From: Squalus acanthias
Lineage: Eukaryota
NCBI GenBank assembly: GCA_030390025.1
Contig: CM059431.1
Location: 104,286,001-104,350,000 of the forward strand
Direction of reading: 5' to 3'
Length of the DNA: 64,000 bases
Shown: in pieces, positions 1-64,000 of the stretch
Layout of the letters: each line of letters begins with the position of its first letter
Position numbering within the stretch: the first letter of the stretch is position 1
Program-made: the position numbers and the translations under genes
Notes under the pieces: model-generated
Database searches by the model: none
What the model saw: the letters and a program-made list of their open reading frames with translations, nothing else
Told to the model about the DNA's origin: nothing

Positions 1-959
1 TCTAGGAATGGTGCACTGGTGTATTCTGAGTGCCCTTTAGTGCCAAAATAGAGCAACTATCTCACACTCACTTCATTCAATTGCAAACCCATTTGGCCAT
101 CCATGAAACAGGAAAAAGGATTTGTTGTGCTCCATCAGCAGTGTTGCCAGGCTCCAAGATTCCTCCAAACCCCCCAAAAGACCCATCTCCAATTCGGCAC
201 AGCCCCAGGACTACCTGCCTTGGTGCCAATTTGCAACAGCCCCACCCGCTCCTCACAATACTTCCAATGGCCTAGAGATTGGATTGTGCCCGAATCGGAG
301 CCTGATCTGAATGCAGCACGCGCTGCACATGCCCAATAAGGCCATCGGTAGGAACACGGAATATTGGACTACCGGTCTCATTCTGATAGTTCGGGCACCA
401 GTCGTGGCCTTCGAGCCAGTTTGCCTGTCACGAGGTGGGTGGGGAAGGGCAGGAGAGCGAATTTGGGCAGCTGGGGTACCAGCCGAAGTCCTCAGGTGAG
501 TCGGGAGGAGGGGGAGACCATAAGGAAGGGAGGGGGGTGGGGTGCAGACAATTGAGCACTCCTGGTAAGAGAAGGGTTAAAGTGAGAGAATTGTAAAGAA
601 CAGTGGGGGAAGAGCCCTCAAGGAATGATTTTACTCTGTGTCTAACCTAATCTGGCAGTTTGACACTGGGTGCCCATAGTAGAAAAGTGTTCCAATGCAC
701 AATGCTGATATCCCTTATCTAATGAGCCCAAAATGTTTTACTCTTATATCCCGCCATTGTTGCAGTGATCTGAAGGAGGCTGGAGATTGTGTAATGAGTC
801 TTAATACTCGTAATACTTAATACTGTATGTTCAATCGCCCAGATGAGTTGTGTAGCCCATGAAATCTTTTCAACGTTCTGGGCAGGGTGAGAGGCAAACC
901 ACATACAGCACATTGAAACCTCATCGCCTCCTTAAGAGATTGGAAGAGGCCAGATATAC

Positions 960-1027
960 TGATCGCATTTCCTGATTTTAATCACTCCACCATTGGCGGT
1001 TGTGCCGTCAGCTGCTGAGGCCCTAGG
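960..1027 (+). mobile_element. L2-type LINE 3' fragment; the remainder of the tail resumes at 4511-4633
   Basis: Similar to the L2 3' regions at 24295-24667 and 37160-37912 (GATTTTAATC..CCACCATTGGCGG..TCAGCTGC). Confidence 0.55.
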
Positions 1028-1033
1028 CCCACA

Positions 1034-1292
1034 GTGTCATCTGTGGCTCAGTTGGTAGCACCCTCACCTCTGAGTCAGAAGGTTGTGGGTTCAAAGTCCC
1101 ACTCCAGAGACTTGAGCACAAAATTCTAGGCTGACACTTCCAGTGCAGTGCTGAGGGAGCGCCGCACTGTCGGAGGTGCTGTCTTTCGGATGAGATGTTA
1201 AACCAAATCCTCGTCTGCTCTCTCAGGTGGATGTAATTTATCCCACGGCACTGTTTCGAAGAAGAGCAGGTGCATTATCTCTGGTGTCCTGG
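1034..1292 (+). mobile_element. DeuSINE (SacSINE1-like), 5' half only
   Basis: tRNA-like head GTGGCTCAGTTGGTAGCA...GGTTCAA and core GTCTTTCGGATGAGATGTTAAACC; matches the full copy at 34649-35117; breaks off at 1292. Confidence 0.8.
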
Positions 1293-1318
1293 CATCCGAT
1301 CAAGCTGCGCAGCACGAG

Positions 1319-2401
1319 GTGTGCGTGCTTTACGGGGCGTGGTTACTGGGCGAGGGCCGCAGTAATTTGGAGGATTTAAAACAAGGTTTGGTCCCGTCCT
1401 GGATAAGTAACAAACACCTGCGGGCGCTCCACCCTTTTCAGAACGCATTAAGTCCGTGCCAGCTCAGGCTAGCTTCAGAAGCTTACCCAGTCCCCGTGGA
1501 CTGCGGACGATCAAACCATACTATTATGGGAATAGTATTACGCATGCCGGTTTTGGGCGACACAGCAAAGCCCGCCCCGGTGTATCGGGTAGAGAACATT
1601 GGTGTCATTCAGGGGGGAGCCCACATTCGTTACGCAGCGGTTCCACCTTACGTCATCCGCTGGGAGCAAACGATGACAGGTACAGATCTCTCTGGTTGTC
1701 GTGGCAGGGGAGCACACATAATACTGTGCCCCCAGCACTTGAATGCCTTTTTAACACCACAGTGCGGGTTCAGAACGACTGGCGCCAAGTCCATGAATTG
1801 CACCATGGAGGCAATGGCACAAGATCATGTGCCTCCGCAGGTAGCATACATCGGGGGTGGAACATATTGTGTTACCACTGCAGCGCAACACTACCAGCAT
1901 GGAAACCGTAGCCGGTGTCCGGTGAGTGACAGCAGTTTCTGTTTTAAACCCAGGGCGGAAGTTCAAGTAGCACAACAGCGAATTATCCCAATCCCTGAAC
2001 CATCCACTGTTCATCTCACAGTAAAAGAGAATTTCACCGACTTGCAGCGATTCGTCGCGCATTTTGGATACCTCATTCCCCCTCTCCCTGAACACCTCAC
2101 CAAACTTTTAAAAGCCGTCGCGGTGTCACAGAAACACTTTTACACATTAGAACAGAAAACTGTCGAAATAGGAACAGACATTCTGGATATAGTAGTTCCA
2201 CCGTGGTGGAATCTGTTCACTAATATTGAAGTGCCTTCATGGATCAGAATAGCCTCCCACATTTTAGTCGTATGCCAAGTTTTCATTGTAGTGTACCTAT
2301 TGGTCGTACATTGTAAAAGAGACAAGCGCCTCACCAAGCATGAAAACACGGGAGAGTGGCGAGAACGTTACGTGCGCGTGCACGATGAAAGCACCGTGTG
2401 A
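1319..2401 (+). CDS. env: C-terminal ~360 aa of a retroviral-like envelope/fusion glycoprotein (open frame, N-terminus deleted)
   Basis: Cys-rich ectodomain, heptad region, TM IASHILVVCQVFIVVYLLVV, short tail; about 20 aa differences from the minus-strand copy by eye. Confidence 0.8.
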   Translation: MCVLYGAWLLGEGRSNLEDLKQGLVPSWISNKHLRALHPFQNALSPCQLRLASEAYPVPVDCGRSNHTIMGIVLRMPVLGDTAKPAPVYRVENIGVIQGGAHIRYAAVPPYVIRWEQTMTGTDLSGCRGRGAHIILCPQHLNAFLTPQCGFRTTGAKSMNCTMEAMAQDHVPPQVAYIGGGTYCVTTAAQHYQHGNRSRCPVSDSSFCFKPRAEVQVAQQRIIPIPEPSTVHLTVKENFTDLQRFVAHFGYLIPPLPEHLTKLLKAVAVSQKHFYTLEQKTVEIGTDILDIVVPPWWNLFTNIEVPSWIRIASHILVVCQVFIVVYLLVVHCKRDKRLTKHENTGEWRERYVRVHDESTV

Positions 2402-2852
2402 TCGGAAAATGGCGTCACTCCCGCTCGCCACGTGCGCCGCGGAAGTTTGTACTCGATGATGATTTTCAGAGATTGTAAATACGTTGGGAACTCGACACGT
2501 TTTGAGAGTTGGTGTTGATTATTTTGGTGATGGTGTTACAGTTAAAAATGATTGTTTGGTTTTGGGTTTTGTTTTTCCTTTCCCTGAATAAAAGATGAAT
2601 ATACAGGTGATACGAGAGGCATCGGCCTGGTTACGCCGGGAAGGAAAACAAGTGGTGTAAGTTTAAGGGCAAATAATGCCTACGGTGATATAAAATGTAA
2701 TTTTCTTGGGAAATAAGGACGACACAGAGACCCTAGCTAGGTTAAATTTTATGGGATTAATTTGCTGGATTCGGAGAGAAATCGAGATAATATTGCTCAC
2801 CACTATGATTTTTGATACGATAAGCGGAGTTATTCGCATCAACAGGAGGGAC

Positions 2853-4510
2853 TGTAGAATTCGCAATATATCGCGATTTTATTAATAAGGAGAAAACACA
2901 GAGTTTCGTTCAAACAGCTTTTATTTCAGCAGAATGCTGGCAGGTTTAAAGTGGACACAAGCAGCCTGTAAAATGGCCGCCGCACCTCGTGACAGAACAT
3001 TCTAGACTTTTCAACAGGCAGACAAGATGGCGTTCCAATAAACATTTGTGCAAGATCGATTAAGATTCAGCACAGTGAAGATAATACACGAGACATTATG
3101 GGTTTGCAGTATACACATAGATACTGAAATCGGTCTCCCAGGTACAAAGGAAAGCCATTGTACCGAGTAATCAAGGGCCCATCCAAAAGACATTAATATG
3201 TAAAATCCCAACGACTCTACGATGAGAGAGCCGTTAGCAGGTAGTTTTACATTCAATTGGAAGCCCCAAACCCCTCCAGGGAGAACACCGACCGATTTAA
3301 CAATGGGAGAGCTATTAACAGGTACTCAGACATTTACGAGTAGCCCCGAAACCCATTAAGAACGGAGATCACCCATACAAGACATTTGAGCGCCAGATCT
3401 TAAACAAAAGAATGGACATTATAGTTGGGCGGGAAACGGAAGATTTTTGCACTATAATTGCAGGCTCCAAACCGTCCATCTTTCTCTTGCTGCTCTTATC
3501 ATCGTGGCTGCTCCTGTGCTCTTGTTTTTGTAACCTCGTGGCTGCTCCTGTGTACTCGTAGTTGGGCTCGCTCCTGCTTGCCTGTTGCCTCTTCTGAAAA
3601 GACTGTTGAACTTTCTGATCCGTTCGGATCTACCTCGTGTCGCGTAACGAAGACCTATATTGGTAACCGGTATCGGAACCAAAAGGCCCGAGATGAGATG
3701 AGATGAGATGAGATGAGAAGAGAGGAAGACCATATCCATCGCCACGGTCAGTAAATCCCGACCGCGCCTGTAGGTCGATTAGCCAAGTTTTCCTTGCCAG
3801 GAAGACTTCTTCGAACTTGCAAAGAAACATATCGTATCGATGATATCGACAACTGTGCTCGAAGAGTACCTGTTAAACCAACCAACACAGGTCTTCATCA
3901 CAGCAGACGTTCCAGCCTGCTAGCCGGAGCAGCAGAAGCAAGTAAACAAGCGGGACCAGGAGATCTCCTGACCGACACGTGGGTGCTGCGGTGAAAAACA
4001 TCCGAGCAGCTATTCGGAATTTCTCCGAGTTATCACGAGTGGTGAGCATGAGTCTCGAGATCCTACGAATCTAGTTTAGGATAGATATTGATAGGGGAGG
4101 GTTTAAGGATTAAGGATATTTGTAATGTGTGCCCCTATTTACTTTGTGCCGTTCGTTCCTCGTTTCCCTAAGATCGACTATATAACTGTTTGTAAGATTG
4201 TACTGTCATTAATCTGTGCTTATGACATGTATTTCATAATCTTAAGTATCATGCAATAAAGATTTTCCATTTCGTACCATTCAAACCGAGTCTACATGAG
4301 TTTCATCTCCATTACTGCTCTCGCATCTAAGTCCAGTGTCTAGAACCGTAAGGGAGAGTGATTCGAACCACTCACAGGTGTGTCTAGTGTTCCCAGACTG
4401 GCTGGAGACCAGAACAGGCAACGAGGCCTAGACCCGCACTGACATACAGGCTGCACAGAGCCGCGTGAATCTCACAGGCTGCGAGACACGCACGGTCAGA
4501 ATCCCTTACA
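2853..4510 (+). repeat. 3' LTR (1658 bp) of the truncated element
   Basis: TG..CA termini, follows the PPT, AATAAA at 4255-4260, (GAGAT)n at ~3690-3717, patchy homology to LTR 12698-14358. Confidence 0.85.
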
Positions 4511-4633
4511 TGTGCTAATATCTCCTGACGTGGCTCGATATCGAATTCTGTCTAATTACGCTCCTGTGAAGAGCCTTGGGATGTTTTACTCCATTAAAGG
4601 CGCTATATAAATGCAAGATGTTGTTGTTGTTGT
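4511..4633 (+). mobile_element. L2-type LINE 3' tail
   Basis: CTCCTGTGAAG..CCTTGGGA..AAAGGCGCTATATAAATGCAAG(TTG)n, as in the other L2 tails in the window. Confidence 0.75.
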
Positions 4634-4637
4634 TAAG

Positions 4638-6753
4638 TGTAAGGGGTTTCGGTCGTAGGTACTTGTGCGGGGTTAGGCCTTCGTTGCCTAATACTATTGC
4701 TTGCTCTGGTCTCCAGCCAGCCTTGTTGCAATAAGCACCTGTGAGTGGTTCGACCCACTCGCCCTTACGGTTCTAACACTGGACTTAGGTGCGAGAGCAG
4801 TAATGCAGAGAAAAACTCAAATAGACCCGGTTGAATAGTACGAAATGGAAATCTTTATTGCATAACGTCCAAAATCATGAAGTACATGTCATAGGCACAA
4901 ATTAATGACATTACAAGTATACATACATTCATAAAACTTGGTCTAGGGTAATGAGGAACGCACGGCACATCGTAAAAAGGGGAACACATTATATTTATCC
5001 TTAATAAAATCACCCTCCCCTATCAATACCTACACTAATCTAGATTTGTAGGATCGAGGAAACATGCTCACCACTCGTGATACTTCGGAGAATTTTAAAG
5101 TAAGGCACTCGGCTTGTTTCGCTGCAACACCTGACCGTCACGTGTTGGAAAGGGTCTCTGTACCCCACTTGTTTATCTTCTCTGATCCGGCTAGCAGGCT
5201 GGGCTCCCCGTTGTCATGAAGAACTCGACAGTGCTCGGGGCCCGGCTGTAGAACTCAAAGAAAAGTCTTTCTGGACCGACACCAGTTGTCGATAGAATTC
5301 GAAGAAAAGTCTTTGACCAGTTCATGCAGTAACCTGTAGAGTTCAAAAATGGTCTATATATTTTCGGGCGCGGTCGGGGTTTACTGACCGCGGCGGCACG
5401 TGGATTCTTCTTCTTCTCTTCTCATCTCGTCTCGTCTCATCTCTTCGGGCCTTCGGGTCCAGAACACCGTTTACCGACCCTCGGGATGGTGCACCCGGTC
5501 ACTGGCCTTCGTTGAGGCGGCTCGCTCCAAATTGAGCTCCACCCAACATAGGAGAATAAAAGTTCAGCCCGCGTCCAGAGTCAGTTCAAATGAATCAGCC
5601 CCGGGAGGATCAGAGGAATAAGAGAGTTCAGCAGCCAGCAGCAAGATAAGAGTCAAGAGCCAAGAGACCGATGGACATTTGTGCTGTGTTCCCTTATCTC
5701 CCACCCAAATCTTAATGTTCATCCTTTGTAAAATCTTGGCGCTCAAAATTCCCAGTATGGGGTGATTCTTTCCTTTAATGGGTTTCGGTAGCACCTTAAA
5801 CTGGCCAACTATCCGTTGGGCAACACGGTGGCATAGTGGTTAGCACTGGTGCCTCACAGCGCCAGGGACCCGCGTTCGAATCTGACCTCGGGTGACTGTC
5901 TGTGTGGAGTTTGCACATTCTCCCCGTGTCTGCGTGGGTTTCCTCCGGGTGCTCCGGTTTCCTCCCACAGTCCAAAAATGTGCGGGTTAGGTTGATTTGG
6001 CTATGATAAATTGACCCTTAGTGTTAGGGGGTGTTAAATATGTGGGGTTACGGGGATAGGATAGGATATGTTAGGGGGAATTAAATACGTGGGGTTACGG
6101 GGATAGGGTGGGATATGTGTCGGTGCAGGCTCGATGGGCCGAGATGGCCTCTATCTGTACTGTGGGGATTCTGTGTGAGAAAGCAGGGACAGGGTACTGG
6201 ATTTGGATGATCAGCCATGATCGTATTGAATGGTGGAGCAGGCTCGATGGGCCGAATCTCCTGCTCCTAGTTTCTATGTTTCTATGTAATGTTTTCCCCA
6301 TTGTCGAGCCGGCTAGGAGTCTCCCTGACTGGTTTTGGGGCCTCCTCGAATACTGACTTAATCACCTGAGAATGGCTCTCTCATTGTAGAGCCGTGGGGA
6401 ATTTGCGTATTGATGTATCTGGATGGGCCTTCGATTGCCCAGTACAATGGTCCTTACTTGTGCATGGAAAATGATTCCAGCACTTATCTCTTGCTATTTT
6501 GTCGAATGCAGACAGGTTGCATCCTGTCTTTATCAGTGTTTGCTGCGTATTAACCAATCTTATACTGAAATGTTTATTCGAACGCCATCTTGTCTGCCCA
6601 CTGTATTCTGGAAGCTTCTGCCACGATGCTCGGCGGCCATTTTACAGGCTTCTGTGTCCTTTATATCATGACAGCATTTCGTTGAAATAAAACTGATGAA
6701 ACGAATCTGCTTCTATCTCGTTATTTCGAATCGCGATAATTGCGAATTTTACA
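4638..6753 (-). repeat. 3' LTR (interrupted by a SINE at 5818-6287)
   Basis: Direct repeat of 12698-14358 with roughly 20-25 substitutions and one 16-bp indel by eye; minus-strand AATAAA at 4854-4859. Confidence 0.95.
5818..6287 (+). mobile_element. HE1-like V-SINE inserted in the 3' LTR
   Basis: tRNA head, V-domain TGTGTGGAGTTTGCACATTCTCCCCGTGTCTGCGTGGGTTTCCTCCGG, CR1-type tail (TTTCTATG)n; absent from the 5' LTR. Confidence 0.9.
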
Positions 6754-6765
6754 GCCCCTCCTGTT
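6754..6765 (-). promoter_or_regulatory. Polypurine tract
   Basis: Minus strand AACAGGAGGGGC directly before the LTR TGT. Confidence 0.8.
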
Positions 6766-7185
6766 GATGCGAATAACTCCGCTTATCGTATCAATTAAAA
6801 GTTGTGGTGAGCAAAATTATCCCGATTCTCCACATCCAAACACTCCCTTAACTTAAACTATCTAGGGTCTCCATGCCGTCCTCATTTCCCAGGGAAAATT
6901 ACATTATCTAACTTGGACAAAACCGTAGGCAGTATTGCCTTTTAAACTTACATCGCGTATACGTCTTCCAGGTGCAACAGGCCGATGCCTCTCGCACCAC
7001 CTGTATATGTATTTTATTATACAAGGAAAAAACTAATCAAACAACCATTTTAACAATACAAAAGTTAAAAATAATCAAACAACTCTTTTAAAATACAAAG
7101 TTCCAGACTTGGTTACATATCTACATAACTGAACAATCAATTACAAAACACACATGGTAAAATGGAGCGGCGTCATCCTGGCCGT

Positions 7186-9535
7186 TTACGCGGCGCTTTC
7201 CTCGTGCATGCGCACGTAACGTTCTCTCCACTCTCCTGTGTTCTCCTGCTTTGTGAGGCGCTTGCCTCTCTTGCAGTGCACGACCAATAGGTACACTACA
7301 ATTATTACTTGGCACACAACTAAAATGTGGGAGGCTATCCTGATCCATGAAGGCACTTCAATATTGGTGAACAGGTCCCACCACGGTGGGATTACTATGT
7401 CTAGAATTTCTGTCCCTATCTCGACAGTCTTTTGTTCTAGGGTGTAAAAATGTTTTGCGATACCGCGACGGCTTTCAAAAGCTTGGTGAGGTGTTCAGGG
7501 AGAGGGGGAATGATGTATCCGAAATGCGCGACGAATCGCTGCAAGTCGGTGAAATTCTCTTTTACTGTTAGATGAACAGTGGATGGTTCAGGGATCGGGA
7601 CAATTCGCTGTTGTGCCACTTGAACATCAGCCCTGGGTTTAAAACAGAAACTGCTGTCACTCACCGGACACCGGCTGCGGTTTCCATGCTGGTAGTGTTG
7701 CGCTGCAGTGTTAACGCAATATGTTCCACCCCCTATGTATGCCACCTGCGGAGGTACATGATCTTGTGTCATTGCTTCCATGGTGCAATTCATGGGCTTC
7801 GCACCAGCCATTCTGAACCCGCATTGTGGTGTTAAAAAGGCATTCAAGTGCTGGGGACACAGGATTATGTGTGCTCCCCGGCCACGACAACCTGAGAGAT
7901 CGGTACCTGTCATTGTTTGCTCCCAGCGGATGACGTAAGGTGGGACCGCTGCGTAGCGAATGTGGGCTCCCCCCTGAATGACACCAATGTTCTCCACCCG
8001 ATACACCGGGGCGGGCTTTGCTGTGCCGCCCAACACCGGCATACGTAACACTATACCCATGATGGTATGGTTTGACCGTCCGCAGTCCACGGGGACTGGG
8101 TATGCCTCTGAGGCTAGCCTGAGCTGGCACGGGCTTAATGCGTTCTGAAAAGGGTGGAGCGCCTGCAGGTGTTTGTTACTTATCCAGGACGGGACCAAAC
8201 CTTGTTTTAAATCCTCCAAATTACTGCGGCCCTCGCCCAGTAACCATGCCCCGTATAGTACGCACACCTCGTTCTGCGCAGCTTGATCGGATGCATTCCG
8301 ATCTTCCCTAATCAGGGCATTTACCGTTCTCGCATGCTTCTCCAGTTCTGCTATAATTTCCTTTAAGTGTAGCGTCATGGCCTGGTCCTCATGTAACTCA
8401 GACCCTACTACCTTGTTTTCGCTTGTGAGGATGCTTTTTAATTGTGTTTTTAAACCATTGATCTGGGTCTGCAGCTCCACGTTGTCTAGAGCGTTGACCA
8501 CAGATGTTCCTGTATTAAAGGCGGTGAACATATCGTTCACAATACCCCTTCTTTGTCTCCCCACCTGACCCAAAACTTCGTGTGGTGTGGTGTACAAGCT
8601 TGTCTTGTCAATCTCTGCAAAATCAAACTCGTAGAATTGTCTGAACATGTTTGTCAACAGGACCTGGTACAATTGTTCCGTCTCTTTGGGGCACCACTCT
8701 GGCAACCGCACCTCAGTGAGATTTAAAATCACCGAGGCCACCGCGTAATGTACCCCCTGAAATAGTATCTGGTCTGTTGGGACCAGTACCAAACCATTCC
8801 CGGGCCCCTTAGTGGTTTTAGGGCACCCTTCCTCCTGAGCCAAAACCACCGGAATCGTGGGCGGGCCTTGCGTGGGCGCGTGATGAGTTCAGTGGCGTTT
8901 ACCGGGATCGGGGAGTATGGAGCTCCGCACCCCCTGGTGCTGACATCCCACCTCATCCCTTTCCCGTTATCCTGCCACTGGTTTACAAAAAATATGGATA
9001 TACCCTTGGGGCAAACGTACTTCGATCCCCACATACAAATATATATTCCCTCATCCGGTTCCCACCATTTGTCCCAACAGACTTTCAATTGTCCGTTAGT
9101 CCCCGTAATTGTCCGATGGGTATTGTTACCCAATCGCTCCCACTCAACCGAGGAATTTCTCATATTCTTGCTCAATTTCCATAACCACCACCATCGGCTC
9201 AATGGGACCTTCCCATTGCATGTCAAACAAATCCTTTTGCCGACGGTGACGCTGATTCTGGGGGCAATGATCCTCACTCTGGGGCACAGTAAAGAAGTCT
9301 CTTTGTAGGCAAATCCCGATGCACTGGAGTATTCCATTGAATTCGTTCCCAGCCATCCCGGCCACCTTCCCTTGTGGAAATAAGTGGCGGTCTCCTCAGC
9401 CTTTCGCTTCCCGGTCCCATCCGTCACGATGGGGGCCGTGTCCCCGGAGCAACCAAACACAACGACATCCTTGGTGAGGCCCCGATAGGCCAATCCATAT
9501 CCGATCGCTGCGAGCACTATCAGAATCCGTTCCAT
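7186..9535 (-). pseudogene. env: env: signal peptide + Ig-like domain + T/P linker + furin-cleaved fusion glycoprotein + TM; two 1-nt frameshifts (~8878, ~7452)
   Basis: MERILIVLAAIGYGLA signal; C..W..DEGIYIC Ig motif; RQRR|GIVNDMFTAFNTGTSVV followed by a heptad repeat; the 3' frameshift is resolved by comparison with 1319-2401 and the frame ends EESAA*. Confidence 0.8.
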
Positions 9536-9547
9536 CTTTCCTGGTTC

Positions 9548-9570
9548 CTGTGATCAGATAAAATGATGAA
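9548..9570 (-). promoter_or_regulatory. Putative splice acceptor for env mRNA
   Basis: Minus strand TTCATCATTTTATCTGATCACAG|GAACCAGGAAAG-ATG. Confidence 0.55.
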
Positions 9571-9812
9571 GCCAGCCTCCCCAGAGTCTCTGGCTTTTGT
9601 GAAGGGTGAGTGGGTCCCTTGACCTCGTCTCACGTATAACGACATGTATGCTGGATAGACTTTAACTATTCCTATCTCTAAACTCCCATCATTTATCTTT
9701 TACTTTTAAAATTAAACTACCAACTTACCAAACTTACAAACTATGACTTAAACTTATAACTTATCCTTAACTTATAAACTGTACAGCGCTGCCCGTTCCC
9801 AGGGCGGCCTAC

Positions 9813-10892
9813 CTAAATTCTGCGAAGGCTGCCACAAGGTTTTCCCAACAGTGGGAGGGCACTGACCCCTTCCTTTGATCTGCCGCAGCCTGTCGCTGCT
9901 GCGCTGGGACTGGGATCTCCCTGGGCTGCCTTGACCTTGAACTTACGCCTGGGGGCATACGGGGGACTTGACCACGCCTTCCTGGGCTGGGGTGTCCGAC
10001 CTGACCTACGGAGGGCTACATTGGACAAGGTTTCCAGGGCCGACGGACCGGGTACCGAGACTTCCACCGTCGCGGCCTGTGGTCCCACCACAGCCGCTGG
10101 CTCCGTCTCCCCTGGCTCCGCCTCCCTGAACTCGGGATTTGCAGTTTCTGGTACCACCCTGCTTGGCCCAGTATGTGGTCCTCCACTCGCAATCCCTACC
10201 TCCCCCAAGGGCAAGACTTCCAGGGCTGACGGACCGGGTTCCGAGACTTCCACCGTCACGACCTGTGGTCCTACCACAGCCGCTGGCTCCGTCTCCCCTA
10301 GCTCCGCCCCCCTGGGCTCGGGACCTGCAGTTTCTGATTCCACCCTGTGTGGATCTCCACTCGCAATCCCTATCTCCCCTAAGCTTGAGTCGAGGACGAA
10401 CCTTTCGTCCTCCGATCTCAGCACCTCTCCGATCGGGTCACTATCTTGGTCGAGCTCCTCGAGCTCTTCCTCATCAGAATCCCAACCCCAAGAAAAGATC
10501 TTACACATTCCTAGAATGTCCTCTCCGCTCAAGCAGGCTGCTTTACCGGTCTGTGTGCCCTGCTGTCCTGCTTGGGGCTCAGAGACCCCACTCGCAGGAC
10601 TGGCCCCTCCCCTAAGACAGGCCACCGCCCCTGCTTGTGCATTCTGTGAAATCTCGCCTGCTGGAGGCTGCAGATTTCTATTCTGTTTTAAATCCTCATA
10701 CTCCCTGCTCCTGGCTACCCTGTAGGCTGCTTTTATGTCTCTAAGCTGCCCTTCTAGCCCGTCTACTTTCCCCATTAAACGGGCGTTCTCCTCCCGTAAG
10801 GCCTGCTCTTTTAACCTGGCCTCCTTACAGGAGACCCCCTCCTGTGCGTGTCTTTCAAGGGGACACAGGTAGGCAGGCTGCACCGGTTCCAG
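9813..10892 (-). CDS. ORF2 in the pol position: coiled coil + acidic/Pro-rich repeats, no enzymatic domain; in frame with gag after TGA-CTG
   Basis: Open ~359 codons; coiled coil similar to the Gag N-terminal region; ~60-aa tandem duplication; LRRSGR..P motif near the end. Confidence 0.6.
   Translation of the reverse strand: MEPVQPAYLCPLERHAQEGVSCKEARLKEQALREENARLMGKVDGLEGQLRDIKAAYRVARSREYEDLKQNRNLQPPAGEISQNAQAGAVACLRGGASPASGVSEPQAGQQGTQTGKAACLSGEDILGMCKIFSWGWDSDEEELEELDQDSDPIGEVLRSEDERFVLDSSLGEIGIASGDPHRVESETAGPEPRGAELGETEPAAVVGPQVVTVEVSEPGPSALEVLPLGEVGIASGGPHTGPSRVVPETANPEFREAEPGETEPAAVVGPQAATVEVSVPGPSALETLSNVALRRSGRTPQPRKAWSSPPYAPRRKFKVKAAQGDPSPSAAATGCGRSKEGVSALPLLGKPCGSLRRI
10027..10384 (-). 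repeat. Two-unit ~180-bp coding tandem duplication in ORF2
   Basis: LGE(I/V)GIASG...ETEPAAVVGPQ..TVEVS.PGPSALE occurs twice. Confidence 0.85.
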
Positions 10893-12693
10893 TCAGAAGT
10901 CTGGGTTGTATGGGGCTGTTGCTACCTCCCCGTGCGAAATCATAAGAGATCGCATGGCTCCTAACATTGATTCTATCGCATCGGGATGGATAGGCACACC
11001 AGCTCCTTTCTCAGAGACAGGCGCTTGGGTTCGGACTGCGGGAGCTTTTTCCCTGGAATCCTTCCAGGGATTCCTGCAGTTTTTACGCCAGTGACCTGTC
11101 TTTCCGCACCCGTAAAAAGCACCACTGGCCTGTGGGGCGCGGTTTCCCTCCTGATGCCACTCCTTTTGAGCCGGGGCTGCGGGCCGTACCTCATGCACCT
11201 TTCCCTTAAGGGGACACGCTCCCGTGCTCCTAGTGTTCCGATACCCTATCGTGAGTCGATTTAGGACCGACTCCTCTGTTGTGGCGGGGTTAGTGGGATC
11301 AAACCATGCTTTGGCCTGCTCCCTGACAGCTGGCAAACTGTTGGCTACTAAACACCTGAGCCAATGAGTTAAACCGGCACCGTCCAAATAATCGCGCCCT
11401 GGCGCACCTGGGCAGCTACGCTGGTATACTGGCCACAGCCTGTCGGCGAAAACCTTCGGGGGTTCTCCCTCCATCTCAACTGTCTGACCCAATCTAACGA
11501 ACGGACCTTCGTCATCCGCCCCTAACACTTCTAGGACCTCGTCCCTTAACTTCTCATAGGTATTATTTCCCCTCTTGCTCTCGACTGAGAGACACTGAAG
11601 GATCGAGCTATCTAACGAGAACAGCAACATTTTAGTCTTTTCCGCATCGTCGCAGCCATTAATTGCTGCGGTCTGTTCTACCTCCCTGAAGTGTACGGAA
11701 GGGTCGTCTGACTCAGACAGCTTCCGTACATGACTAATCATCGCTCTCAGCTGGTGTGAGCTGTGAGGCAACACAAGCTGGTTCAGGACATCCCCGTCTG
11801 CCCCATTGTCTCCGTTCGGGCCCCTCTTGTGACCTGTAAGCGGACACAACGGTCCCGGCTTTCGACACTACCTCTGGGGATTGTCCTACCTCGGGGACCT
11901 CCTCTTCTATTTCCACCACTTCCTTCCTTACCCAGGTTGCCGAATAGCTGGGTGGCGCAGAGGGCGCAGTGGCAAATACCTCCTCTGCTTTGTCTGGTAG
12001 GGATTTTGGGAATTCCCTACCCACCTGTGGCTGGTGTGCTGACGGGCTGATGAGGCACACCATGCCGTTTGCCTTATTCAGGGTCTCTCTTAGGCTCCCT
12101 ATCTCCTTCTGGCAAACACTGTGGTCGGCTCCCTCATGCTTATCTTCGAGGGCCATCTTATATGCCGCCCTAACTCCCTTCAAGCTTTCTTCTTGGGCTC
12201 TTATCTGGGTAGCTAGGCGAGCACACCGTTCTCTAATCCTACCCTCGTTTAACTTCGCTTCTGTGACCTGACACTCTAGTTAATCTATTTTAGCCTCATG
12301 GTGGTTGGCTACTATCTGGCGTTCCTGATGTAACGCATTCAAGGATGCGATGAGTTTCTGTCCTCCCGTGACCTTTTCCTCCATCTCAACTTCCAATTCC
12401 CTGATCTGAGCTGCCTGTGCTACAATGACCTGGTCCGAAAGTTGGACTTGCTTCTTGTAGCACATCAGCCAGACCGCTTTCTCTACCGACTTCTTATGCT
12501 CTTTACTGTCTGTCCATTTGATGGCTGCGTCTAGCGGACGCTTATCCATCAGCAGGTCACTTATCCACCTTTTGGTTAAGTTAACCTTCCCAAACACATA
12601 GTCGGCTACCCTCTCATCCATCACATTTCGCCTATTCACACCAGGGTCTAAAACATTACTCTCTCGCTGCCAGCCTCGTGCCGCGGTCGCCAT
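10893..12693 (-). pseudogene. gag: gag (coiled-coil N-terminus, capsid-like domain, degenerate CCHC knuckle); one in-frame TAA (12280-12282) and one frameshift (~11850-11900)
   Basis: ORFs 12280-12693 and 11734-12183 are in one frame; 10893-11849 has capsid-like DPSVHFREVE and EGEPPKVFADRL, and F-YGCGKTGHWRKNC. Confidence 0.8.
12675..12692 (-). promoter_or_regulatory. Putative primer-binding site overlapping the gag ATG
   Basis: LTR-CA GAAAA TGGCGACCGCGGCACGAG; the first 8 nt fit a tRNA-Arg(TCG)-type 3' end (from memory). Confidence 0.5.
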
Positions 12694-12697
12694 TTTC

Positions 12698-14358
12698 TGT
12701 AAGGGGTTTCGGTCGTAGGTGCTTGTGCGGGGTTAGGCCTTCGTTGCCTAATACTATTGCTTGCTCTGGTCTCCAGCCAGCCTTGTTGCAATAAGCACCT
12801 GTGAGTGGTTCGACCCACTCGCCCTTACGGTTCTAACACTGGACTTAGGTGCGAGAGCAGTAATGCAGAGAAAAACTCAAATAGACCTGGTTGAATAGTA
12901 CAAAATGGAAATCTTTATTGCATAACGTCCAAAATCATGAAGTACATGTCATAGGCACAAATTAATGACAGTACAAGTATACATACATTCATAAAACTTG
13001 GTCTAGGGTAATGAGGAACGCACGGCACATCGTAAAAAGGGGAACACATTATATTTATCCTTAATAAAATCACCCTCCCCTATCAATACCTACACTAATC
13101 TAGATTTGTAGGATCAAGGAAACATGCTCACCACTCGTGATACTTCGGAGAATTTTAAAGTAAGGCACTCGGCTTGTTTCGCTGCAACACCTGACCGTCA
13201 CGTGTTGGAAAGGGTCTCTGTACCCCACTTGGTTATCTTCTCTGATCCGGCTAGCAGGCTGGGCTCCCCGTTGTCATGAAGAACTCGACAGTGCTCGGGG
13301 CCCGGCTGTAGAACTCAAAGAAAAGTCTTTCTGGACCGACACCAGTTGTCGATAGAATTCGAAGAAAAGTCTTTGACCAGTTCATGCAGTAACCTGTAGA
13401 GTTCAAAAATGGTCTATATATTTTCGGGCGCAGACGGGGTTTACTGACCGCGGCGGCACGTGGATTCTTCTTCTTCTCTTCTCATCTCGTCTCGTCTCAT
13501 CTCTTCGGGCCTTCGGGTCCAGAACACCGTTTACCGACCCTCGGGATGGTGCACCCGGTCACTGGCCTTCGTTGAGGCGGCTCGCTCCAAATTGAGCTCC
13601 ACCCAACATAGGAGAATAAAAGTTCAGCCCGCGTCCAGAGTCAGTTCAAACGAATCAGCCCCGGGAGGATCAGAGGAATAAGAGAGTTCAGCAGCCAGCA
13701 GCAAGATAAGAGTCAAGAGCCAAGAGACCGATGGACATTTGTGCACTATAGTTATAGTGCTGTGTTCCCTTATCTCCCGCCCAAATCTTAATGTTCATCC
13801 TTTGTAAAATCTTGGCGCTCAAAATTCCCAGTATGGGGTGATTCTTTCCTTTAATGGGTTTCGGTAGCACCTTAAACTGGCCAACTATCCGTTAATGTTT
13901 TCCCCATTGTCGAACCAGCTAGGAGTCTCCCTGACTGGTTTTGGGGCCTCCTCGAATACTGACATAATCACCCGAGAATGGCTCTCTCATTGTAGAGCCG
14001 TGGGGAATTTGCGTATTGATGTATTTGGATGGGCCTTCGATTGCCCAGTACAATGGTCCTTACTTGTGCATGGAAAACGATTCCAGCACTTATCTCTTGC
14101 TATTGTGTCGAATGCAGACAGGTTGCATCCTGTCTTTATCAGTGTTTGCTGCGTATTAACCAATCTTATACTGAAATGTTTATTCGAACACCATCTTGTC
14201 TGCCCACTGTATTCTGGAAGCTTCTGCCACGATGCTCGGCAGCCATTTTACAGGCTTCTGTGACCTTTATATCATGACAGTATTTCGTTGAAATAAAACT
14301 GATGAAACGAATCTGCTTTATCTCGTTATTTCGAATCGCGATAATTGCGAATTTTACA
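12698..14358 (-). repeat. 5' LTR (1661 bp)
   Basis: TG..CA termini; direct repeat of 4638-6753. Confidence 0.95.
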
Positions 14359-15097
14359 TAAGAGCGACTGTTGTCTTTACGATGACAGGCCATACAATGG
14401 GAATCAAAAAGCCCAAAGCACATGTCAGTGAGCTTGTTCCTGTTGAGTCAAAAACAACGGGCATCGATGTTCTGTCAGTCCCAAATAGTTGGTTCCTTGC
14501 TGAATTATTTTTTTTCTCCTTCTTTTCTCTCTGCTGTTGTAAAGGAACTGATGCTGTACAGTGAACGCTGTAACCAAATGAGACATTGCCGTTACTCATT
14601 AACATGACAAAACGAGCCTGTGCTGTGAAAAAAATAACACGCAAGTCTTTAAAGCGGCTTCAATTGTGCCTTATAATGTATGCAGATCACACTGGGGTTT
14701 GATAGGGAAATCACAGGTTGCCTTACGTTAGTCGAGTCTGCCCTGCTCTAATTAGTTTAATTAGTGCTTTAGTCACTGTGCGGTAATCCATTATGACTGT
14801 GGTTAATTAACTCTGGAATAGATGAGTTTGCAATAATTACACCTAAAGTCACTTTGGGTGGATGTTGAATCTGGACAAGCCCATGATATTGGTCCCAAAT
14901 TCTTCAACTCCTTAATCAGCGCTTGGCAGCCATTGGCATTAAATACCGACACACGAATCTTCAATAAATGTTTCAGTTAGATTCAGCAGAAGCTGCACCC
15001 AAATTTTTCGAATGCTGTAGCAACGTCTTAATACTACCAAACATTAATGTTTCATTTAATGGAAAATAGTAGCTGGGCACTTTTCTGATTTTAAAAA

Positions 15098-15497
15098 AAA
15101 TTCATTCACAGGATGCGGGCGTCGCTGATTCCTAATTGCCCTTGAGAAGGTGGTGGTGAGCCACCTTGTACAACTGAGTGGCTTGCTAGGCCATTTCAGA
15201 GGGCAGTTAAGAGTTGACCAACATTGCTGTGGGTCTGGAGTGACATATAGGCCAGACTGGGTAAGGACAGCAGATTTCCTTCCCTAAAGGACATTAGTGA
15301 ACCAGATGGTTTCATTAATGACACATCCAGTCGTTTCATGGCCACCATTATTGATACTAGCTTTTTATTCCAGATTTATTGAATTGAATTTAAAAATTCT
15401 CCAGCTACCATGGTGGAGATTTAAACTCATGTTGCTACAGATCATTAGTCCAGGCCTCTAGGATTATGAATCCCATAACATAACCACTACACTACCT
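15098..15497 (-). mobile_element. tRNA-derived SINE with a tail shared with the CR1-like LINE at 17250-19335
   Basis: Minus-strand head GTAGTGGTTATGTTA...GAGTTTAAATCTCCACC; tail CACCACCTTCTCAAGGGCAATTAGG. Confidence 0.65.
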
Positions 15498-15870
15498 GCT
15501 TAACAAATGAATGACTTAACTATTAACTACTTTAGCAATAAACGTTGCCGCCAGTCATTAAGCCTGACTGCAAAATGTAAGCACGGAGCAAAACCACCCA
15601 AATTCAAATTATCTTGCCAAGTCTATTCCAACAGTGCTGTGTACGGGCAAATGTCATCGATATATTTTCATAACTAGAGCTGCTTGAAATGTTGTGTTCT
15701 GTGGGGATTTTTTGCACTCCACATAATACAATAATAGTGTTATCAGTGCAAACGTGGTTATCAAAAGGGGCATATTCCCAGCTTCAATTCCTTTCTTATC
15801 CATCAATTTTTAAAAACTTATATTTACTAAGTTCCTGTGATAGGAATTTAGACTAGCGCTGTGATTAAAT

Positions 15871-17022
15871 TGCCCGGAATTTAGGGTAGTAATAATGACG
15901 AGGCTGTCAGCGTTTACCATAATTACTGGGTAAAACTGACAGCAACTTCTGGCGTCCGCACATGCGCAGTTAAACGCGGAAATCCGGAAGTTGGTGTCAG
16001 TGATACCCTGCTCCACAGGGTGTGCTGTTGCAGTCTTCGCCGATGGACTCAACACAGAGATCACTGTTGAGGCGTAAGTCATGCTGCCGTGATTATTAAC
16101 ACCGCTTTAAAAAGAATTGTGCTGGAAGCCGGCCCCACCCTCAAAACTGGCCACACCTCTGAATCTAAATAACGAGCGCGCCGAGTTTCCGCTGATTGCG
16201 GCTCTTCGAGGAGGCTCTCCAAATTGAACTGTTTTTGTCGCTGCACGGGCTCCATAAGGCACCTTTTAAAATATTTAAAAATATTGTCCCGTATTTTCCG
16301 ATCGGAGGCTTCCTGCGTGCGGAGGGCTCCGATCTGGAAAAAATCTACGCCCTTACCTGAGGGCTCCCGAGGTCCGGACACTTCCGATCCTGGGCCTCTC
16401 CAACTCGAAATGTGCAGGGCCCACGTATCCCAGGGGCGCAGGCGGTTCGCAAGCGTCCCTGGGATCACGTGGGCCATGGGGAACCAATAGGAGAAGGGAA
16501 TCGGCCTTCATACACTTGACAGATAGACCTGTCAAATATATGAATGGAGATCACCCCAAAAACACATCAAAACATTAAATACATTTTTTTTAAAACACAT
16601 CACTTTTTAAAAATGAGTTGGAATTACAATAAATTAAATATTTTAAACAAAAATTTAATTTTTTGAAAAAAATAATTAAAGTTTTTTACAGGGCTAAAAA
16701 CAAACTTACCTTTTTTAAAAGTATTTTTAAAGTATAAATGAGTGAAAACATTTTTTTAAACTTTTTTTCTACTCTTATGCTTTTACCAGGCGTAAGATTT
16801 CTAAGGGTTTTCTGCGGGCAGAGGTTCTCCAGAAAGCGGAACTCTCCCCCCGCAGAGGCCCTTCTCCAGGTCAGGCGTCCGATCTGTCAAGAGGTTTCTT
16901 GACAGATCGGAAATACCGGTTTTCAGCACATGCGCTTCCCGTACCTGAAACCGGTATTTCTGACGTCCCTATGGGTGTGTACACAGCTCGTACACACCCG
17001 TAGGCACTGGAATATACGGCCC
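15871..17022. mobile_element. Non-autonomous Harbinger-like DNA element with AT-rich core
   Basis: Degenerate TIRs (T/G)GCCCGGAATT / AATATACGGCCC; internal homology to 33436-34199 and 63065-63816. Confidence 0.6.
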
Positions 17023-17249
17023 ATTAAATTTACTAAGAAGCTGACTAGTGTGCACCACTGAAACTAGTCATTTTTTTTAAAGCATGTTCAGTGATTTAAA
17101 ATCAGATAACTCACAGGTGGTGGACTAGACACTCTTATTCAAAATGCTTAGTTTTTTTGTTGTGAACTCATTTTCAGCTGTGTTAATGAAACTGCACCGG
17201 GTTACCACTCTTACAATCATCAATTATTCATTGATAACAGCAGCATAAT

Positions 17250-19335
17250 TGTATTACACCACAATCTGTAACCTCATGGCCCAGCATATCCCTCACTCTA
17301 CCATTGCCATCAAGCCAGGGGACCAACCCTGGTTCAATAAGGAGTGTAGAAGAGCATGCCAGGAGCAGCACCAGGCGTACCTAAAAATGTGGTGCCAACC
17401 TGGGGAAGCTGCAACACAGGACTATATGCATGCTAAAAAGTGGAAGCAGCATGCTATAGACAGGGCTAAGTGATCCCACAATCAACGGATCAGATCAAAG
17501 CTCTGCAGTCCTGCCACATCCAGTCATGAATGGTGGTGGACCATTGAACAATTAACGGGAGGAGGAGGCTCCATGAATATCCCCATCCTCAATGATGGTG
17601 AAGCCCAGCACATGAGTGCAAAAGATGAGGCTGAAGCGTTTGCAAGCATCTTCAGCCAGAAGTGCCGAGTGGATGATCCATATCAGCCTCCTCCTGAGGT
17701 CCCCACCATCACAGAAGCCAGTCTTCAGCCAATTCGATTCACTCCACGTGATATTAAAAAACAGCTGAGCACACTGGAAACAGGAAAGGCTATGGGCCCC
17801 GACAATATCCCGGCTATCGTGCTGAAGACTTGTGCTCCAGAACTAGCTGCGCCTCTAACTAAGCTATTCCAGTACAGCTACAACACTGGCATCTATCTGA
17901 CAAAGTGGCAAACTGCCCAGGTATGTCCTGTCCACAAAAGGCAGGACAAATCCAATCCGGCCAATTACCGCCCCATCAGTCTACTCTCAATCATCAGCAA
18001 AGTGATGGAAGGTGTCATCGACAGTGCTATCAAGTGGCACTTACTCACCAATAACCTGCTCACTGATGCCCAGTTTGGGTTCTGGCAGGATCACTCGGCT
18101 CCTGACCTCATTACAGCATTGGTCCAAACATGGACAAAGGAGCTGAATTCCAGAGGTGAGGTGAGAGTGACTGCCCTTGACATCAAAGCAGCATTTGAAC
18201 GAGTGTGGCATCAAGGAGCCCTAGTAAAACTGAAGTCAATGGGAATCGGGGGGAAAATGCTCCACTGGCTGGAGTCATACCTAGCACAAAGGAAGATGGT
18301 TGTGGTGGTTGGAGGTCAAGCATCGCAGCCCCAGGACATCGCTGCAGGAGTTCCTCAGTGCAGTGTCCTAGGCCCAACCATCTTCAGCTGCTTCATCAAT
18401 GACCTTCTGTCCAACATAAGGTCAGAAATGGGGATGTTCGCTGATGACTGCACAGTGTTCAGTGCCATTCACAACTCCACAGATAATGAAGCAGTCCATG
18501 CCCGCATGTAACAAGACCTGGACAACATTCAGGATTGGGCTGATAAGTGGCAGGTAACATTTGCGCCACACAAGTGCCAGGCAATGACTATCTCCAACAA
18601 GCGAGTGTCTAACCACCTCCCCTTGACAGTCAATGGCATTACCATCGCCGACTCCCCCTCTATCAATATCCTGGGGGGTCAACATTGACCAGAGACTTAA
18701 CTGAACCAGCCACATAAATACTGCGGCAACAAGAACAGGTCAGAGGCTAGGTATTCTGCAGCGAGTGTCTCACCTCCTGACTCCCAAAGCCTTTCCACCA
18801 TCTACAAGGCACAAGTAAGGAGTGTGATGGAATACTCTCCACTTGCCTGGATGAGTGCAGCTCCAACAACACTCAAGAAGCTTGACACCATCCAGGACAA
18901 ACCAGCCCGCTTGATTGGCACCCCATCCACCACCTTAAACATTCACTCCCTCCACCACTGGCGTACCGTGGCTGCAGTGTGTACCACCTACAAGATGCAC
19001 TGCAGCAACTCACCAAGGCTTCTTTGGCAGCACCTCCCAAACCCGTGACCTCTTCCACCTAGAAGGACAAGGGCAGCAGGCGCATGGGAACACTACCATC
19101 TCCAATTCCCCTCCAAGTCACACACCATCCTGACTTGGAAGTATTTCGCCGACCCTTCATCGTCGCTGGGTGAAAATCCTGGAACTCCCTCCCTAACAGC
19201 ACTGTGGGAATACCTTCACCACACAGACTGCAGCAGTTCAAGAAGGAGGCTCATCACCACCTTCTCAAGGGCAATTAGGGATGGGCAATAAATGCTGGCC
19301 TTGCCAGCGACGCCCACATCCCATGAACAAATTTT
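17250..19335 (+). mobile_element. 5'-truncated CR1-group LINE with decayed RT ORF2
   Basis: AMGPDNI, NYRPISLLS, QFGF, GVPQCSVLGP and FADD motifs (17573-18511); stops and frameshifts. Confidence 0.9.
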
Positions 19336-19615
19336 TAAAAATTAATATTTCCTAAGAAATAAACAATTACGTTCTGTGGCGTTGCTCAAGTGCGCTGGTA
19401 CATGGAAGATTCTAGGTTTGAGATTATGCAATTGGGCGGAAACTTGTACCATAACTTCACTTTGGAAAACCAGCATAATTTCAAGCGCAATTTGTGCCCA
19501 GATTGCTGATTGCACCCAAAGCGGAAACTCCACCCTAGTAACGGTTTATTTGTCTCATGGTGCTGTGGCACAACACACTTTTCTAATTTTCCTTGATTAG
19601 AGATTTGAAGATAAT

Positions 19616-20507
19616 GGGGTAAAAATTCAGTTGGTTGCGCCTCCCGTTAGCACCTTAAGAGGGCGCTAATGGGGCGCAAAGCCGCTAACGCCCGGGCGCA
19701 GCAATGTTTGTGCCGCTCGGGAACTTAACTTGACATTGTGCGGCGGCGCTAAAACTTACCGCTGCGACCACCTGCGCGCGCAGATTGTGACGTCATTCCA
19801 TGGTGCAACGCCCTTGTGGCGCCCCGGCGCGGAAATTGAGTGGCGCCCCCTGCCTTACCGCCTGGCGCTTCCAACGACCAGAAGACTGGAACGCTATCAA
19901 TCGCTGTGGGGCTGGGGGGGCGCTATTTAAAGGGGGCCTCTTCCTGTCTTTTATTGTTGGTGGCATTTTTGAACTACTCATTCTGAGAGAGAGAGGGAGA
20001 GACTTCTGGAGAGATTCAACGTTGTGTGAAGGAGTTTTGGGTACTGAGCAGCACTTTGCAGGTTCATTTTGATTTGCCATTCCTTGTATCGATTTAGCAG
20101 AGACTGTGGGAGCTGCACTCTGAGCTCTTTGCCTGGTACTCTCCATTGTTCTTTCCAGCACATTTGATGTGCAAGTCTCTCCAGGCCGAGATTCAAGGCT
20201 GCAATGAACAGGATGTGGATGGAAAGCAAGATTAACCATCCCCTTTAAGAACTGGCCCGTGCCATTGTGTGTGTGTTCCATTGCTGACTGACATTACATG
20301 AGCTTCGCCAGCGCTCTGAGTTAGCGCCTCACTCCTTGGCCTTTGCGCCTTAAGACAGGTGTGCAGCGCCTGCTTTAGCGCTCCACTCACCTCCCGGGGC
20401 GGTAAAAGTGAAGTTTCCTGTCAGTGCCGATAATTAGCGCCAGGCGCTAATATTTGCGTCCAGACGATATTTGCGCCCCAAATGGGGCGCGACCTAATTT
20501 GTACCCC
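19616..20507. mobile_element. Non-autonomous Harbinger-like element (~890 bp), copy 1
   Basis: TIR GGGGTAAAAATT / AATTTGTACCCC, 3-bp TSD AAT; near-identical to 60532-61426. Confidence 0.88.
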
Positions 20508-20667
20508 AATCACTTTGAAATTCTTCTCAGAAACATTTAAGTAGTTCTTTTTTAGAAATAATTTATTTCATTGTTCTTGCATTGTACGAAAATGTTCACA
20601 CTTTCTCAGGGTGGTATAATATTGAATAACAGAATATCTACATGCCTGATATTTGCAGATACATCAG

Positions 20668-21425
20668 GGTGAGAAATTCCCCTCGAGCACCGTTTGCGGC
20701 ACTAAATCAGAAAAGCTGGAAAAGTTAGCGCCAGGCACGAACCTCTTCCAGACTTCTAATATTCCCACTTTTTGCTCTAAGAGGGAAGTGGGGCGCTAAA
20801 TCAATCGCTCCACTTCCTTCTTGGATACAAGAGGGGGGGAAGTTCCCGACCCGGGGCGCACGGCTCAGCAGCGCTGCGCACTGGGCCGCGTGGCGCTGAC
20901 ACGTTACAGGGGCTCTTCCCTGAATTAAAGGGAAGGGCCCCACGCTGCAAAATCTGCAGTTTTTTTTTTAACTTACCTGCAGCACCGGGGAGCGGGGGTG
21001 CCGCGCGATCAAGCAGAGTGCTGGGCTGACTGACCACGGCGCGGAGCCCGCGTCCGGAGCAAAAAAATTAATTTTCGAAAAAGACGACATTTTTTTCAGG
21101 GCGGCCGGCCACCTCACCTTTAACTTCCGCCCCGCTAGCGGCCGGGCCGCCCTGCTTGCGTCCCCTGCAGCGGTCGCTGCCATCGCCCGGCGCTGCTGCA
21201 GGGGGCCAAGGGGAATTTTTCTGCTGGGGCGCTACTGGAGCGATACGCCCGGAGATGATGTCATCATCTCCGGGCGCATGAGTTCGGGGCGCAACCACGT
21301 AGCGCCGCCGCTAAACTCCCGCGGAATTTGGCGGGAGGTGTGGTCAGCGCCGCAGCCGGGTGAAAAGGCCTTTGCGCCCCGTTAGCGCCCCCCACGGGAG
21401 GCGTAAAGGAGGAGAATTTCTCCCC
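20668..21425. mobile_element. GC-rich Harbinger-like MITE
   Basis: TIR GG(T/G)GAGAAATTC / GAATTTCTCCCC; repeated TAGCGCC/GGCGCTA subterminal motifs. Confidence 0.7.
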
Positions 21426-21514
21426 ATGAGAGTCTTATACAGATATACAGTACTTCACACTTGAGTGGGGTAACGTTTTTGTGGGACTAGGGTGATTTAT
21501 TGCTAAGGTGGAAC

Positions 21515-22100
21515 CATAGAAATGACAGCAGATGGAGATTATTCAATCCATCATGCCTGTGCCAGCATTAACTGTTCAACTGGGGCTATTTCCTCTAATC
21601 CCAATTCCCCGCCCTCTCCCCATATCCATTTATAATCTTCCTTTTCTAATATTTATCCAATTCCCTTCCATGTCCTAATATCCTTCTCTTTGATCTATTC
21701 AATGTCTTGTATCAATTTGACAACACTTCCTTGTTTTTATATCCAATTCCCTGAATCATAAAACCCAGAATCACAATTGACTTTTTTACAGTCTTTTCGC
21801 TCTGCAGTCCCTGAAGATCTGTGTACCCATATTCCTACCTGTATTTGTTCTCAACTGTGTTAAGAATCTTATCATTGAAGGTATATTATTTTCCATGTTC
21901 CTTTACCTGAAATGAACTACTTCACATTTCTCTGCCTCGAACTGTATCTGCCACCTCTCTGCCCATTCCCTAACCGGTTTATGTCTTCTTTTAGATTTCT
22001 ATGTCCTCTAATTTGGGCTCAGCAGCAAACTTCATTATTATTCCTCTTGTTGCTATCTCCAAGCCAAATATAAATGGAAATCAAAAGAGGCTCCATGAAG
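21515..22100 (-). mobile_element. Old degraded CR1 fragment
   Basis: CR1-like 3' tail and decayed RT 3' sequence (ACTTCACATTTC...ATCTGCCAC, TCAGCAGCAAAC). Confidence 0.5.
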
Positions 22101-22246
22101 TTCGGATCACCTGACTCTGGGGTTTTGCCAGACTGCAGACCTTTGATTATTTTCTGGATTTTTGTTGGCCAGGATTAGGGAGTCCAGTATATGCAGGATG
22201 GAGTCTGCTGAACCTCCTGTTGACAGACCTAAAGAAAGAAAGATGT

Positions 22247-22940
22247 GGGGCTAGAATTGCGTACATTAGCGCCTCCCGTTAGCGCCTCCACCAGGACGCG
22301 GTGCCGCTAACGACTCCTGCTAAATTCGTGTGGGAATTTAACGGCGGCGCTAACACATCGTCACTGTGCGCAGCACCCCATTTTCAACACCCCCTGCAAA
22401 ATTGGGCCGCGCCCCCTGAATCTGCGCTGCGCGATGACAGCGACCGATTCAGGGGGCGGGAATGGAGCGGCAGGAGGCTCGCGGGGCGCTAAGTAAAGGG
22501 GAGGTGGCGGGCGGGGAAAAAAAGTCATCCAACTTATTTGTCGCGGCCCGTTGCGTCTTTGAACGCGGGGTCCATGCCGTGATCTAGCAGCCCAGCACTC
22601 CTCTTGTGTGCCGGGCTGCTGGCACGGCACCCCGCTCCCCGGTGGTCCAGGTAGGGCCCCGCAGAGTTGTGGGCTTGGGCCCTCCCCTTTAATGAGGGGA
22701 AGAGCCCTTCCATGTGGCAGCACTACGTGGCCCAGAGCGCAGCGCTGCAGAACGCACCGCCCTGATATTCGGGGTTGTCGCTCTAAGAAGGAAGTAGATC
22801 GCTTGAATTAGCGCTCCACCCCCCTCTTGGGGCGCTAAAACTGAATTTTGTGGTCGGCGGCATTAATTAGTGCTGGGCGCTAAAGTTAGCACCCAGATGA
22901 TGTCAGCGCCCCAATATGGTCGAAACTGAATTTTTCCCCC
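22247..22940. mobile_element. GC-rich Harbinger-like MITE
   Basis: GGGGCTAGAATT / AATTTTTCCCCC termini; inverted relative of 20668-21425 and 24668-25357. Confidence 0.7.
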
Positions 22941-22942
22941 TT

Positions 22943-23490
22943 AGAATCGTAGAATCATAGAAACTTACAGCACAGAAGGAGGTCATTCGGCCGGTCATGC
23001 CTGTGCTGGCTCTTTGAAAGAGCCGTCGTTCTCAGTCCCTCATCCCCGCTTCTTGTCCGTAACCCTGTGAGTTCCTCATCCTCAAGAACCCGTCCGACTC
23101 CCTTTAAAATTATTGATGGAATCAGCTTCCACCACCTTTTCAGGTCGAGGGTTCCAGATCCCCACAACTCTCTGACTGAAAACATTCCTCCTCATCTCCC
23201 CTCTAGATCTTTTGCCAATGATTTTATATCTATGACCTCTGGTTATTGACCCACTCATCAGAGGGAATAGTCTTTCTCTCTCTACTCTATCAAAATCTCT
23301 CATCATCTTGAAAACCTCTATTAGGTCGCCTCTTAACCTTCTCTGTTCCAGGGAGAACAGTCCGAACTTTTCTAACCTCTCCTCATTACTGAAGTCCCTC
23401 ACCCCTGGTAACATCCTGGTAAACCTCCTCTGCACCCTTTCTAAGGCTTTTACATCTTTCCTGAATTGTGGTTGCCAGAAATCTCCACAA
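22943..23490 (-). mobile_element. CR1 (HER1-like) 3' fragment
   Basis: QRRFTRMLPG..LGLFSLEQRRLRGDLIEVFK..FSQRVV..WN; TTCTATGA-type tail. Confidence 0.9.
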
Positions 23491-23785
23491 TACTTGTATT
23501 TATATAGCTCCTTTCATGACCTTAAGACGTCCCAAAGCGCTTTACAGCCAATGAAGTACTTTTTGAAGTGTAGTCACTGTTGTAGCCAATTTGTGCAGAG
23601 AAAGGTCCCACAAACAGCAATGTGATAATGATCAGATAATCTGATTTTAGGTGTTGGTTGAGGGATAATATTAGCCAGGACACCAGGGAGAACTCCCCTG
23701 CTCTTCTTCGAAAAAGTGCCGTGGGATCTATGTCCACCTGAGAGGGCAGACGGGGGCTCCGTTTAACATCTCATCCGCAAGATGG
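23491..23785 (-). mobile_element. DeuSINE (SacSINE1-like) 3' part
   Basis: Homology to 34649-35117. Confidence 0.8.
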
Positions 23786-24217
23786 AGGCCGGGGCGAGTC
23801 CATGGAAGTGGAGGCCTAAGATTTCCTTGTGGGGCCTGGAGGAACACTCCTGCCTCTACTGGCCCCACAAGGAAAGTAAACATAAACAAAGAATGGCCCA
23901 GATTTGGCCCATACGGCCCCGATCCTCTTCACCGCCAGTTTGGGCCTGAGCGGGAAGCTCGCTGCTCCTTCCCGCTTGGGCTGCCTGGTTAGAATTGCAG
24001 GCGGGTCCCGATGGTCTCATGGGGACCATCATGCACCTATTACAAAGAACCCCTCCAGCTCTGAGCGGAGGTCCTTGCCGCCTGCTCAGTTGAGCAGGTT
24101 AAAATTACGGCCGGTCAGCTCCCGGTGGGTCCAGGGCAGGTAAGTAACCTCGGCGATTTTAACTGCCCACTCACCTAGCTTTTTCCTCTGGGCAGGTAGG
24201 GTTAAGATCGGTCCCCC
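23786..24217. mobile_element. Fragment of a GATTTTAAC/GTTAAAAT-motif non-autonomous DNA element
   Basis: Ends GTTAAGATCGGTCCCC; homologous to 36266-36530 and 41660-42870. Confidence 0.5.
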
Positions 24218-24294
24218 TAATATGATGGGGGAGGGTACTGAAATTGAATTTGGGACAAAAATCCTGGCTCTGTTAGACTTTTTTTTTGAAGCAC

Positions 24295-24667
24295 GAGTTT
24301 AAAGGATCTCATCCTTGTTTTCAAATCCCTCCATGGTCTCACCCCCTCCCTATCTCTGTAATCTCCTCCAGCCCTACAACCCTCCGAGATCTCTGCGCTC
24401 CTTCAGTTCTAGCCTCTTAAACATTGCTGATTTTAATCGCTTCACTATTGGTGGCCGTTCCTTCAGCTGCCGAGACCCTAACCTCTGGAATTCCCTCCCT
24501 AAACCTCTCCACCTCTCTACCTCTCTTTCCCCCTTTAAGCACTCCTTAAAACCTTCATCTGTCCTAATATCTCCTTATGTGGCTCGGTGTCAAATTTTAC
24601 TTGATAAAGCTCCTGTGAAGCGCCTTGGGGCGTTTTTGCTATATTAAAGGCGCTGTATAAATACAAG
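24295..24667 (+). mobile_element. L2 LINE 3' end
   Basis: PPYLCNLLQPYNPPRSLRS..GGRSFS..LWNSLP; tail interrupted by a MITE. Confidence 0.85.
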
Positions 24668-25357
24668 GGGGGAAAAATTGGGTGTCGCCCCTCTTGGGGT
24701 GCTAATGTCACCGGGGCACTAAAATTAGCCCGACTCTGCCTGAGATTCAGTTGTAGCACCCCAAGCAGGAGGCGGGGGGCTACTGGAAGCACTCCACCTC
24801 CTGCTTGGGGTGCTACAACTGAACATCGCAGCGCTACAAGCAACAGCGCCACGCCCGTCGGCACGTAGCGGCGTGTCATTCCAGGCCTCCTTCCCTTGAT
24901 TAAAGGGGAGGGGCCTAGTGCTGCGCGCACCTGGGCCCTGCTGGACCACTGGGGAGCGGGGTGCTGTGAAAACAGCCCAGCACTCAAGAGGAGTGAGCGA
25001 TCGTGGCCGGCACCCTGAGGAAAACAGGGGAAGGGGGCAGGTGCTGGCAGTCGGTCTAAAAAAAATGGCCGCCCGACACTTCCCCCTTTTAATCGCGCCG
25101 CCGCGACTGCAAAAATGCCCCCCTGACCCTGTCGGACATATCGTCTGCCGATAGGTCAGGGGGCGCAACCGAAGTTTGTGGCCGGGGCGCGAGCGGGGCG
25201 CTGCGCACGGCGTTGATGTCATCGGCGAAGGCGCAGCGCCACGGGGCGTTACTGGCTACCGCCGCCGCTAACCTCCCGCTGAATTTCACGGGAGGCTTTA
25301 TCAGCGCAGCGCCTGGGGGCGCTAACGGGAGGCGCAAAGCAAGCCAATTTCCCCCCC
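24668..25357. mobile_element. Harbinger-like MITE inserted in the L2 tail
   Basis: 14-bp imperfect TIR GGGGGAAAAATTGG, 3-bp TSD AAG. Confidence 0.8.
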
Positions 25358-25820
25358 AAGGTGTTGTTGGCTGTACCTGATGCGCTGGGCTCGTTGTTTG
25401 CCACTGTGGAGAGAAAAAGATGAATTTAAGTTGGCTGCTTGATGGATGGATGGATGAACGAAACTCCTTTTCACTCAGCATGGTGTCACTCATTAATGTC
25501 CAACTGGAGAGATGGCACATGAATCACGTTACATTATTACATGCCTTTCACATTTTATACGATGCCTCGTCTTATAAATGCTTTAGTCTCTGCAAGTGCA
25601 CACCTATTGTATGTGTCATCTATTCCCATTCCAATAACTTCATGCAGTTTGGCAACGCAATCAACAAGGTTTGATTGACAGACATGAAGCAGAAAGTCTA
25701 TCTGGATTTGTTCCTCTTTGTGTCTGAAAACACTCATGGAAACCAATTAAATTGCTGCGTGGCTCAGTATAAAACCATACAGGTAGGTTTAGAAGATTCT
25801 CAGAGCTTTCAGGATACATA

Positions 25821-26970
25821 GGCTCCAAATTTCCTGGTTCGCACTTACGCAGAAATTACACCAAATTTTACGGCGGTTCCTGCACCAATATTGGCGACAG
25901 GACTTATGTCAAAATTGCCTATTTGACTCCGCAGAATGTAAAAACTGGTGTAAAAATGTGCAATTTCTGTGTAATCAATCGGGGCCTCAGGAAACTCGGG
26001 AAAAGCACTATCAAAGGGCAGAGCGGACGCCATTCTTCAGAGTGGGTGTTGGGAGTTCAAGGTATGTGGCACGTTGCATTTTTTATTAATTTTTTTAAAA
26101 AAATGTGTTTATTCTGAGTGTTTCAACAGCACTGCACAGAAGGGAATGATCAGCCAAGAGACCAATATTATACAAGTGTGGCAGGAGGGGGGAGCTGCAA
26201 CTTAGTAGAGAGAGACCTACAGGCTCTACTGGAGGAGATAGAGACCAGGCTGAACTGGCTCCTGGGCTCCAGGAAGGCCAGGCCTGGCCAAACAGTCAGC
26301 TGAGGCACATGGAGGGAGGTGGCTCTGGCTCTGAGACCCCAAGAACAGCCGAGCAATGCAGGAAAAAGTTCAATGACCTGACCAGGGCTGGGAAGGTAAG
26401 ACACTCACCCTGTTCCCCCTTTCTTCCTTGACTACACTTAGCACCACTACATTCCAAACTCTCTGAAAGCAGCACTTTAGACTGAATTTGGCTTAAGGGC
26501 ACCTCTATCACCCAACCCTGTAAGGTACATGCCTACACAGCTCCCTAATCACTCAGTAACTGACCAGGACAACCCCCCAAACATGCTATACCAATTTGGC
26601 CCCCTCACATCGTCACCTGTCGCACATGAGTTGGGCCGCAGACCCAGTGCCAAGTTGAAGGACGGTAGTTGCAATCTTAGTGCCTGGTGCTACTAACTCT
26701 GAGAGGAGCAGGGGTAGCTCAACTGCCTCAGGGCAAACCAATCTTGCAAAGAGGGCCCCAAAGAAACATTACACCCCTTATTTTCTTACTCAAAGGACCT
26801 AACGCCTGTTCCGGGCGTGGCCCCTGTACAACGGTTTTTTCTCCTCCTCTACTATGGCGGGCGTCGCACTGCCGTTTGGAAATGGTCGTGTGCCTGCTGT
26901 CCGGCCTATTGGGGGATATTCGGCTGGTTAGCGCCCTAAGATGGGTGCTGCGCAGCCGAATTTATAGACC
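25821..26970 (+). mobile_element. Harbinger derivative carrying a decayed Myb/SANT-like exon (~26180-26395)
   Basis: RDLQALLEEIETR..WREVA..PRTAEQCRKKFNDLTRAGK followed by a GTAAG donor; GG..AAATT-type termini. Confidence 0.65.
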
Positions 26971-27728
26971 TAAGGCCTTCTCTAACCAAACAACTCTGCT
27001 GAATAGTAAAAGATCTTTAAAAACGAACTTCTGCCAGGAACTGTTATTCTTCTAATCTAAGTACTCCAGAGAGTTTCCTAAAGCGCCAATTAAAACCACA
27101 AGCTGTGTACATTACTAAATGGTAAAGAACTCAGAAACCACAATCGATACTGTTTCACCTTAAGCATTTAACTGGTAAGGAACATGGACAGAATCTTCGG
27201 GGTTTTCTCAGAGGCTTTCATCCTTTTACAAACTATTGACCTGCGAATTTATGGAATATTGCTGATATTCTATCGTTTATCCTGTCAAGATTTCACAACC
27301 ATTCCCCATTTGTTATTCTGACGCCTGGAACCAGATCAACAGTACTGTTACTATTATACGCAACAGCATCTTCCTCAAGTGCAAATGATTGCTCAATTCT
27401 TCTGTTAACATTTTAATTTTATTTCACGTGAATTAGAATCTTAATCAGTGCAGCGTTCTCCGCCCCGTAGAATGAACATGTTCAGCAGCTCACCTCTTGA
27501 GCGGAAACCAGCTGTGCATAGTGATAAGAGAGCAGAACTTGCTTGTTCCATTTGTTACACGATCTCAGCAATGCGTTCTACAGGTTACTGGATTTAGTCC
27601 GTTTTGAAATATAGGTGTTTCTGCTGAAAATTCTTACTGGGTCAGCTGTTCAGCTCACTACCCTCTTGGCTTGACAAATGTGAGAAGTCACACAACACCA
27701 GGTTATAGTCCAACAGCTTTATTTGAAA

Positions 27729-27765
27729 TCACAAGCTTTCGGAGCGCTGCTCCTTCATCAGGTGA
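27729..27765 (-). ncRNA. Minimal type I hammerhead ribozyme motif
   Basis: TCAC-CTGATGA-AGGAGCagcGCTCC-GAAA-GCTT-GTGA. Confidence 0.7.
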
Positions 27766-28188
27766 AGTGAAGAGATGCATATAGGCACAGCATATATAGA
27801 CAGAGAACAATGCCAGACGACTACAGTTAATCTTTCTAACTGCCCTTTATCACACCTCGGCAGAGAGACAATCACGGCAATCAAAGGTGTGGATGGTGTC
27901 CAACCAGGTCAGTCAGGAGAACATTACATCAAAGACGATAGCAAAATACAACAAAGACAATGAGGTGGGGTCACAAGGGGTCAAATGTGGCAGGTGCCGG
28001 AGTCTGTATGGAAAACAAAAAACTTTTAACTTTTTTTGCTGGAAATCACAGCAGGTCCGGCCGCATCTGTGTAGAGAGAACAAGCCAACGACGACTCGAG
28101 GCTGGATGACTCTACGTCAGGTGGGGTTACATGTAGCGTGACATGAACCCAAGATCCCAGTTGAGGCCGTCCTCATGGGTGCGTCACT

Positions 28189-28225
28189 TCACCTGACGAA
28201 GGAGCAGCGCTCCGAAAGCTTGTGA
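28189..28225 (+). ncRNA. Minimal type I hammerhead ribozyme motif
   Basis: TCAC-CTGACGA-AGGAGCagcGCTCC-GAAA-GCTT-GTGA. Confidence 0.7.
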
Positions 28226-29667
28226 TTTTAAATAAAGCTGTTGGACTATAACCTGGTGTTGTGCAACTTCTCACTTTTGTCCACCCCAGTCCAACACCGG
28301 CATCTCCGCCTCTTGGCTTGAACCATCCCTTCCAATTTTTACTTACCATTTTACTTCGATCAGTAGAGCTTAGGAGTAACAGTGATTTACACCCCACACA
28401 AATTGCTTTCTGCCATTGAAAACGGTGGAAGATTGTTCAGCTCAACGAAATGCCAAGCAGACTGGGCCACTGTAATAAATTTCATTGACCACTGCTGTTC
28501 CTGTTGCTTTTGTTGGGGGAACAAGAAAGTCTCACCAATTCCAACATGGGCAACCTTACAATAAGACAAAGTCGGAGCGCTATGAGAACGTTTTGCAACA
28601 TTTCTTTTCAAGGCACTATTTTATAAATTAATATAATTTCAGCATTTCTTCTTGCAAATGTTGTGCACAGTTTTTAGAAATGTCCGTCAGCGGGAAATGT
28701 GGAGTAACACGATCAAAACTGAATTTCAACTGGTCTGCAAAAGCTTTGGTTAATGGACTGAATACCATTAAAACTGAAGCAGTATATCACAAACGAGTAA
28801 TTGAATTGTGCTGGGGTTTAAGACCTTAGGTATAGCCACTGCTTAGAAGGACCTTGCTTTGTTTATTCCTTAAGTCAGCAATAGCCCACCAACCTCAAAT
28901 TGAAATAAATCAATAAACCATTAAGCTATGACTGAACAACTCAAGTGAGATATGAACTGCAGTTCAGAGTTCAACTTTGTGTCATTCTATATATTCACAT
29001 TGACTACTGTCAGCTGCAGTTCCGTCTCTCAGAACATATACAGTGCTCAAATAATAATAGGTCTACGAAGTGTACAGCCCTCTGAGGACTTTGGAAGTAA
29101 TTTCACACTAGAACCATCCAGTTCATTCAGACCAACAAGAACAAATTGCAAGCAAATGAATAATGTGATTACCCCAGGGTATAGTATCTCCAGGAGTGTT
29201 TTTTCTATCTTGTTCGTAACTCCACGATGGCCCAAAATACAGGAAGGATCATAAACCATATCTGAAAACATACTGGCAGACGATCACCTTTCTCTTTGAC
29301 ATTTGGGGACACATTGAGTGCATAAAGATAAATGTGCTCCCTAAAATCAATTATATATTAGGCATGCTTTTGCTAGAAGTGTCCAACTCAGTATTATTTT
29401 GACAATATAGTAAATCTCTCCATCTTTATATAGCTAGAGGAGAAAAAAAAAACATTTAGCATTAGCACCTTTCTGTTACCCAAATACAGAGCTGGGTTTG
29501 CAGTCTCAACACCACAGCCACCATGGTTATTCGCCATGTAACTATACATCTTACAGACAAGAAATGATCCTGACCTACATTGGTTCCCGGTGCAGCAACA
29601 CCTTAAAATTAAAATTCTCATCCTTGTTTTCAAATCCCTATGTGGCCTCGCCCCTCCCTGTCTCTGT

Positions 29668-30350
29668 GCATAAGAACATAAGAAATAGGAGCAGGAGTAG
29701 TCCATACAGCCCCTCGAGCCTGCTCCGCCATTCAATAAGATCATGGCTGATCTTCTACCTCAACTCCACTTTCCCGCCCGATCCCTATATCCCTTGATTC
29801 CCTAAGTGCCCAAAAATCTATTGATCTCAGTCTTGAATATACTCAATGACTGAGCACCCACAGCCCTCTGGGGTAGAGAATTCCAAAGATTCACAACCCT
29901 CTGAGTGAAGAATTTGTCCTCATCTCAGTCCTAAATGGCCGATCCATTTTCCTGAGACTGTGCCCCCCAGTTCTAGACTCCCCAGCCAGCGGGAAACAGC
30001 TTCCCAGCATCTACCCTGTCAAGCCCTCTAAGAATTTTATATGTTTCAATGAGATCACCTCTCATTCTTCTAAGTTCCAGAGAGTATAGGCCCAGTCTAC
30101 TCAATCTCTCCTCACAGGACAACCCTCACATCCCAGGACTCAGTCCAGTGAACCTTTGTTGCACCCACTCTACGGTAAGTATATCCTTCCTCAGGTAAGG
30201 AGACCAAAACTGTGCACAGTACTCCAGGTGTGGTCTCACCAAGGCCCTATATAATTGCAGCAAGACTTCCTTACTCTTATACTCCAATCCCCTTGCAATA
30301 AAGGCTAACATACATTTACCTTCATAATTGTTTGCTGTACCTGCATGTTA
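29668..30350 (-). mobile_element. CR1 3' fragment inserted in an L2 fragment (29565-29667, resuming ~30350)
   Basis: LLQLYRALVRPHLEYCAQFWSP; (TTCTTATG)n tail. Confidence 0.88.
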
Positions 30351-30524
30351 ACCTCTTCCAGCCCTACAACTATCCAAGTCCAAGAGACAGCATGCAGATG
30401 AGGAAGAGGAAGTAAACCTATCAATCAGAGACAACTTTTTTTTCCATTCGATGAGCTAGCACACCTTTCCAAATCGTGATGCTCAAGTTGGATAACAAAG
30501 AAAATGCAGTATTAGCATGCAAAT

Positions 30525-31387
30525 ATTTTTTTTTAATTCGTTTATGGGATCTGGGCGTCGCTGGCAAGGCCAGCATTTATTGCCCATCCCTAATTGCCCT
30601 CGAGAAGGTGGTGGTGAGCCGCATTCTTGAACCGCTGCAGTCCGTGTGGTGAAGGTGCTCCCACAGTGCTGTTAGGGAGGGAGTTCCAGGATTTTGACCC
30701 AGCGACGATGAAGGAATGGCAACATATTTCCAAGTCAGGATGGTGTGTGACTTGGAGGGGAACTTGGAGGTGGTGGTGTTCCCATGTGCCTGCTGCTCTT
30801 GTCCTTCAAGGTGGAAGAGGTTGCGGGTTTGGGAGGTGCTGCCAAAGAAGCCTTGGTGAGTTGCTGCAGTGCATCTTGTAGATGGTACACACTGCAGCCA
30901 CTGTACGCTGGTGGTGGAGGGAGTGAATGTTTAAGGTGGTGGATGGGGTGCCAATCAAGCGGGCTGCTTTGTCCTGGATGGTGTCGAGCTTCCTGAGTGT
31001 TGTTGGAGCTGCACTCACCCAGGCAAGTGGAGAGTATTTCATCACACTCCTTACTTGTGCCTTGTAGATGGTGGAAAGGCTTTGGGGAGTCAGGAGGTGA
31101 GACACTCACTGCAGCATACCTAGCCTCTGACCTGCTCTTGTTGCCACAGTATTTATGTGGCTGGATCAGTTACGTTTCTGGTCAATGCTGAACCCCAGGA
31201 TGTTGATGGTGGGGGATTCAGCGATGGTAATGCCGTTGAATGTCAAGGGGCGTAGGTTAGACTCTCGCTTGTTGGAGATAGTCATTGCCTGGCACTTGTG
31301 TGGCGCGAATGTTACCTGCCACTTATCAGCCCAAGCCTGAACGTCGTCCAGGTCTTGTTGCATGCGGGCATGGACTGCTTCATTATC
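30525..31387 (-). mobile_element. CR1-group LINE 3' fragment (family of 17250-19335)
   Basis: QQDLDDVQAWADKWQVTFAPHKC; YKAQVRSVMKYS. Confidence 0.88.
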
Positions 31388-31471
31388 AAGGACAGAATAA
31401 TCTATCAAATACACAATTGCAAGTAATACCAGCAGCATATATTGAAAAGGAATGGATAATATAATACATCT

Positions 31472-31930
31472 GAAAGAAAGACGTGCATTTATGTAACGCC
31501 TTTCATGACCACTGGACGTCCCAAAGCGCTTTACAACCAATAAAGTACTTCTGAGGTGTAGTCACTGTTGTAATGTAGGAAACACGGCAGCCAATTTGTG
31601 CACATCAAGCTCCCACAAACAGCAATGTGATAATGACCAGATAATCTGTTTTTCTGGTGATGTTGGTGATGGATAAATATTGGCCCAGGACACCGGGGAG
31701 AACTCCCCTGCTCTTCTTTGAAATAGTGCCATGAGAACTTTTACATCCACCTGAGAGAGCAGACGGGGCCTCGGTTTAACGTCTCATCCAAAAGACAGCA
31801 CCTCCGACAGTGCAGCGCTCCCTCAGTACTGCACTGGAGTGTCAGCCTAGATTTTTGTGCTCAGGTCTCTGGAGTGGGACTTGAGCCCACAACCTTCTGA
31901 CTCAGAGGCGAGAGTGCTATGGCTGACACA
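31472..31930 (-). mobile_element. DeuSINE (SacSINE1-like), near full length
   Basis: Homology to 34649-35117. Confidence 0.85.
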
Positions 31931-32338
31931 CAACTTAAGTGTGCTTTTTTTAATGGATTTATTCAACATTAAAAACAGTTACAACATCGTGATCATTCCA
32001 TTGTATCATACAAATCCACTCCGCCGCTCTGCACAGCCATTCCTCCACCACATATTAACATCAAAACCTGACGTTTAAATTGTCTCCCGTAACATATATT
32101 AAGCAACTTAAGTGTGTTAAGTATGTTTGACTTAAATCTGAAAGTCTATAAGCAGCAGAAGGACCACAGGACAGTGAGAAGGATTAACAGAAGAATGTGA
32201 GCACTAGGGAGATAATGCGAAGATCAGCAAAGCGGAGCAGGAGGACAAGCAATAGAGTGGGAGGATCTGCAGACATAAGTAGGTTGTGAAACACTGGCCA
32301 GAGAGTGAGGGGTATCAAGGCAGTTAAAAAGGATACAA

Positions 32339-32720
32339 AGAACTTGCATTTATGTCGCGCCTTTCATGACCTCAGGACATCCCAAAACATTTCACAGTCA
32401 ATGAAGTACTTTTGAAGTGTAGTCACTGTTGTAATGTAGGAAAACGCAGCAGCCAATTTGCAGACAGCAAGCTCCCACAAACAGCAATGAGATAAATGAC
32501 CAGTTAATCTATTTTTTCTGGTGTTTATGGTTGAGGGGTAAATGGTCACCAGGACTACAGGAGGGCTCCCCTGCTCTTCTTTGAAAAATGCTGTGGGATC
32601 TTTTACATCCACCTGACGGAGCCTGGGTTTAACATCTCATCCGAAAGACGGCACCTCTGACAGTACTGCACTCTCTCAGTACTGCACTGGAGAGTCAGCC
32701 TAGATTGTGCACCCAAGTCT
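32339..32720 (-). mobile_element. DeuSINE (SacSINE1-like)
   Basis: Homology to 34649-35117. Confidence 0.8.
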
Positions 32721-32872
32721 CTTGTGAATCTGTCCCCTTTATAATTATAAGAAATGGTTACCATTCATACTGCATAGGCAGAGAGTGTGGTTGTCTAAGC
32801 TGCCACCAAACTGAACTAATGTAGATTTCCAATCTGTCCAAAGTATATTAGTGCAAAGGTTTTTATTGATAT

Positions 32873-33195
32873 CAACAACAACTTGCATTTATATAGCACC
32901 TTTAATATAGCAAAACGTTCCAAGGAGCTTCACAGGAGTGTTATCAAACAACATTTGACACCAAGCCACATAAGGTGATATTAGGGCAGAGAGGTAGATT
33001 TTAAGGAGCGACTTAAAGGAGAAAAGAGTCGCAGAGGTTTAGGGAGGGAATTCCAGAGCTGAGGGCCCAGGCAGCTGAAGGCACGGCTGTCAATGGTGGA
33101 GCGATTAAAATCGGGGATGCTCAAGAGGCCAGAATTGGAGGAGCGCAGAGATCTCGGAGAGTTGTGTGGCCGGAGAAGGTTACAGAGATAGAGAT
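32873..33195 (-). mobile_element. L2 3' fragment
   Basis: (CAA)n CTTGCATTTATATAGC tail; homologous to 37160-37500. Confidence 0.8.
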
Positions 33196-33435
33196 GAATG
33201 AATTTGATTTATAACCTGGGTTAGCTTTAATTTATCCTGTTCCAACCTTCGTGTTGCTTCTATCTGATGATTTTCTATTTCGGAAGAACTTTTACTGGTC
33301 CACGTACATCTTTGATTGAGATGGACCCGTTATTGATTGCTAATCATTTGTACTTTCAATCCAAGTATTCCTTCTGTTAATTTTTTTTTTGTAGAGTTAA
33401 TTAAAATCTAGAGCATGGGCATGATAAAACATATT

Positions 33436-34199
33436 GGCCCAGAAATTAAACATGGATGGTTCCACCAGGGGTAAGGATTCCCCGCGATATCGCACTCCGC
33501 GCCTACCTTTTTGCTCTGGGCCCACACGAACTTTAGTTTCAAAGGCTCTCTCTGTTGGAACCGTGCAGTGCTTGCGTGACCCAGAGACGCAATTAGTTCG
33601 TGCGCGCTCTGGGATCACGTGATTCAGTTAGAGCCAATGGCAGCACACCATCTTTCATTCATAGTTTTGACGGCAAGAGCTGTCAAAGCTATGAATACTA
33701 CACCCCCCCAAAAGAACAGCTAAACCTCAATAAAATTTTTTAAAAGCCATCACATTAATAAAATAAGTATAGTTAAATAAATTAACCACTTTAAACAAAA
33801 AATAAATTTTTTGAAAAAATTTTAAATCTTTTTAAAAGTTATAAAAATAAACTTACCTTTCTTTAAAGTCTCTAAAAAAGATAAACCTGTTGAAAAAAAT
33901 GTAAAATAACACTTAATTAACAACTTACCTTGTTAAAAGGGGGTCCTACACCTGCTTTCTTTATGTGTAAAATCTTCACCACTTACCTGCGCGTTCAAAG
34001 CTGGAAAAAAAACCTAAGTGCACTGCGTGCGCACAACCTGTAGTGCGCACGCGGTTCACTTAGGAACCGCCCCCTTTTCAATTCACGAAGTGCTGGTTTT
34101 CCGCGCATGCGCAGTGCATGCAGGAAACCGGCAATTCGGGATCTAATACGCGAGAGTACACAGTGCGTACTCTCGCGTATTATGTTTAATTTTCGGGCC
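33436..34199. mobile_element. Non-autonomous Harbinger-like element with AT-rich core
   Basis: 18-bp imperfect TIR GGCCCAGAAATTAAACAT, 3-bp TSD ATT. Confidence 0.85.
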
Positions 34200-34648
34200 A
34201 TTGCCTATATAATGGGTCTAGCACAATGTCTGATTGTAATAGGTTAATTTTATCTTTTAAGGCCTACTGTCTTTCTACGCATTCCTCATAAATCATATAC
34301 TGTGTATGCTGGTACGATGGTTTTGACTGTGAATGCACATGTAAAGATCTTCATCTTGAGCACTTTTGTAGTCCGAACTCTGCTTCTGACTGATAATCCT
34401 TGACGGTGAATACAATACTGTCATTTTCGTAGCATACCATTGTGAAAGGACAGTCCCACAAGAGGCTGCCATTGCTTCACTTGTCAGTGAATTCTGTTAA
34501 GTATTTAAATAAATGGAGGCCAAGGCATAGATGGTAAATGAACAAAGGTAGGTTTGCTTGCATTTGAGGAAGTCGGTTGCACAAAATGACTGAACTTTTA
34601 AATGTGTGGAGTATGAATAAAGATAGTCCATCCTTCCCTGATATAGAA

Positions 34649-35117
34649 GTGTCAGCCATGGCTCAGTTGGTAGCACACTCGCCTCTGAGTCAGAAGGTTG
34701 TGGGTTCACAGTCCCACTCCAGGGACTTGAGCATGGAAATCCAGGCTGACGCTCCAGTGCAGTGCTGAGGGAGTGCTGCACTGTCGGAGGTGCCGTCTTT
34801 TGGATGAGACGTTAAACAGAGGCCCCGTCTGCTCTCTCAGGTGGACGTAAAAGATCCCATGGCACTATTTGGAAGAAGAGCAGGCAAGTTCTCCCCGGTG
34901 TCCTGGGCCAATATTTATCCCTCAATCAACATAACAAAAACAGATTATCTGGTCATTATCACATTGCTGTTTGTGGGAGCTTGCTGTGCGCAGATTGGCT
35001 GCTGCGTTTCCTACATTACATCAGTGAGCGCACTCCAAAAAACACTTCATTGGCTGTAATGCGCTTTGAGATGTCCAGTGGTCGTGAAAGGCACTATATA
35101 AATGCAAGTCTTTCTTT
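34649..35117 (+). mobile_element. DeuSINE (SacSINE1-like), full length
   Basis: tRNA A/B-box head, Deu-type core, L2-type tail AAAGGCACTATATAAATGCAAGTC. Confidence 0.88.
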
Positions 35118-36265
35118 ATAGCCCTACTGGAGTTCTTGAAGAGTGAATTCCCTTCGGACACTCAAGCATTCCAAAGTGATGGATTTCAGACATCTACATT
35201 TCTGGTTAATTGTTTCCGTTAATTGGACTCTGAGCCTGGAAAAGGTAGACCGGGTAGGGTCCATTCTCAGGAGGGGACGGGACCCAATGCGTCAGCGGCC
35301 CAGGTTATTTTCGTAGAGCCCAGTCAAGGTTCACACATGAAGAATGGTCACCTGTGTCCGAGAATGGAGGGCAACTGACTCAGTAGAATCAAACCCTTGA
35401 GCCAGTTGCTAATTTCAGAGGAGAAAATTGGATGAGGATTTAATGCTATATGTGAAAAAAAAATTCTGCTAAATTTCTGACACTAGCTATTCTTTTAGTG
35501 AATGAATGAAGCGTACTTGTAATTAAGTTAGATGTACTTTGGTGTTAGACTGCAGTCCTCAGAGGGTGGAAGAGGGTTTTGAAACAACCACAATGGAATT
35601 AATAATTGGATTGTGTTAATGTTTGTGCTATTACAATCCTTCATATGATTAATTATAAAAATCAATAATTCATTAATAGCTCCAAAGTTAGAAATTACTA
35701 TTTGCGATATTAATACACTAATGGATTGGTAAAATACATGGATTAACATCTCTGCTAAAACCGCAAAGGGGTGTGATAACAATTATGTTAAGTGTTTATA
35801 CACTTACAGTACAAACAAGTATTTATAGGCTCTAATCTTTTGTGCTCAGGAATAATGCAAATATTTCTTATTTAATTATAAATTCTACCCCGTTGATGCA
35901 AAACATAATCCCTTCAAGAAAAAGCTAGATTTTATTTAATTGTTTAAGTTGCCTGAAGCCTTTATCTCGTGGAACTTCTCAAATAGAAAGATGGGGCATT
36001 GGGACTGGAGTTACAAGACATCATTAAATTGAAAGTGCCAGGTACCTTTCTGAAAAGTATGAAGTTCTCCAGTGTCTGGATTTTATTAGCATCTGTTGAT
36101 GGTTTGCCAGTTGTTATTTTACATAGGACAATCAAAATCTGATAAGATCATAGTATCAGGATAGAGGCAAATGTGGTCTCATCAAATAGCCAGGGATCCC
36201 ATGGCATTCTAAAATAATTGGGACGTTAGGCAATGTGATCTCATGATGTTTTGGCTATATACTAT

Positions 36266-36530
36266 GGCCCCGATTTTAACTCCAGGTGGATTCCCCCACT
36301 CAGGCCTGAGTTAAAATCACAGTCGGGCCTCAGTGATGTAATCGGGCCGCAACGCGCAGAGGTGAAGAAGGACCCTGTTGGCTCCAGGCGCTTGTCCTTG
36401 CCGCCTGCTCAGGAGAGCAGGTTAAAATTGCAGATGTTGCGATCATCACGGCGGCTTTCGGACAGGTGAGAGCCGGGGGGCGATTTTAACTGCCCGCCCG
36501 CCAGGTTTCTGCCGAGCGAGTTGGGTTAAT
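36266..36530. mobile_element. Short GATTTTAAC/GTTAAAAT-motif MITE-like element
   Basis: Starts GGCCCCGATTTTAAC; repeated inverted TTTTAAC/GTTAAAA motifs. Confidence 0.5.
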
Positions 36531-37159
36531 TCATTGTATTTTGTTAACAAGTAAAGCACACCACTATTATATTTCTTACGGTTTGACAGTTCTTACCGTT
36601 GTTGCTGAAGGACAATTGCAAAGAGTCTGGAGTGACATTAGCAATCATGTATCACATACCACTGTGACATCTTTATCACTGCTGGACTATGCAATCATAT
36701 GATTCACTGTAAAGTGGAACAGGTATATTTTTCTCAGTTTATTGAGTGTATAATGAATGCTATTATATCTTAAACTGTGCTTAATATGCTATTGTGTTCT
36801 CATTCTAGCAAGTGAAATGCATTATACATCAATGTTTTTGAAATATTAGTTCTGTTATTGCTGTTTCGACCATCATACCTCATACTGTGCTGGTATATTA
36901 TACTTACGGTGCCATTTATATTGTGCACATAATTCAGTCTGTTACATCAGTACTTTTTAACCAGCAATTTATAGATCGATGTTTCCCACTCAAGCTGGGA
37001 TTTTTTTATATAAAGGAGGGATAAATTTAACTCAAGCTGTCATCTTGTGCATTCATTTGGAGTTTTTAAGATTTGGAGTTTGATAGTGTGATTTGTCTCT
37101 TCAAGGTACAAAATTTATCGTGATACTTTAGATATTTTTAGAGAGGAGACATGGAATCA

Positions 37160-37912
37160 AACAACAACAACAACAACTTGTATTTATATAGTGCCTTTAA
37201 CGTAGTAAAACGTCCCAAGGTGCTTCACAGCAGTATTATAAGACAAAAAATTTTACACCCTGCCACATAAGGAGAAATTAGGGCAGGTGACCAAAAGCTT
37301 GGTCAAAGAGGTAGGTTTTAAGGAACGTCTTAAAGGAGGAAAGAGAGGTAGTGAGGTGGAGAGGTTTAGGCGGGGAATTCCAGAGCTTAGGGCCAGGGCA
37401 ACAGAAGACACGGCCACCAATGGTTGAGCGATTATAATCAGGATGCTCAAGAGGGCAGAATTAGAGGAGCCCAGATATCTCGCGGGGGTTGTGGGTGCTG
37501 AAGGAGATTACAAGGATAGGCATAGGGAGGGGCGCAGCCATGGAAGGATTTGAAAACAAGGATGAGAATTTTGAAATCGTGGCGCTGCTTAACCGGGAGC
37601 CAATGTAGGTCAGCGAGCACAGGGGAGATGGGCGAACGGGACTTGGTGCGAGTTAGGACACGGGCAGCCGAATTTTGGATGACCTCAAGTTTATGTAGGG
37701 TGGAATGTGGGAGGCCAGCCAGGAGTGCGTTGGAATAGTCAAGTCTGGAGGTAACAAAGGCATGGATGAGGGTTTCAGCAGCAGATGAGCTGAGGCAAGG
37801 GCGGAGACGAGCGATGTTACGGAGGTGGAAATAGGCGGTCTTAGTTATGCTGCGGATATGTGGTCGGAAGCTCATTTCAGGGTCAAATATAGCACCAAGG
37901 TTGCGAACAGTG
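37160..37912 (-). mobile_element. L2 LINE 3' fragment
   Basis: VRNLGAIFD..LIHAFVTSRLDYSNALL..IQNSAAR..LHWLPV; (CAA)n tail. Confidence 0.92.
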
Positions 37913-38555
37913 TGATCCAATTTTAACTGCCCCAGGCTGGGGGAGTGGGAGTGGGGGGGGGCAGTGAAAAAGAGGCCAATCACTTACCCCCTCCGTTCCC
38001 GCTGCCTTCCCCCCTCCCGCGTCCCGATATTAACCTGCTCTTTTGCGCAGGCGAGCGGGGACACCCACAGGAAGGGAGCGGGATCCTACTTTAAATATGC
38101 GGATGGTGTCATCAGGACACGAGCTGTGATTTTAGTGGGAGGCCTGGGCGGAGGGGCAGAGGCAATTTCCCCGTCAGGCAAACCCAGAAGGTAAGTTTTA
38201 GAGTTCTAGTTTAGGTTTCAATTAAGAAGAGACTTGCCTCTTGAATCGCAGTCTCTGGCTGGACGTGTTCCTGCAGGTTTCACCACACGACCTCCCATCT
38301 CCAACCGCCCTCGCCCGGTCACACAGGCTTCTTTTCCCATCCCCCAATGTTTTTATAACTAGTAAACGAAAGCGTTCAAAGACAATGGGGGGGGGGGGGG
38401 AAACACAATTTATTTTGAAGATCCCCCAATGATTTTGCTCCTAGCTAGGCAACCCTAGTTGGCTCCCACAGTCTGTGGCTTTTTCCAGACTCTGCTATTT
38501 TCTAAATAGAGAGGTCGCACAACACCAGGTTATAGTCCAACAGTTTTATTTGAAA

Positions 38556-38598
38556 TCACAAGCTTTCGGAGCTATCGATTTGCTCCTTCCTCAGGTGA
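38556..38598 (-). ncRNA. Minimal hammerhead motif in a short Penelope-like terminus (38510-38601)
   Basis: TCAC-CTGAGGA-AGGAGC..GCTCC-GAAA-GCTT-GTGA. Confidence 0.6.
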
Positions 38599-38679
38599 AG
38601 TAAATTAGATACAGAATCTCCAAAGCATATATAGATGGAAAACAAAGCATGTGTTCTAAATAGACAGGAATTCCAAGAT

Positions 38680-39157
38680 AACAACAGAAAACGCTGGACA
38701 AACTCAGCAGGCCAGGCAGCATCCGCGGAGAGAGAAACAGAGTTAACGTTTCAGGTCGAAGACCTTTCGTCAGAACTGGAAAAAAGCAGGAAATGAAATA
38801 GATTTAAAGCAAGGATAAAGCTGGGAAAAGGGGGAGGGGATGAAAGAACAAAAGGAGAGATTAAGAGACATTGAGAGACATTAAGAGATGATCAAGGCAA
38901 GAGGAGGTGTTAATGCGACAGGTTGAGGCTAAATGAAGTGTGAAATGCACTGGCAGAATGAAGGACAGCTGCCAGCTTCTGGGAGGAAAAAAAAGGGGGG
39001 GAGTGCAAACAAAAGGGTGGTAGAAAAAATAAAATATAAATGTGATAGGGGCTAAGGTTATGATCTGAAATTGTTGAACTCTATGTTGAGTCCACAGGAC
39101 TGTAGGGTGCCTAAATGAAAGATGAGGTGCTGTGCCTCGAGCTTACGCTGAGCTTCC
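38680..39157 (-). mobile_element. Penelope-like element 3' fragment (second family), hammerhead motif at 38741-38777
   Basis: KLEAQHLIFHLGTLQSCGLNIEFNNFR (GIY-YIG C-terminus); AGTT-CTGACGA-AAGGTC..GACCT-GAAA-CGTT-AACT. Confidence 0.75.
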
Positions 39158-39454
39158 AAGACGTGAGCTTTGATCTTTCCAAGCTCCCCATGTCTGGAAT
39201 TGAATGGATGATCTGTCCTTCAGACCAGCTACCTATAATCAGACAACTCCCACATGGCTTGTTCAGCTAAGAGCCCTCACCGTGCTCTGTGATGATATTA
39301 TATTCAATTTTCATTCAGGAATATGTTAAGGAAACGCATTGTCAAAAACTGATGAGGTATGTGAGAAGAAACATTTTGCCCAGCCTTTTCATCTGGATCC
39401 AATCCACATTCCTAAATGCGCTGTGAGGATTTAATCACCTGTATAATGAATTTA

Positions 39455-39905
39455 TCTTGGTACCGGGGATGAGGGACTTCAGTTATGTGGAGAGACGACA
39501 GAAGCTGGGATTGTTCTCCTCAGAGCAGAGAAGGTTATGGGCAGATTTAATAGAGATGTTTAAAATTATAAAGGGTTTTAATAAAGTAAATAAGGAGACA
39601 CTGTTTCCACTGGCAGGAGGGTCGGTAACCAGGGGATACAGATTTAAAATAATTGGCAAAAGAACCAGAGGTGAGATGAGGAGAATTTTTTTTACACAAC
39701 GAGTTGTTGTGATCTGGAACGCGCTGCCTGAAGCAGATTCAACCGTAACTTTCAAAAGTGGATTGGATAAACACTTGAAGAGGAAAAATTTGCAGGGGCT
39801 ATGGTGAAAGAGCAGCGGGGTGTGGGACTAATTGGAGAGCTCTTTCAAAGAGCCGGCACAGGTATGATGGGCTGTGTGGCCTCCTTCTGTGCGGTATGAT
39901 TCGAT
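39455..39905 (+). mobile_element. CR1 3' fragment
   Basis: LGLFSSEQRRL..DLIEMFKI..FFTQRVV..WNALP. Confidence 0.88.
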
Positions 39906-40419
39906 GAGACTTTCCTTTTCAGTGTTGGTCAGTGAAGCATCAGCTCGCTGGAGGAAAGATTAAAAACCAGACTGACTCTGTCAAAGGTTGCGTGATCCTC
40001 CCTGACTGACACCCCTCCTCGTGCACAGCTCAGCTGGTGCCTCACGGAATAAAGCAACAACATCTGCACCGCTCCTTTAACCAGGTGGCCCCAGGCCTTT
40101 TCTATCTTTCGGAACCATCTCGTGATGTTAACTGAGTGGGTTAAATCAGTTTCTTAAAAAAAAACACTGCTAGTCATTTCTCTCTAAAAGAAATGAAATC
40201 CAGCCTCAGTTGTAATTCGTGCATTTGAGTCACTCTGAATGGAACATTCTATTTGTTTTTCTTTTTTATCATTTATACATCTGGAATTTAGCAAGAGGAC
40301 TCGTGCTGTGGACTTTTTATTTTGGAAAGACAAAATGACAGCCAGCAACATATGGATATGAAAATAACAGTGCACTGCTCCTTTGCTGTGATGGCAATAG
40401 AAGGCAATTGATTTGAAGG

Positions 40420-40620
40420 AACTGAAAATGCTGAAACACTCAGCAGGCCAGGCAGCATCCGTGGAGAGAGAAACAGAGTCAACGTTTCAGGTCCGGGACC
40501 CTCGAAGGGTCTGAAACGTTAACTCTGTTTCTCTCTCCACGGACGCTGCCTGGCCTGCCGAGTGTTTCCAGCGTTTTCAGTTGTTATTTTCGGATTTCCA
40601 GCATCCGCAGTGTTTTGCTA
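40420..40620. repeat. ~70-bp-arm inverted repeat formed by two Penelope-like termini
   Basis: 40420-40490 is inverted at 40511-40582. Confidence 0.75.
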
Positions 40621-41659
40621 TTGTAATTGATTTGAAGGTATTGAATGAGAGCAGGGAGAATTATTTCTAACAATGAAGTTGCAGCAAACCTTCAACAGAA
40701 TGCGGAAGGAAAAGAACCGTATAATCCAGCTATAATTATGATTGATGAATAACAAGATGCAGTACTAACAGAAAATCCAATTTGTTCTTGACAATTTTTT
40801 CCCTGACCTGTCATTCAGTATCTGCAAAAATCATTGAATGGCTGACTTCAACGGAGAATACAAGTGCTTTTCATCCAGTTTACCCACAGCTGTTGTACCT
40901 GATGCTCAGGTCCCATTATTCCACTCGACGTTATGAAGTTTGAAAGGCAAACTGTTGCCTTGGGTTACAAGTTTACAAACGAGAGCATGTTCGATTATTG
41001 TTCCTGAAAGGGTAAAAGTGACATTTCTTGCAACAGAACTGTGTGTTAGCATTGTTAACCTTACAATGGGTAAATATTTCCCCCAAATTGTTGAAGCTTA
41101 CACAGTCGCTACTGGTTTCAACAATATGGGATTAGCTGCTCTGTGACGCGTCATTTTTCTGCTCATTAAAAGGAATGAATGGGCAAATGCGGTCTGGGGA
41201 GCAAAAGAGACAGAAAATCTTGCTTGGATTTGCAAAGGAAAACTGTAACATAAGAAGTAGGAGCAGGAGTAGGCCATACGGCCCCTCAAGCCTGCTCCGC
41301 CATTCAATAAGACGATGGCTGATCTTCAACCTCAACTCCACCTTCCCGCACTATCCCCATATCCCTGATTCCCGAACAACCCCACTCAGCTGAGCTATTC
41401 GCACCTTGGATTGAATTAAACACCTTTACAGGATGGGTTTTGATTGCGGATAAATGCGTGTTGGATTAGGGAACGTGGAACATGCGTACAAGGGGGAGAG
41501 GTGTGCTTCAGAACAGGAATGGGGCGCCATTGATCATCCATTGAAAGGATCCAGTCTACGGCCTTCAATCACATTCTGCAGAAGATAAGAAAGATTAAAC
41601 CGTTATGCGAGAGGTTAGGCTGGGAGTTACCAGAGACAGCTTCAGTGGATGAACACGTG

Positions 41660-42870
41660 AGCCCCAGTTTTAACTCTGGGCGGGAATTGGGCGGGTGACA
41701 AATCATCCAGACCTCGGCAACTCGGCAGATTTGATCTCTGGAGCAGCACCTGCCTGGCCTCCAGTCAGTTTTCTGCCCAAACCGGCAGGAGTCAGCAGAT
41801 TGCCAGAACGCGGGGTTGGGGGGGGGGGATGGGGGGAAATGTCGGGCGGAGGGAAGGAACAGCGCAGGGAGGTTTTTTTGGGGAAGGCTGCGCGATCGGG
41901 GGTGGTGGGTGGATGGGAGGGGTGGGTGGGGGGCAGGGTTTGGGGGGGCAACCAGGAACACACGGCAAGGGAGGCCTAAACTTTCATGTTGGAGCCTGGA
42001 GCAGCAATCCTGCTCCTCCCGACCCCACAGGGAAAGTAAATATACGCAACAAGACTGCGCAAATTGGCTGCCGCGTTTCGCACATTACAACAGTGACTAC
42101 ACGTCAAAAATAATTCATTGGTTGTAAAGCGCATTGAGACGTCCGGTGGTCGTGAAAGGTGTTGTATAAATGCAAGTCTTTCTTTTTCTTTTTCCTCTTT
42201 AGGCCTCTTCTGGCCCCGACTGCTCTTCCTGCTAGGTGGACCTGGAGAGAAAGACACAACTACATCTCCACTCAGGCCCATGATTAAAATAGCAGTCAGA
42301 CTCCAATAATGATCTCCAAGAAGATCGCGCATATCGACACAGACATCACTCTGCCACATTAGACCCCCTGTGACCCCACCTCATTGTCTTTGTTGTATTT
42401 TGCTATCGTCTTTTATGTAATGTCTTCCTGGTTGGATTTGATTGCCGTGATTGTCTCTCTGCCGAGGTGTGATAAAAGGCAGTCAGAAAGATTAACTGTA
42501 GTCGTCTGGCATTGTTCTCTGCACAGGCATTGTTCTCTGTCTATATATGCTGTGCCCATTTGTATTTCTTCACTTCACCTGACGAAGGAGCAGCCGCTCC
42601 GAAAGCTTGTGATTTCAAATAAAACTGTAGGACTATAACCTGGTGTTGTGCGACTTCTCACTTTTGTAGACTCCAATAATGTCACTGGAGATCAATCTGC
42701 ATATGTAAAGGAGGACCCCGGCTGTTTCTGAGGGGGTGCCTTTCTTGCATGCTCAGAAGAGCAGACGGAAATCGCGGCCTGGTGGTTTGGTGAGGAATGC
42801 TGAGAGCTGAGTCCACTGGGCGATCTTAACTGTCCACCTGCCTGTTTTCCGCTAGGTTAAAATGGCAGCC
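41660..42870. mobile_element. TTTTAAC-motif DNA element with nested DeuSINE tail (42053-42190) and Penelope-like fragment (42360-42668; hammerhead 42575-42612)
   Basis: AGACTCCAATAAT occurs both before (~42298) and after (~42668) the Penelope-like piece; homology to 27679-27980. Confidence 0.55.
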
Positions 42871-43580
42871 TTCAGGGAGGAACTGGATGGATGCTTGAGG
42901 GGGAAAAGGTTGGAGGGGTGTGGGGAGGGAGCAGGGGCTGGGACTGGCTGGATTGCTCTTCGGGGGAGCTGGCGCAGGCTCAATGGGCCGAATGGCCTCC
43001 TCCTGTGCTGTACTATTCAATGATTCTACTGTGCAGAGTTCTGGTCTCCATACTATAAAAAGGACATAGATGCATTGGAGAAAGTGAAAAAAAAGATTTA
43101 CAAGGACGGCACCAGAACTAATCGATTACAGCTGTCAGGAATGATTGAGCAGGTTGGGGATTTTTTCTTTAGAAAAGAGAAGACTTCAAGGTGTCTTGAT
43201 AGGGGTCTTTAAAGTTATGACAGGGTTGGACAGGGTAGATGTGGAGAGGATGTTCCACTTGTGGGGGAGACCAAAACCAGGGGCCAAAATATAAGATAGT
43301 TCCTAATAAATCCAATAGGTAATTCAGGAGAAACTTATTTACCAGAGAGTGGTGAGAATGCGGAACTCGCTATCAGAGGAAGTGGTTGAGGCAAATAGCT
43401 TGGGTGCTTTCAAAAGGAAACTAGACGAGTACATGAGAGAAAAGGGAATAGAAAGATATGCTGAAAGGCTGAAATGAGGCAGATGGAATGGGAGGAGACT
43501 CGTGTGGAGTATAAACACCAGCACAGACTAGTTGGGCTAAATGGCCTGTTTCTGTGCTGTATATTCTATGTAATTCTATC
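42871..43580 (+). mobile_element. Two tandem CR1 3' fragments
   Basis: Two CR1 tails (GGGCCGAATGGCCT..TTCTA) at ~43020 and ~43575. Confidence 0.75.
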
Positions 43581-44054
43581 TAAAAAAAAAATCACCCCTT
43601 TAGTCTTCTGCCAGTCCACTATTTTAATTGAGGCACTAACTCGTTTAAAATAGTGGGCAGAGAAATGTCATCCAAGCACTTCAAGCATTTGCCTGTTAAT
43701 ATCTGCCAAGAGTAATTTCTAGACTTGTATTTCCCATATAGTTGCGAAGATGTGAAAGAGACAACCGCCAGCATCACTTAACGCTGTGCCAATTAGTCTC
43801 TTTGAAATAAAGTGGGAAGTTTATCTGGTTAGGAAGGTGATTGAAGGTTACAGAGATAAGCAGATATCTTGCGACAGAATGGATTACAACGATTCCTGAG
43901 CTGCTTAGACATGGCAACCAACCAGTCCATTGATGACTCATGTAGATTATGAGGTTAGATAGATACGCTGGAGTTTTAGTTGATTATCTTTGAAGGACAG
44001 GAGGAAAGGTCACTGCATCATCTTTCCAAAGAATAAATAATTTAAGTAGTTCAG

Positions 44055-44497
44055 AGAATCATAGAAATTTACGGCACAGAAGGAGGCCATTCGGACCATC
44101 GTGTCAGCGCCGGCCAAAAATGAGCGATCCACCCTAATCCCACTTTCCAGCTCTTGGTCCGTAGCCCTGTAGGTTACGGCACTTCAAGTGCACATCCAAG
44201 TACTTTTTAAATGTGATGAGGGTTTCTGCCTCTACCACCCTTTCAGGCAGTGAGCTCCAGACCCCCAAACACCCTCTGGGTGAAAAAAGTTCTCCACAAC
44301 TCCCCTCTAATCCTTCTACCAATTACTTTAAATCTATGCCCCCTGGTTATTGTCCTCACTGCTAAGGGAAATAGGTCCTTCCTATCCACTCTATCTAGGC
44401 CCCTCATAATTTTATACACCTCAATCAAGTCGTCCTCAGCCTCCTCTGTTCCAAAGAAAACAACCCCAGCCTATCCAAACTTTCCTCATAGCTAAAA
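44055..44497 (-). mobile_element. CR1 3' fragment
   Basis: IEVYKIMRGLDRVDRKDLFPL..TRGHRFK..FFTQRV. Confidence 0.85.
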
Positions 44498-45559
44498 GTC
44501 CATGCTAGGACAAATTTTGTCCACGACCTGTGGAAGGAATGAGCGGGATGGGCGGGTGAATCAAGTTTCCTCATTCTATGTATTCTGAATGCAGTGACTG
44601 ATTAGTAATGCAGGGCTGCTATCATTAGGAAAGCATTAACGTGCTTCAGATGTTGTCATTTATATCTATTAAAGTAGCGTGCATCTTGCATCAGACTAAT
44701 GCTCCCTGTCATGCAAAATGCAGATAGGTTCCTATAGAGAACACCTCTTACTACCTGGAGAGAATGGGTTTGAATATTGACTTCATAAAAGAAAGAGAAC
44801 TTGAATTAAAATGAATGCTTTGCACCATGATATCAGCCAGCCAGTCTGAAAAGAAAGCATTTCAGTCAGATTGAAGTAGAAGTCCTTTAAGCTTTGAATC
44901 AAAAAGCAGAGGACTAACATCTATGGTACAAATAACCCAATAGAGAACAGATGAAAGCCATGCCTTTTTATTTAGATATGAGTCACTGCGGAATATTTAC
45001 ACTTCAAAGTTACATTTAAAGTCTATTAAATACACTGAGATCCTTTGCCACCGTGCATTATGTAAATGATTTTGGCTGCAGCCTTTGTGACAAATGAGAG
45101 AGTTAGTGGGCGATAAGGTACAGTTTCAGCTTGGTATTATTTGTGTCAGTCAAAACGCAGCTAGCCAGCAGGAGCTTTGGTTCATCTCATTGAACAGTCT
45201 AAAATCGCAGAGTCTTAAATTGTGCCGAAAAGTTGAGGAAAAAGATAGCAACGACACTAAAAATGAGTTAAAATTCCCCATAACTTAGCAGGGCTAAAAT
45301 TGGTCTTCGACCAAAAAATAAAGCGAGAAGCAGGCGATGGCAAATCGGCAGCCCATTCTACCGTTGACTAGAAGGGAAAAGAAAATTGGCCGCGGTGTGA
45401 AACGGGCTGCCGATTCACTCTCGCCCATTTTGCATTTTCGCCTCGACAATTTCATCCAATCAGTAGATAAGCTATGCTCGGGTGTCAGCAGTGGCTCAAT
45501 GGTAGCACTGTCTCCTCTGAGTCAGAAGGTCGGGGGTTCAAGTTCCACGCCAGTGACAT

Positions 45560-47258
45560 ATGCCACGATTTCGCCTGACGAGGCGGGTCCGGGGCGGCCG
45601 GGGTCGGTGGCAGGGTGCGACCACACTGCTGGCTCCATCCCACTCTGTGAAAAGAATTTTACGCTGATTGGGCTTGTTAAGCCCGCCCAGCGCGTTTGAC
45701 AGCCAATTGAAGGAAGCAGGTCTGATGACGTCACTTGATGACGCGTCATCAGCCGGTTTCCTTAAAGAGACCATGCCCAAATTGATTTTGACAGTTGTGC
45801 TGTCAGTGTTCTCCAGCATTGAGGTGCTGCAAACACTGACAAGCACTGCACAAAGGTGCACAGCTGCACCCAGGCTCTCCCATGACTCCCTCCATATGCT
45901 TATGGAGGGAGTCACAGCACGCAGGGAGGTCCTCTTCCCTTCCCATGGGCAGAAGAGACCTCCCCAGGAGATCAACACAGCCTGGTTGCACATTCCACAG
46001 GAGGACACAAGCAGGGATGCCGTCTGGAGGACCAGGCTGCAGTGGTGCAAGCCTTTCAATGATCTCAGTAGATCACAAAATGTTACTGCAAAGTCACACT
46101 CAACTTCATCCTGCTGTGCCTCTCATCACATCTACATCACTCTGCCTTCCCTACCCTATTCCTGTACATCTTTACTCACACCAACTTACCTTGCACCGCC
46201 ACCCATCCCTCTCTATCTACATTATCACTTCCCCATCTCACTAGCCACCCCTCACACTCACCCTCATCCTAGTGCAATCATACCAACTAACAACAAACAA
46301 GGGTAGGCACTTGGGTGTTTTAGCCAATGTTCATGTGAAGTTTCTGTTAATGTGTTCTTGGACAGATTTGTGTGCACCTTTGGAAGTGGCTGAGTGAGTT
46401 GCAGTGAATGGTGAGACATAACGGTTTCCCCCCGCAATGGTGATAAGTGTGAAAGGAATGGCTTGGGCATTGTAGGGATGCTTTATGGTGTTGCTTTGGG
46501 GTGGTGCCAACCTGGCGCATCATGTGGCAGCCAGGGTCTACAGCGTCAAGTGAAGTAAATCTGGCCATGGTGAGGCCATCCCTGGCCTCCCGGGAAGCAA
46601 TGTGGTCGGGTGCTGATGCCCTGTGTCCTGTGCAGCATCAATTGACTGCGGAGAAGGTTGGTGTTGTTGTTGGTGCTGCTGATGTTGGGGCTGATCGTGG
46701 TGGGATTCTGAGGACCAAGGTGATATCTTTTCAAGGGAACCGATGCTGTTGCAATAGATGGCAGGTGAGGTTGAGATCACAGAAGCGATCTGTCAATGGT
46801 GAGAGAGGTTGTTCCAATGAGGTGACACTTGACAACGAGTTGGCTCCAAACACTTGCAAGCTGCTTAAAGCTTCCAAATGCAGTAAGCTACAGCTTCTGA
46901 GCTTGGAAAGTGAACAACTATGAAATGGAAGCTTTTATAGACCATTTGCAGCTGTCAAGTTTAGAAATCATCACATGCTGATTCAACACCCGACCTCCTT
47001 ACCTGACGTGATCCCTGAGCAGCGGGGAAGCCGTTGGCGAACTCTAAAAATCTTAAAGGTGAGCTTAAAATACTAGTTAATTGCCTCTTAACAATCCAGC
47101 TAATGATGTAAATTGCCTCTGCGATGACAGACCTAACATCTGGGAGACTAGCGTGGAGGCGGGTTGACAGCGGGTTCCCTACCCGCTGTCAACAAAAAAC
47201 ATTATCCCTCCTGACCCGCCACCAAACGCGCCCCCTGACCCCCTGAAAAATTCCGGCC
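45560..47258 (+). mobile_element. Internally deleted Harbinger (Myb-like exon remnant ~45836-46070 plus transposase 5' remnant ~46500-46735)
   Basis: AAPRLSHDSLHMLMEGVTARREVLFP..QWCKPFNDL; strong homology to 57655-61560; right end AAAATTCCGGCC matches the TIR at 57655. Confidence 0.75.
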
Positions 47259-47484
47259 TGAAGCACAACATCCCTGACACTCCCAGAGTGGTACTGAGAG
47301 AGTGATGCGCTGCCGTTAAACCGAGGCCCCGTCTGCTCTTTCAGTTGGATGTAAAAGATCCCATGGCAGTATTTCGAAGAAGAGCAGGCGAGTTTTCCCC
47401 GGTGTCCTGGCCAATATTTATCCCTCAATCAACACCTAAAGAAAAACAGATTATCTGGTCATTAGCACATTGCTCTTTGTGGGA

Positions 47485-48059
47485 CAACAACAGGAAATGC
47501 TGGAAACACTCAGCAGGTCAGGCAGCATCGTGGAGAGAGAAACAGAGTTAACGTTTCAGGTCGATGACCCTTCGTCAGAACTGGAAAAAGTTGGAGAAGT
47601 AACAGATTTTTAACCAAGTGTAGGGGCAAGGAAAGGGAGGAGGGGAGGAAAGAACAAAAGGGAAGGTCTATGATAGGGTGGAAGGCAGGAGAGATTAAAA
47701 GACAAAAGGGATGATGGTGCAAGGCAAAAGGAGATGGTAATGGGACAAGATAAGAAACAGAAGATGACTCTAGATGAGGTGTAAATGGCAATGGCAGAAT
47801 CATCAAAAAGAAAACATAGGGGCCAAGGTTATAGTCTGAAATTGTTGAACTCGATTTTGAGTCCAGAAGACTGTAAAGTGCCCAATCGAATGATGAGGTG
47901 CTGTTCCTCGAGCTTACATTGAGCTCCGTTGGAACAGTGTAAGAGGCCGAGGACGGAGAGATCTGAGTGGGAGCGGAGCGGAGAATTAAAATGACAGGCG
48001 ACCGGAAGCTCGGGGTCATGCTTACGGACTGAACGGAAGTGTTCCGCAAAGCGGTCGCC
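47485..48059 (-). mobile_element. Penelope-like element 3' fragment with GIY-YIG C-terminus; hammerhead motif at 47546-47582
   Basis: GDRFAEHFRSVRKHDPELPVACHFNS..LEEQHLIIRLGTLQSSGLKIEFNNFRL* (stop 47829-47831). Confidence 0.82.
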
Positions 48060-49693
48060 TGCTTCAGCCTGTACACCCTTTTAAAAAAACAAATCTGTGT
48101 GCATGCACTAAGCATGCTCTTCCCAGTTTCATCTAGCTGAAGGGGAGCCAGAACGGTATGCTTGTCATTATTTTTGCGTTGTGGGGTCAGGAGGTTGCAG
48201 GGTTCCAACAAAAATAACGTAGCTCTGTCCTGCACAAGGTCCCTGGCCCCCTCCACGAATGACCAAAATTTGCACCCACCTATGGCAGGTGTATTGAAAT
48301 TGTTATAAAGAGGTTTACAATTTCCCCATATACGAGACTCAGAAGAAATTGTCACCCAACGTTAACGACTTAACAACTGACAACGTACTGTATAACCAAT
48401 TACAATTTTGTGCACCAATAATCTGCAAGCCTAAAACTCTCGCTTTGCCAGTGAAGTGGCCTGCTCACAATAACAATCTCTAACGTAAATAAAATAAGAC
48501 CTGCATTTATATAGCGCCTTTCATGACCACCGGACATCTCAAAGCGCTTTACAGCTGATGAAGTACTTTTGGAGTGCAGTCACTGTTGTAATGTGGGAAA
48601 CGCAGCAGCCAATTTGCGCACAGCAAGCTCCCACAAACAGCAATGTGATAATGATCAGACAATCTGTTTTTAGTGAGGATGGTTGAGATACAAATATTGG
48701 CCAGGACACCTGGGAGAACTCATAGAAACATAGAAACATAGAAGATAGGAGCAGGAGTAGGCCACTCGGCCTCTCTAGCCTGCTCCACCATTCAATGCGA
48801 TCATGGCTGATCATCCAAATTCAGAACCCTGTCCCTGCTTTCTCCCCATATCCCTTGATCCCTTTAGCCTTAAGAAATATATCCACCTCCTTCTTGAATA
48901 TATTTAATGAATTGGCCTCTACTGCCTTCTGTGGTAGAGAATTCCACAGGTTCACCACTCTCTGGGTGAAGAAATTCCTCCTCATTTCTGTCCTAAATGG
49001 CTTACCCCTTATCCTTAGACTGTAACCTCTTGTTCTGGACTCCCCTGCCATCGGGAACATCCTTCCTGCATCTAGTCTGTCCAGTCCTTTCAGAATTTTA
49101 TAAGTTTCAATGAGATCCCCGCTCATTCTTCTAAACTCCAGCGAGTATAAGCCCAATCGACCCAATCTCTCTTCATACGTCATTCCTGCCATCCCAGGTA
49201 TCAGCCTGGTGAATCTTCGCTGAACTCCTTCCATGGCAAGAACCTGCTTCCTCAGATAAGGCGACCAAAACTGCACACAATACTCAAGATGTGGTCTCAC
49301 CAAGGCCCTGTACAACTGCAGCAGGACATCCTTGTTCCTGTACTCAAACCCTCTCGCTACGAAGGCCAACATACCATTTGCCTTCTTAACCGCCTGCTGC
49401 ACCTGCATGCTTACCTTCAGCGACTGGTGCACAAGGACACCCAGGTCTCGTTGCACTTCCCCTTCTCCCAATCTATTGCCATTCAGATAATAATCTGCCT
49501 TCCTGTTTTTGACACCAAAGTGGATAACCTCACATTTATCCATGTTATATTGCATCTGCCATGCTTCTGCCCAATCATACAACCTGTCCAAATCATCCTG
49601 GAGTTTCTCGGCATCCTCCTCACAGCCCACCCAGCTTTGTGTCGTCAGCAAACTTGGAGATATTACATCTAGTTCCCTTGTCTAGATCATTAA

Positions 49694-52600
49694 TGTGGTA
49701 ACACAATACAGCTTCCTGTGACTCGAACTTTATTGCATCACTTCCTGTGATTAGTCCAGGATAAATATTGGACTGATCAGTTGGATCCTGGAGAGGCATA
49801 GAGTAAGACCTCTTTTGTATGTAGCACCTTTTTAGTTGATTAAAGCTTACTTTAAGTTCACCACGCGTAAGGCTCATTCTTACGACAATTTAATCAACTT
49901 TGGAAAACTTCGCACTCAAACTTTTTGGACGAACTCGGAACTAAGGATCCAGGGAATCACCCATCATGGAAAACATCCTTAAACCATCGCGTCTTGACTT
50001 GGACCCAAACACCCCAGCAGCCGGTAAGGTGTGGAAACACTGGTATCACACGTTTGACAATTTTCTTGAATATTGTAAGGCTGATGATAACTCAAAGTTA
50101 CGGATACTCATCAACTGTGTCACCCCGAATGTATTTCAGTATGTGGAGAAATGGGACAGTTACGAGGAGGCAATTCGGACGCTTAAGAGACTATATACTA
50201 AGACACCGAATGAGGTCTATGCCAGACATCTACTAGCTACAGCCCAACAAGGGCCGGAGGAATCCATTGATAAATTCCTCCAAGAGCTTCGCAGACTTAG
50301 TATGGACTGTAACTTTCGGGCGGCCTCAGCTGAGCTGTACCGTGAAGAAATGATCCGTGATGCTTTCATCTGCGGGCGTGCCTCCCCATTTATACGCCAG
50401 CGTCTACTGGAAAGTAAGACACTTGAGCTTCAGAAAGCTTATGGCATGGCTTGCTCTCTAGATCTGGCAAAAAGGAATGCAGACCTTTATACAGTGCCCA
50501 GACCTCGGTCTACTGCCTTAACTACAGTCAGGCAATTTAAGAGGCCACAGGTGAACTCTATTAGGGAGGTCTTTATCCCTGACGATCAATCTGATGACTT
50601 CACTGATGAAGAGGATGATGACCCCACTGTGGCAGCCTCTTGGCAATCTAAGAAATGCTTCTTTTGTGGTGATGAGTTCCACCCTCGGAAATTCTGCCCT
50701 GCTCACAATGCGTTTTGCAGTCATTGCAACAAAAAGGGTCATTTTGCAAAGGTTTGCCTATCAAGAGCCTCTACAAGGGCTTATCAAGCTATGTCCTACC
50801 GAACTGCCCCGGTAAGGGCCTATCAAGATGTTCCGGCTAAAATCTATCGTGCTTCCTCTCGAAGAAACACACCTAGAGTTTCAGCCACTCTTTGTGCAAC
50901 AACACCAATTACAGCTGCTTGTCCTCAGAACCTATTCCATGCAGCTACAAAAGCATCAATTAATGGACATACTTTAGATGCCTTAATTGACTCAGGTAGC
51001 ACTGATAGTTTCATTAGGGAACAGATTGTTGCGGAGTTAAAGCTACATGTTTTCCCATCGGACCAGGCAGTTGCGATGGCTCAGTCATCACTTAATACCA
51101 GAATTTCTGGCTTTTGTATGGTTGAAATAACACTTAATGGTCGCAGGTATCCCTCCAGCCGGCTTTCGGTGCTCAAGGACTAATGTAGTGATCTTATCTT
51201 AGGGCTGGATTTTCAAAAGCAGCATAAGAAGCTCACCATTGAGTTCGGCGGATCCAAACCTGAACTCACTATTTCTAATATACTACCTCGATTACCGTTC
51301 TGTGCATTGTCAGCAGCTTCACTGGATGAACCCTCACTGTTTTCCAGTATCCCTCCTCGATGCAAACCGATTATAACAAAGTCACGACGTTTCAGTCAGG
51401 AAGACCAGTCTTTTATTGCGGCTGAGATTTCTCGGCTTTTAGCAGAGGATATCATCGAGCCTTGTTCGTCGCCATGGCGCGCCCAGGTCGTTATTGTTAA
51501 GAACCCTCTACAACCTCACAAGAAACGGCTGTGCATTGACTATTCACAGACCATCAATCAATATACGGACTTGGACGCATACCCATTGCCGCGCATCGAT
51601 GATATGGTTAATAAATTGGCTGAGTACACGGTGTTCTCAACATATGATCTAAAAAGTGCCTATCATCAGGTACCCTTGAAGGTCTCAGACAAACAGTATA
51701 CGGCCTTTGAAGCCAATGGACGGCTGTATCAATTTCGTTGCCTCCCCTTTGGGGTCACTAATGGAGTGGCTGTCTTCCAGCGAGCAATGGATGACCTGGT
51801 CAAACAGGAAGACTTGAAGGATACGTTTCCTTATCTGGACAATATTACTGTCGCAGGTCGCAATCAGCGGGAACATGACGCCAATCTCCAACGATTTTGG
51901 GACGCACTCCAGCACCGTAATTTGACATTAAATGCAGCTAAATCCGTTGAGTCACAACCAACCATCAACATCCTTGGCTATTGTGTGGGCAATGGCATCA
52001 TTAAACCTGACCCTGAAAGGCTTCGCCCACTCCAAGAACTCCCGCCACCTAAGAATCCGGCCTCCTTGCGCCGGGCCCTCGGCCTGTTTGCATACTATGC
52101 TAAATGGATTCCTAACTTCTCGGACCGAATCCAACCTCTACTGAAGGCCAGCACATTCCCACTAGACACAGCGGCTGTTGCAGCCTTTAACCTCCTGAAA
52201 AAACAGTTGGAGAAAGCGACTCTTCACTCCATCGATGAGAGTCTTCCTTTTGTCATTGAGTGTGATGCCTCGGAGGTGGCGATCTCGGCCACTCTGAATC
52301 AGGAAGGTCGTCCGGTGGCATTTTTGTCCAGGACTTTTCAAGGGGCTGAGCTACATTTTCCTCCAGTCGAGAAAGAAGCTACAGCCATCATAGAGGCAGT
52401 ACGGAAGTGGAGTCATCTCCTAGCTCGCCAGCACTTTACCTTAATCACGGACCAGCGATCGGTCGCCTTCATGCTCGATAATCGAAAACGGACCAAAATT
52501 AAAAATAATAAAATCCGGCTTTGGCGGCTGGAATTGGCCTCTTTTGGTTACACCATCCACTATCAACCTGGCAAGGAGAATGTGGCTCCGGATACCCTCA

Positions 52601-54154
52601 CACGAGCATTCTGCTCCGCCATGACACCCTCTACGCTCGTAGACATCCATGATGGGTTGTGTCATCCGGGCGTTACTCGCATGCTACACTTCGTGCGGTC
52701 CCGAAATCTCCCATTCTCTACCGTGGATGTAAAGAAGATGTGCTCGGACTGCAGAGTCTGTGCGGAATTGAAACCTCGGTTTTTCCGCCCCTCGGGTGGT
52801 ATACTCATACATGCGACCCAGCCAATGCAACGGCTTAGCATCGATTTTAAGGGGCCGTTGCCCTCTTCAACTCGCAACACTTATCTATTGACCATGGTCG
52901 ATGAGTATTCCCGTTTTCCGTTTGCCTTTCCCTGCCCCAATATGCTGATGACCACGGTTATCAGCTGCCTTGAGCAGGTATTTGCTTTCTGTGGCATGGC
53001 ATCCTATGTTCATTCGGATCGGGGCCCTTCTTTTATGTCAGGAGAACTCAAGGCCTATCTCTCGGAACGGGGTATTGCTGCCAGCAAAACGACGCCTTAT
53101 CATCCGGTCGGGAATGGGCAAGTCGAGCGTTTTAACGCTATCATCTGGAATGCGGTACGTCTGGCTTTGTGATCTCGGGGCCTACCCAACCAGCAATGGG
53201 AAGCAGTACTTCCAGACGCATTACACTCCACACGGTCCCTCCTTTCGACCGCCACAATTACGACGCCTCATGAACGGTTCTTCCGATTTCAGCGTCGCTC
53301 ATCCTATGGGATATCTCTCCCGTCGTGGCTGACTGCACCGGGACCAGTGCTACTCCGAAGATATGTCCGGGCGTCTAAGAATGACCCCCTGGTAGATGAG
53401 GTTGAGCTCACTGACGTCAACCCTACCTACGCCTATATTCGGTATCCTGACGGTCGGGAATCTACCGTGTCATTGCGGGATCTGGCTCCCTGCCCGCCGA
53501 AACATAGAGGGACACCAGGGGATGATATTGTACCAGGCACATCTCTGGGCTCGCCAGGTGCCTCTCATCACGATCTGGATCTGACGCCGGCTGGTACCTC
53601 ACTCCAGCGTGCTGACCTGGGGCAGACTGACTATGAGCCCGTCGGGGCTCGCACGCGCAGCCACGATCCACCCCGTACCGTACGCTCGGAAACGGATCTG
53701 CCACAGCCCTGCCCGTTCGGGCACCAGTACACAGTCAGGATCGTCCTGACCCCTCACAGAGCGGGCTGGATCACTCGGACTCTGGTCCACGGCCCGCGGC
53801 GGGTAAACGGGCTAGGGGCCCTCTACCGCTACGAGAACCCAAACGGGTGCGGCTCTCCCTCGTCCAGCGGCTACGAAATGGAGGGAGAATGTGGTAACAC
53901 AATACAGCTTCCTGTAACTCGAACTTCATCCCGGCCTCCTAATCTTTTGGGGGGGGAGAATGTGGTAACACAATACAGCTTCCTGTGACTCGAACTTTAT
54001 TGCATCACTTCCTGTGATTAGTCCAGGATAAATACTGGACTGATCAGTTGGATCCTGGAGAGGCATAGAGTAAGACCTCTTTTGTATGTAGCACCTTTTT
54101 AGTTGATTAAAGCTTACTTTAAGTTCACCACGCGTAAGGCTCATTCTTACGACA
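49694..54154 (+). mobile_element. Full-length Ty3/Gypsy (Mag-like) LTR retrotransposon
   Basis: 194-bp LTRs (49694-49887, 53961-54154) differing at one base by eye; 5-bp TSD ATTAA; PPT GGGGGGGGAGAA. Confidence 0.96.
49966..53988 (+). pseudogene. gag-pol: Single gag-pol frame (double Zn knuckle, protease, RT, RNase H, integrase) with two nonsense codons (51181, 53170)
   Basis: Three collinear in-frame ORFs; motifs CFFCG..H..C / CSHCNKKGHFAKVC, LIDSGS, LPFG, YLDN, CDAS, HHCC, SDRG, GQVER. Confidence 0.92.
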
Positions 54155-55300
54155 ATTAATATATATTGTGAATAGCTGGGGTCCAAGGACCGATCCCTAC
54201 GGTACCCCACTAGTCACTGCCTGCCACTCGGAAAAAGACCCGTTTATTCCAACTCTTTGCTTCCTGTCTGCGAACCAGTTCTCTATCCAAGTCACTACCT
54301 TGCCCCCAATCCCATGTGCCTTAACTCCCCTGCTCTTCTTCTAAATAGTGGCTGTGGGATCTTTAACGCCCACCTGAGAGAGCAGACGGGGCCTCGGTTC
54401 AACATCTCATCCGAAAGACGGCACCTCCGCCAGTGCAGCGCTCCCTCGGCACTGTACTGGGAGTGTTAGTCTGGACTTATGTGCTCAAGGTCCTTGGAGT
54501 GGGAATCTGAACCCACAACCTTCTGGCTCAGAGGTAAGTGGTGCTACCCACTGAGCCACAGCTGACACTGCTACAATCATTGCTGTACTGCAATTTATGT
54601 AGCTCCCTCATTAATAGAGAAACCGAATGAAGCCTCACCTTTAACCGGACTCTTGATGAAACGTTATTTTTGAATAGCTCCCAAAAACCACTTTTTAATG
54701 AGAGGATGCTATATTTGTATTAGCCATGTACTTGTGATTTTTCTAATTTGCTTCATCAAATGGGAATATTGCAATGCTATGTATCAAATTGAGAATGTTT
54801 TCCACAGAGACCGAGAAAGGTTAAGGCTCTGTTTGTATTATATATCATCTTAGACAAGGTGAAAACAAGTACTAGACGATTCAATTCCCTTTCTGACGTG
54901 TACATCAGTTGTTATCAATGCTCCGGCCACCTGTATGTTGTAAAATTATGCAAATAGATGTAATGGTGCTATTTATCAGGGACTTTTGTGAGGTCAGGTC
55001 AATGCTGATTAACTAATTATTCTGTTGCATATCGCTATGGACAGCGGGATTTTATGATATTAGAAAAGCAGTAGGAACTTTGCTGATCTGAATATTAATT
55101 GATGAGCTATTGTAGTATTTTAAATCATTCAATTATGTAAATATTGACTGAAGTGTGGACCCCAGTTCAGCAAGGACCCGCATAAATCCTTCGAGAAATC
55201 ATGCAGATGATAATGACTCAAAACATTACTGAAGTGCTAATCGCCAAGCTGTACGTCAATCATGGGTTTTAGCAAACTCGATAATGCAAATGTCGGACAT

Positions 55301-56396
55301 GGGTTAGAAATTGGGCATCACTAACTTTTGAGAAGTTGGAAGTTTAGCGCCAGGCGCTAATCAACCTCGCTGCCCGCTAAATTCAGTCCCAGCGCTCAAA
55401 GAATGCAGCGAAGCGCTAAATCAGGCGCTAATGGCGTAGGTGAGTGGCGTTAGGCTCCAAGTGATAACGAATATGAGGTATTGTGTAATCGGGAGAGAAA
55501 GAAAGACCTGCATTTATATAGCGCCTTTCACGACCACCGGATGTCTCAAAGCGCTTTTCAGCCAATGAAATACTTTTGAAGTGTAGTCACTGTTGTAATG
55601 TGGGAAACACGGCAGCCAATTTGCGCACAGCAAGCTCCCACAAACAGCAATGTGATAATGACCAGATAATCTGCTTTTGTTATGTTGGTTGAGGGATAAA
55701 TATTGGCCAGGACACCGGGGAGAACTCCCTCTACTCATCTTCGAAATAGTGCCTTGGGATCTTTTACGTCCACCTAAGAGAGCAGACGGGGGCCTCAGTT
55801 TAACGTCTCATCCGAAAGATGGCACCTCTGACAGTGCAGCAATGGCGCAGGCGCCTTCCAGCCATTAAAGGGCAGGGTCACTGGAGTCTGCACACCAGCC
55901 CCCAGTGATTCGGGGAGTGCAGAACGGCGAAATGCTGTGCGATGAAATGCAAAGTCCTTTGACGGCCCGCAACACTCCGGGGTCGAAGCAGCCTTTATTT
56001 GACTGCAGATACATCCTGCGCTCTCGGCCACTCATAACTGACCTTTGCAATGGAAGTTCCTTGACAGCTGGAGCATCCCTTTAATAAGCGCCCCACCAGC
56101 TACCAGCCGGCTGGTTCACGCTTCCGCTCCCTGGCGCTGTCGGTGCGAGGTGATAAGGCGGGGGGCGTTACTGATGTTTGAAGATCGGGCGCCCAGCGAG
56201 CGGTGCACACTCACTGACGTCACGATCTGCATGGCAAAAGGTGCCGAGGCGCTAACGGTTATCGCCGGCGCTACGGGGCCGGTGAATTTGCCATGCGGCG
56301 TGGGATTCGCCCCGCCGCGGCGCTACTGCCTGAGTGCCCTGTTAGTGCCCCCGCCAGGCGCTAACTGTGGGCACTAACATGCCGAATTTCACCCCC
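55301..56396. mobile_element. Harbinger-like MITE with a nested DeuSINE (55497-55840, -)
   Basis: GGGTTAGAAATT / AATTTCACCCCC termini; TAGCGCC/GGCGCTA motifs. Confidence 0.7.
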
Positions 56397-56477
56397 ATAA
56401 AATCATAGAATTCTAGCACAGAAGGAGGCCATTTGGCCCATTGTGCCTGTGCCAGCTCTTTGAAAGAACTTTCCAAT

Positions 56478-57252
56478 CAGTAACATTCGCGCCACACAAG
56501 TGCCAGGCAATGACTATCTCCAACAAGTGAGCATCTAACCACCGCCCCTTGATATTCAATGGCATTATCTTCACCGAATCCCTCACAATCAATATCCTGG
56601 GGGTCACCATTGACCAGAAACTTAACTAGACCAGCCACATAAATACTGTGGCAACAAGAGCAGGTCAGAGGTTGGGTATTCTGTGGCGAGTGTCTCACCT
56701 CCTGACTCCCCAAAGTCTTTCTATCATCTACAAGGCACAAGTCAGGAGTGTGATGGAATACTCTCCACTTGCCTGGGTGAGTGCAGCTCCAACAACACTC
56801 AAGAAGCTCAACACCATCCAAGACAAAGCAGCCCGCTTGATTGGCTCCCAATCCACCACCTTAAACATTCACTCCCTCCACCAGCGTACTGTGGCTGCAG
56901 TGTGTACCATCTACAAGATGCACCGCAGCAACTCGCCAAGGCTTCTTCAGCAGCGCCTCCCAAACCCGCAACCTCTTCCACCTAGAAGGACAAGGGCAGC
57001 AGGGTGCATGGGAACACCACCACCTCCAAGATCCCCTCCAAGTCACACACCATCCTGACTTGGAAGTATATCGCCGTTCCTTCATTGTCGCTGGGTCAAA
57101 ATCCTGGAACTCCCTCCCTAACAGCGCTGTGGGAGTACCTTCACCACATGGACTGCAGCGGTTCAAGAAGGCAACTCACCACCACCTTCTCAAGGGCAAT
57201 TAGGGATGGACAATAAATGCCGGCCTTGCCAGCGACGCCCACATCCCATAAA
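56478..57252 (+). mobile_element. CR1-group LINE 3' fragment inserted in a minus-strand CR1 tail (56400-56477, 57255-57465)
   Basis: Homologous to 18555-19330. Confidence 0.85.
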
Positions 57253-57948
57253 CAAATAACTTCCCTGCTCTTCCCCCACAGCCCTGCATTTATTTTCCTT
57301 TTCAAGTATTTATCCAATTCCCTTTTGAAAGTTACTATTGAATCTGCTTCCACCGCCCTTTCAGGCAGCGCATTCCTGCATAAAAATGAATTCTCCTCAT
57401 CTGCCCCCTGGTTCTTTTGCCAATTATCTTCAATCTGAGTCCTCTGGTTACTGACCCTCCTGCCATACATGCCTGTATGCTTTAAATATCGATCTATATA
57501 TAGTTAAAAATTGTGTGTCAACACACCACACTTTAAATGTATAGGGAGGCACAGTAAGCCTGTTTTCAGTATGGACAAACAATATTTATAGCTTCCTGTA
57601 GCTATCTGTAGTTCATTAACTCCCTTTGTGGATCTAGCTGAACTCAGATATATCGGCCGGAATTTTCTTTACCTGTGCAAGGCAGGTGCGGGCGGTCGGT
57701 GTGGGGGGTCGGGACCCCGTTCCTCATTTCATGCCGCTCCTCAGAACGACTTTCCCTTAATGAGGCCTATTAAGGCAGCCCTGCGCGTTACCCGGCCCTA
57801 TGAAATGGTGCAGGTCTGATGACGACATCGATAACTCATTTTCAGCCGGGATATTTAAAGGAGCCACGGCCACATTGCATTTGAAGGTTGATCTAGGAGT
57901 GTGCAGGCAGTATAGTTTATCATTTGGGTCTTGCTAAGCCTTGAACAC

Positions 57949-58679
57949 ATGACTGCACAGAGGCAGAGGGCTGCACCCAGAGGTTCTCAGATGGCTCCCT
58001 CCATATGCTTGTGGAGGGAGTCAGAGCACGCAGGGAGGTCCTCTTCCCTTCTGATAGGTGCAAGAGTCTCCCCAGCAGACCAAAAGAGCTTGGCTGGAGA
58101 TAACAGGGGAGGTAAAGAGCAAGGATGTTGTGAGGAGGACCTGGGTGCTGTGCCAGAAACGTTTCAATGATCTCATTAGATCAGGAAAGATGAGAACAAA
58201 GCCACACTCAACCTCATCCTGCTGTGCCTCTCATCACATCTCCATCACTCTGCCTTCTCTACCCTACTCCTGCACATCCTTACTCACACCAACTTACCTT
58301 GCACGTCCACCCATCCCTCTCTCTCTCTATCTACATTATCACATCCCCACCTCACTAGCCACCCCTCACACTCACCCTCATCCTAATGCAATCATACCAA
58401 CTAACAACACACAAGGAGGCCACTTGGCTTTGGCACCCCACTCCATCATAGTCACCCTCTAAAGATGTAACCCATCCATTCCATCACTCTCACTCAAACT
58501 TCTCTTCCCCTCCTTGCAGGAGAAGAAAGCCCACAATAAGAGGGAGAGGGAGAGAACCTGAGGTGGCCCTCCATCATTGGCCACGTTAAATCCAGCAGAG
58601 GAGGTCTCTCCGGACGTCTCAGGAGTTGCAGAGCACCTGGAGGTGGGAGATAGAGAGAGGAGGACATCTCAGCAACCTG
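57949..58679 (+). pseudogene. Harbinger Myb/SANT-like DNA-binding gene, exons ~57949-58189 and 58520-58679
   Basis: AAPR..SLHMLVEGVRARREVLFP..AWLEI..RRTWVLCQKRFNDL; acceptor TTGCAG|EKKAHNKRERERT*GG; donor GT mutated to AT. Confidence 0.75.
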
Positions 58680-58899
58680 GTGACAGAATTACATCTCATC
58701 CAGTCACATGGTATACAGCAGTCACTCAATTGGGGACTGATGTCAGCAGCCAAGTGAATGTTCATCAAGTGCATAATGGTATTGTTACCCATTCATGATA
58801 TGGCATTTCTAAATCATCTCTTTACTCTCCCACAGGTCCATCAAGAGCTCCCCCCCACTCTCCCCACCACCACCACCACCACCACTGTCCAGGAGGGAA

Positions 58900-60089
58900 A
58901 GGAAGATGAATCCTCAGAGGAGCCTCCAACCTCATGTTCCTCCTGCTCTTACTCCTCCTCATCTTCCAGCTGATGCTCCTCCTCCTCCTCTGAAGAGGCT
59001 GTGCGCTCAGTACCTTGCTCTTCATGCAGCACTAATCCTCAGTGCTGCGCTATGTTGTGCAGGGTACAGCAGACCACGATGATTCTGGAGACCCTGGCTG
59101 GTGCGTACTGAAGGGCTCCTCCAGATCTGTCAAGGCATCTGAAGCACCTTGTCAGCATGCCTATTTTCTGCTCTATGACACATCTGGTGGACATGTGGCT
59201 TTCATTATCTCTCTCATCGGCCTCAGTACTTGGCCTCCTCAAGGGTGTAATGAGCCACGTCTTCAGTGGATAGCCCTTGTCTCCAAGCAGCCGGCTGGAA
59301 AGTCTGTTTGGAGGAGCGAAGAGCTGAGGGAGGGTGGACTGGTGCAGGACAAAAGAGTCATGACAGCTGCCAGGGAATTTGGAGCACACATGCATGATGA
59401 TCTTCCTATGGCTGCAGACCAGCTGCACATTGAGGGAGTGGAAGCCTTTGTGGTTGACAAAGACTCCTGGGTTATGATGAGATGCCCTGATGGCCACATG
59501 TGTGCAGTTGCTGATGCCCTGCACCCGTGGGAAGCCAGCCAGAGCAGCAAAGCTGAGCACACGCTCAGTAACACTGGCGGCATCAGTGGCAAAGCTGATA
59601 TAATTGACTGACTTGTCAAACAGGGCATGGGTGACCTGTGTGATGCACCTGTGGGCGGCCGACTGTGAGATGCCGCAAATGTCTGCTGCAGATCCCTGGA
59701 AGGAGCCTGAGGTGAAGAAGTTGAGGGCGCTGGTGACTTTGACAGCCACTGGTAAGGCATGTCCACCAGGTCCTCTGGGCTGGAGGTCTTGCTCCAGTAA
59801 GCTGCAAATGTCTGTGAGAAATGGCACGTAAGCCTGAGCCTCCTTTAGCACTGCTGCTCAGTCGTGTTGAGGAAGCTCATCCTCTGCCTGTATACCCTGT
59901 GTTGGGGGTATCGCCTCCGGCGCGGTGCAGCCCTGCGCTGATGCCCTCTGTCCTGTGAAACACCAGGTGGTTGCGGAGAAGATTGGTGGTGTTGTTGTTG
60001 GTGCTGCTGGTGTGCCTGGTGCTCCAGGTATTGGGGCTCATCGTGGTCCGATTCTGAGGACCAAGGTGAAACAGTATAAACGGCATTCA
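58900..60089 (-). pseudogene. Harbinger (HARBI1-like DDE) transposase, frameshifted
   Basis: [69 protein letters not shown]. Confidence 0.9.
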
Positions 60090-60111
60090 TGCTGATGTAA
60101 TAGATGTAATA

Positions 60112-60531
60112 GGGCAACACGGTGGCATAGTGGTTAGCACTGGTGCCTCACAGCGCCAGAGACCCGGGTTCGAATCTGACCTCGGGTGACTGTCTGTGTG
60201 GAGTTTGCACATTCTCCCCGTGTCTGCGTGGGTTTCCTCCGGGTGCTCCGGTTTCCTCCCACTGTCCAAAAATGTGCGGGTTAGGTTGATTTGGCTATGA
60301 TAAATTGACCCTTAGTGTTAGGGGGGGATTAAATATGTGGGGTTATGGGGATAGGATGGGATATGTTAGGGGGAATTAAATACGTGGGGTTACGGGGGTT
60401 GGGTGGGATATGTGTACTGTGGGGATTAAAGCAGGGACAGGGTACTGGATTTGAATGATCAGCCATGATCGTATTGAATGGTGGTGCAGGCTCGACGGGC
60501 CGAATGGCCTACTCCTGCTCCTAGATTCTAT
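60112..60531 (+). mobile_element. HE1-like V-SINE (tail continues at 61427-61453)
   Basis: Near-identical to 5818-6287. Confidence 0.9.
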
Positions 60532-61426
60532 GGGGTAAAAATTCACTTGGTTGCGCCGCCTGTTAGCGCCTTAAGAGGGCGCTAATGGGGCGCAAAGCCG
60601 CTAACGCCCGGGCGCAGCGATGTTTGCGCCGCTCGAGAACTTAACTTGAGATTGTGCGGCGGCGCTAAAACTTACCGCTGCGACCACCTGCGCGCGCAGA
60701 TTGTGACGTCATTCCATGGTGCAACGCCCTTGGGGCGCCCCGTAGCGGAAATTGAGTGGCGCCCCCTGCCTTACCGCCTGGCGCTTCCAACGACCAGAAG
60801 ACTGGAACGCTATCAATCGCTGTGGGGCTGGGGGGGGGGCGCTATTTAAAGGGGGCCTCTTCCTGTCTTTTATTGTTGGTGGCATTTTTGAACTACGCAT
60901 TCTGAGAGAGAGAGGGAGAGACTTCTGGAGAGATTCAACGTTGTGTGAAGGAGTTTTGGGTACTGAGCAGCACTTTGCAGGTTCATTTTGATTTGCCATT
61001 CCTTGTATCGATTTAGCAGAGACCGTGGGAGCTGCACTCTGACCTCTTTGCCTGGTGCTCTCCATTGTTCTTTCCAGCACATTTGATGTGCAAGTCTCTC
61101 CAGGCCGAGATTCAAGGCAGCAATGAACAGGATGTGGATGGAAAGCAAGATTAACCATCCCCTTTAAGAACTGGCCCGTGCCATTGTGTGTGTGTTCCAT
61201 TGCTGACTGACATTACATGAGCTTCGCCAGCGCTCCGAGTTAGCGCCTCACTGCTCGGCCTTTGCGCCTTAAGAGAGGTGTGCAGCGCCTGCTTTAACGC
61301 TCCACTCACCTCCCGGGGCGGTAAAAGTGAAGTTTCCCGTCAGTGCCGATAATTAGCGCCAGGCGCTAATATTTGCGTCCGGACGATATTTGCGCCCCAA
61401 ATGGGGCGCGACCTAATTTTTACCCC
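60532..61426. mobile_element. Non-autonomous Harbinger-like element, copy 2, inserted in the SINE tail
   Basis: Perfect TIR GGGGTAAAAATT, 3-bp TSD TAT. Confidence 0.9.
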
Positions 61427-63064
61427 TATGTTTCTATGTTTCTATGTTTCTATGGCAGGTCAAGTAGAGATAAGAGAAGCAATCTGCCAATGGTGTGATA
61501 GGTTGTAACAATGAGGTGACAGTGGTTCCTGAATTTACTGAAAACACTTGAAACCTCTAGAAACCTAAATCTGTGCTGACAATGCACACAGCAACAGCAT
61601 TTCCCTTAGAAAAGTAAGCAGGTGCCAGGTGGCAGTATGTATTGTGCTTTCCATGCTGTGCATTAATGAGCTGCATCAATGGCCACTGAGCTTCCACCTC
61701 AGCTTGACAGACGTGGTTCCCGAGCTGCGTGATTCCCGTGGTCATGCAGTAAAATTGCAAAGGTCTGGTTAAAATTGAATTCTCCTTTGTCATTGGAGGT
61801 CCAGGCCCACGTGATCCCAAGGATGCTTCCGAACCGCCTGCGTCCCTGGGATCACGTGGGCCATTACGCTGCCCCCCCGCCTCGAGGCCTGAGACTGAAA
61901 TTCTACGTAGCCTGGGCACCAGGAGGTAATTTCGTAAATGCTTCGCTGGTCGGTGGCGTACTCCGGCGGTACGCCTCCGACTGCAATTTCTAGGACAACG
62001 TACTTTCACCGAGATAACGGACGAGGTTAAAGAAGACAGCTGCCCCGCTACACCCTGAGAGATTGTGGAAATGTTAAAGCTGCTTTAGCATTAGAGAGAG
62101 AGGGAGGATGGAAGGCTACTGAGAAGTTTGGTTTGCCAGAAGCCAGGGTATAAAGAAGGACTGTTTGACCCTGTAAAAGAAGAATAGTAAAGGCTGCAGT
62201 CGGTGGGGAAGGAATGCACTGTCCAAGAAGAAAAAAAGATGTCAGGCGCGCTCCCCACAGACAAGGGCGTGATCATCCCTTTGTTTTGGGTGTTATACAG
62301 ACGTTCCTTTTAAGGTTGTATTATTGTTAACTGTTTATTGAATAATTGGACTAAGTAATAAAGCATCGTTGACTTTACCAATACCTTGACTTATGTTTGT
62401 GATTGATCTTCCCTTTGGGTTTGAACCTAAAATCTATAGACGTTAGAGCGAAATCCTACAAAGTGGGTAAAATCCTAGTGATGTATCACACGATTAGCTG
62501 CCACACTTACTGCTGGGGAATCTGTAAAGTCAGTTATCACCGAGTGCTGATACAAACTGTGCTATACTTGGATAAATTAGGAAACATCTCTGTGGGTCAA
62601 CTGAGAAAACTGGGTTGATGCCGACAAACTATAATTGTATTTGTACATAAAGCACCAGGTTACTGGCCCAGAATTTGCACCTCACGGCGTGCCCTGTTGG
62701 TTAGACTTGTTCCTGTGCCCTTCAGCTGAAAACATTTTTGACCACAAAGTCGCTGGAAGGGCGAGCGGACAACGGGGCGTCTGGGACCTCGGTGGATGAC
62801 GGGACCAACAGTCTATCTCCTTAACCCCGTGGGAGTTAAGGACACAGGAACAAGTTGTTGGAGGAGAAATTAGGGTGAATTAGAGTCAAATCAGGTACAG
62901 AAAGAGAAATAAAGAGAGGGAAAGAAAGATTGGATTAATAGAGAGATAGAGAGAAGAGACAGAAAGGAAAAGTAAGAGAAAACTGTAAAAATGTAAAATT
63001 TGAGATTTTTAAAATCTCCAGCTGTGAAGGAATAAGCCATATAACCTATTCAGAAAAATACACT

Positions 63065-63816
63065 GGGGCAGAAATTCGGGTCTCCACGGGTGAGTACGCG
63101 CTGTGTACTCACCCGTAGGGCCACCGGAAGTGCCGGTTTCACGCATGCACTGCACATGCGCGGGAAATCGGAACTTCCGGTCTCGTGAAAGAAGGGGTTC
63201 GAGGGTCAACCGCGTGCGCCGGAGAGGCAGCGCGCACGCAGCGAACTTCAGGTTTCTCCGTGAGGGTAAGAACGGAGAAGCTGCGCAGGAAAAAAGGAGG
63301 CGCAAGGCCTGCTTTTAACAAGGTAAGTGGTGAATTAAGTAGAATTTAAACATTTTTTCAACAGGTTTATCTTTTTTACATACTTTAAAGAAAGGTAAGT
63401 TTATTTTTAGCACCGTTAAAAAGTGTAATTAATTTTTCAAAAATTTAAATTTTTGTTTAAAGTAGTTAATTTATGTAATTTATAGTTATTTTAAAAATGT
63501 GATGTTTCTTTTTAATTTATTTGAAGTTTAAGTGAGGTTTTGGGGCCGATCTCTATTCATAGATTTAACAGGTCTTCCTGTCAAAATCTATGAATGGAGA
63601 TTCCCTGCTCCGATTGGCTCTCCATGGCCCACGTGATCCCAGGAGACGCTTCGAACTAACTGCGCCCCTGGGATACGCAAGCACTGTGCGCTGGCAGCTG
63701 CAGGAGGCGCAGGAGCCGAAGTCCACGCGGACCCGAAGCACAACGGCAGGCGCGGTAGGTAAGTACGCGCGCGATCCTTGCACCCGCGGGAAGACGGAGA
63801 GCCGAATTTCTGGCCC
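63065..63816. mobile_element. Non-autonomous Harbinger-like element with AT-rich core
   Basis: TIR GGG(G/C)CAGAAATTCGG, 3-bp TSD ACT; inverted relative of 33436-34199. Confidence 0.85.
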
Positions 63817-64000
63817 ACTATCTTATGAAATAATTCTGGCCTTATTAAAGCATGACAAACTGGGTTTGGAAATTTAGAAACCTAACTATGAAGTAGCTAT
63901 GAAAGCATTCTGGCTATTGAGATAAGACAGTTGTTGACCCTGAATAAATAACCTTATTGAAACAGAAGGTGAAGGGCTCTGACAAGCTGAACTTTTGGGA

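Follow-up and report, generated by a model that had tools for sequence, protein, structure and literature searches.

How did a provirus that has gag and env and lacks the retroviral enzymes come to be integrated, and were the enzymes lost at one locus or in a whole family of elements? The question is raised by a complete LTR element on the minus strand at positions 4638-14358 of the window, that is, the 64,000-nucleotide stretch of Squalus acanthias DNA that was analysed. The pol-deleted family of this copy is called B; A and C denote its pol-bearing sister families.

Structure of the provirus

The limits of the element, as proposed by an earlier sequence-only reading, were confirmed: the LTRs start with TG and end with CA, and CTTA is present at both flanks. 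The PBS-like site and the PPT were also located as described (Table 1). Paired LTRs, target-site duplication, PBS and PPT, the cis sites looked for in a non-autonomous ERV, are all present in the window copy, and the internal region measures only 5944 bp. Over 1646 aligned bases the two LTRs show 21 substitutions (98.7% identity), besides a 16-bp and a 1-bp indel. The earlier description of 1.66-kb LTRs holds for the 5' LTR (1661 bp), but the 3' LTR is longer (2116 bp) because a 469-bp dispersed repeat was inserted in it. This repeat is missing from the 5' LTR and from 12 other copies; it entered the 3' LTR after integration. ARAGORN and Rfam made no tRNA-derived call for the insert, and the tRNA-like box motifs that it may contain were read by eye only. 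The start codon of gag (12691-12693) overlaps the PBS. The PBS of the window copy matches the 3' end of tRNA-Arg(TCG) over the first 14 nt only, that of other copies over the full 18 nt, and both variants are complementary to tRNA-Arg(TCG) genes of the same genome.

Table 1. Features of the provirus and of the adjacent family-A fragment (positions in the window)
Feature	Positions	Strand
Target-site duplication CTTA, upstream copy (element orientation)	14359-14362	-
5' LTR, 1661 bp, TG...CA	12698-14358	-
PBS, tRNA-Arg(TCG) type, 5 nt past the 5' LTR	12675-12692	-
gag, broken in the window copy; terminal TGA at 10893-10895	10893-12693	-
First 12 pol codons (LEPxQPxYLCPL), in frame after the gag UGA	10857-10892	-
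Coiled-coil filler, about 70-80 codons, limits approximate	10653-10856	-
Post-integrase pol tail remnant with its own stop codon; acidic, proline-rich, basic C-terminal end	9813-10652	-
env, broken by at least 2 frameshifts in the window copy	7186-9535	-
PPT AACAGGAGGGGC, adjoins the 3' LTR	6754-6765	-
3' LTR, 2116 bp	4638-6753	-
469-bp dispersed repeat within the 3' LTR	5818-6286	+
Target-site duplication CTTA, downstream copy	4634-4637	-
5'-truncated family-A fragment, 127 bp from the element: 3' part of env (1292-2398) and 1658-bp LTR (2853-4510)	1292-4510	+

The gag and env genes reported earlier are both present, but neither is coding-intact in the window copy: gag is interrupted by an in-frame stop (12280-12282) and by a frameshift between 11818 and 11861, and env by at least two frame changes, in 8729-8888 and 7437-7599. 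Gag consists of an N-terminal helical domain, a long coiled coil, a proline-rich linker with PPSY, a capsid-like domain and one CCHC knuckle. The coiled coil noticed in the first reading is real, and the AlphaFold2 model of Gag shows a long helix at the N terminus together with a capsid-like fold. The search scored no longer Gag-related proteins (Gag-Pol fusions), all 35 HMMER matches being at most 636 aa long. Env has a signal peptide, an SU with an Ig-V-like stretch, an RQRR cleavage site and a fusion-peptide-like segment, followed by heptad repeat A, a Cys-rich core, heptad repeat B, a TM anchor and a short tail. Comparison of families A and B gave dN/dS values of 0.18 for gag and 0.10 for env; as judged from these ratios, both genes are under purifying selection in the B/A lineage.

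Env is probably of the F type. When residues 365-783 were compared by Atlas (language-model) features, 20 of 30 matches were to Baculo_F (best 0.95) and 3 of 30 to Fusion_gly (0.91). These features make the previously suggested likeness to F proteins plausible, but hmmscan gave no PF00523 match with B Env at E up to 10 or with A Env at E up to 0.01, and B Env matched no envelope or fusion family of Pfam at E up to 10. The PDB sequence search with Env returned only seven weak Ig-domain matches (E 0.5-1.7), in residues 80-175. A word-indexed protein search returned three matches, all from skate or sawshark, two of them chimeric gene models. The AlphaFold2 model of Env, made from a 6-row alignment, had a mean pLDDT of 29.6 and was unusable for fold search.

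The open frame in the pol slot

PR, RT, RH and IN were absent from every ORF of at least 100 aa of the window copy, in agreement with the first reading. Similarly, Pfam detected no enzyme domain in 7/7 ORFs of this copy or in 3/3 uninterrupted ORFs of another B copy. The pol slot contains an ORF that is open at 9813-10892 in the window copy and begins directly behind the UGA stop of gag, in frame. Its residues 1-12 align to the start of family-A Pol and its residues 96-359 to family-A Pol 1234-1507 (48% identity, E 6e-71). The stretch between residues 12 and 96 had no match in family-A Pol, and this filler is absent from the full family-A pol; it aligns to B Gag 145-227 (30%, E 4e-5) and to family-C Gag (37%, E 5e-5). 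Judged from these alignments, the ORF is a remnant of pol and not a foreign gene: it is made up of 12 pol codons, a gag-like coiled-coil filler and the last approximately 280 pol codons. The filler resembles the Gag coiled coil, from which it may be derived. The sequence-only reading had seen here a long open non-enzymatic ORF rather than a ragged deletion; the frame is open and free of enzymes, but it is what an in-frame pol deletion left behind, plus the filler. Within the pol tail remnant, a 144-bp segment is duplicated in tandem (10023-10166 and 10209-10352, 88% identical).

Among 12 B copies, eight had an open remnant ORF, which measured the full 359 aa in seven and 358 aa in one. The sequence context TGA-CTR-GA is conserved, and the ORF always lies in frame behind the TGA. 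Its dN/dS was 0.75 in the tail and 0.67 in the filler, values at which the ORF appears to evolve almost neutrally. The region is GC-rich and has long ORFs in four frames; base composition may account in part for the open state of the remnant ORF. No env-splice-like joint was seen in four runs, which are contigs of uncertain kind.

Copies of family B and pol-bearing relatives

In the genome, gag was contiguous with the pol-slot ORF at all 40 of the 40 best-scored places, and 35 of 42 match rows spanned the full query. This first copy count was biased, as the query contained the pol-slot ORF. Since the search scores about 40 places per query, all family counts are lower bounds. Matches to B were located on at least 15 contigs. 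On contig C3, five B matches form a tandem array with a period of about 6.4 kb. The pol-less layout was present in all 12 of the 12 B loci fetched as 10-kb segments, with a single gag-to-env alignment in nine of the twelve. Both ends could be read in four of these loci (L022, L023, L024 and L032). Together with the window copy they represent five proviruses with four distinct target-site duplications (CTTA, AATA, CTTG and CCAT). AATA was obtained from L022 and L023, which have a common flank and could be a single insertion that the assembly contains twice. The substitution identity between the LTRs of five B copies ranged from 97.3 to 99.5%, and therefore B was inserted repeatedly over time. 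Among the 40 best LTR matches, 3/3 pairs of B LTRs were spaced 7.5-8.1 kb apart. At the level of genome sequence the pol deletion was thus shown to be a family trait shared by independent insertions, as the first reading had proposed to check, and its view of a non-autonomous element moved in trans gains support from the common layout and the differing duplications.

Pol-bearing relatives were found in the same genome. Locus L033, representing family A, contains gag, a TGA, a 1507-aa pol and env. Pfam recognised PR, RT, tether, RNase H, IN zinc finger, IN core and SH3 in its Pol. All 39 of 39 scored places of family-A pol were approximately 100% identical to the L033 pol, 37 of them without a stop; for family C all 40 of 40 scored places matched, 35 without a stop. 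The dozens of near-identical copies with open pol in these candidate helper families suggest that this deep-branching lineage was active in the germline very recently or still is. The Gag proteins of families A and B are 72% and the Env proteins 92% identical, and the PPT and LTR ends are almost identical; the tract AACAGGAGGGGC also precedes the family-A LTR. The Gag of family C is 86.7% and its pol tail 73.9% identical to that of B, and the two families share the 18-nt PBS. Families A and C thus bring pol and matching cis sites together in this genome, and the autonomous virus, assumed by the sequence-only reading to be unseen, has abundant candidates with matching PBS, PPT and LTR termini. 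One of them left a trace next to the element: the adjacent fragment (Table 1) lies outside the provirus and belongs to candidate helper family A. The window's second LTR element (about 49.7-54.2 kb), which has PR, RT, RH and IN, was rejected as a partner; its Gag has only the zinc knuckle in common.

The other check suggested earlier, for pol-bearing copies with the same LTR and PBS, yielded relatives with a matching PBS, but neither the spacing of B LTR pairs nor the Pol-relative search (about 40 places each) revealed a copy in which LTRs of B itself enclose pol. The latter search led to family C (87% Gag identity) and not to an exact B-type pol-bearing copy.

The deletion was also found on a second backbone. 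Locus L034 is a pol-deleted form of family A with the same two breakpoints, a homologous filler and an open remnant ORF of 395 aa. Ten pairs of family-A LTRs were spaced at about 11.1 kb (five), about 7.7 kb (three), 6.96 kb and 14.9 kb, and each main class was checked on one fetched pair. Values of dS of 0.33-0.51 versus 0.95 are a hint in favour of transfer of the deletion cassette between backbones.

Origin of the element and comparison with known systems

It is highly probable that the window copy is a decayed member of a pol-deleted, non-autonomous ERV family, which kept its cis sites, gag and env, lost the interior of pol by an in-frame deletion, and was complemented in trans. Private loss of pol at the window locus after integration, in an otherwise autonomous family, would fit the degraded state of this copy (gag stop, gag and env frameshifts, a repeat in one LTR), but it is refuted by the family-wide pol-less layout and has practically no probability left: the same layout and junctions recur in 12/12 fetched loci and at 40/40 scored places on many contigs, and the target-site duplications differ among loci. 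Multiplication of B copies by segmental or tandem duplication of DNA, needing neither reverse transcription nor a helper, could account for the array on contig C3 and for the common flank of L022 and L023. As an explanation of the family it is highly improbable, because the spread over at least 15 contigs, the differing 4-bp duplications, the LTR divergences (97.3-99.5% identity) and the PBS variants are marks of separate integrations.

A true bipartite system, with mutual dependence between a pol-less element that provides Env (or Gag) and a partner that lacks env, was one of the possibilities raised at the outset and might explain why env of the pol-less element is under strong purifying selection (dN/dS 0.10). 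It is very unlikely, as the helpers carry an env of their own: that of L033 is open, 783 aa long and 92% identical to B Env, and family C has it over the first 50 codons, the only ones read. No env-less pol-bearing partner, for which the first reading had proposed to look, was seen with L033 read fully and the env start of family C read, and nothing points to divided labour. The remaining alternative concerns the remnant ORF, which might be a selected new gene encoding a Gag-UGA-deltaPol readthrough protein for assembly, tethering or interference with the helper. The frame is open in 8/12 B copies and in the single pol-deleted family-A copy read (395 aa), it always follows the conserved TGA-CTR-GA in frame, and its breakpoints and filler are conserved on two backbones. 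However, its dN/dS is near neutral in the tail (0.75) and in the filler (0.67), the tail is under no tighter constraint within a complete pol, the GC-rich region has long ORFs in several frames, and the tail may persist because the 3' end of pol acts in cis, for example through a putative env splice acceptor. Selection for a new gene is accordingly considered unlikely.

If the copies were complemented in trans, B RNA would be packaged by B Gag or in mixed particles, and reverse transcription and integration would be carried out by the Gag-Pol of a co-expressed relative, either family C or an unsampled closer one. The identity of the helper is inferred from sequence similarity, and mobilisation by it is putative. 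Co-assembly with the helper Gag-Pol is not assured, because B Gag is only 87% (C) or 72% (A) identical to the helper Gag. The deletion cassette probably moved between backbones through recombination of co-packaged genomes. That env has been kept under purifying selection suggests that the elements spread by reinfecting cells and not by retrotransposition within cells alone. More tentatively, and with somewhat less than even chances, B may represent a long-lived 'satellite' retrovirus. One cassette would have been passed by recombination among at least two diverged backbones of a still-active, deep-branching swarm with a probably F-type (lokiretrovirus-like) Env in a cartilaginous fish; the satellite's own Gag and Env would form and target the particles, the enzymes would be stolen, and Gag-Pol may be replaced in particles by the Gag-UGA-deltaPol readthrough product, which would thereby modulate the helper.

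The lineage is unusual and deep-branching, and may be lokiretrovirus-like. In an RT FastTree of 34 unlabelled sequences, which included no named lokiretrovirus, the sister-family Pol was basal in the dual-RNase-H clade, outside the MLVIN_C group, and family-A Pol was separated from the single-RNase-H sequences with support 1.0. PF18697 (MLVIN_C), by which a gamma/epsilon-like class I element would be recognised, was absent from family-A Pol in the Pfam search. Family-A Pol has PR, IN and a tether combined with RNase H, as looked for in a lokiretrovirus pol. Lokiretroviruses are described with genes in the order gag-pol-env, a tether next to RNase H in pol, an MLV-like capsid fold and an Env with signal peptide, basic cleavage site, fusion peptide, coiled coil and TM anchor (PMC7947760), and the present lineage resembles them in these features. 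The F-protein flavour of their Env is probably shared as well. In the same account PF00523 matches are reported for lokiretrovirus Env, whereas B Env had none at E up to 10 (PMC7947760). Its host passage gives five classes, and cartilaginous fishes are not named there (PMC7947760). The present lineage, with its probably F-type Env, thus occurs in a host group outside that list; should it prove to belong to the lokiretroviruses, it would add a missing group to their host range.

Zebrafish BHIKHARI elements (Bik-1, Bik-2) are described as non-autonomous endogenous lokiretroviruses (bioRxiv 10.1101/2024.03.25.586437). Like B, they are presented there as LTR elements without pol, with many recent copies and with a Gag of about 600 aa that has a coiled coil at the N terminus and a capsid domain behind it. 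As described, BHIKHARI is gag only, whereas B also has a full, conserved env and an in-frame pol remnant, and its Gag has a CCHC knuckle where a glycine-rich patch is described for Bik-1 (bioRxiv 10.1101/2024.03.25.586437). The hosts also differ, zebrafish versus a cartilaginous fish, and no zebrafish protein was among the 35 HMMER matches to B Gag. The same preprint names ENS-1/ENS-3 of chicken as a helper-dependent ERV (bioRxiv 10.1101/2024.03.25.586437), and complementation in trans is named as an ERV mechanism elsewhere (PMC10435555). Insect errantiviruses, LTR retroelements like B, are described with an F-type Env (bioRxiv 10.1101/2023.10.26.564294), and by language-model features B Env stands beside the Baculo_F and paramyxovirus F clusters. 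The sister-family Pol, however, has the dual RNase H of retroviruses and falls among retrovirus-type sequences, unlike the Gypsy-type RT and single RNase H of Ty3/Gypsy errantiviruses.

Pol-deleted proviruses riding on helpers are a well-known kind. ETn/MusD, IAP I-delta-1 and deleted forms of HERV-H are helper-dependent ERVs. B resembles them as a deleted provirus with LTRs, PBS and PPT of the sort that out-multiplies or accompanies the autonomous relatives supplying the enzymes. Unlike the classical helper-dependent ERVs, B lost only the enzymes and has both structural genes under purifying selection, and the same deletion cassette is found on two diverged backbones. These two properties make it a natural system for studying the persistence of defective retroviruses, recombination and perhaps interference with helpers.

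The element and its family

Self-comparison of window positions 3500-15500 was used to define the direct repeats of the element, and these bound it exactly at the ends proposed in the sequence-only reading, whose observation held up in its essentials. Because every long ORF lies on the minus strand, the repeat at the higher coordinates was taken as the 5' LTR. The LTRs start with TG and end with CA, and CTTA is found at both flanks. The 3' LTR carries an additional 469 bp, absent from the 5' LTR and from 12 other copies of the element's own pol-deleted family (family B). This insert is a dispersed repeat, of which at least 40 full-length genomic copies exist (96-98% identity). When it is left aside, 21 substitutions separate the two LTRs over 1646 aligned bases, together with one 16-bp and one 1-bp indel. 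A PBS-like site is located 5 nt downstream of the 5' LTR, and AACAGGAGGGGC directly adjoins the 3' LTR.

The internal region is 5944 bp long and therefore has no space for pol. Pfam searches of the window copy did not find protease, RT, RNase H or integrase, a weak CCHC knuckle being the sole match. Both gag (in-frame stop at 12280-12282, frameshift near 11818-11861) and env (frame changes within 8729-8888 and 7437-7599) are in three pieces. The ORF in the pol slot has 359 codons and follows the gag stop immediately and in frame. An unrelated Gypsy-like element and further ORFs of the window are included in the table.

Features of the window
Feature	Position	Strand	Remark
5' LTR	12698-14358	minus	1661 bp, self-comparison
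3' LTR	4638-6753	minus	2116 bp, self-comparison
Additional segment of 3' LTR	5818-6286
Pol-slot ORF	9813-10892	minus
Gypsy-like LTR retrotransposon	~49,692-54,157	plus	~200-bp direct repeats 4267 bp apart
Gypsy-like element, gag-PR ORF	49945-51180	plus
Gypsy-like element, RT-RH-IN ORF	51184-53169	plus	in frame
Harbinger/PIF-type DDE transposase ORF	59042-59857	minus	DDE_Tnp_4, E 2e-32
ORF adjoining the transposase ORF	58058-58459	plus	weak Myb/SANT-like match
RVT_1 fragments	17474-18508 and 31169-31561

A comparison of gag plus the pol-slot ORF with the 3.7-Gb assembly that contains the window listed 40 places in 42 match rows. Of the rows, 35 were full length with 93-100% identity, and the gag/ORF junction was spanned at every place listed. 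Because this query favoured copies having both parts, 12 loci of 10 kb were also fetched. In nine of these, gag to env formed one continuous alignment; the other three had an env deletion, a gag insertion, or an end after the ORF. All three frames were open in two loci and the pol-slot ORF in eight (359 aa in seven, 358 aa in one). Both ends could be read in four loci and, with the window copy added, these five proviruses had four distinct TSDs (CTTA, AATA, CTTG and CCAT). The pol-less layout, present in 12/12 fetched loci, is thus common to many insertions, a possibility raised by the sequence-only reading. LTR-LTR substitution identities of five family-B copies were 99.5, 99.2, 99.2, 98.6 and 97.3% (98.7% for the window copy), a spread indicating that the insertions built up over a period.

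Three further observations were made on these copies. Two loci on different contigs (L022 on C2339, L023 on C16) have identical flanking bases and the same TSD (AATA), and may represent one insertion assembled twice (haplotig) or a segmental duplicate. On contig C3 (~64,284,918-64,312,636) five matches to gag plus the remnant ORF, of 94% identity, lie on one strand at a regular spacing of ~6.4 kb, a pattern suggesting that a family-B-like unit is tandemly repeated there. In L032 the two LTRs share ~87% identity where they align, and the 5' LTR starts with TGTAGA as in the related family A; this locus is possibly an inter-family recombinant provirus.

Pol-bearing relatives and the origin of the pol-slot ORF

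The segment adjoining the element (window 3600-4450) is ~81% like part of its LTR and belongs to family A, a very young family whose best 40 genomic matches are 96-100% identical; the window's piece of it (1292-4510) is 5'-truncated. Among these 40 there were ten same-strand pairs, spaced by ~11.1 kb (5), ~7.7 kb (3), 6.96 kb (1) and 14.9 kb (1). In one 11.1-kb pair (L033), gag ends in a TGA stop and is followed by an in-frame pol of 1507 aa with PR, RT, tether-type RNase H-like, RNase H, integrase zinc finger, integrase core and SH3 domains (Pfam), and by the copy's own 783-aa env, contrary to the idea that pol-bearing copies might lack env. Family-A pol was ~100% identical at 39/39 genomic places scored, 37 of them without a stop. 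PPT and LTR termini of families A and B are almost identical.

A database relative 87% identical to family-A Pol (P0047) led to family C; with this query a different set of 40 places was scored, 35 without stops. In two stretches of one place, from which family C was described, Gag is 86.7% identical to family B and 72.9% to family A, the PBS shares 18 identical nt with that of several family-B copies, the gag stop reads TGA-CTA-G, PR has DTGA, and the pol tail (the post-integrase end) shares 73.9% identity with residues 96-359 of the family-B pol-slot ORF. Helper-dependence of the element is supported, pol-bearing relatives being abundant in the same genome, and the autonomous partner, previously described as unseen, would have candidates in these families.

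The pol slot had been read as holding a non-enzymatic ORF; alignment shows it to be a remnant of pol. Residues 1-12 correspond to the first 12 residues of family-A Pol, and residues 96-359 align to Pol 1234-1507 (48% identity, E 6e-71). No counterpart in family-A Pol was aligned to the part from residue 12 to residue 96; this part is a predicted coiled coil resembling that of Gag (30%, E 4e-5 for family B; 37%, E 5e-5 for family C). The ORF is accordingly the product of an in-frame internal pol deletion, which took out PR through most of IN, with a gag-like filler in its place.

In a 7.7-kb form of family A (L034), the corresponding ORF is 395 codons long; both junctions are the same and the filler is homologous, indicating that the deletion cassette had a single origin and sits on two backbones. 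In gag, tail and env, this form shares 95-98% identity with the autonomous family-A copy. The A-B comparison gave dS values of 0.95 (gag), 0.51 (tail) and 0.41 (env), and the fillers of family B and of the pol-deleted family-A form gave 0.33. Recombination between co-packaged genomes may have taken place, and the dS differences along the genome fit such a step. A versus B dN/dS was 0.18 (gag), 0.10 (env), 0.75 (tail) and 0.67 (filler); Gag and Env are kept as proteins, and constraint on the remnant ORF is weak. Since four frames are open there, its openness may partly reflect GC-rich composition.

Proteins and primer binding

The AlphaFold2 model of Gag (32 sequences, mean pLDDT 75) has one long helix (68-184) and, after a beta-hairpin, a two-domain helical region (285-490). 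Foldseek placed retroviral capsids at the top (MLV, E 6e-4, then HTLV-1, HIV and BLV) and Arc capsid domains further down. HMMER found 35 Gag relatives; ten were looked up and six had a source name (three Scyliorhinus torazame, one Heterodontus francisci, one Xenopus tropicalis and one plant, Rhodamnia argentea), four had none. In the PDB, Ty3, gammaretroviral and foamy-virus proteins matched the family-A RT about equally, and foamy-virus integrase was the best match of the integrase. Apart from the one at 87%, the nearest database relatives of family-A Pol are 33% identical. In a FastTree of 34 unlabelled RT sequences, with no labelled lokiretrovirus among them, family-A Pol branched at the base of the dual-RNase-H clade (support 1.0) and did not fall within the group having the MLV-type integrase C-terminus.

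Env has a signal peptide, an RQRR site, ~360 residues from cleavage site to membrane anchor and two heptad regions; its database relatives are from a skate and a sawshark. Family-B Env had no Pfam match. By language-model features, 20/30 matches of residues 365-783 were to Baculo_F (best 0.95) and 3/30 to paramyxovirus-type Fusion_gly (0.91); Env is probably F-type. An Ig-V-like stretch was noted in the surface subunit (residues ~80-175, window ~9010-9300, minus; Pfam Ig_3 E 0.34, 7/7 weak PDB sequence matches to Ig variable-type domains), and it may be an Ig-like domain for receptor binding, either captured or convergent.

Just after the 5' LTR of 13 family-B copies (window copy included) three PBS variants occurred: exactly or nearly so, TGGCGACCACGAAGGGAC in four and the window's form in six, and the family-A form TGGCGACCGCGGCAGGAC in one; none was picked up in two. 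TGGCGACCACGAAGGGAC and TGGCGACCGCGGCAGGAC are complementary to 3' ends of tRNA-Arg(TCG) genes in this genome and fit two different gene variants, one with 426 occurrences, most of them in 1.6-kb tandem arrays of contig C26. The gag ATG (12691-12693) shares bases with the start of the PBS (12675-12692), as it does in L029 (4011) and L033 (107), so that no untranslated leader separates PBS and gag. All three families (A, B and C) conserve the frame from this ATG, and P0017, a database protein that is unrelated, aligns from residue 1. With no leader and a conserved frame, env splice donor and packaging signal must sit in R/U5 or within gag.

Comparison with known systems

Interest lies in an apparently active, deep-branching retrovirus swarm, probably with an F-type Env, in cartilaginous fishes, and in a persistent satellite lineage retaining gag and env. 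The family-B layout was not found described in the literature searched on lokiretroviruses and shark endogenous retroviruses. Lokiretroviruses are reported from five vertebrate host classes, cartilaginous fishes not being mentioned (PMC7947760). The kind of system, a helper-dependent defective provirus, is already known: it is established that defective proviruses can spread through complementation in trans (PMC10435555). The closest described case is BHIKHARI of zebrafish, a non-autonomous lokiretrovirus relative with a coiled coil in Gag (bioRxiv 10.1101/2024.03.25.586437). As described there, BHIKHARI has gag only, whereas family B also retains env, carries a remnant of pol in frame after a UGA stop, and is set apart by a deletion cassette found on two backbones.

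Follow-up and report, generated by a model that had tools for sequence, protein, structure and literature searches.

An F-type retroviral envelope with a predicted immunoglobulin-like head in an endogenous retrovirus of Squalus acanthias

The 64,000-nucleotide stretch of Squalus acanthias DNA analysed here (the window) carries, on its minus strand, a decayed endogenous retrovirus (ERV) whose env gene belongs to a family in which an Ig-like N-terminal part and a fusion part are encoded by one gene. Our preferred reading, which we regard as reasonably probable, is that Env is a receptor-gripping type I membrane protein of an SnRV-like, class III-related ERV, made of a signal peptide, a diverged Ig-fold module, a Pro/Thr stalk and a complete class Ib fusion module. 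Natural uninterrupted copies encode it as one protein of 783 residues, which the predicted cut at RQRR would divide into 330 and 453 residues. In the window, env runs from an ATG at 9535 to 7186, and its parts lie as follows.

9485..9535, minus strand: env start and predicted signal peptide (residues 1 to ~17), placed by hydropathy
8891..9478, minus strand: Env N-terminal module (residues ~20-215, 7 Cys), with the Ig-like core at ~9268-9008
8826..8890, minus strand: Pro/Thr-rich linker, holding the first frameshift of this copy
8559..8825, minus strand: F2-equivalent segment, with which the F-like module begins; model residue 245 is paired with F residue 26-38
8547..8558, minus strand: furin-type site RQRR, read from the sequence
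7350..8546, minus strand: F1-equivalent ectodomain with putative fusion peptide, HRA helices, Cys-rich beta domains and HRB, holding the second frameshift
7186..7349, minus strand: transmembrane helix and short cytoplasmic tail, with the stop at 7188-7186

The window gene is broken by two frameshifts, the first near 8862-8880 (codon ~225) within the linker and the second near 7452-7457 (codon ~694) before the transmembrane helix. Its first frame holds the hydrophobic signal, a Cys strand (9253-9218), a Trp strand (9193-9182) and DEGIYIC from 9055; the second begins its F-like part at CPKTTKGP (8825) and continues through RQRR, the heptad helices and the Cys-rich beta region; the third contains the transmembrane segment and the end of the gene. 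The first-pass annotation, made from the letters of the window, had already named the signal peptide and Ig-like motifs as well as the furin site, heptad helices, Cys-rich region and transmembrane segment, all of which we located, and its figure of ~450 residues for the post-cleavage subunit agrees with the uninterrupted copy. Its proposal that one restored base near 8878 would repair the protein is right about the linker break, but the second frameshift, on which it was silent, needs repair as well. The motif that it gave as VSVTVGK reads ISVTVGK in the window, and the hydrophobic peptide that it described after RQRR is present but only mildly hydrophobic (best 19-residue Kyte-Doolittle value 0.77). 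Nor did it mention the loss of pol or the precedents in lokiretrovirus and foamy Env and in the Ig-type receptor-binding domains of gamma-type Env.

Sister copies show what an unbroken gene looks like. Searches of the 3.7-Gb genome returned 3642 candidates at the DNA level, 40 of which were scored, and 10312 at the protein level, with the best 88 scored; these are candidates and not copy numbers. For frame counts 44 loci were read and four duplicates dropped, leaving 40 distinct copies. Residues 160-260, which lead from the Ig part to the fusion part, form one stop-free frame in 35 of the 40, and codons 205-245 are free of frameshifts in 37, the two copies broken there besides that of the window being broken at different codons. 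The frame is open from the signal peptide to beyond residue 760 in 5 of the 40, while a hand count found a stop-free 789-codon frame in 24 of the best-scoring 88 genome matches, best scorers being biased to intact copies. Public sequencing runs, which we guessed to be RNA, tell the same story: in all four, the greater part of the contig depth departs from the window copy through an indel at each of the two breaks. Since most sister copies and run contigs lack those breaks, we take the Ig and fusion parts to be one protein and the breaks of the window to be private decay. Both comparisons had been proposed in the first-pass annotation, and two separately kept ORFs are not what most of the copies contain. 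All folds and searches described below used natural uninterrupted copies and not the window copy.

Structure prediction strongly supports the assignment of the fusion module to the F type, class Ib, as supposed from the sequence at first. The whole Env of a natural copy was modelled with AlphaFold2 from 42 relatives, and 10-residue blocks of pLDDT are mostly 80–95 over residues 241-300 and 431-650 and low for the head. All PDB matches listed by Foldseek are paramyxo- or pneumovirus F proteins, the best being hPIV3 F (E 1.9e-11), and F proteins likewise make up 50 of the best 50 VIA-align rows. The model aligns with Langya F at Z 12.9 (rmsd 14.4, 376 residues aligned, model 245-705 against F 29-476) and with Nipah F at Z 12.2 (rmsd 5.1 over 292 residues); several VIA-align matches have a high rmsd to F over the whole model. 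These alignments begin at model residue 243-245, opposite the point where mature F2 starts, so that the ~220 residues on the N-terminal side appear to be an addition to a complete F. Predicted viral structures that match Env are lispivirus F, baculovirus F, walleye-virus Env and feline foamy Env. In profile searches the best PDB match of the family is foamy Env 8OZH (E 4.9e-5), and SnRV Env is matched with a probability of 95.4% (E 1.8e-8). Single-sequence searches of the PDB with the window-family Env, its relative P0036 and SnRV Env gave nothing meaningful, and Pfam found no fusion family on the window-family Env; in relatives it gives weak matches to Baculo_F (E 0.0011) and Fusion_gly (E 0.036).

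The order of elements in Env (basic cleavage site, fusion peptide, HRA, Cys-rich region, HRB, transmembrane segment) is that of class Ib proteins, and in the predicted model the fold match extends from the start of F2 through domains I-III, the core that these proteins share. Structural work divides class I fusogens into Ia, with orthoretroviral Env, and Ib, with F, spike and foamy Env; both F and foamy Env are in the class Ib group as treated in PMC11468914. The contrast drawn initially between a long post-cleavage subunit and the short TM of orthoretroviruses needs a caveat.

The head probably has an Ig fold, judging by several weak lines that agree, none of which passes a cut-off; to this extent the Ig-like domain of the first-pass annotation stands. 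Folded alone with 12 sequences, it gave a model with a mean pLDDT of 47.7, core blocks at 55–70 and a ~50-residue stretch without resolved structure. Against 48,161 chains the best VIA-align match has Z 6.7 (rmsd 2.6 over 88 residues), a range (Z <8) in which a match may reflect a common beta arrangement; 49 of the 50 best rows are titled as Ig-superfamily or antibody-containing, with T-cell receptor, antibody, CD8, titin, NCAM and TREM domains at the top. Foldseek rows are mostly antibody-containing entries (best E 0.014, none at E <= 0.001). Pfam Ig_3 is found on 9 of 12 members, with a best E of 0.0025 and a best score of 17 bits against a 30-bit cut-off, below the curated threshold. In the Atlas search all ten family-bearing matches fall in one clan, that of Ig, with scores of 0.84–0.85, which serves as a lead only, since a third of shuffled proteins also reach ten agreeing families. 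The B-strand Cys, the C-strand Trp and the F-strand D/E-x-G-x-Y-x-C are kept across subfamilies that are 49–75% identical, and besides these the head has extra Cys and a Trp-rich pattern unlike the canonical V-set.

Whatever its fold, the head is selected as a protein. Pairs of sequences give dN/dS values of 0.12–0.48 over the whole head (13 of 15 unsaturated), 0.07–0.28 over its Ig core (10 of 15) and 0.10 in the F module (one pair), as expected under purifying selection.

Among named proteins, those nearest to this Env are from a skate and from sharks. What stands in front of the F module varies among related Envs. Three of 13 related Envs have only a signal peptide, 19–22 residues, before it; two shark Envs carry a different head with 8 Cys; SnRV has a head of 426 residues; and the rest have heads with hints of Ig. 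P0014, from Chiloscyllium, is titled 'Ig-like domain-containing' by UniRef, P0036 has a V-set match on its head (E 0.045), and the head of frog P0020 has Ig-clan Atlas matches at 0.87–0.89. A search for a host donor of the V-set-like P0036 head returned only HEPACAM at E 7, which is no evidence. The profile of the window head family taken alone scores other families' heads at 4.1 bits or less, within the shuffle range; with three sequences of the second shark family added it also recognises P0014 (15.5 bits, 0 of 100 shuffles) and, at the margin, P0020. A profile comparison of the two shark head families aligned F-module residues instead of heads. Several public gene models (P0004, P0005, P0012 and P0037) fuse env pieces to Niban-like, zinc-finger, cadherin and F-box genes and are probably annotation chimeras. 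The same genome holds a second, distant Env family (L051:121-2472, 45% identical to Chiloscyllium P0014) with an open 784-codon frame and a Cys-containing head of its own. The F-like part of SnRV Env, which follows a head with 14 Cys, aligns with the F-like module of the family at L060:6407-9535.

In a tree of the F module (11 rows, two fragments omitted for their length, four long branches and two starred nodes) the window-family Env groups with a shark Env whose Cys-rich head is of another kind (100/99), and a headless Env is the partner of the V-set-headed one (90/91). This distribution fits swapping, gain or loss of heads, in a number of events that the tree does not allow one to count. 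A wider scheme can be tentatively sketched, although we find it somewhat doubtful as a whole: in SnRV-like retroviruses of sharks, rays and frogs the F core would be a plug-in scaffold to which host-derived Ig heads were repeatedly attached as swappable receptor binders, in a coronavirus-S1-like design. Because Loki, foamy, SnRV and walleye-virus Envs are all F-like, the F type might even be the ancestral retroviral envelope rather than an oddity of foamy viruses and Loki. That heads vary independently of the F core bears on the origin of the retroviral envelope and on the gain of receptor specificity, and since a single genome offers several subfamilies and candidate copies by the thousand, gain, loss and selection of heads can be tested by comparison alone.

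It is more difficult to say where the head came from, and we give an origin from a host Ig gene an even chance. With single sequences or shallow profiles as queries, the N-terminal family found nothing in the PDB, and 51 matches in 1.84 billion representatives have no cellular Ig protein among them. Capture from a host, as first proposed, is on these grounds unproven. The same absence of a host homolog would be expected if the head were an old viral beta-sandwich that was inherited in the Env lineage or that resembles Ig only superficially, the Cys/Trp/YxC motif having drawn the prediction that way. Such an explanation also accommodates the sub-threshold Pfam and structure scores, the extra Cys and Trp-rich pattern, the gap in the model and the failure of the family profile to recognise clearly the heads of other families. 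However, the heads of distant relatives (P0036, P0014, P0020) give Ig hints independently, and the conservation of canonical B-, C- and F-strand motifs across subfamilies speaks against a superficial likeness. We consider a head of non-host descent distinctly unlikely, and a diverged Ig-fold module remains our preferred description.

By its position, its linker and precedent, the head probably binds a receptor. By analogy with F and foamy Env we infer the following course of events: furin would cut at RQRR, leaving a surface subunit that consists of the Ig module and the F2-like segment and a membrane subunit that holds the rest; Env would form a trimer; the Ig module would bind a host surface molecule; and the F core would refold, insert the fusion peptide and zip HRA with HRB, which would lead to membrane fusion. 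Such a layout resembles that of coronaviruses, where S1 lies N-terminal to S2 as the Ig module precedes the F core. The head might instead have an Ig fold and not be the entry receptor binder, acting as an immune decoy or modulator, as a shield or as a folding aid of the prefusion trimer, with attachment through the F core or a glycan. Headless relatives and the four bare Loki Envs examined in the published supplement (PMC7947760) indicate that the core can work without a head, and the Atlas neighbours of the head include, as a lead only, a poxviral soluble interferon receptor. Heads that are swappable receptor modules would, however, lead one to expect headless relatives just as much, and a head tethered to the spike, not secreted, fits poorly with a decoy. 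Its position and Pro/Thr linker also match those of known receptor-binding domains (Hotzel 2024, bioRxiv 2024.03.17.585361). A head with some task other than receptor binding thus seems unlikely to us, and we retain the receptor-binding module.

The element around env is a dead, pol-deleted copy of a high-copy ERV. Its remaining parts are these.

12698..14358, minus strand: 5' LTR, 1661 bp, TG...CA, from LTR comparison
4638..6753, minus strand: 3' LTR, split by an insertion that came later (5818-6286), from LTR comparison
12675..12692, minus strand: primer-binding site, which shares bases with the first gag ATG, 5 bases after the LTR
10893..12693, minus strand: gag, with a coiled-coil N-terminal part, a capsid-like part and one CCHC knuckle, in three frames in this copy
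9813..10892, minus strand: pol remnant, in which protease, RT, RNase H and integrase are missing and the low-complexity Pol tail is kept

A 4-bp target duplication, TAAG, flanks the element (4634-4637 and 14359-14362). [quoted passage not shown] The 469-bp insertion in the 3' LTR is repeated near 60112-60532, has a short tandem tail and looks like a shark SINE; it had misled us to an LTR length of 467 bp. An apparent 3-bp duplication likewise suggested a Troyka element, which the true LTR ends and the 4-bp duplication ruled out. The primer-binding site of the window matches genomic tRNA-Arg(TCG) at 12 of 18 positions, and in sister copies the match is 18 of 18 in seven of nine; the variant shared by the window and L037 may match another arginine tRNA. 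In several sister copies gag is one frame of 611–653 codons. In sisters that bear pol, an in-frame TGA precedes the protease, RT, tether, RNase H and integrase. SnRV has an arginine primer and read-through. With pol taken from sister copies, the family thus has the LTRs, target duplication, tRNA primer site, gag-pol-env order and PR-RT-tether-RNase H-IN series of an ERV.

Some ~3.7 kb of sister pol is replaced in the window by ~320 bp that resemble the gag coiled coil (35% over 43 aa, pairwise E 1.3e-5). This short gag-like piece stands in place of pol (window 10609-10929) in 18 of the nearest 30 copies, eight have an integrase tail and four have neither. Since the pol-less junction is shared so widely, these copies were evidently mobilised in trans. 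Non-autonomous copies that keep gag and env are unusual. Mobilisation in trans, together with the broken state of most copies, could mean that Env no longer serves infection, either because the element spreads as a germ-cell retrotransposon with env hitch-hiking or because the host has co-opted a copy. Against this stand the low dN/dS between subfamilies in both modules and the fact that pol-less copies kept env despite the loss of pol, as well as open frames that are scattered over many young copies and not confined to one conserved locus. We regard a non-infectious role as very improbable and continue with an Env of infection.

Further observations concern the surroundings. The low-complexity Pol tail contains an internal duplication of ~180 bp (10023-10383, 83% identity). 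On the plus strand (1202-4421), tail to tail with the element, is a truncated and more diverged relative that consists of a 3' env part, with a 399-codon frame at 1202-2401, and a diverged LTR, at 70–82% identity. Fragments of a CR1/L2-type LINE reverse transcriptase were recognised by eye at 17474-19291, with further copies across the window. Rfam gave nothing within 4400-14600.

The best label for the element is an SnRV-like or class III-like ERV, with membership not settled by the RT tree. For that tree 45 rows were chosen from 115 matches, one match being skipped for a merged envelope and no Loki or foamy reference being present; the SnRV row was identified by its match to a sequence in the Loki supplement (PMC7947760). 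The element groups with retroviruses against gypsy (100/100), outside the class I group (100/98), and shares an open fork with SnRV and with ERV-L-like, frog and coelacanth elements. Its RT motif is LPQG, which matches RTs of the SnRV, ERV-L, foamy and class I type, as against CPFG, TPFG or LPFG in the Loki RTs seen in the part of the supplement examined. A lokiretrovirus is disfavoured by this motif, by the headless Loki Envs and by published absence from cartilaginous fish, Loki having been found in none of six such genomes screened (PMC7947760), one of them the source of P0014, a member of the window Env family; the RT tree, having no Loki rows, does not bear on this. An F-like Env and a tether plus RNase H are not diagnostic of lokiretroviruses since SnRV and foamy viruses have them too. 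Evidence against a foamy virus comes from the zinc knuckle in Gag, from the extra module being N-terminal and from an F2-like segment of 93 residues without an insert, and Spumaretrovirinae was rejected. Foamy Gag is described as having no zinc fingers (PMC12789967).

F-type Envs and Ig-type receptor domains have each been published, and their combination was not found in the literature searched, nor was any account that treats the SnRV Env as F-like (the scope of this search did not take in Calcraft et al. 2024, Cell, which may cover fish retroviral Envs). SnRV and SnRV-clade ERVs are treated in PMC12193657 and shark lineage I CmiERVs in PMC4422223. Like SnRV, the family has a dual RNase H Pol, an LPQG-type RT (34% identity over RT-RNase H), gag and pol of sister copies in one frame split by a stop, and a homologous F-like Env module behind a long N-terminal extension; it differs in that the 426-residue SnRV head gave no Ig match and in its 1.66-kb LTR, and no accessory ORFs were noticed. 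SnRV is filed among the orthoretroviruses, and the window family appears to place a class Ib Env close to it, in a group of vertebrate retroviruses that is large and young.

Two published retroviral Envs are already F-like, that of Loki (PMC7947760) and that of foamy viruses (PMC11468914). Lokiretroviruses share with the window family an F-like Env with a furin site that starts from the same GP-x-GLV motif, a tether plus RNase H, and a coiled-coil region in or near gag, and differ in that all four Loki Envs examined in the supplement are without an N-terminal domain. Foamy gp130 (PDB 8OZH, 8RM0, 8RM1; PMC11468914) is a class Ib fusion core in a retrovirus as well, but its receptor-binding domain has a fold of its own and is inserted between the subunits, whereas the module of the window family is N-terminal and Ig-like. 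The paramyxo-, pneumo- and baculovirus F proteins and the F-type Env of errantiviruses share the fold and the order of F2, cleavage site, fusion peptide, HRA, Cys-rich domains, HRB and transmembrane segment, at only 6–15% identity. We know of no added N-terminal Ig module in any of them, and paramyxoviruses have a separate attachment protein.

Ig-type heads are known from gamma-type Env, where IgV-type receptor-binding domains were described (RBD-C of MLV, FeLV and HERV-Pb1, and a SIRP-derived domain; Hotzel, bioRxiv 2024.03.17.585361), and a crocodilian ERV4 has captured nectin3 (PMC4299795), so that retroviruses are on record as having taken up host Ig domains. As in our family, the gamma-type proteins link an N-terminal Ig-fold module through a proline-rich linker to the fusion machinery; however, that machinery is class Ia, and the nectin3 capture replaces env altogether. 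The SIRP and nectin cases also keep clear host-gene identity, and the window family's head does not. N-terminal extensions on F-like cores are reported for coronaviruses and aquatic herpesviruses (PMC12583693), and F has been viewed as a scaffold that accepts receptor-binding modules at its N terminus (Fernandez 2024, PMC11468914). Beside these systems, the N-terminal Ig-type head of the shark family would be a third way to add a likely receptor module to an F core.

Follow-up and report, generated by a model that had tools for sequence, protein, structure and literature searches.

The endogenous retrovirus (ERV) described here, a 9.7-kb LTR element on the minus strand of the window (the whole 64,000-nucleotide stretch of Squalus acanthias DNA that was analysed), contains an open frame, ORF2, where pol is expected. 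Comparison of related copies shows that pol was replaced by a cassette of family B, C and D sequence, built first in family B and then moved into family A via two crossovers. The mosaic is real and well accounted for. What surprises is that four families contributed, that one cassette crossed from one family into another, and that the frame stayed open; a new protein is only weakly supported. In our preferred reading, to which we assign a probability of roughly one half, the element is a non-autonomous ERV with inherited readthrough, its frame being kept for RNA stability and its protein being a passenger.

The 5′ LTR (12698..14358, minus strand, 1661 nt) has the form TGTAA...TTACA, with both ends read directly, and the 3′ LTR (4638..6753, minus strand) contains a later repeat insertion at 5818-6286. 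The two LTRs are 97.4-97.8% identical (2.2-2.6% apart). Direct reading further identifies a 4-bp target-site duplication, CTTA (left copy 14359..14362, right copy 4634-4637), and a polypurine tract (6754..6765, minus strand). The primer-binding site (12675..12692, minus strand) matches tRNA-Arg(TCG) genes of the same genome at 16/18 bases and overlaps the gag start codon. Paired LTRs, primer-binding site, polypurine tract and target-site duplication are thus all present, as expected for a non-autonomous ERV. Many dispersed young copies exist in the 3.7-Gb genome searched, all 40 scored matches being 92-100% identical.

The gag of the element (10896..12693, minus strand) is of family A and encodes a long N-terminal coil, a capsid and a zinc knuckle, with the last ~12 codons being of family B type. 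Its named relatives come from skate, catshark and whale shark. The structure model of one Gag relative, P0001 (61% identical to the window Gag; pLDDT 62, 12-row alignment), contains a 116-residue helix followed by capsid helices, and its best structural match is the MLV capsid (E 0.006). The env (7186..9535, minus strand) encodes a furin-type site and apparent F-protein-like features. It has no match in the Pfam search; its language-model neighbours are Baculo_F (0.96) and Fusion_gly (0.93), scores which carry no E-value and lie below the recognition threshold. No Pfam enzyme match for protease, RT, RNase H or integrase core was found in the element, and only the pol ends align to siblings. 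In the window copy, gag is broken by an in-frame stop near 12280 and a frameshift near 11865, and env by one frameshift near 8865 and another near 7450; production of a Gag-ORF2 fusion from this copy is thus impossible. The broken gag and env are absent from the first-pass annotation.

The gag stop TGA (10893..10895, minus strand) is followed by CTGG, and the junction reads TGA CTG GAA CCG GTG. ORF2 lies in the last gag frame and extends for 359 codons stop to stop (10892-9813, minus strand), in agreement with the ~359-codon same-frame ORF that the first-pass annotation placed behind the gag TGA CTG. Aligning its ends to pol of autonomous relatives, as proposed there, assigns codons 1-12 to the family B pol start and codons 96-359 to the family A integrase tail. 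Codons 1-12 (10857..10892) match pol-bearing B at 53/65 nt, pol-bearing A at 45/65 and a B cassette copy at 69/74. They are followed by a short Gag piece of family C or of a C/D recombinant (codons 13-23, 10824..10856), behind which lies an in-frame 30-nt deletion. Codons 24-68 (10689..10823) form the second half of a family D Gag coil, matching 119/134 nt of a family D copy (L099) and 99/131 nt of family C. Codons 69-71 (10680..10688) are a remnant of the family C capsid start, left after an in-frame 132-nt deletion that marks the window's subfamily and removed 44 codons of the Gag piece. Codons 72-95 (10609..10679) correspond to the start of the family B integrase tail (58/67 nt to the pol-bearing B copy L065), and codons 96-359 with the stop (9813..10608) to the family A integrase tail (761/796 nt to the pol-bearing copy L036). 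All these pieces lie on the minus strand.

The acidic stretch (10481-10437), the ~60-residue duplication (10383-10023) and LRRSGRTPQP (10013-9984) noticed earlier are all present on the minus strand. The duplication comprises two 186-nt (62-residue) units, 10383-10209 and 10209-10023, with 83% identity. These features are inherited and do not mark a new gene, as the pol-bearing sibling tail already contains all three; in ORF2 they all lie within the family A integrase tail. In each of the families A, B and C the pol tail carries an LRRS-type motif with W and PxY behind it, and this motif presumably resembles chromatin-binding motifs of other viruses. The idea of a pol with kept ends and replaced enzymes is borne out by the pol-bearing siblings, but only about 59 of the 359 codons are not pol, and 264 codons are ordinary family A integrase tail. 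We also considered codons 72-90 as a continuation of the capsid and rejected this, the sequence being family B integrase tail.

The similarity between the ORF2 coil and the element's own Gag, on which the annotation had relied, is significant. The two share 16/43 residues, and the whole-piece score of 81 exceeds the best of 2000 shuffles of the Gag piece (66), while the local score of 75 was reached by 0/10000 plain and 0/10000 heptad-preserving shuffles. This match favours an early duplication of the element's own Gag followed by divergence into an accessory gene. Nevertheless, we consider such an origin extremely improbable, since at the DNA level the coil shares 89% identity with family D gag (91-95% in the case of a B cassette copy) and finds no counterpart in the element's own gag, and since the ends of the cassette Gag piece match family C at 93-98%. 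The coil is thus not a paralogue of the own Gag as had been claimed; judged by nucleotide identity, it is a recent piece captured from a sister-family gag. Reverse flow, with C and D gag taken from the cassette, is ruled out by the full-length spacer and capsid in both families. The middle of the piece is only 72% identical to family C in DNA (81% in protein), which had suggested a recoded coil; the closer donor, family D, explains this mismatch (91-95% in the first half, 86-94% in the second). In the P0001 model, the captured piece is predicted to comprise the latter half of the long helix at the N-terminus together with the next helix and the first helix of the capsid, the spacer having been cut out; of these, the next helix and the first capsid helix would have been lost from the window's subfamily through the 132-nt deletion. 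A protein search with the whole ORF2 gave no match among 8000 candidates of 197-629 residues, which has no bearing on uniqueness. The long Gag piece gave four matches: a gene model from whale shark and three proteins representing Gag or its start. The cassette layout is absent from all four.

Family A siblings were reached through Gag matches stopping short of the window's gag end. Three of the four regions fetched are gag-TGA-pol with protease, RT, tether and RNase H, and the fourth contains a longer ORF2. Two siblings were traced on to integrase and env, and the pol-bearing A siblings are 94-97% identical over tail and env. A search with the longer ORF2 yielded 20 copies, 19 of family A and one with another tail. 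This odd-tailed copy represents family B, whose Gag is 47-51% identical to that of A; its cassette shows 92-93% DNA identity and it has its own tail and env. Pol-bearing members of family B were found in 4/16 tail-side and 3/10 gag-side regions. The cassette leaves the B pol after codon 12 and re-enters the B integrase tail. Because B pol start and B tail flank it, the cassette must have arisen in B and entered A by two crossovers, one located near the gag end and the other in the integrase tail. A pattern search for the Gag donor type returned family C in 11/12 matches, also organised as gag-TGA-pol, and a survey of 20 Gag-coil regions across identity classes found family D in five and C/D recombinants in two. 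By sequence identity, all donor families are still represented in the genome alongside the cassette. In addition, family B independently gave rise to another pol-less form, of which three copies were read. Here scraps of protease, RNase H and integrase sequence are joined in frame, again behind TGA CTAG. This form is without the coil, and private frameshifts occur after about 130 codons in two of its copies and later in one.

The stop behind gag is the gag/pol stop of the family, as the annotation had supposed. TGA occupies all 11 pol-bearing junctions (3 A, 3 B, 5 C), and CTAG follows in 8/11. With pol in frame behind TGA and no other start seen, the pol-bearing parents most likely use readthrough of the UGA, on the evidence of their gene layout. 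Among the 30 copies most similar in DNA to that of the window (a selection by likeness that includes the window copy itself and five members of one tandem array), TGA is kept in 30/30, CTG follows it in 29/30, and ORF2 is open at full length in 22/30. Across cassette copies, TGA is kept in 30/30 A-short, 19/20 A-long and 13/14 matched B copies. The next bases are CTGG in 47/50 A cassette copies; the 16 B cassette copies include nine with CTAG, four with CTGG, one without the stop and two unmatched by the script. TGA CTAG is the ancestral context and CTGG the derived one. The parents must express pol past the in-frame UGA and the cassette keeps this signal, so that low readthrough probably persists in cassette copies.

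In human reporters, UGA-CUAG is the strongest context with CU at +1/+2 as its essential part, and readthrough fell with 764 of 765 changes to the four bases that follow UGA, according to the available text (10.64898/2026.07.14.738498). The CTGG of the window's subfamily, set against the strongest CTAG, thus counts against kept readthrough. UGACUG is natural in one alphavirus in the accessible part of PMC13517186. The retroviral contexts given in the available portions of this source and of 10.64898/2026.07.14.738498 are UAG-G, UGAAGA, UGACGA and UGAAGU, none of them UGACUA. A stimulatory stem 3′ of the stop was rejected, as MFE z-scores range from +0.8 to -2.0 except one of 21 (-3.2), and in each of the 7 sequences 10-43 of 60 codon shuffles equalled the pairing of the stem arms. 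The folds hint at a downstream stem, though not above shuffles.

Frame conservation across copies, proposed earlier as a check, is borne out by the 22/30 full-length ORF2 frames, but the accompanying dN/dS test gives a shared pN/pS of 0.73 for ORF2, with no purifying selection seen. All six founding non-homologous joins are in frame, a count ascertained through an element flagged owing to its open frame. Three of them have at most 1 nt of microhomology and the other three have 4-8 nt. One join skips a 10-nt out-of-frame parental match a few bases away. Moreover, the shared length changes of at least 3 nt, counted by hand, are in frame in 7/7 cases (A: -3, +69, -24; B: -3, -39, +189, -24; p 0.0005 at a one-in-three null), although 5/7 sit between repeated in-frame units, where slippage spares the frame without selection. 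The in-frame fraction elsewhere is 0/6 for private ORF2 indels and 2/19 for shared intergenic indels. One-base changes in G/C runs (2/26 A-short and 3/15 B copies) may be shared frameshifts, which would give 7/9 (p 0.008). Shared stops in ORF2 are absent from 26 A-short copies, where about two are expected, so this is not significant. The cassette is also present in contigs from 4/8 sequencing runs (type unconfirmed), the 3-nt and 69-nt variants among them, with no bearing on transcription.

ORF2 could also be under no selection, as a deletion or recombination scar that spread through its shortness and working ends and stays open owing to its youth and to in-frame switches between coding repeats. 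We regard this as possible although on the whole unlikely. The microhomologies of 4-8 nt at three founding joins, the possible one-base shared frameshifts, LTRs just 2.2-2.6% apart, the drift from CTAG to CTGG in family A and similar ORF2 pN/pS for shared and private variants (0.73 vs 0.76) are consistent with it. It accounts less well for the frame being retained at the three joins lacking microhomology and in two shared 3-nt deletions, for the join passing over the nearby out-of-frame match, for the second pol-less form that is independently in frame, and for the expansion of the cassette in two families.

Selection on residues was assessed in 26 A-short copies, with the tandem array counted once and variants in two or more copies taken as shared. 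The pN/pS of shared variants is 0.26 for gag, 0.73 for ORF2 and 0.63 for env, and that of private variants is 0.51, 0.76 and 0.77, respectively. The shared values of gag and ORF2 differ (p 0.0009), indicating that gag was constrained during replication and ORF2 residues not detectably. The low gag value may also reflect import by recombination with pol-bearing A copies. ORF2 codons 1-12 are the least variable among copies (0.006 per site vs 0.017-0.067). For the coil, shared and private pN/pS are 0.43 and 0.40 (13 and 20 variants), and for the tail 0.80 and 0.84. Pairwise dN/dS of the coil alone within A-short is 0.30 (0.13-0.67), and in nearly all other cassette-group comparisons the intervals span 1. 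The coil selection signal is ambiguous. Overall, keeping the frame open appears to be more important than the encoded protein.

These values bear on the alternative that a Gag-ORF2 fusion is itself selected, as a minor readthrough product whose foreign coil and integrase tail mediate entry into sister-family particles or a chromatin tether. The cassette moved whole from B to A and expanded in both, 4/20 A-long copies duplicated the coil in frame, the spacer between coil and capsid was cleanly removed, and the LRRS-type motif is conserved across the A, B and C pol tails; together with the coil dN/dS of 0.30, these features agree with such a function. Set against them are the alike shared and private pN/pS values of coil and tail, the between-family dN/dS of the Gag piece (0.74, 0.36-1.63), whose second half exceeds 1 in the comparison of A with B, the loss of that second half in the window's subfamily and the second pol-less form lacking the coil. 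We therefore find a selected fusion rather unlikely, and a protein role such as the co-assembly suggested in the first-pass annotation is so far unsupported, as copies show no residue constraint and the window's subfamily lost 44 codons of the Gag piece. A further reading, decidedly unlikely in our estimate, is that the cassette is a selfish transferable module swapping out pol family by family; the Gag fusion made through the inherited leaky stop, with its foreign coil and tail tether, would then allow parasitism of the particles of several divergent helper families.

In the passenger reading that we prefer, the element would supply its own Gag and take protease, RT and integrase from pol-bearing siblings, and the joins of the cassette would have formed by template switching between co-packaged RNAs. 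With the UGA signal and the first 12 pol codons kept, a small share of ribosomes probably still continues to the old pol stop. The unspliced RNA would carry a long untranslated stretch behind gag, and ribosomes reading through it could shield the RNA from nonsense-mediated decay, leaving it available for packaging, with the Gag-ORF2 product being a minor passenger. Protection of RNA by readthrough is suggested by analogy with reporter work on other viruses; in the accessible text of that work, readthrough shielded reporter RNAs against decay for MLV, CTFV and an unstructured UGA context (PMC5360307).

The mosaic provides a record of repeated recombination among retrovirus families with Gags only 40-50% identical, every donor of which is still present. 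It offers a direct evolutionary test of the reporter-based idea that retroviral readthrough protects genomic RNA besides making Pol, and documents UGA-CUAG at the boundary of gag and pol in three families belonging to a retrovirus lineage of cartilaginous fish whose envelope is apparently F-like. Should the protein prove to be a passenger, the element is a good case study and no new system; if the transferable-module reading were true, a satellite function would be encoded behind a readthrough codon and spread by recombination.

The LRRS motif had been likened to Gypsy-type integrase tails in the first-pass annotation, but the parents are retrovirus-like and not Gypsy elements, with a tether plus RNase H and an RT closest to MLV and foamy structures (MLV RT 2.5e-63, foamy 4.9e-55, Ty3 3.6e-40). 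Ty3/Gypsy (Metaviridae) is rejected on the second RNase H and on this RT ranking. In a quick RT tree of 44 rows (5 short matches left out; no named Loki or foamy reference), the sibling RT groups with amphibian and coelacanth elements (support 81), and two proteins of the PFGY type are placed elsewhere, on a long branch. The gag and pol of the parents share a single frame split by one stop at 11/11 junctions, as in gamma/epsilon-like readthrough gag-pol. Unlike the UAG stop with downstream pseudoknot of that type, the stop here is UGA, with no structure above shuffles among the pseudoknot-free folds modelled.

Lokiretroviruses, in the available text of PMC7947760, resemble the parents in an Env that is apparently F-like in the latter, a tether plus RNase H and an N-terminal Gag coil (their 'smc', in the supplement smc-gag-pol). 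The RT_RNaseH and RNase_H matches of the sibling pol correspond to this tether plus RNase H, and the P0001 model predicts an N-terminal coil with a retroviral capsid fold. However, the RT entries shown there have PFGY and those here LPQGF, and in its accessible portions that source reports no cartilaginous-fish members, describes no pol-replacing cassette and has no 'stop codon' in its main text. Including the available parts of PMC9040795 and PMC12440569, the parents share lokiretrovirus features, with an Env only apparently F-like, and differ in the RT motif. No description of such a pol-replacing cassette was found in the open-access literature (the repeat databases Repbase and Dfam lying outside the search), and the accessible text of 10.1101/2023.10.26.564294, PMC5210030 and 10.1101/2021.11.23.469661 contains nothing on the element.

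The remaining comparisons likewise rest on the accessible parts of each source. The zebrafish BHIKHARI elements Bik-1/Bik-2 (10.1101/2024.03.25.586437) are also non-autonomous and recently active, with a Gag coil and capsid, but they have gag only, with neither env nor a frame behind a leaky stop, and their Gag ends glycine-rich where the window-family Gag has a zinc knuckle. XtERV-S, a Xenopus class III ERV (PMC8278194), shares the TGA between in-frame gag and pol and differs in its serine primer, 5-bp target duplication, gamma-type Env and intact pol. The Type II readthrough context UGA-CUA of alphaviruses and human UGA-CUAG genes (PMC13517186; 10.64898/2026.07.14.738498) is identical in the pol-bearing parents, although no downstream stem is supported here. 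The koala retrovirus recombinant recKoRV (PMC6112702) is likewise a multi-copy defective provirus that arose by germ-line retroelement recombination and was then remobilised, and recombination of distinct retroelements is common to both. Its frames are highly disrupted, whereas the element here combines four families, keeps gag and env, and retains an open frame, with 22/30 copies carrying a full-length ORF2.

A truncated related provirus lies on the plus strand at 1292-4440, next to the element under study, the family A non-autonomous retrovirus. The end of its env is 94% identical to the env of the element, whereas its LTR shows only ~72% identity with that of the element. This disparity suggests that env, like the cassette, has passed from one family to another. 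In the N-terminal part of the Env of the element (9535-8870), a sub-threshold match to Pfam Ig_3 (E 0.78) was found.

The gag genes of this virus group fall into at least six lineages, which are ~90, 80, 75, 66, 62, and 58% identical to family C among the matches in the Squalus acanthias genome, and C/D recombinants are present among them. In all families, the last helix at the end of the Gag coil is flanked by a conserved His and two Cys, which may constitute a metal site. These residues are retained in the long cassette but have been lost from the short cassette of the window's subfamily. In addition, the whale-shark gene model P0007 contains a Gag coil fused to the start of Env, both belonging to this virus group, and may represent a spliced or deleted form.

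Family B has a second pol-less form (L078, L079, and L082), which contains scraps of protease, RNase H, and integrase. The scraps are connected by in-frame joins and located downstream of TGA CTAG, and parts of them are ~90% like family C.

The tRNA-Arg primer site of the element (12675-12693) overlaps with the gag start codon and the first codons, and family C possesses two such sites in tandem. The tRNA-Arg(TCG) genes form long tandem arrays with a period of 1623 bp at 39.0-42.2 Mb of contig C26 (L116), and the tRNA end has 570 matches across the whole genome. Cassette elements are also found in a tandem array, with a spacing of ~6.4 kb, at 64.28-64.32 Mb of contig C3 (L009-L012 and L014). 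The 3' LTR of the element harbors a repeat insertion (5818-6286), which is similar to the segment at 60112-60532 and is a putative shark SINE whose end is of the LINE type.
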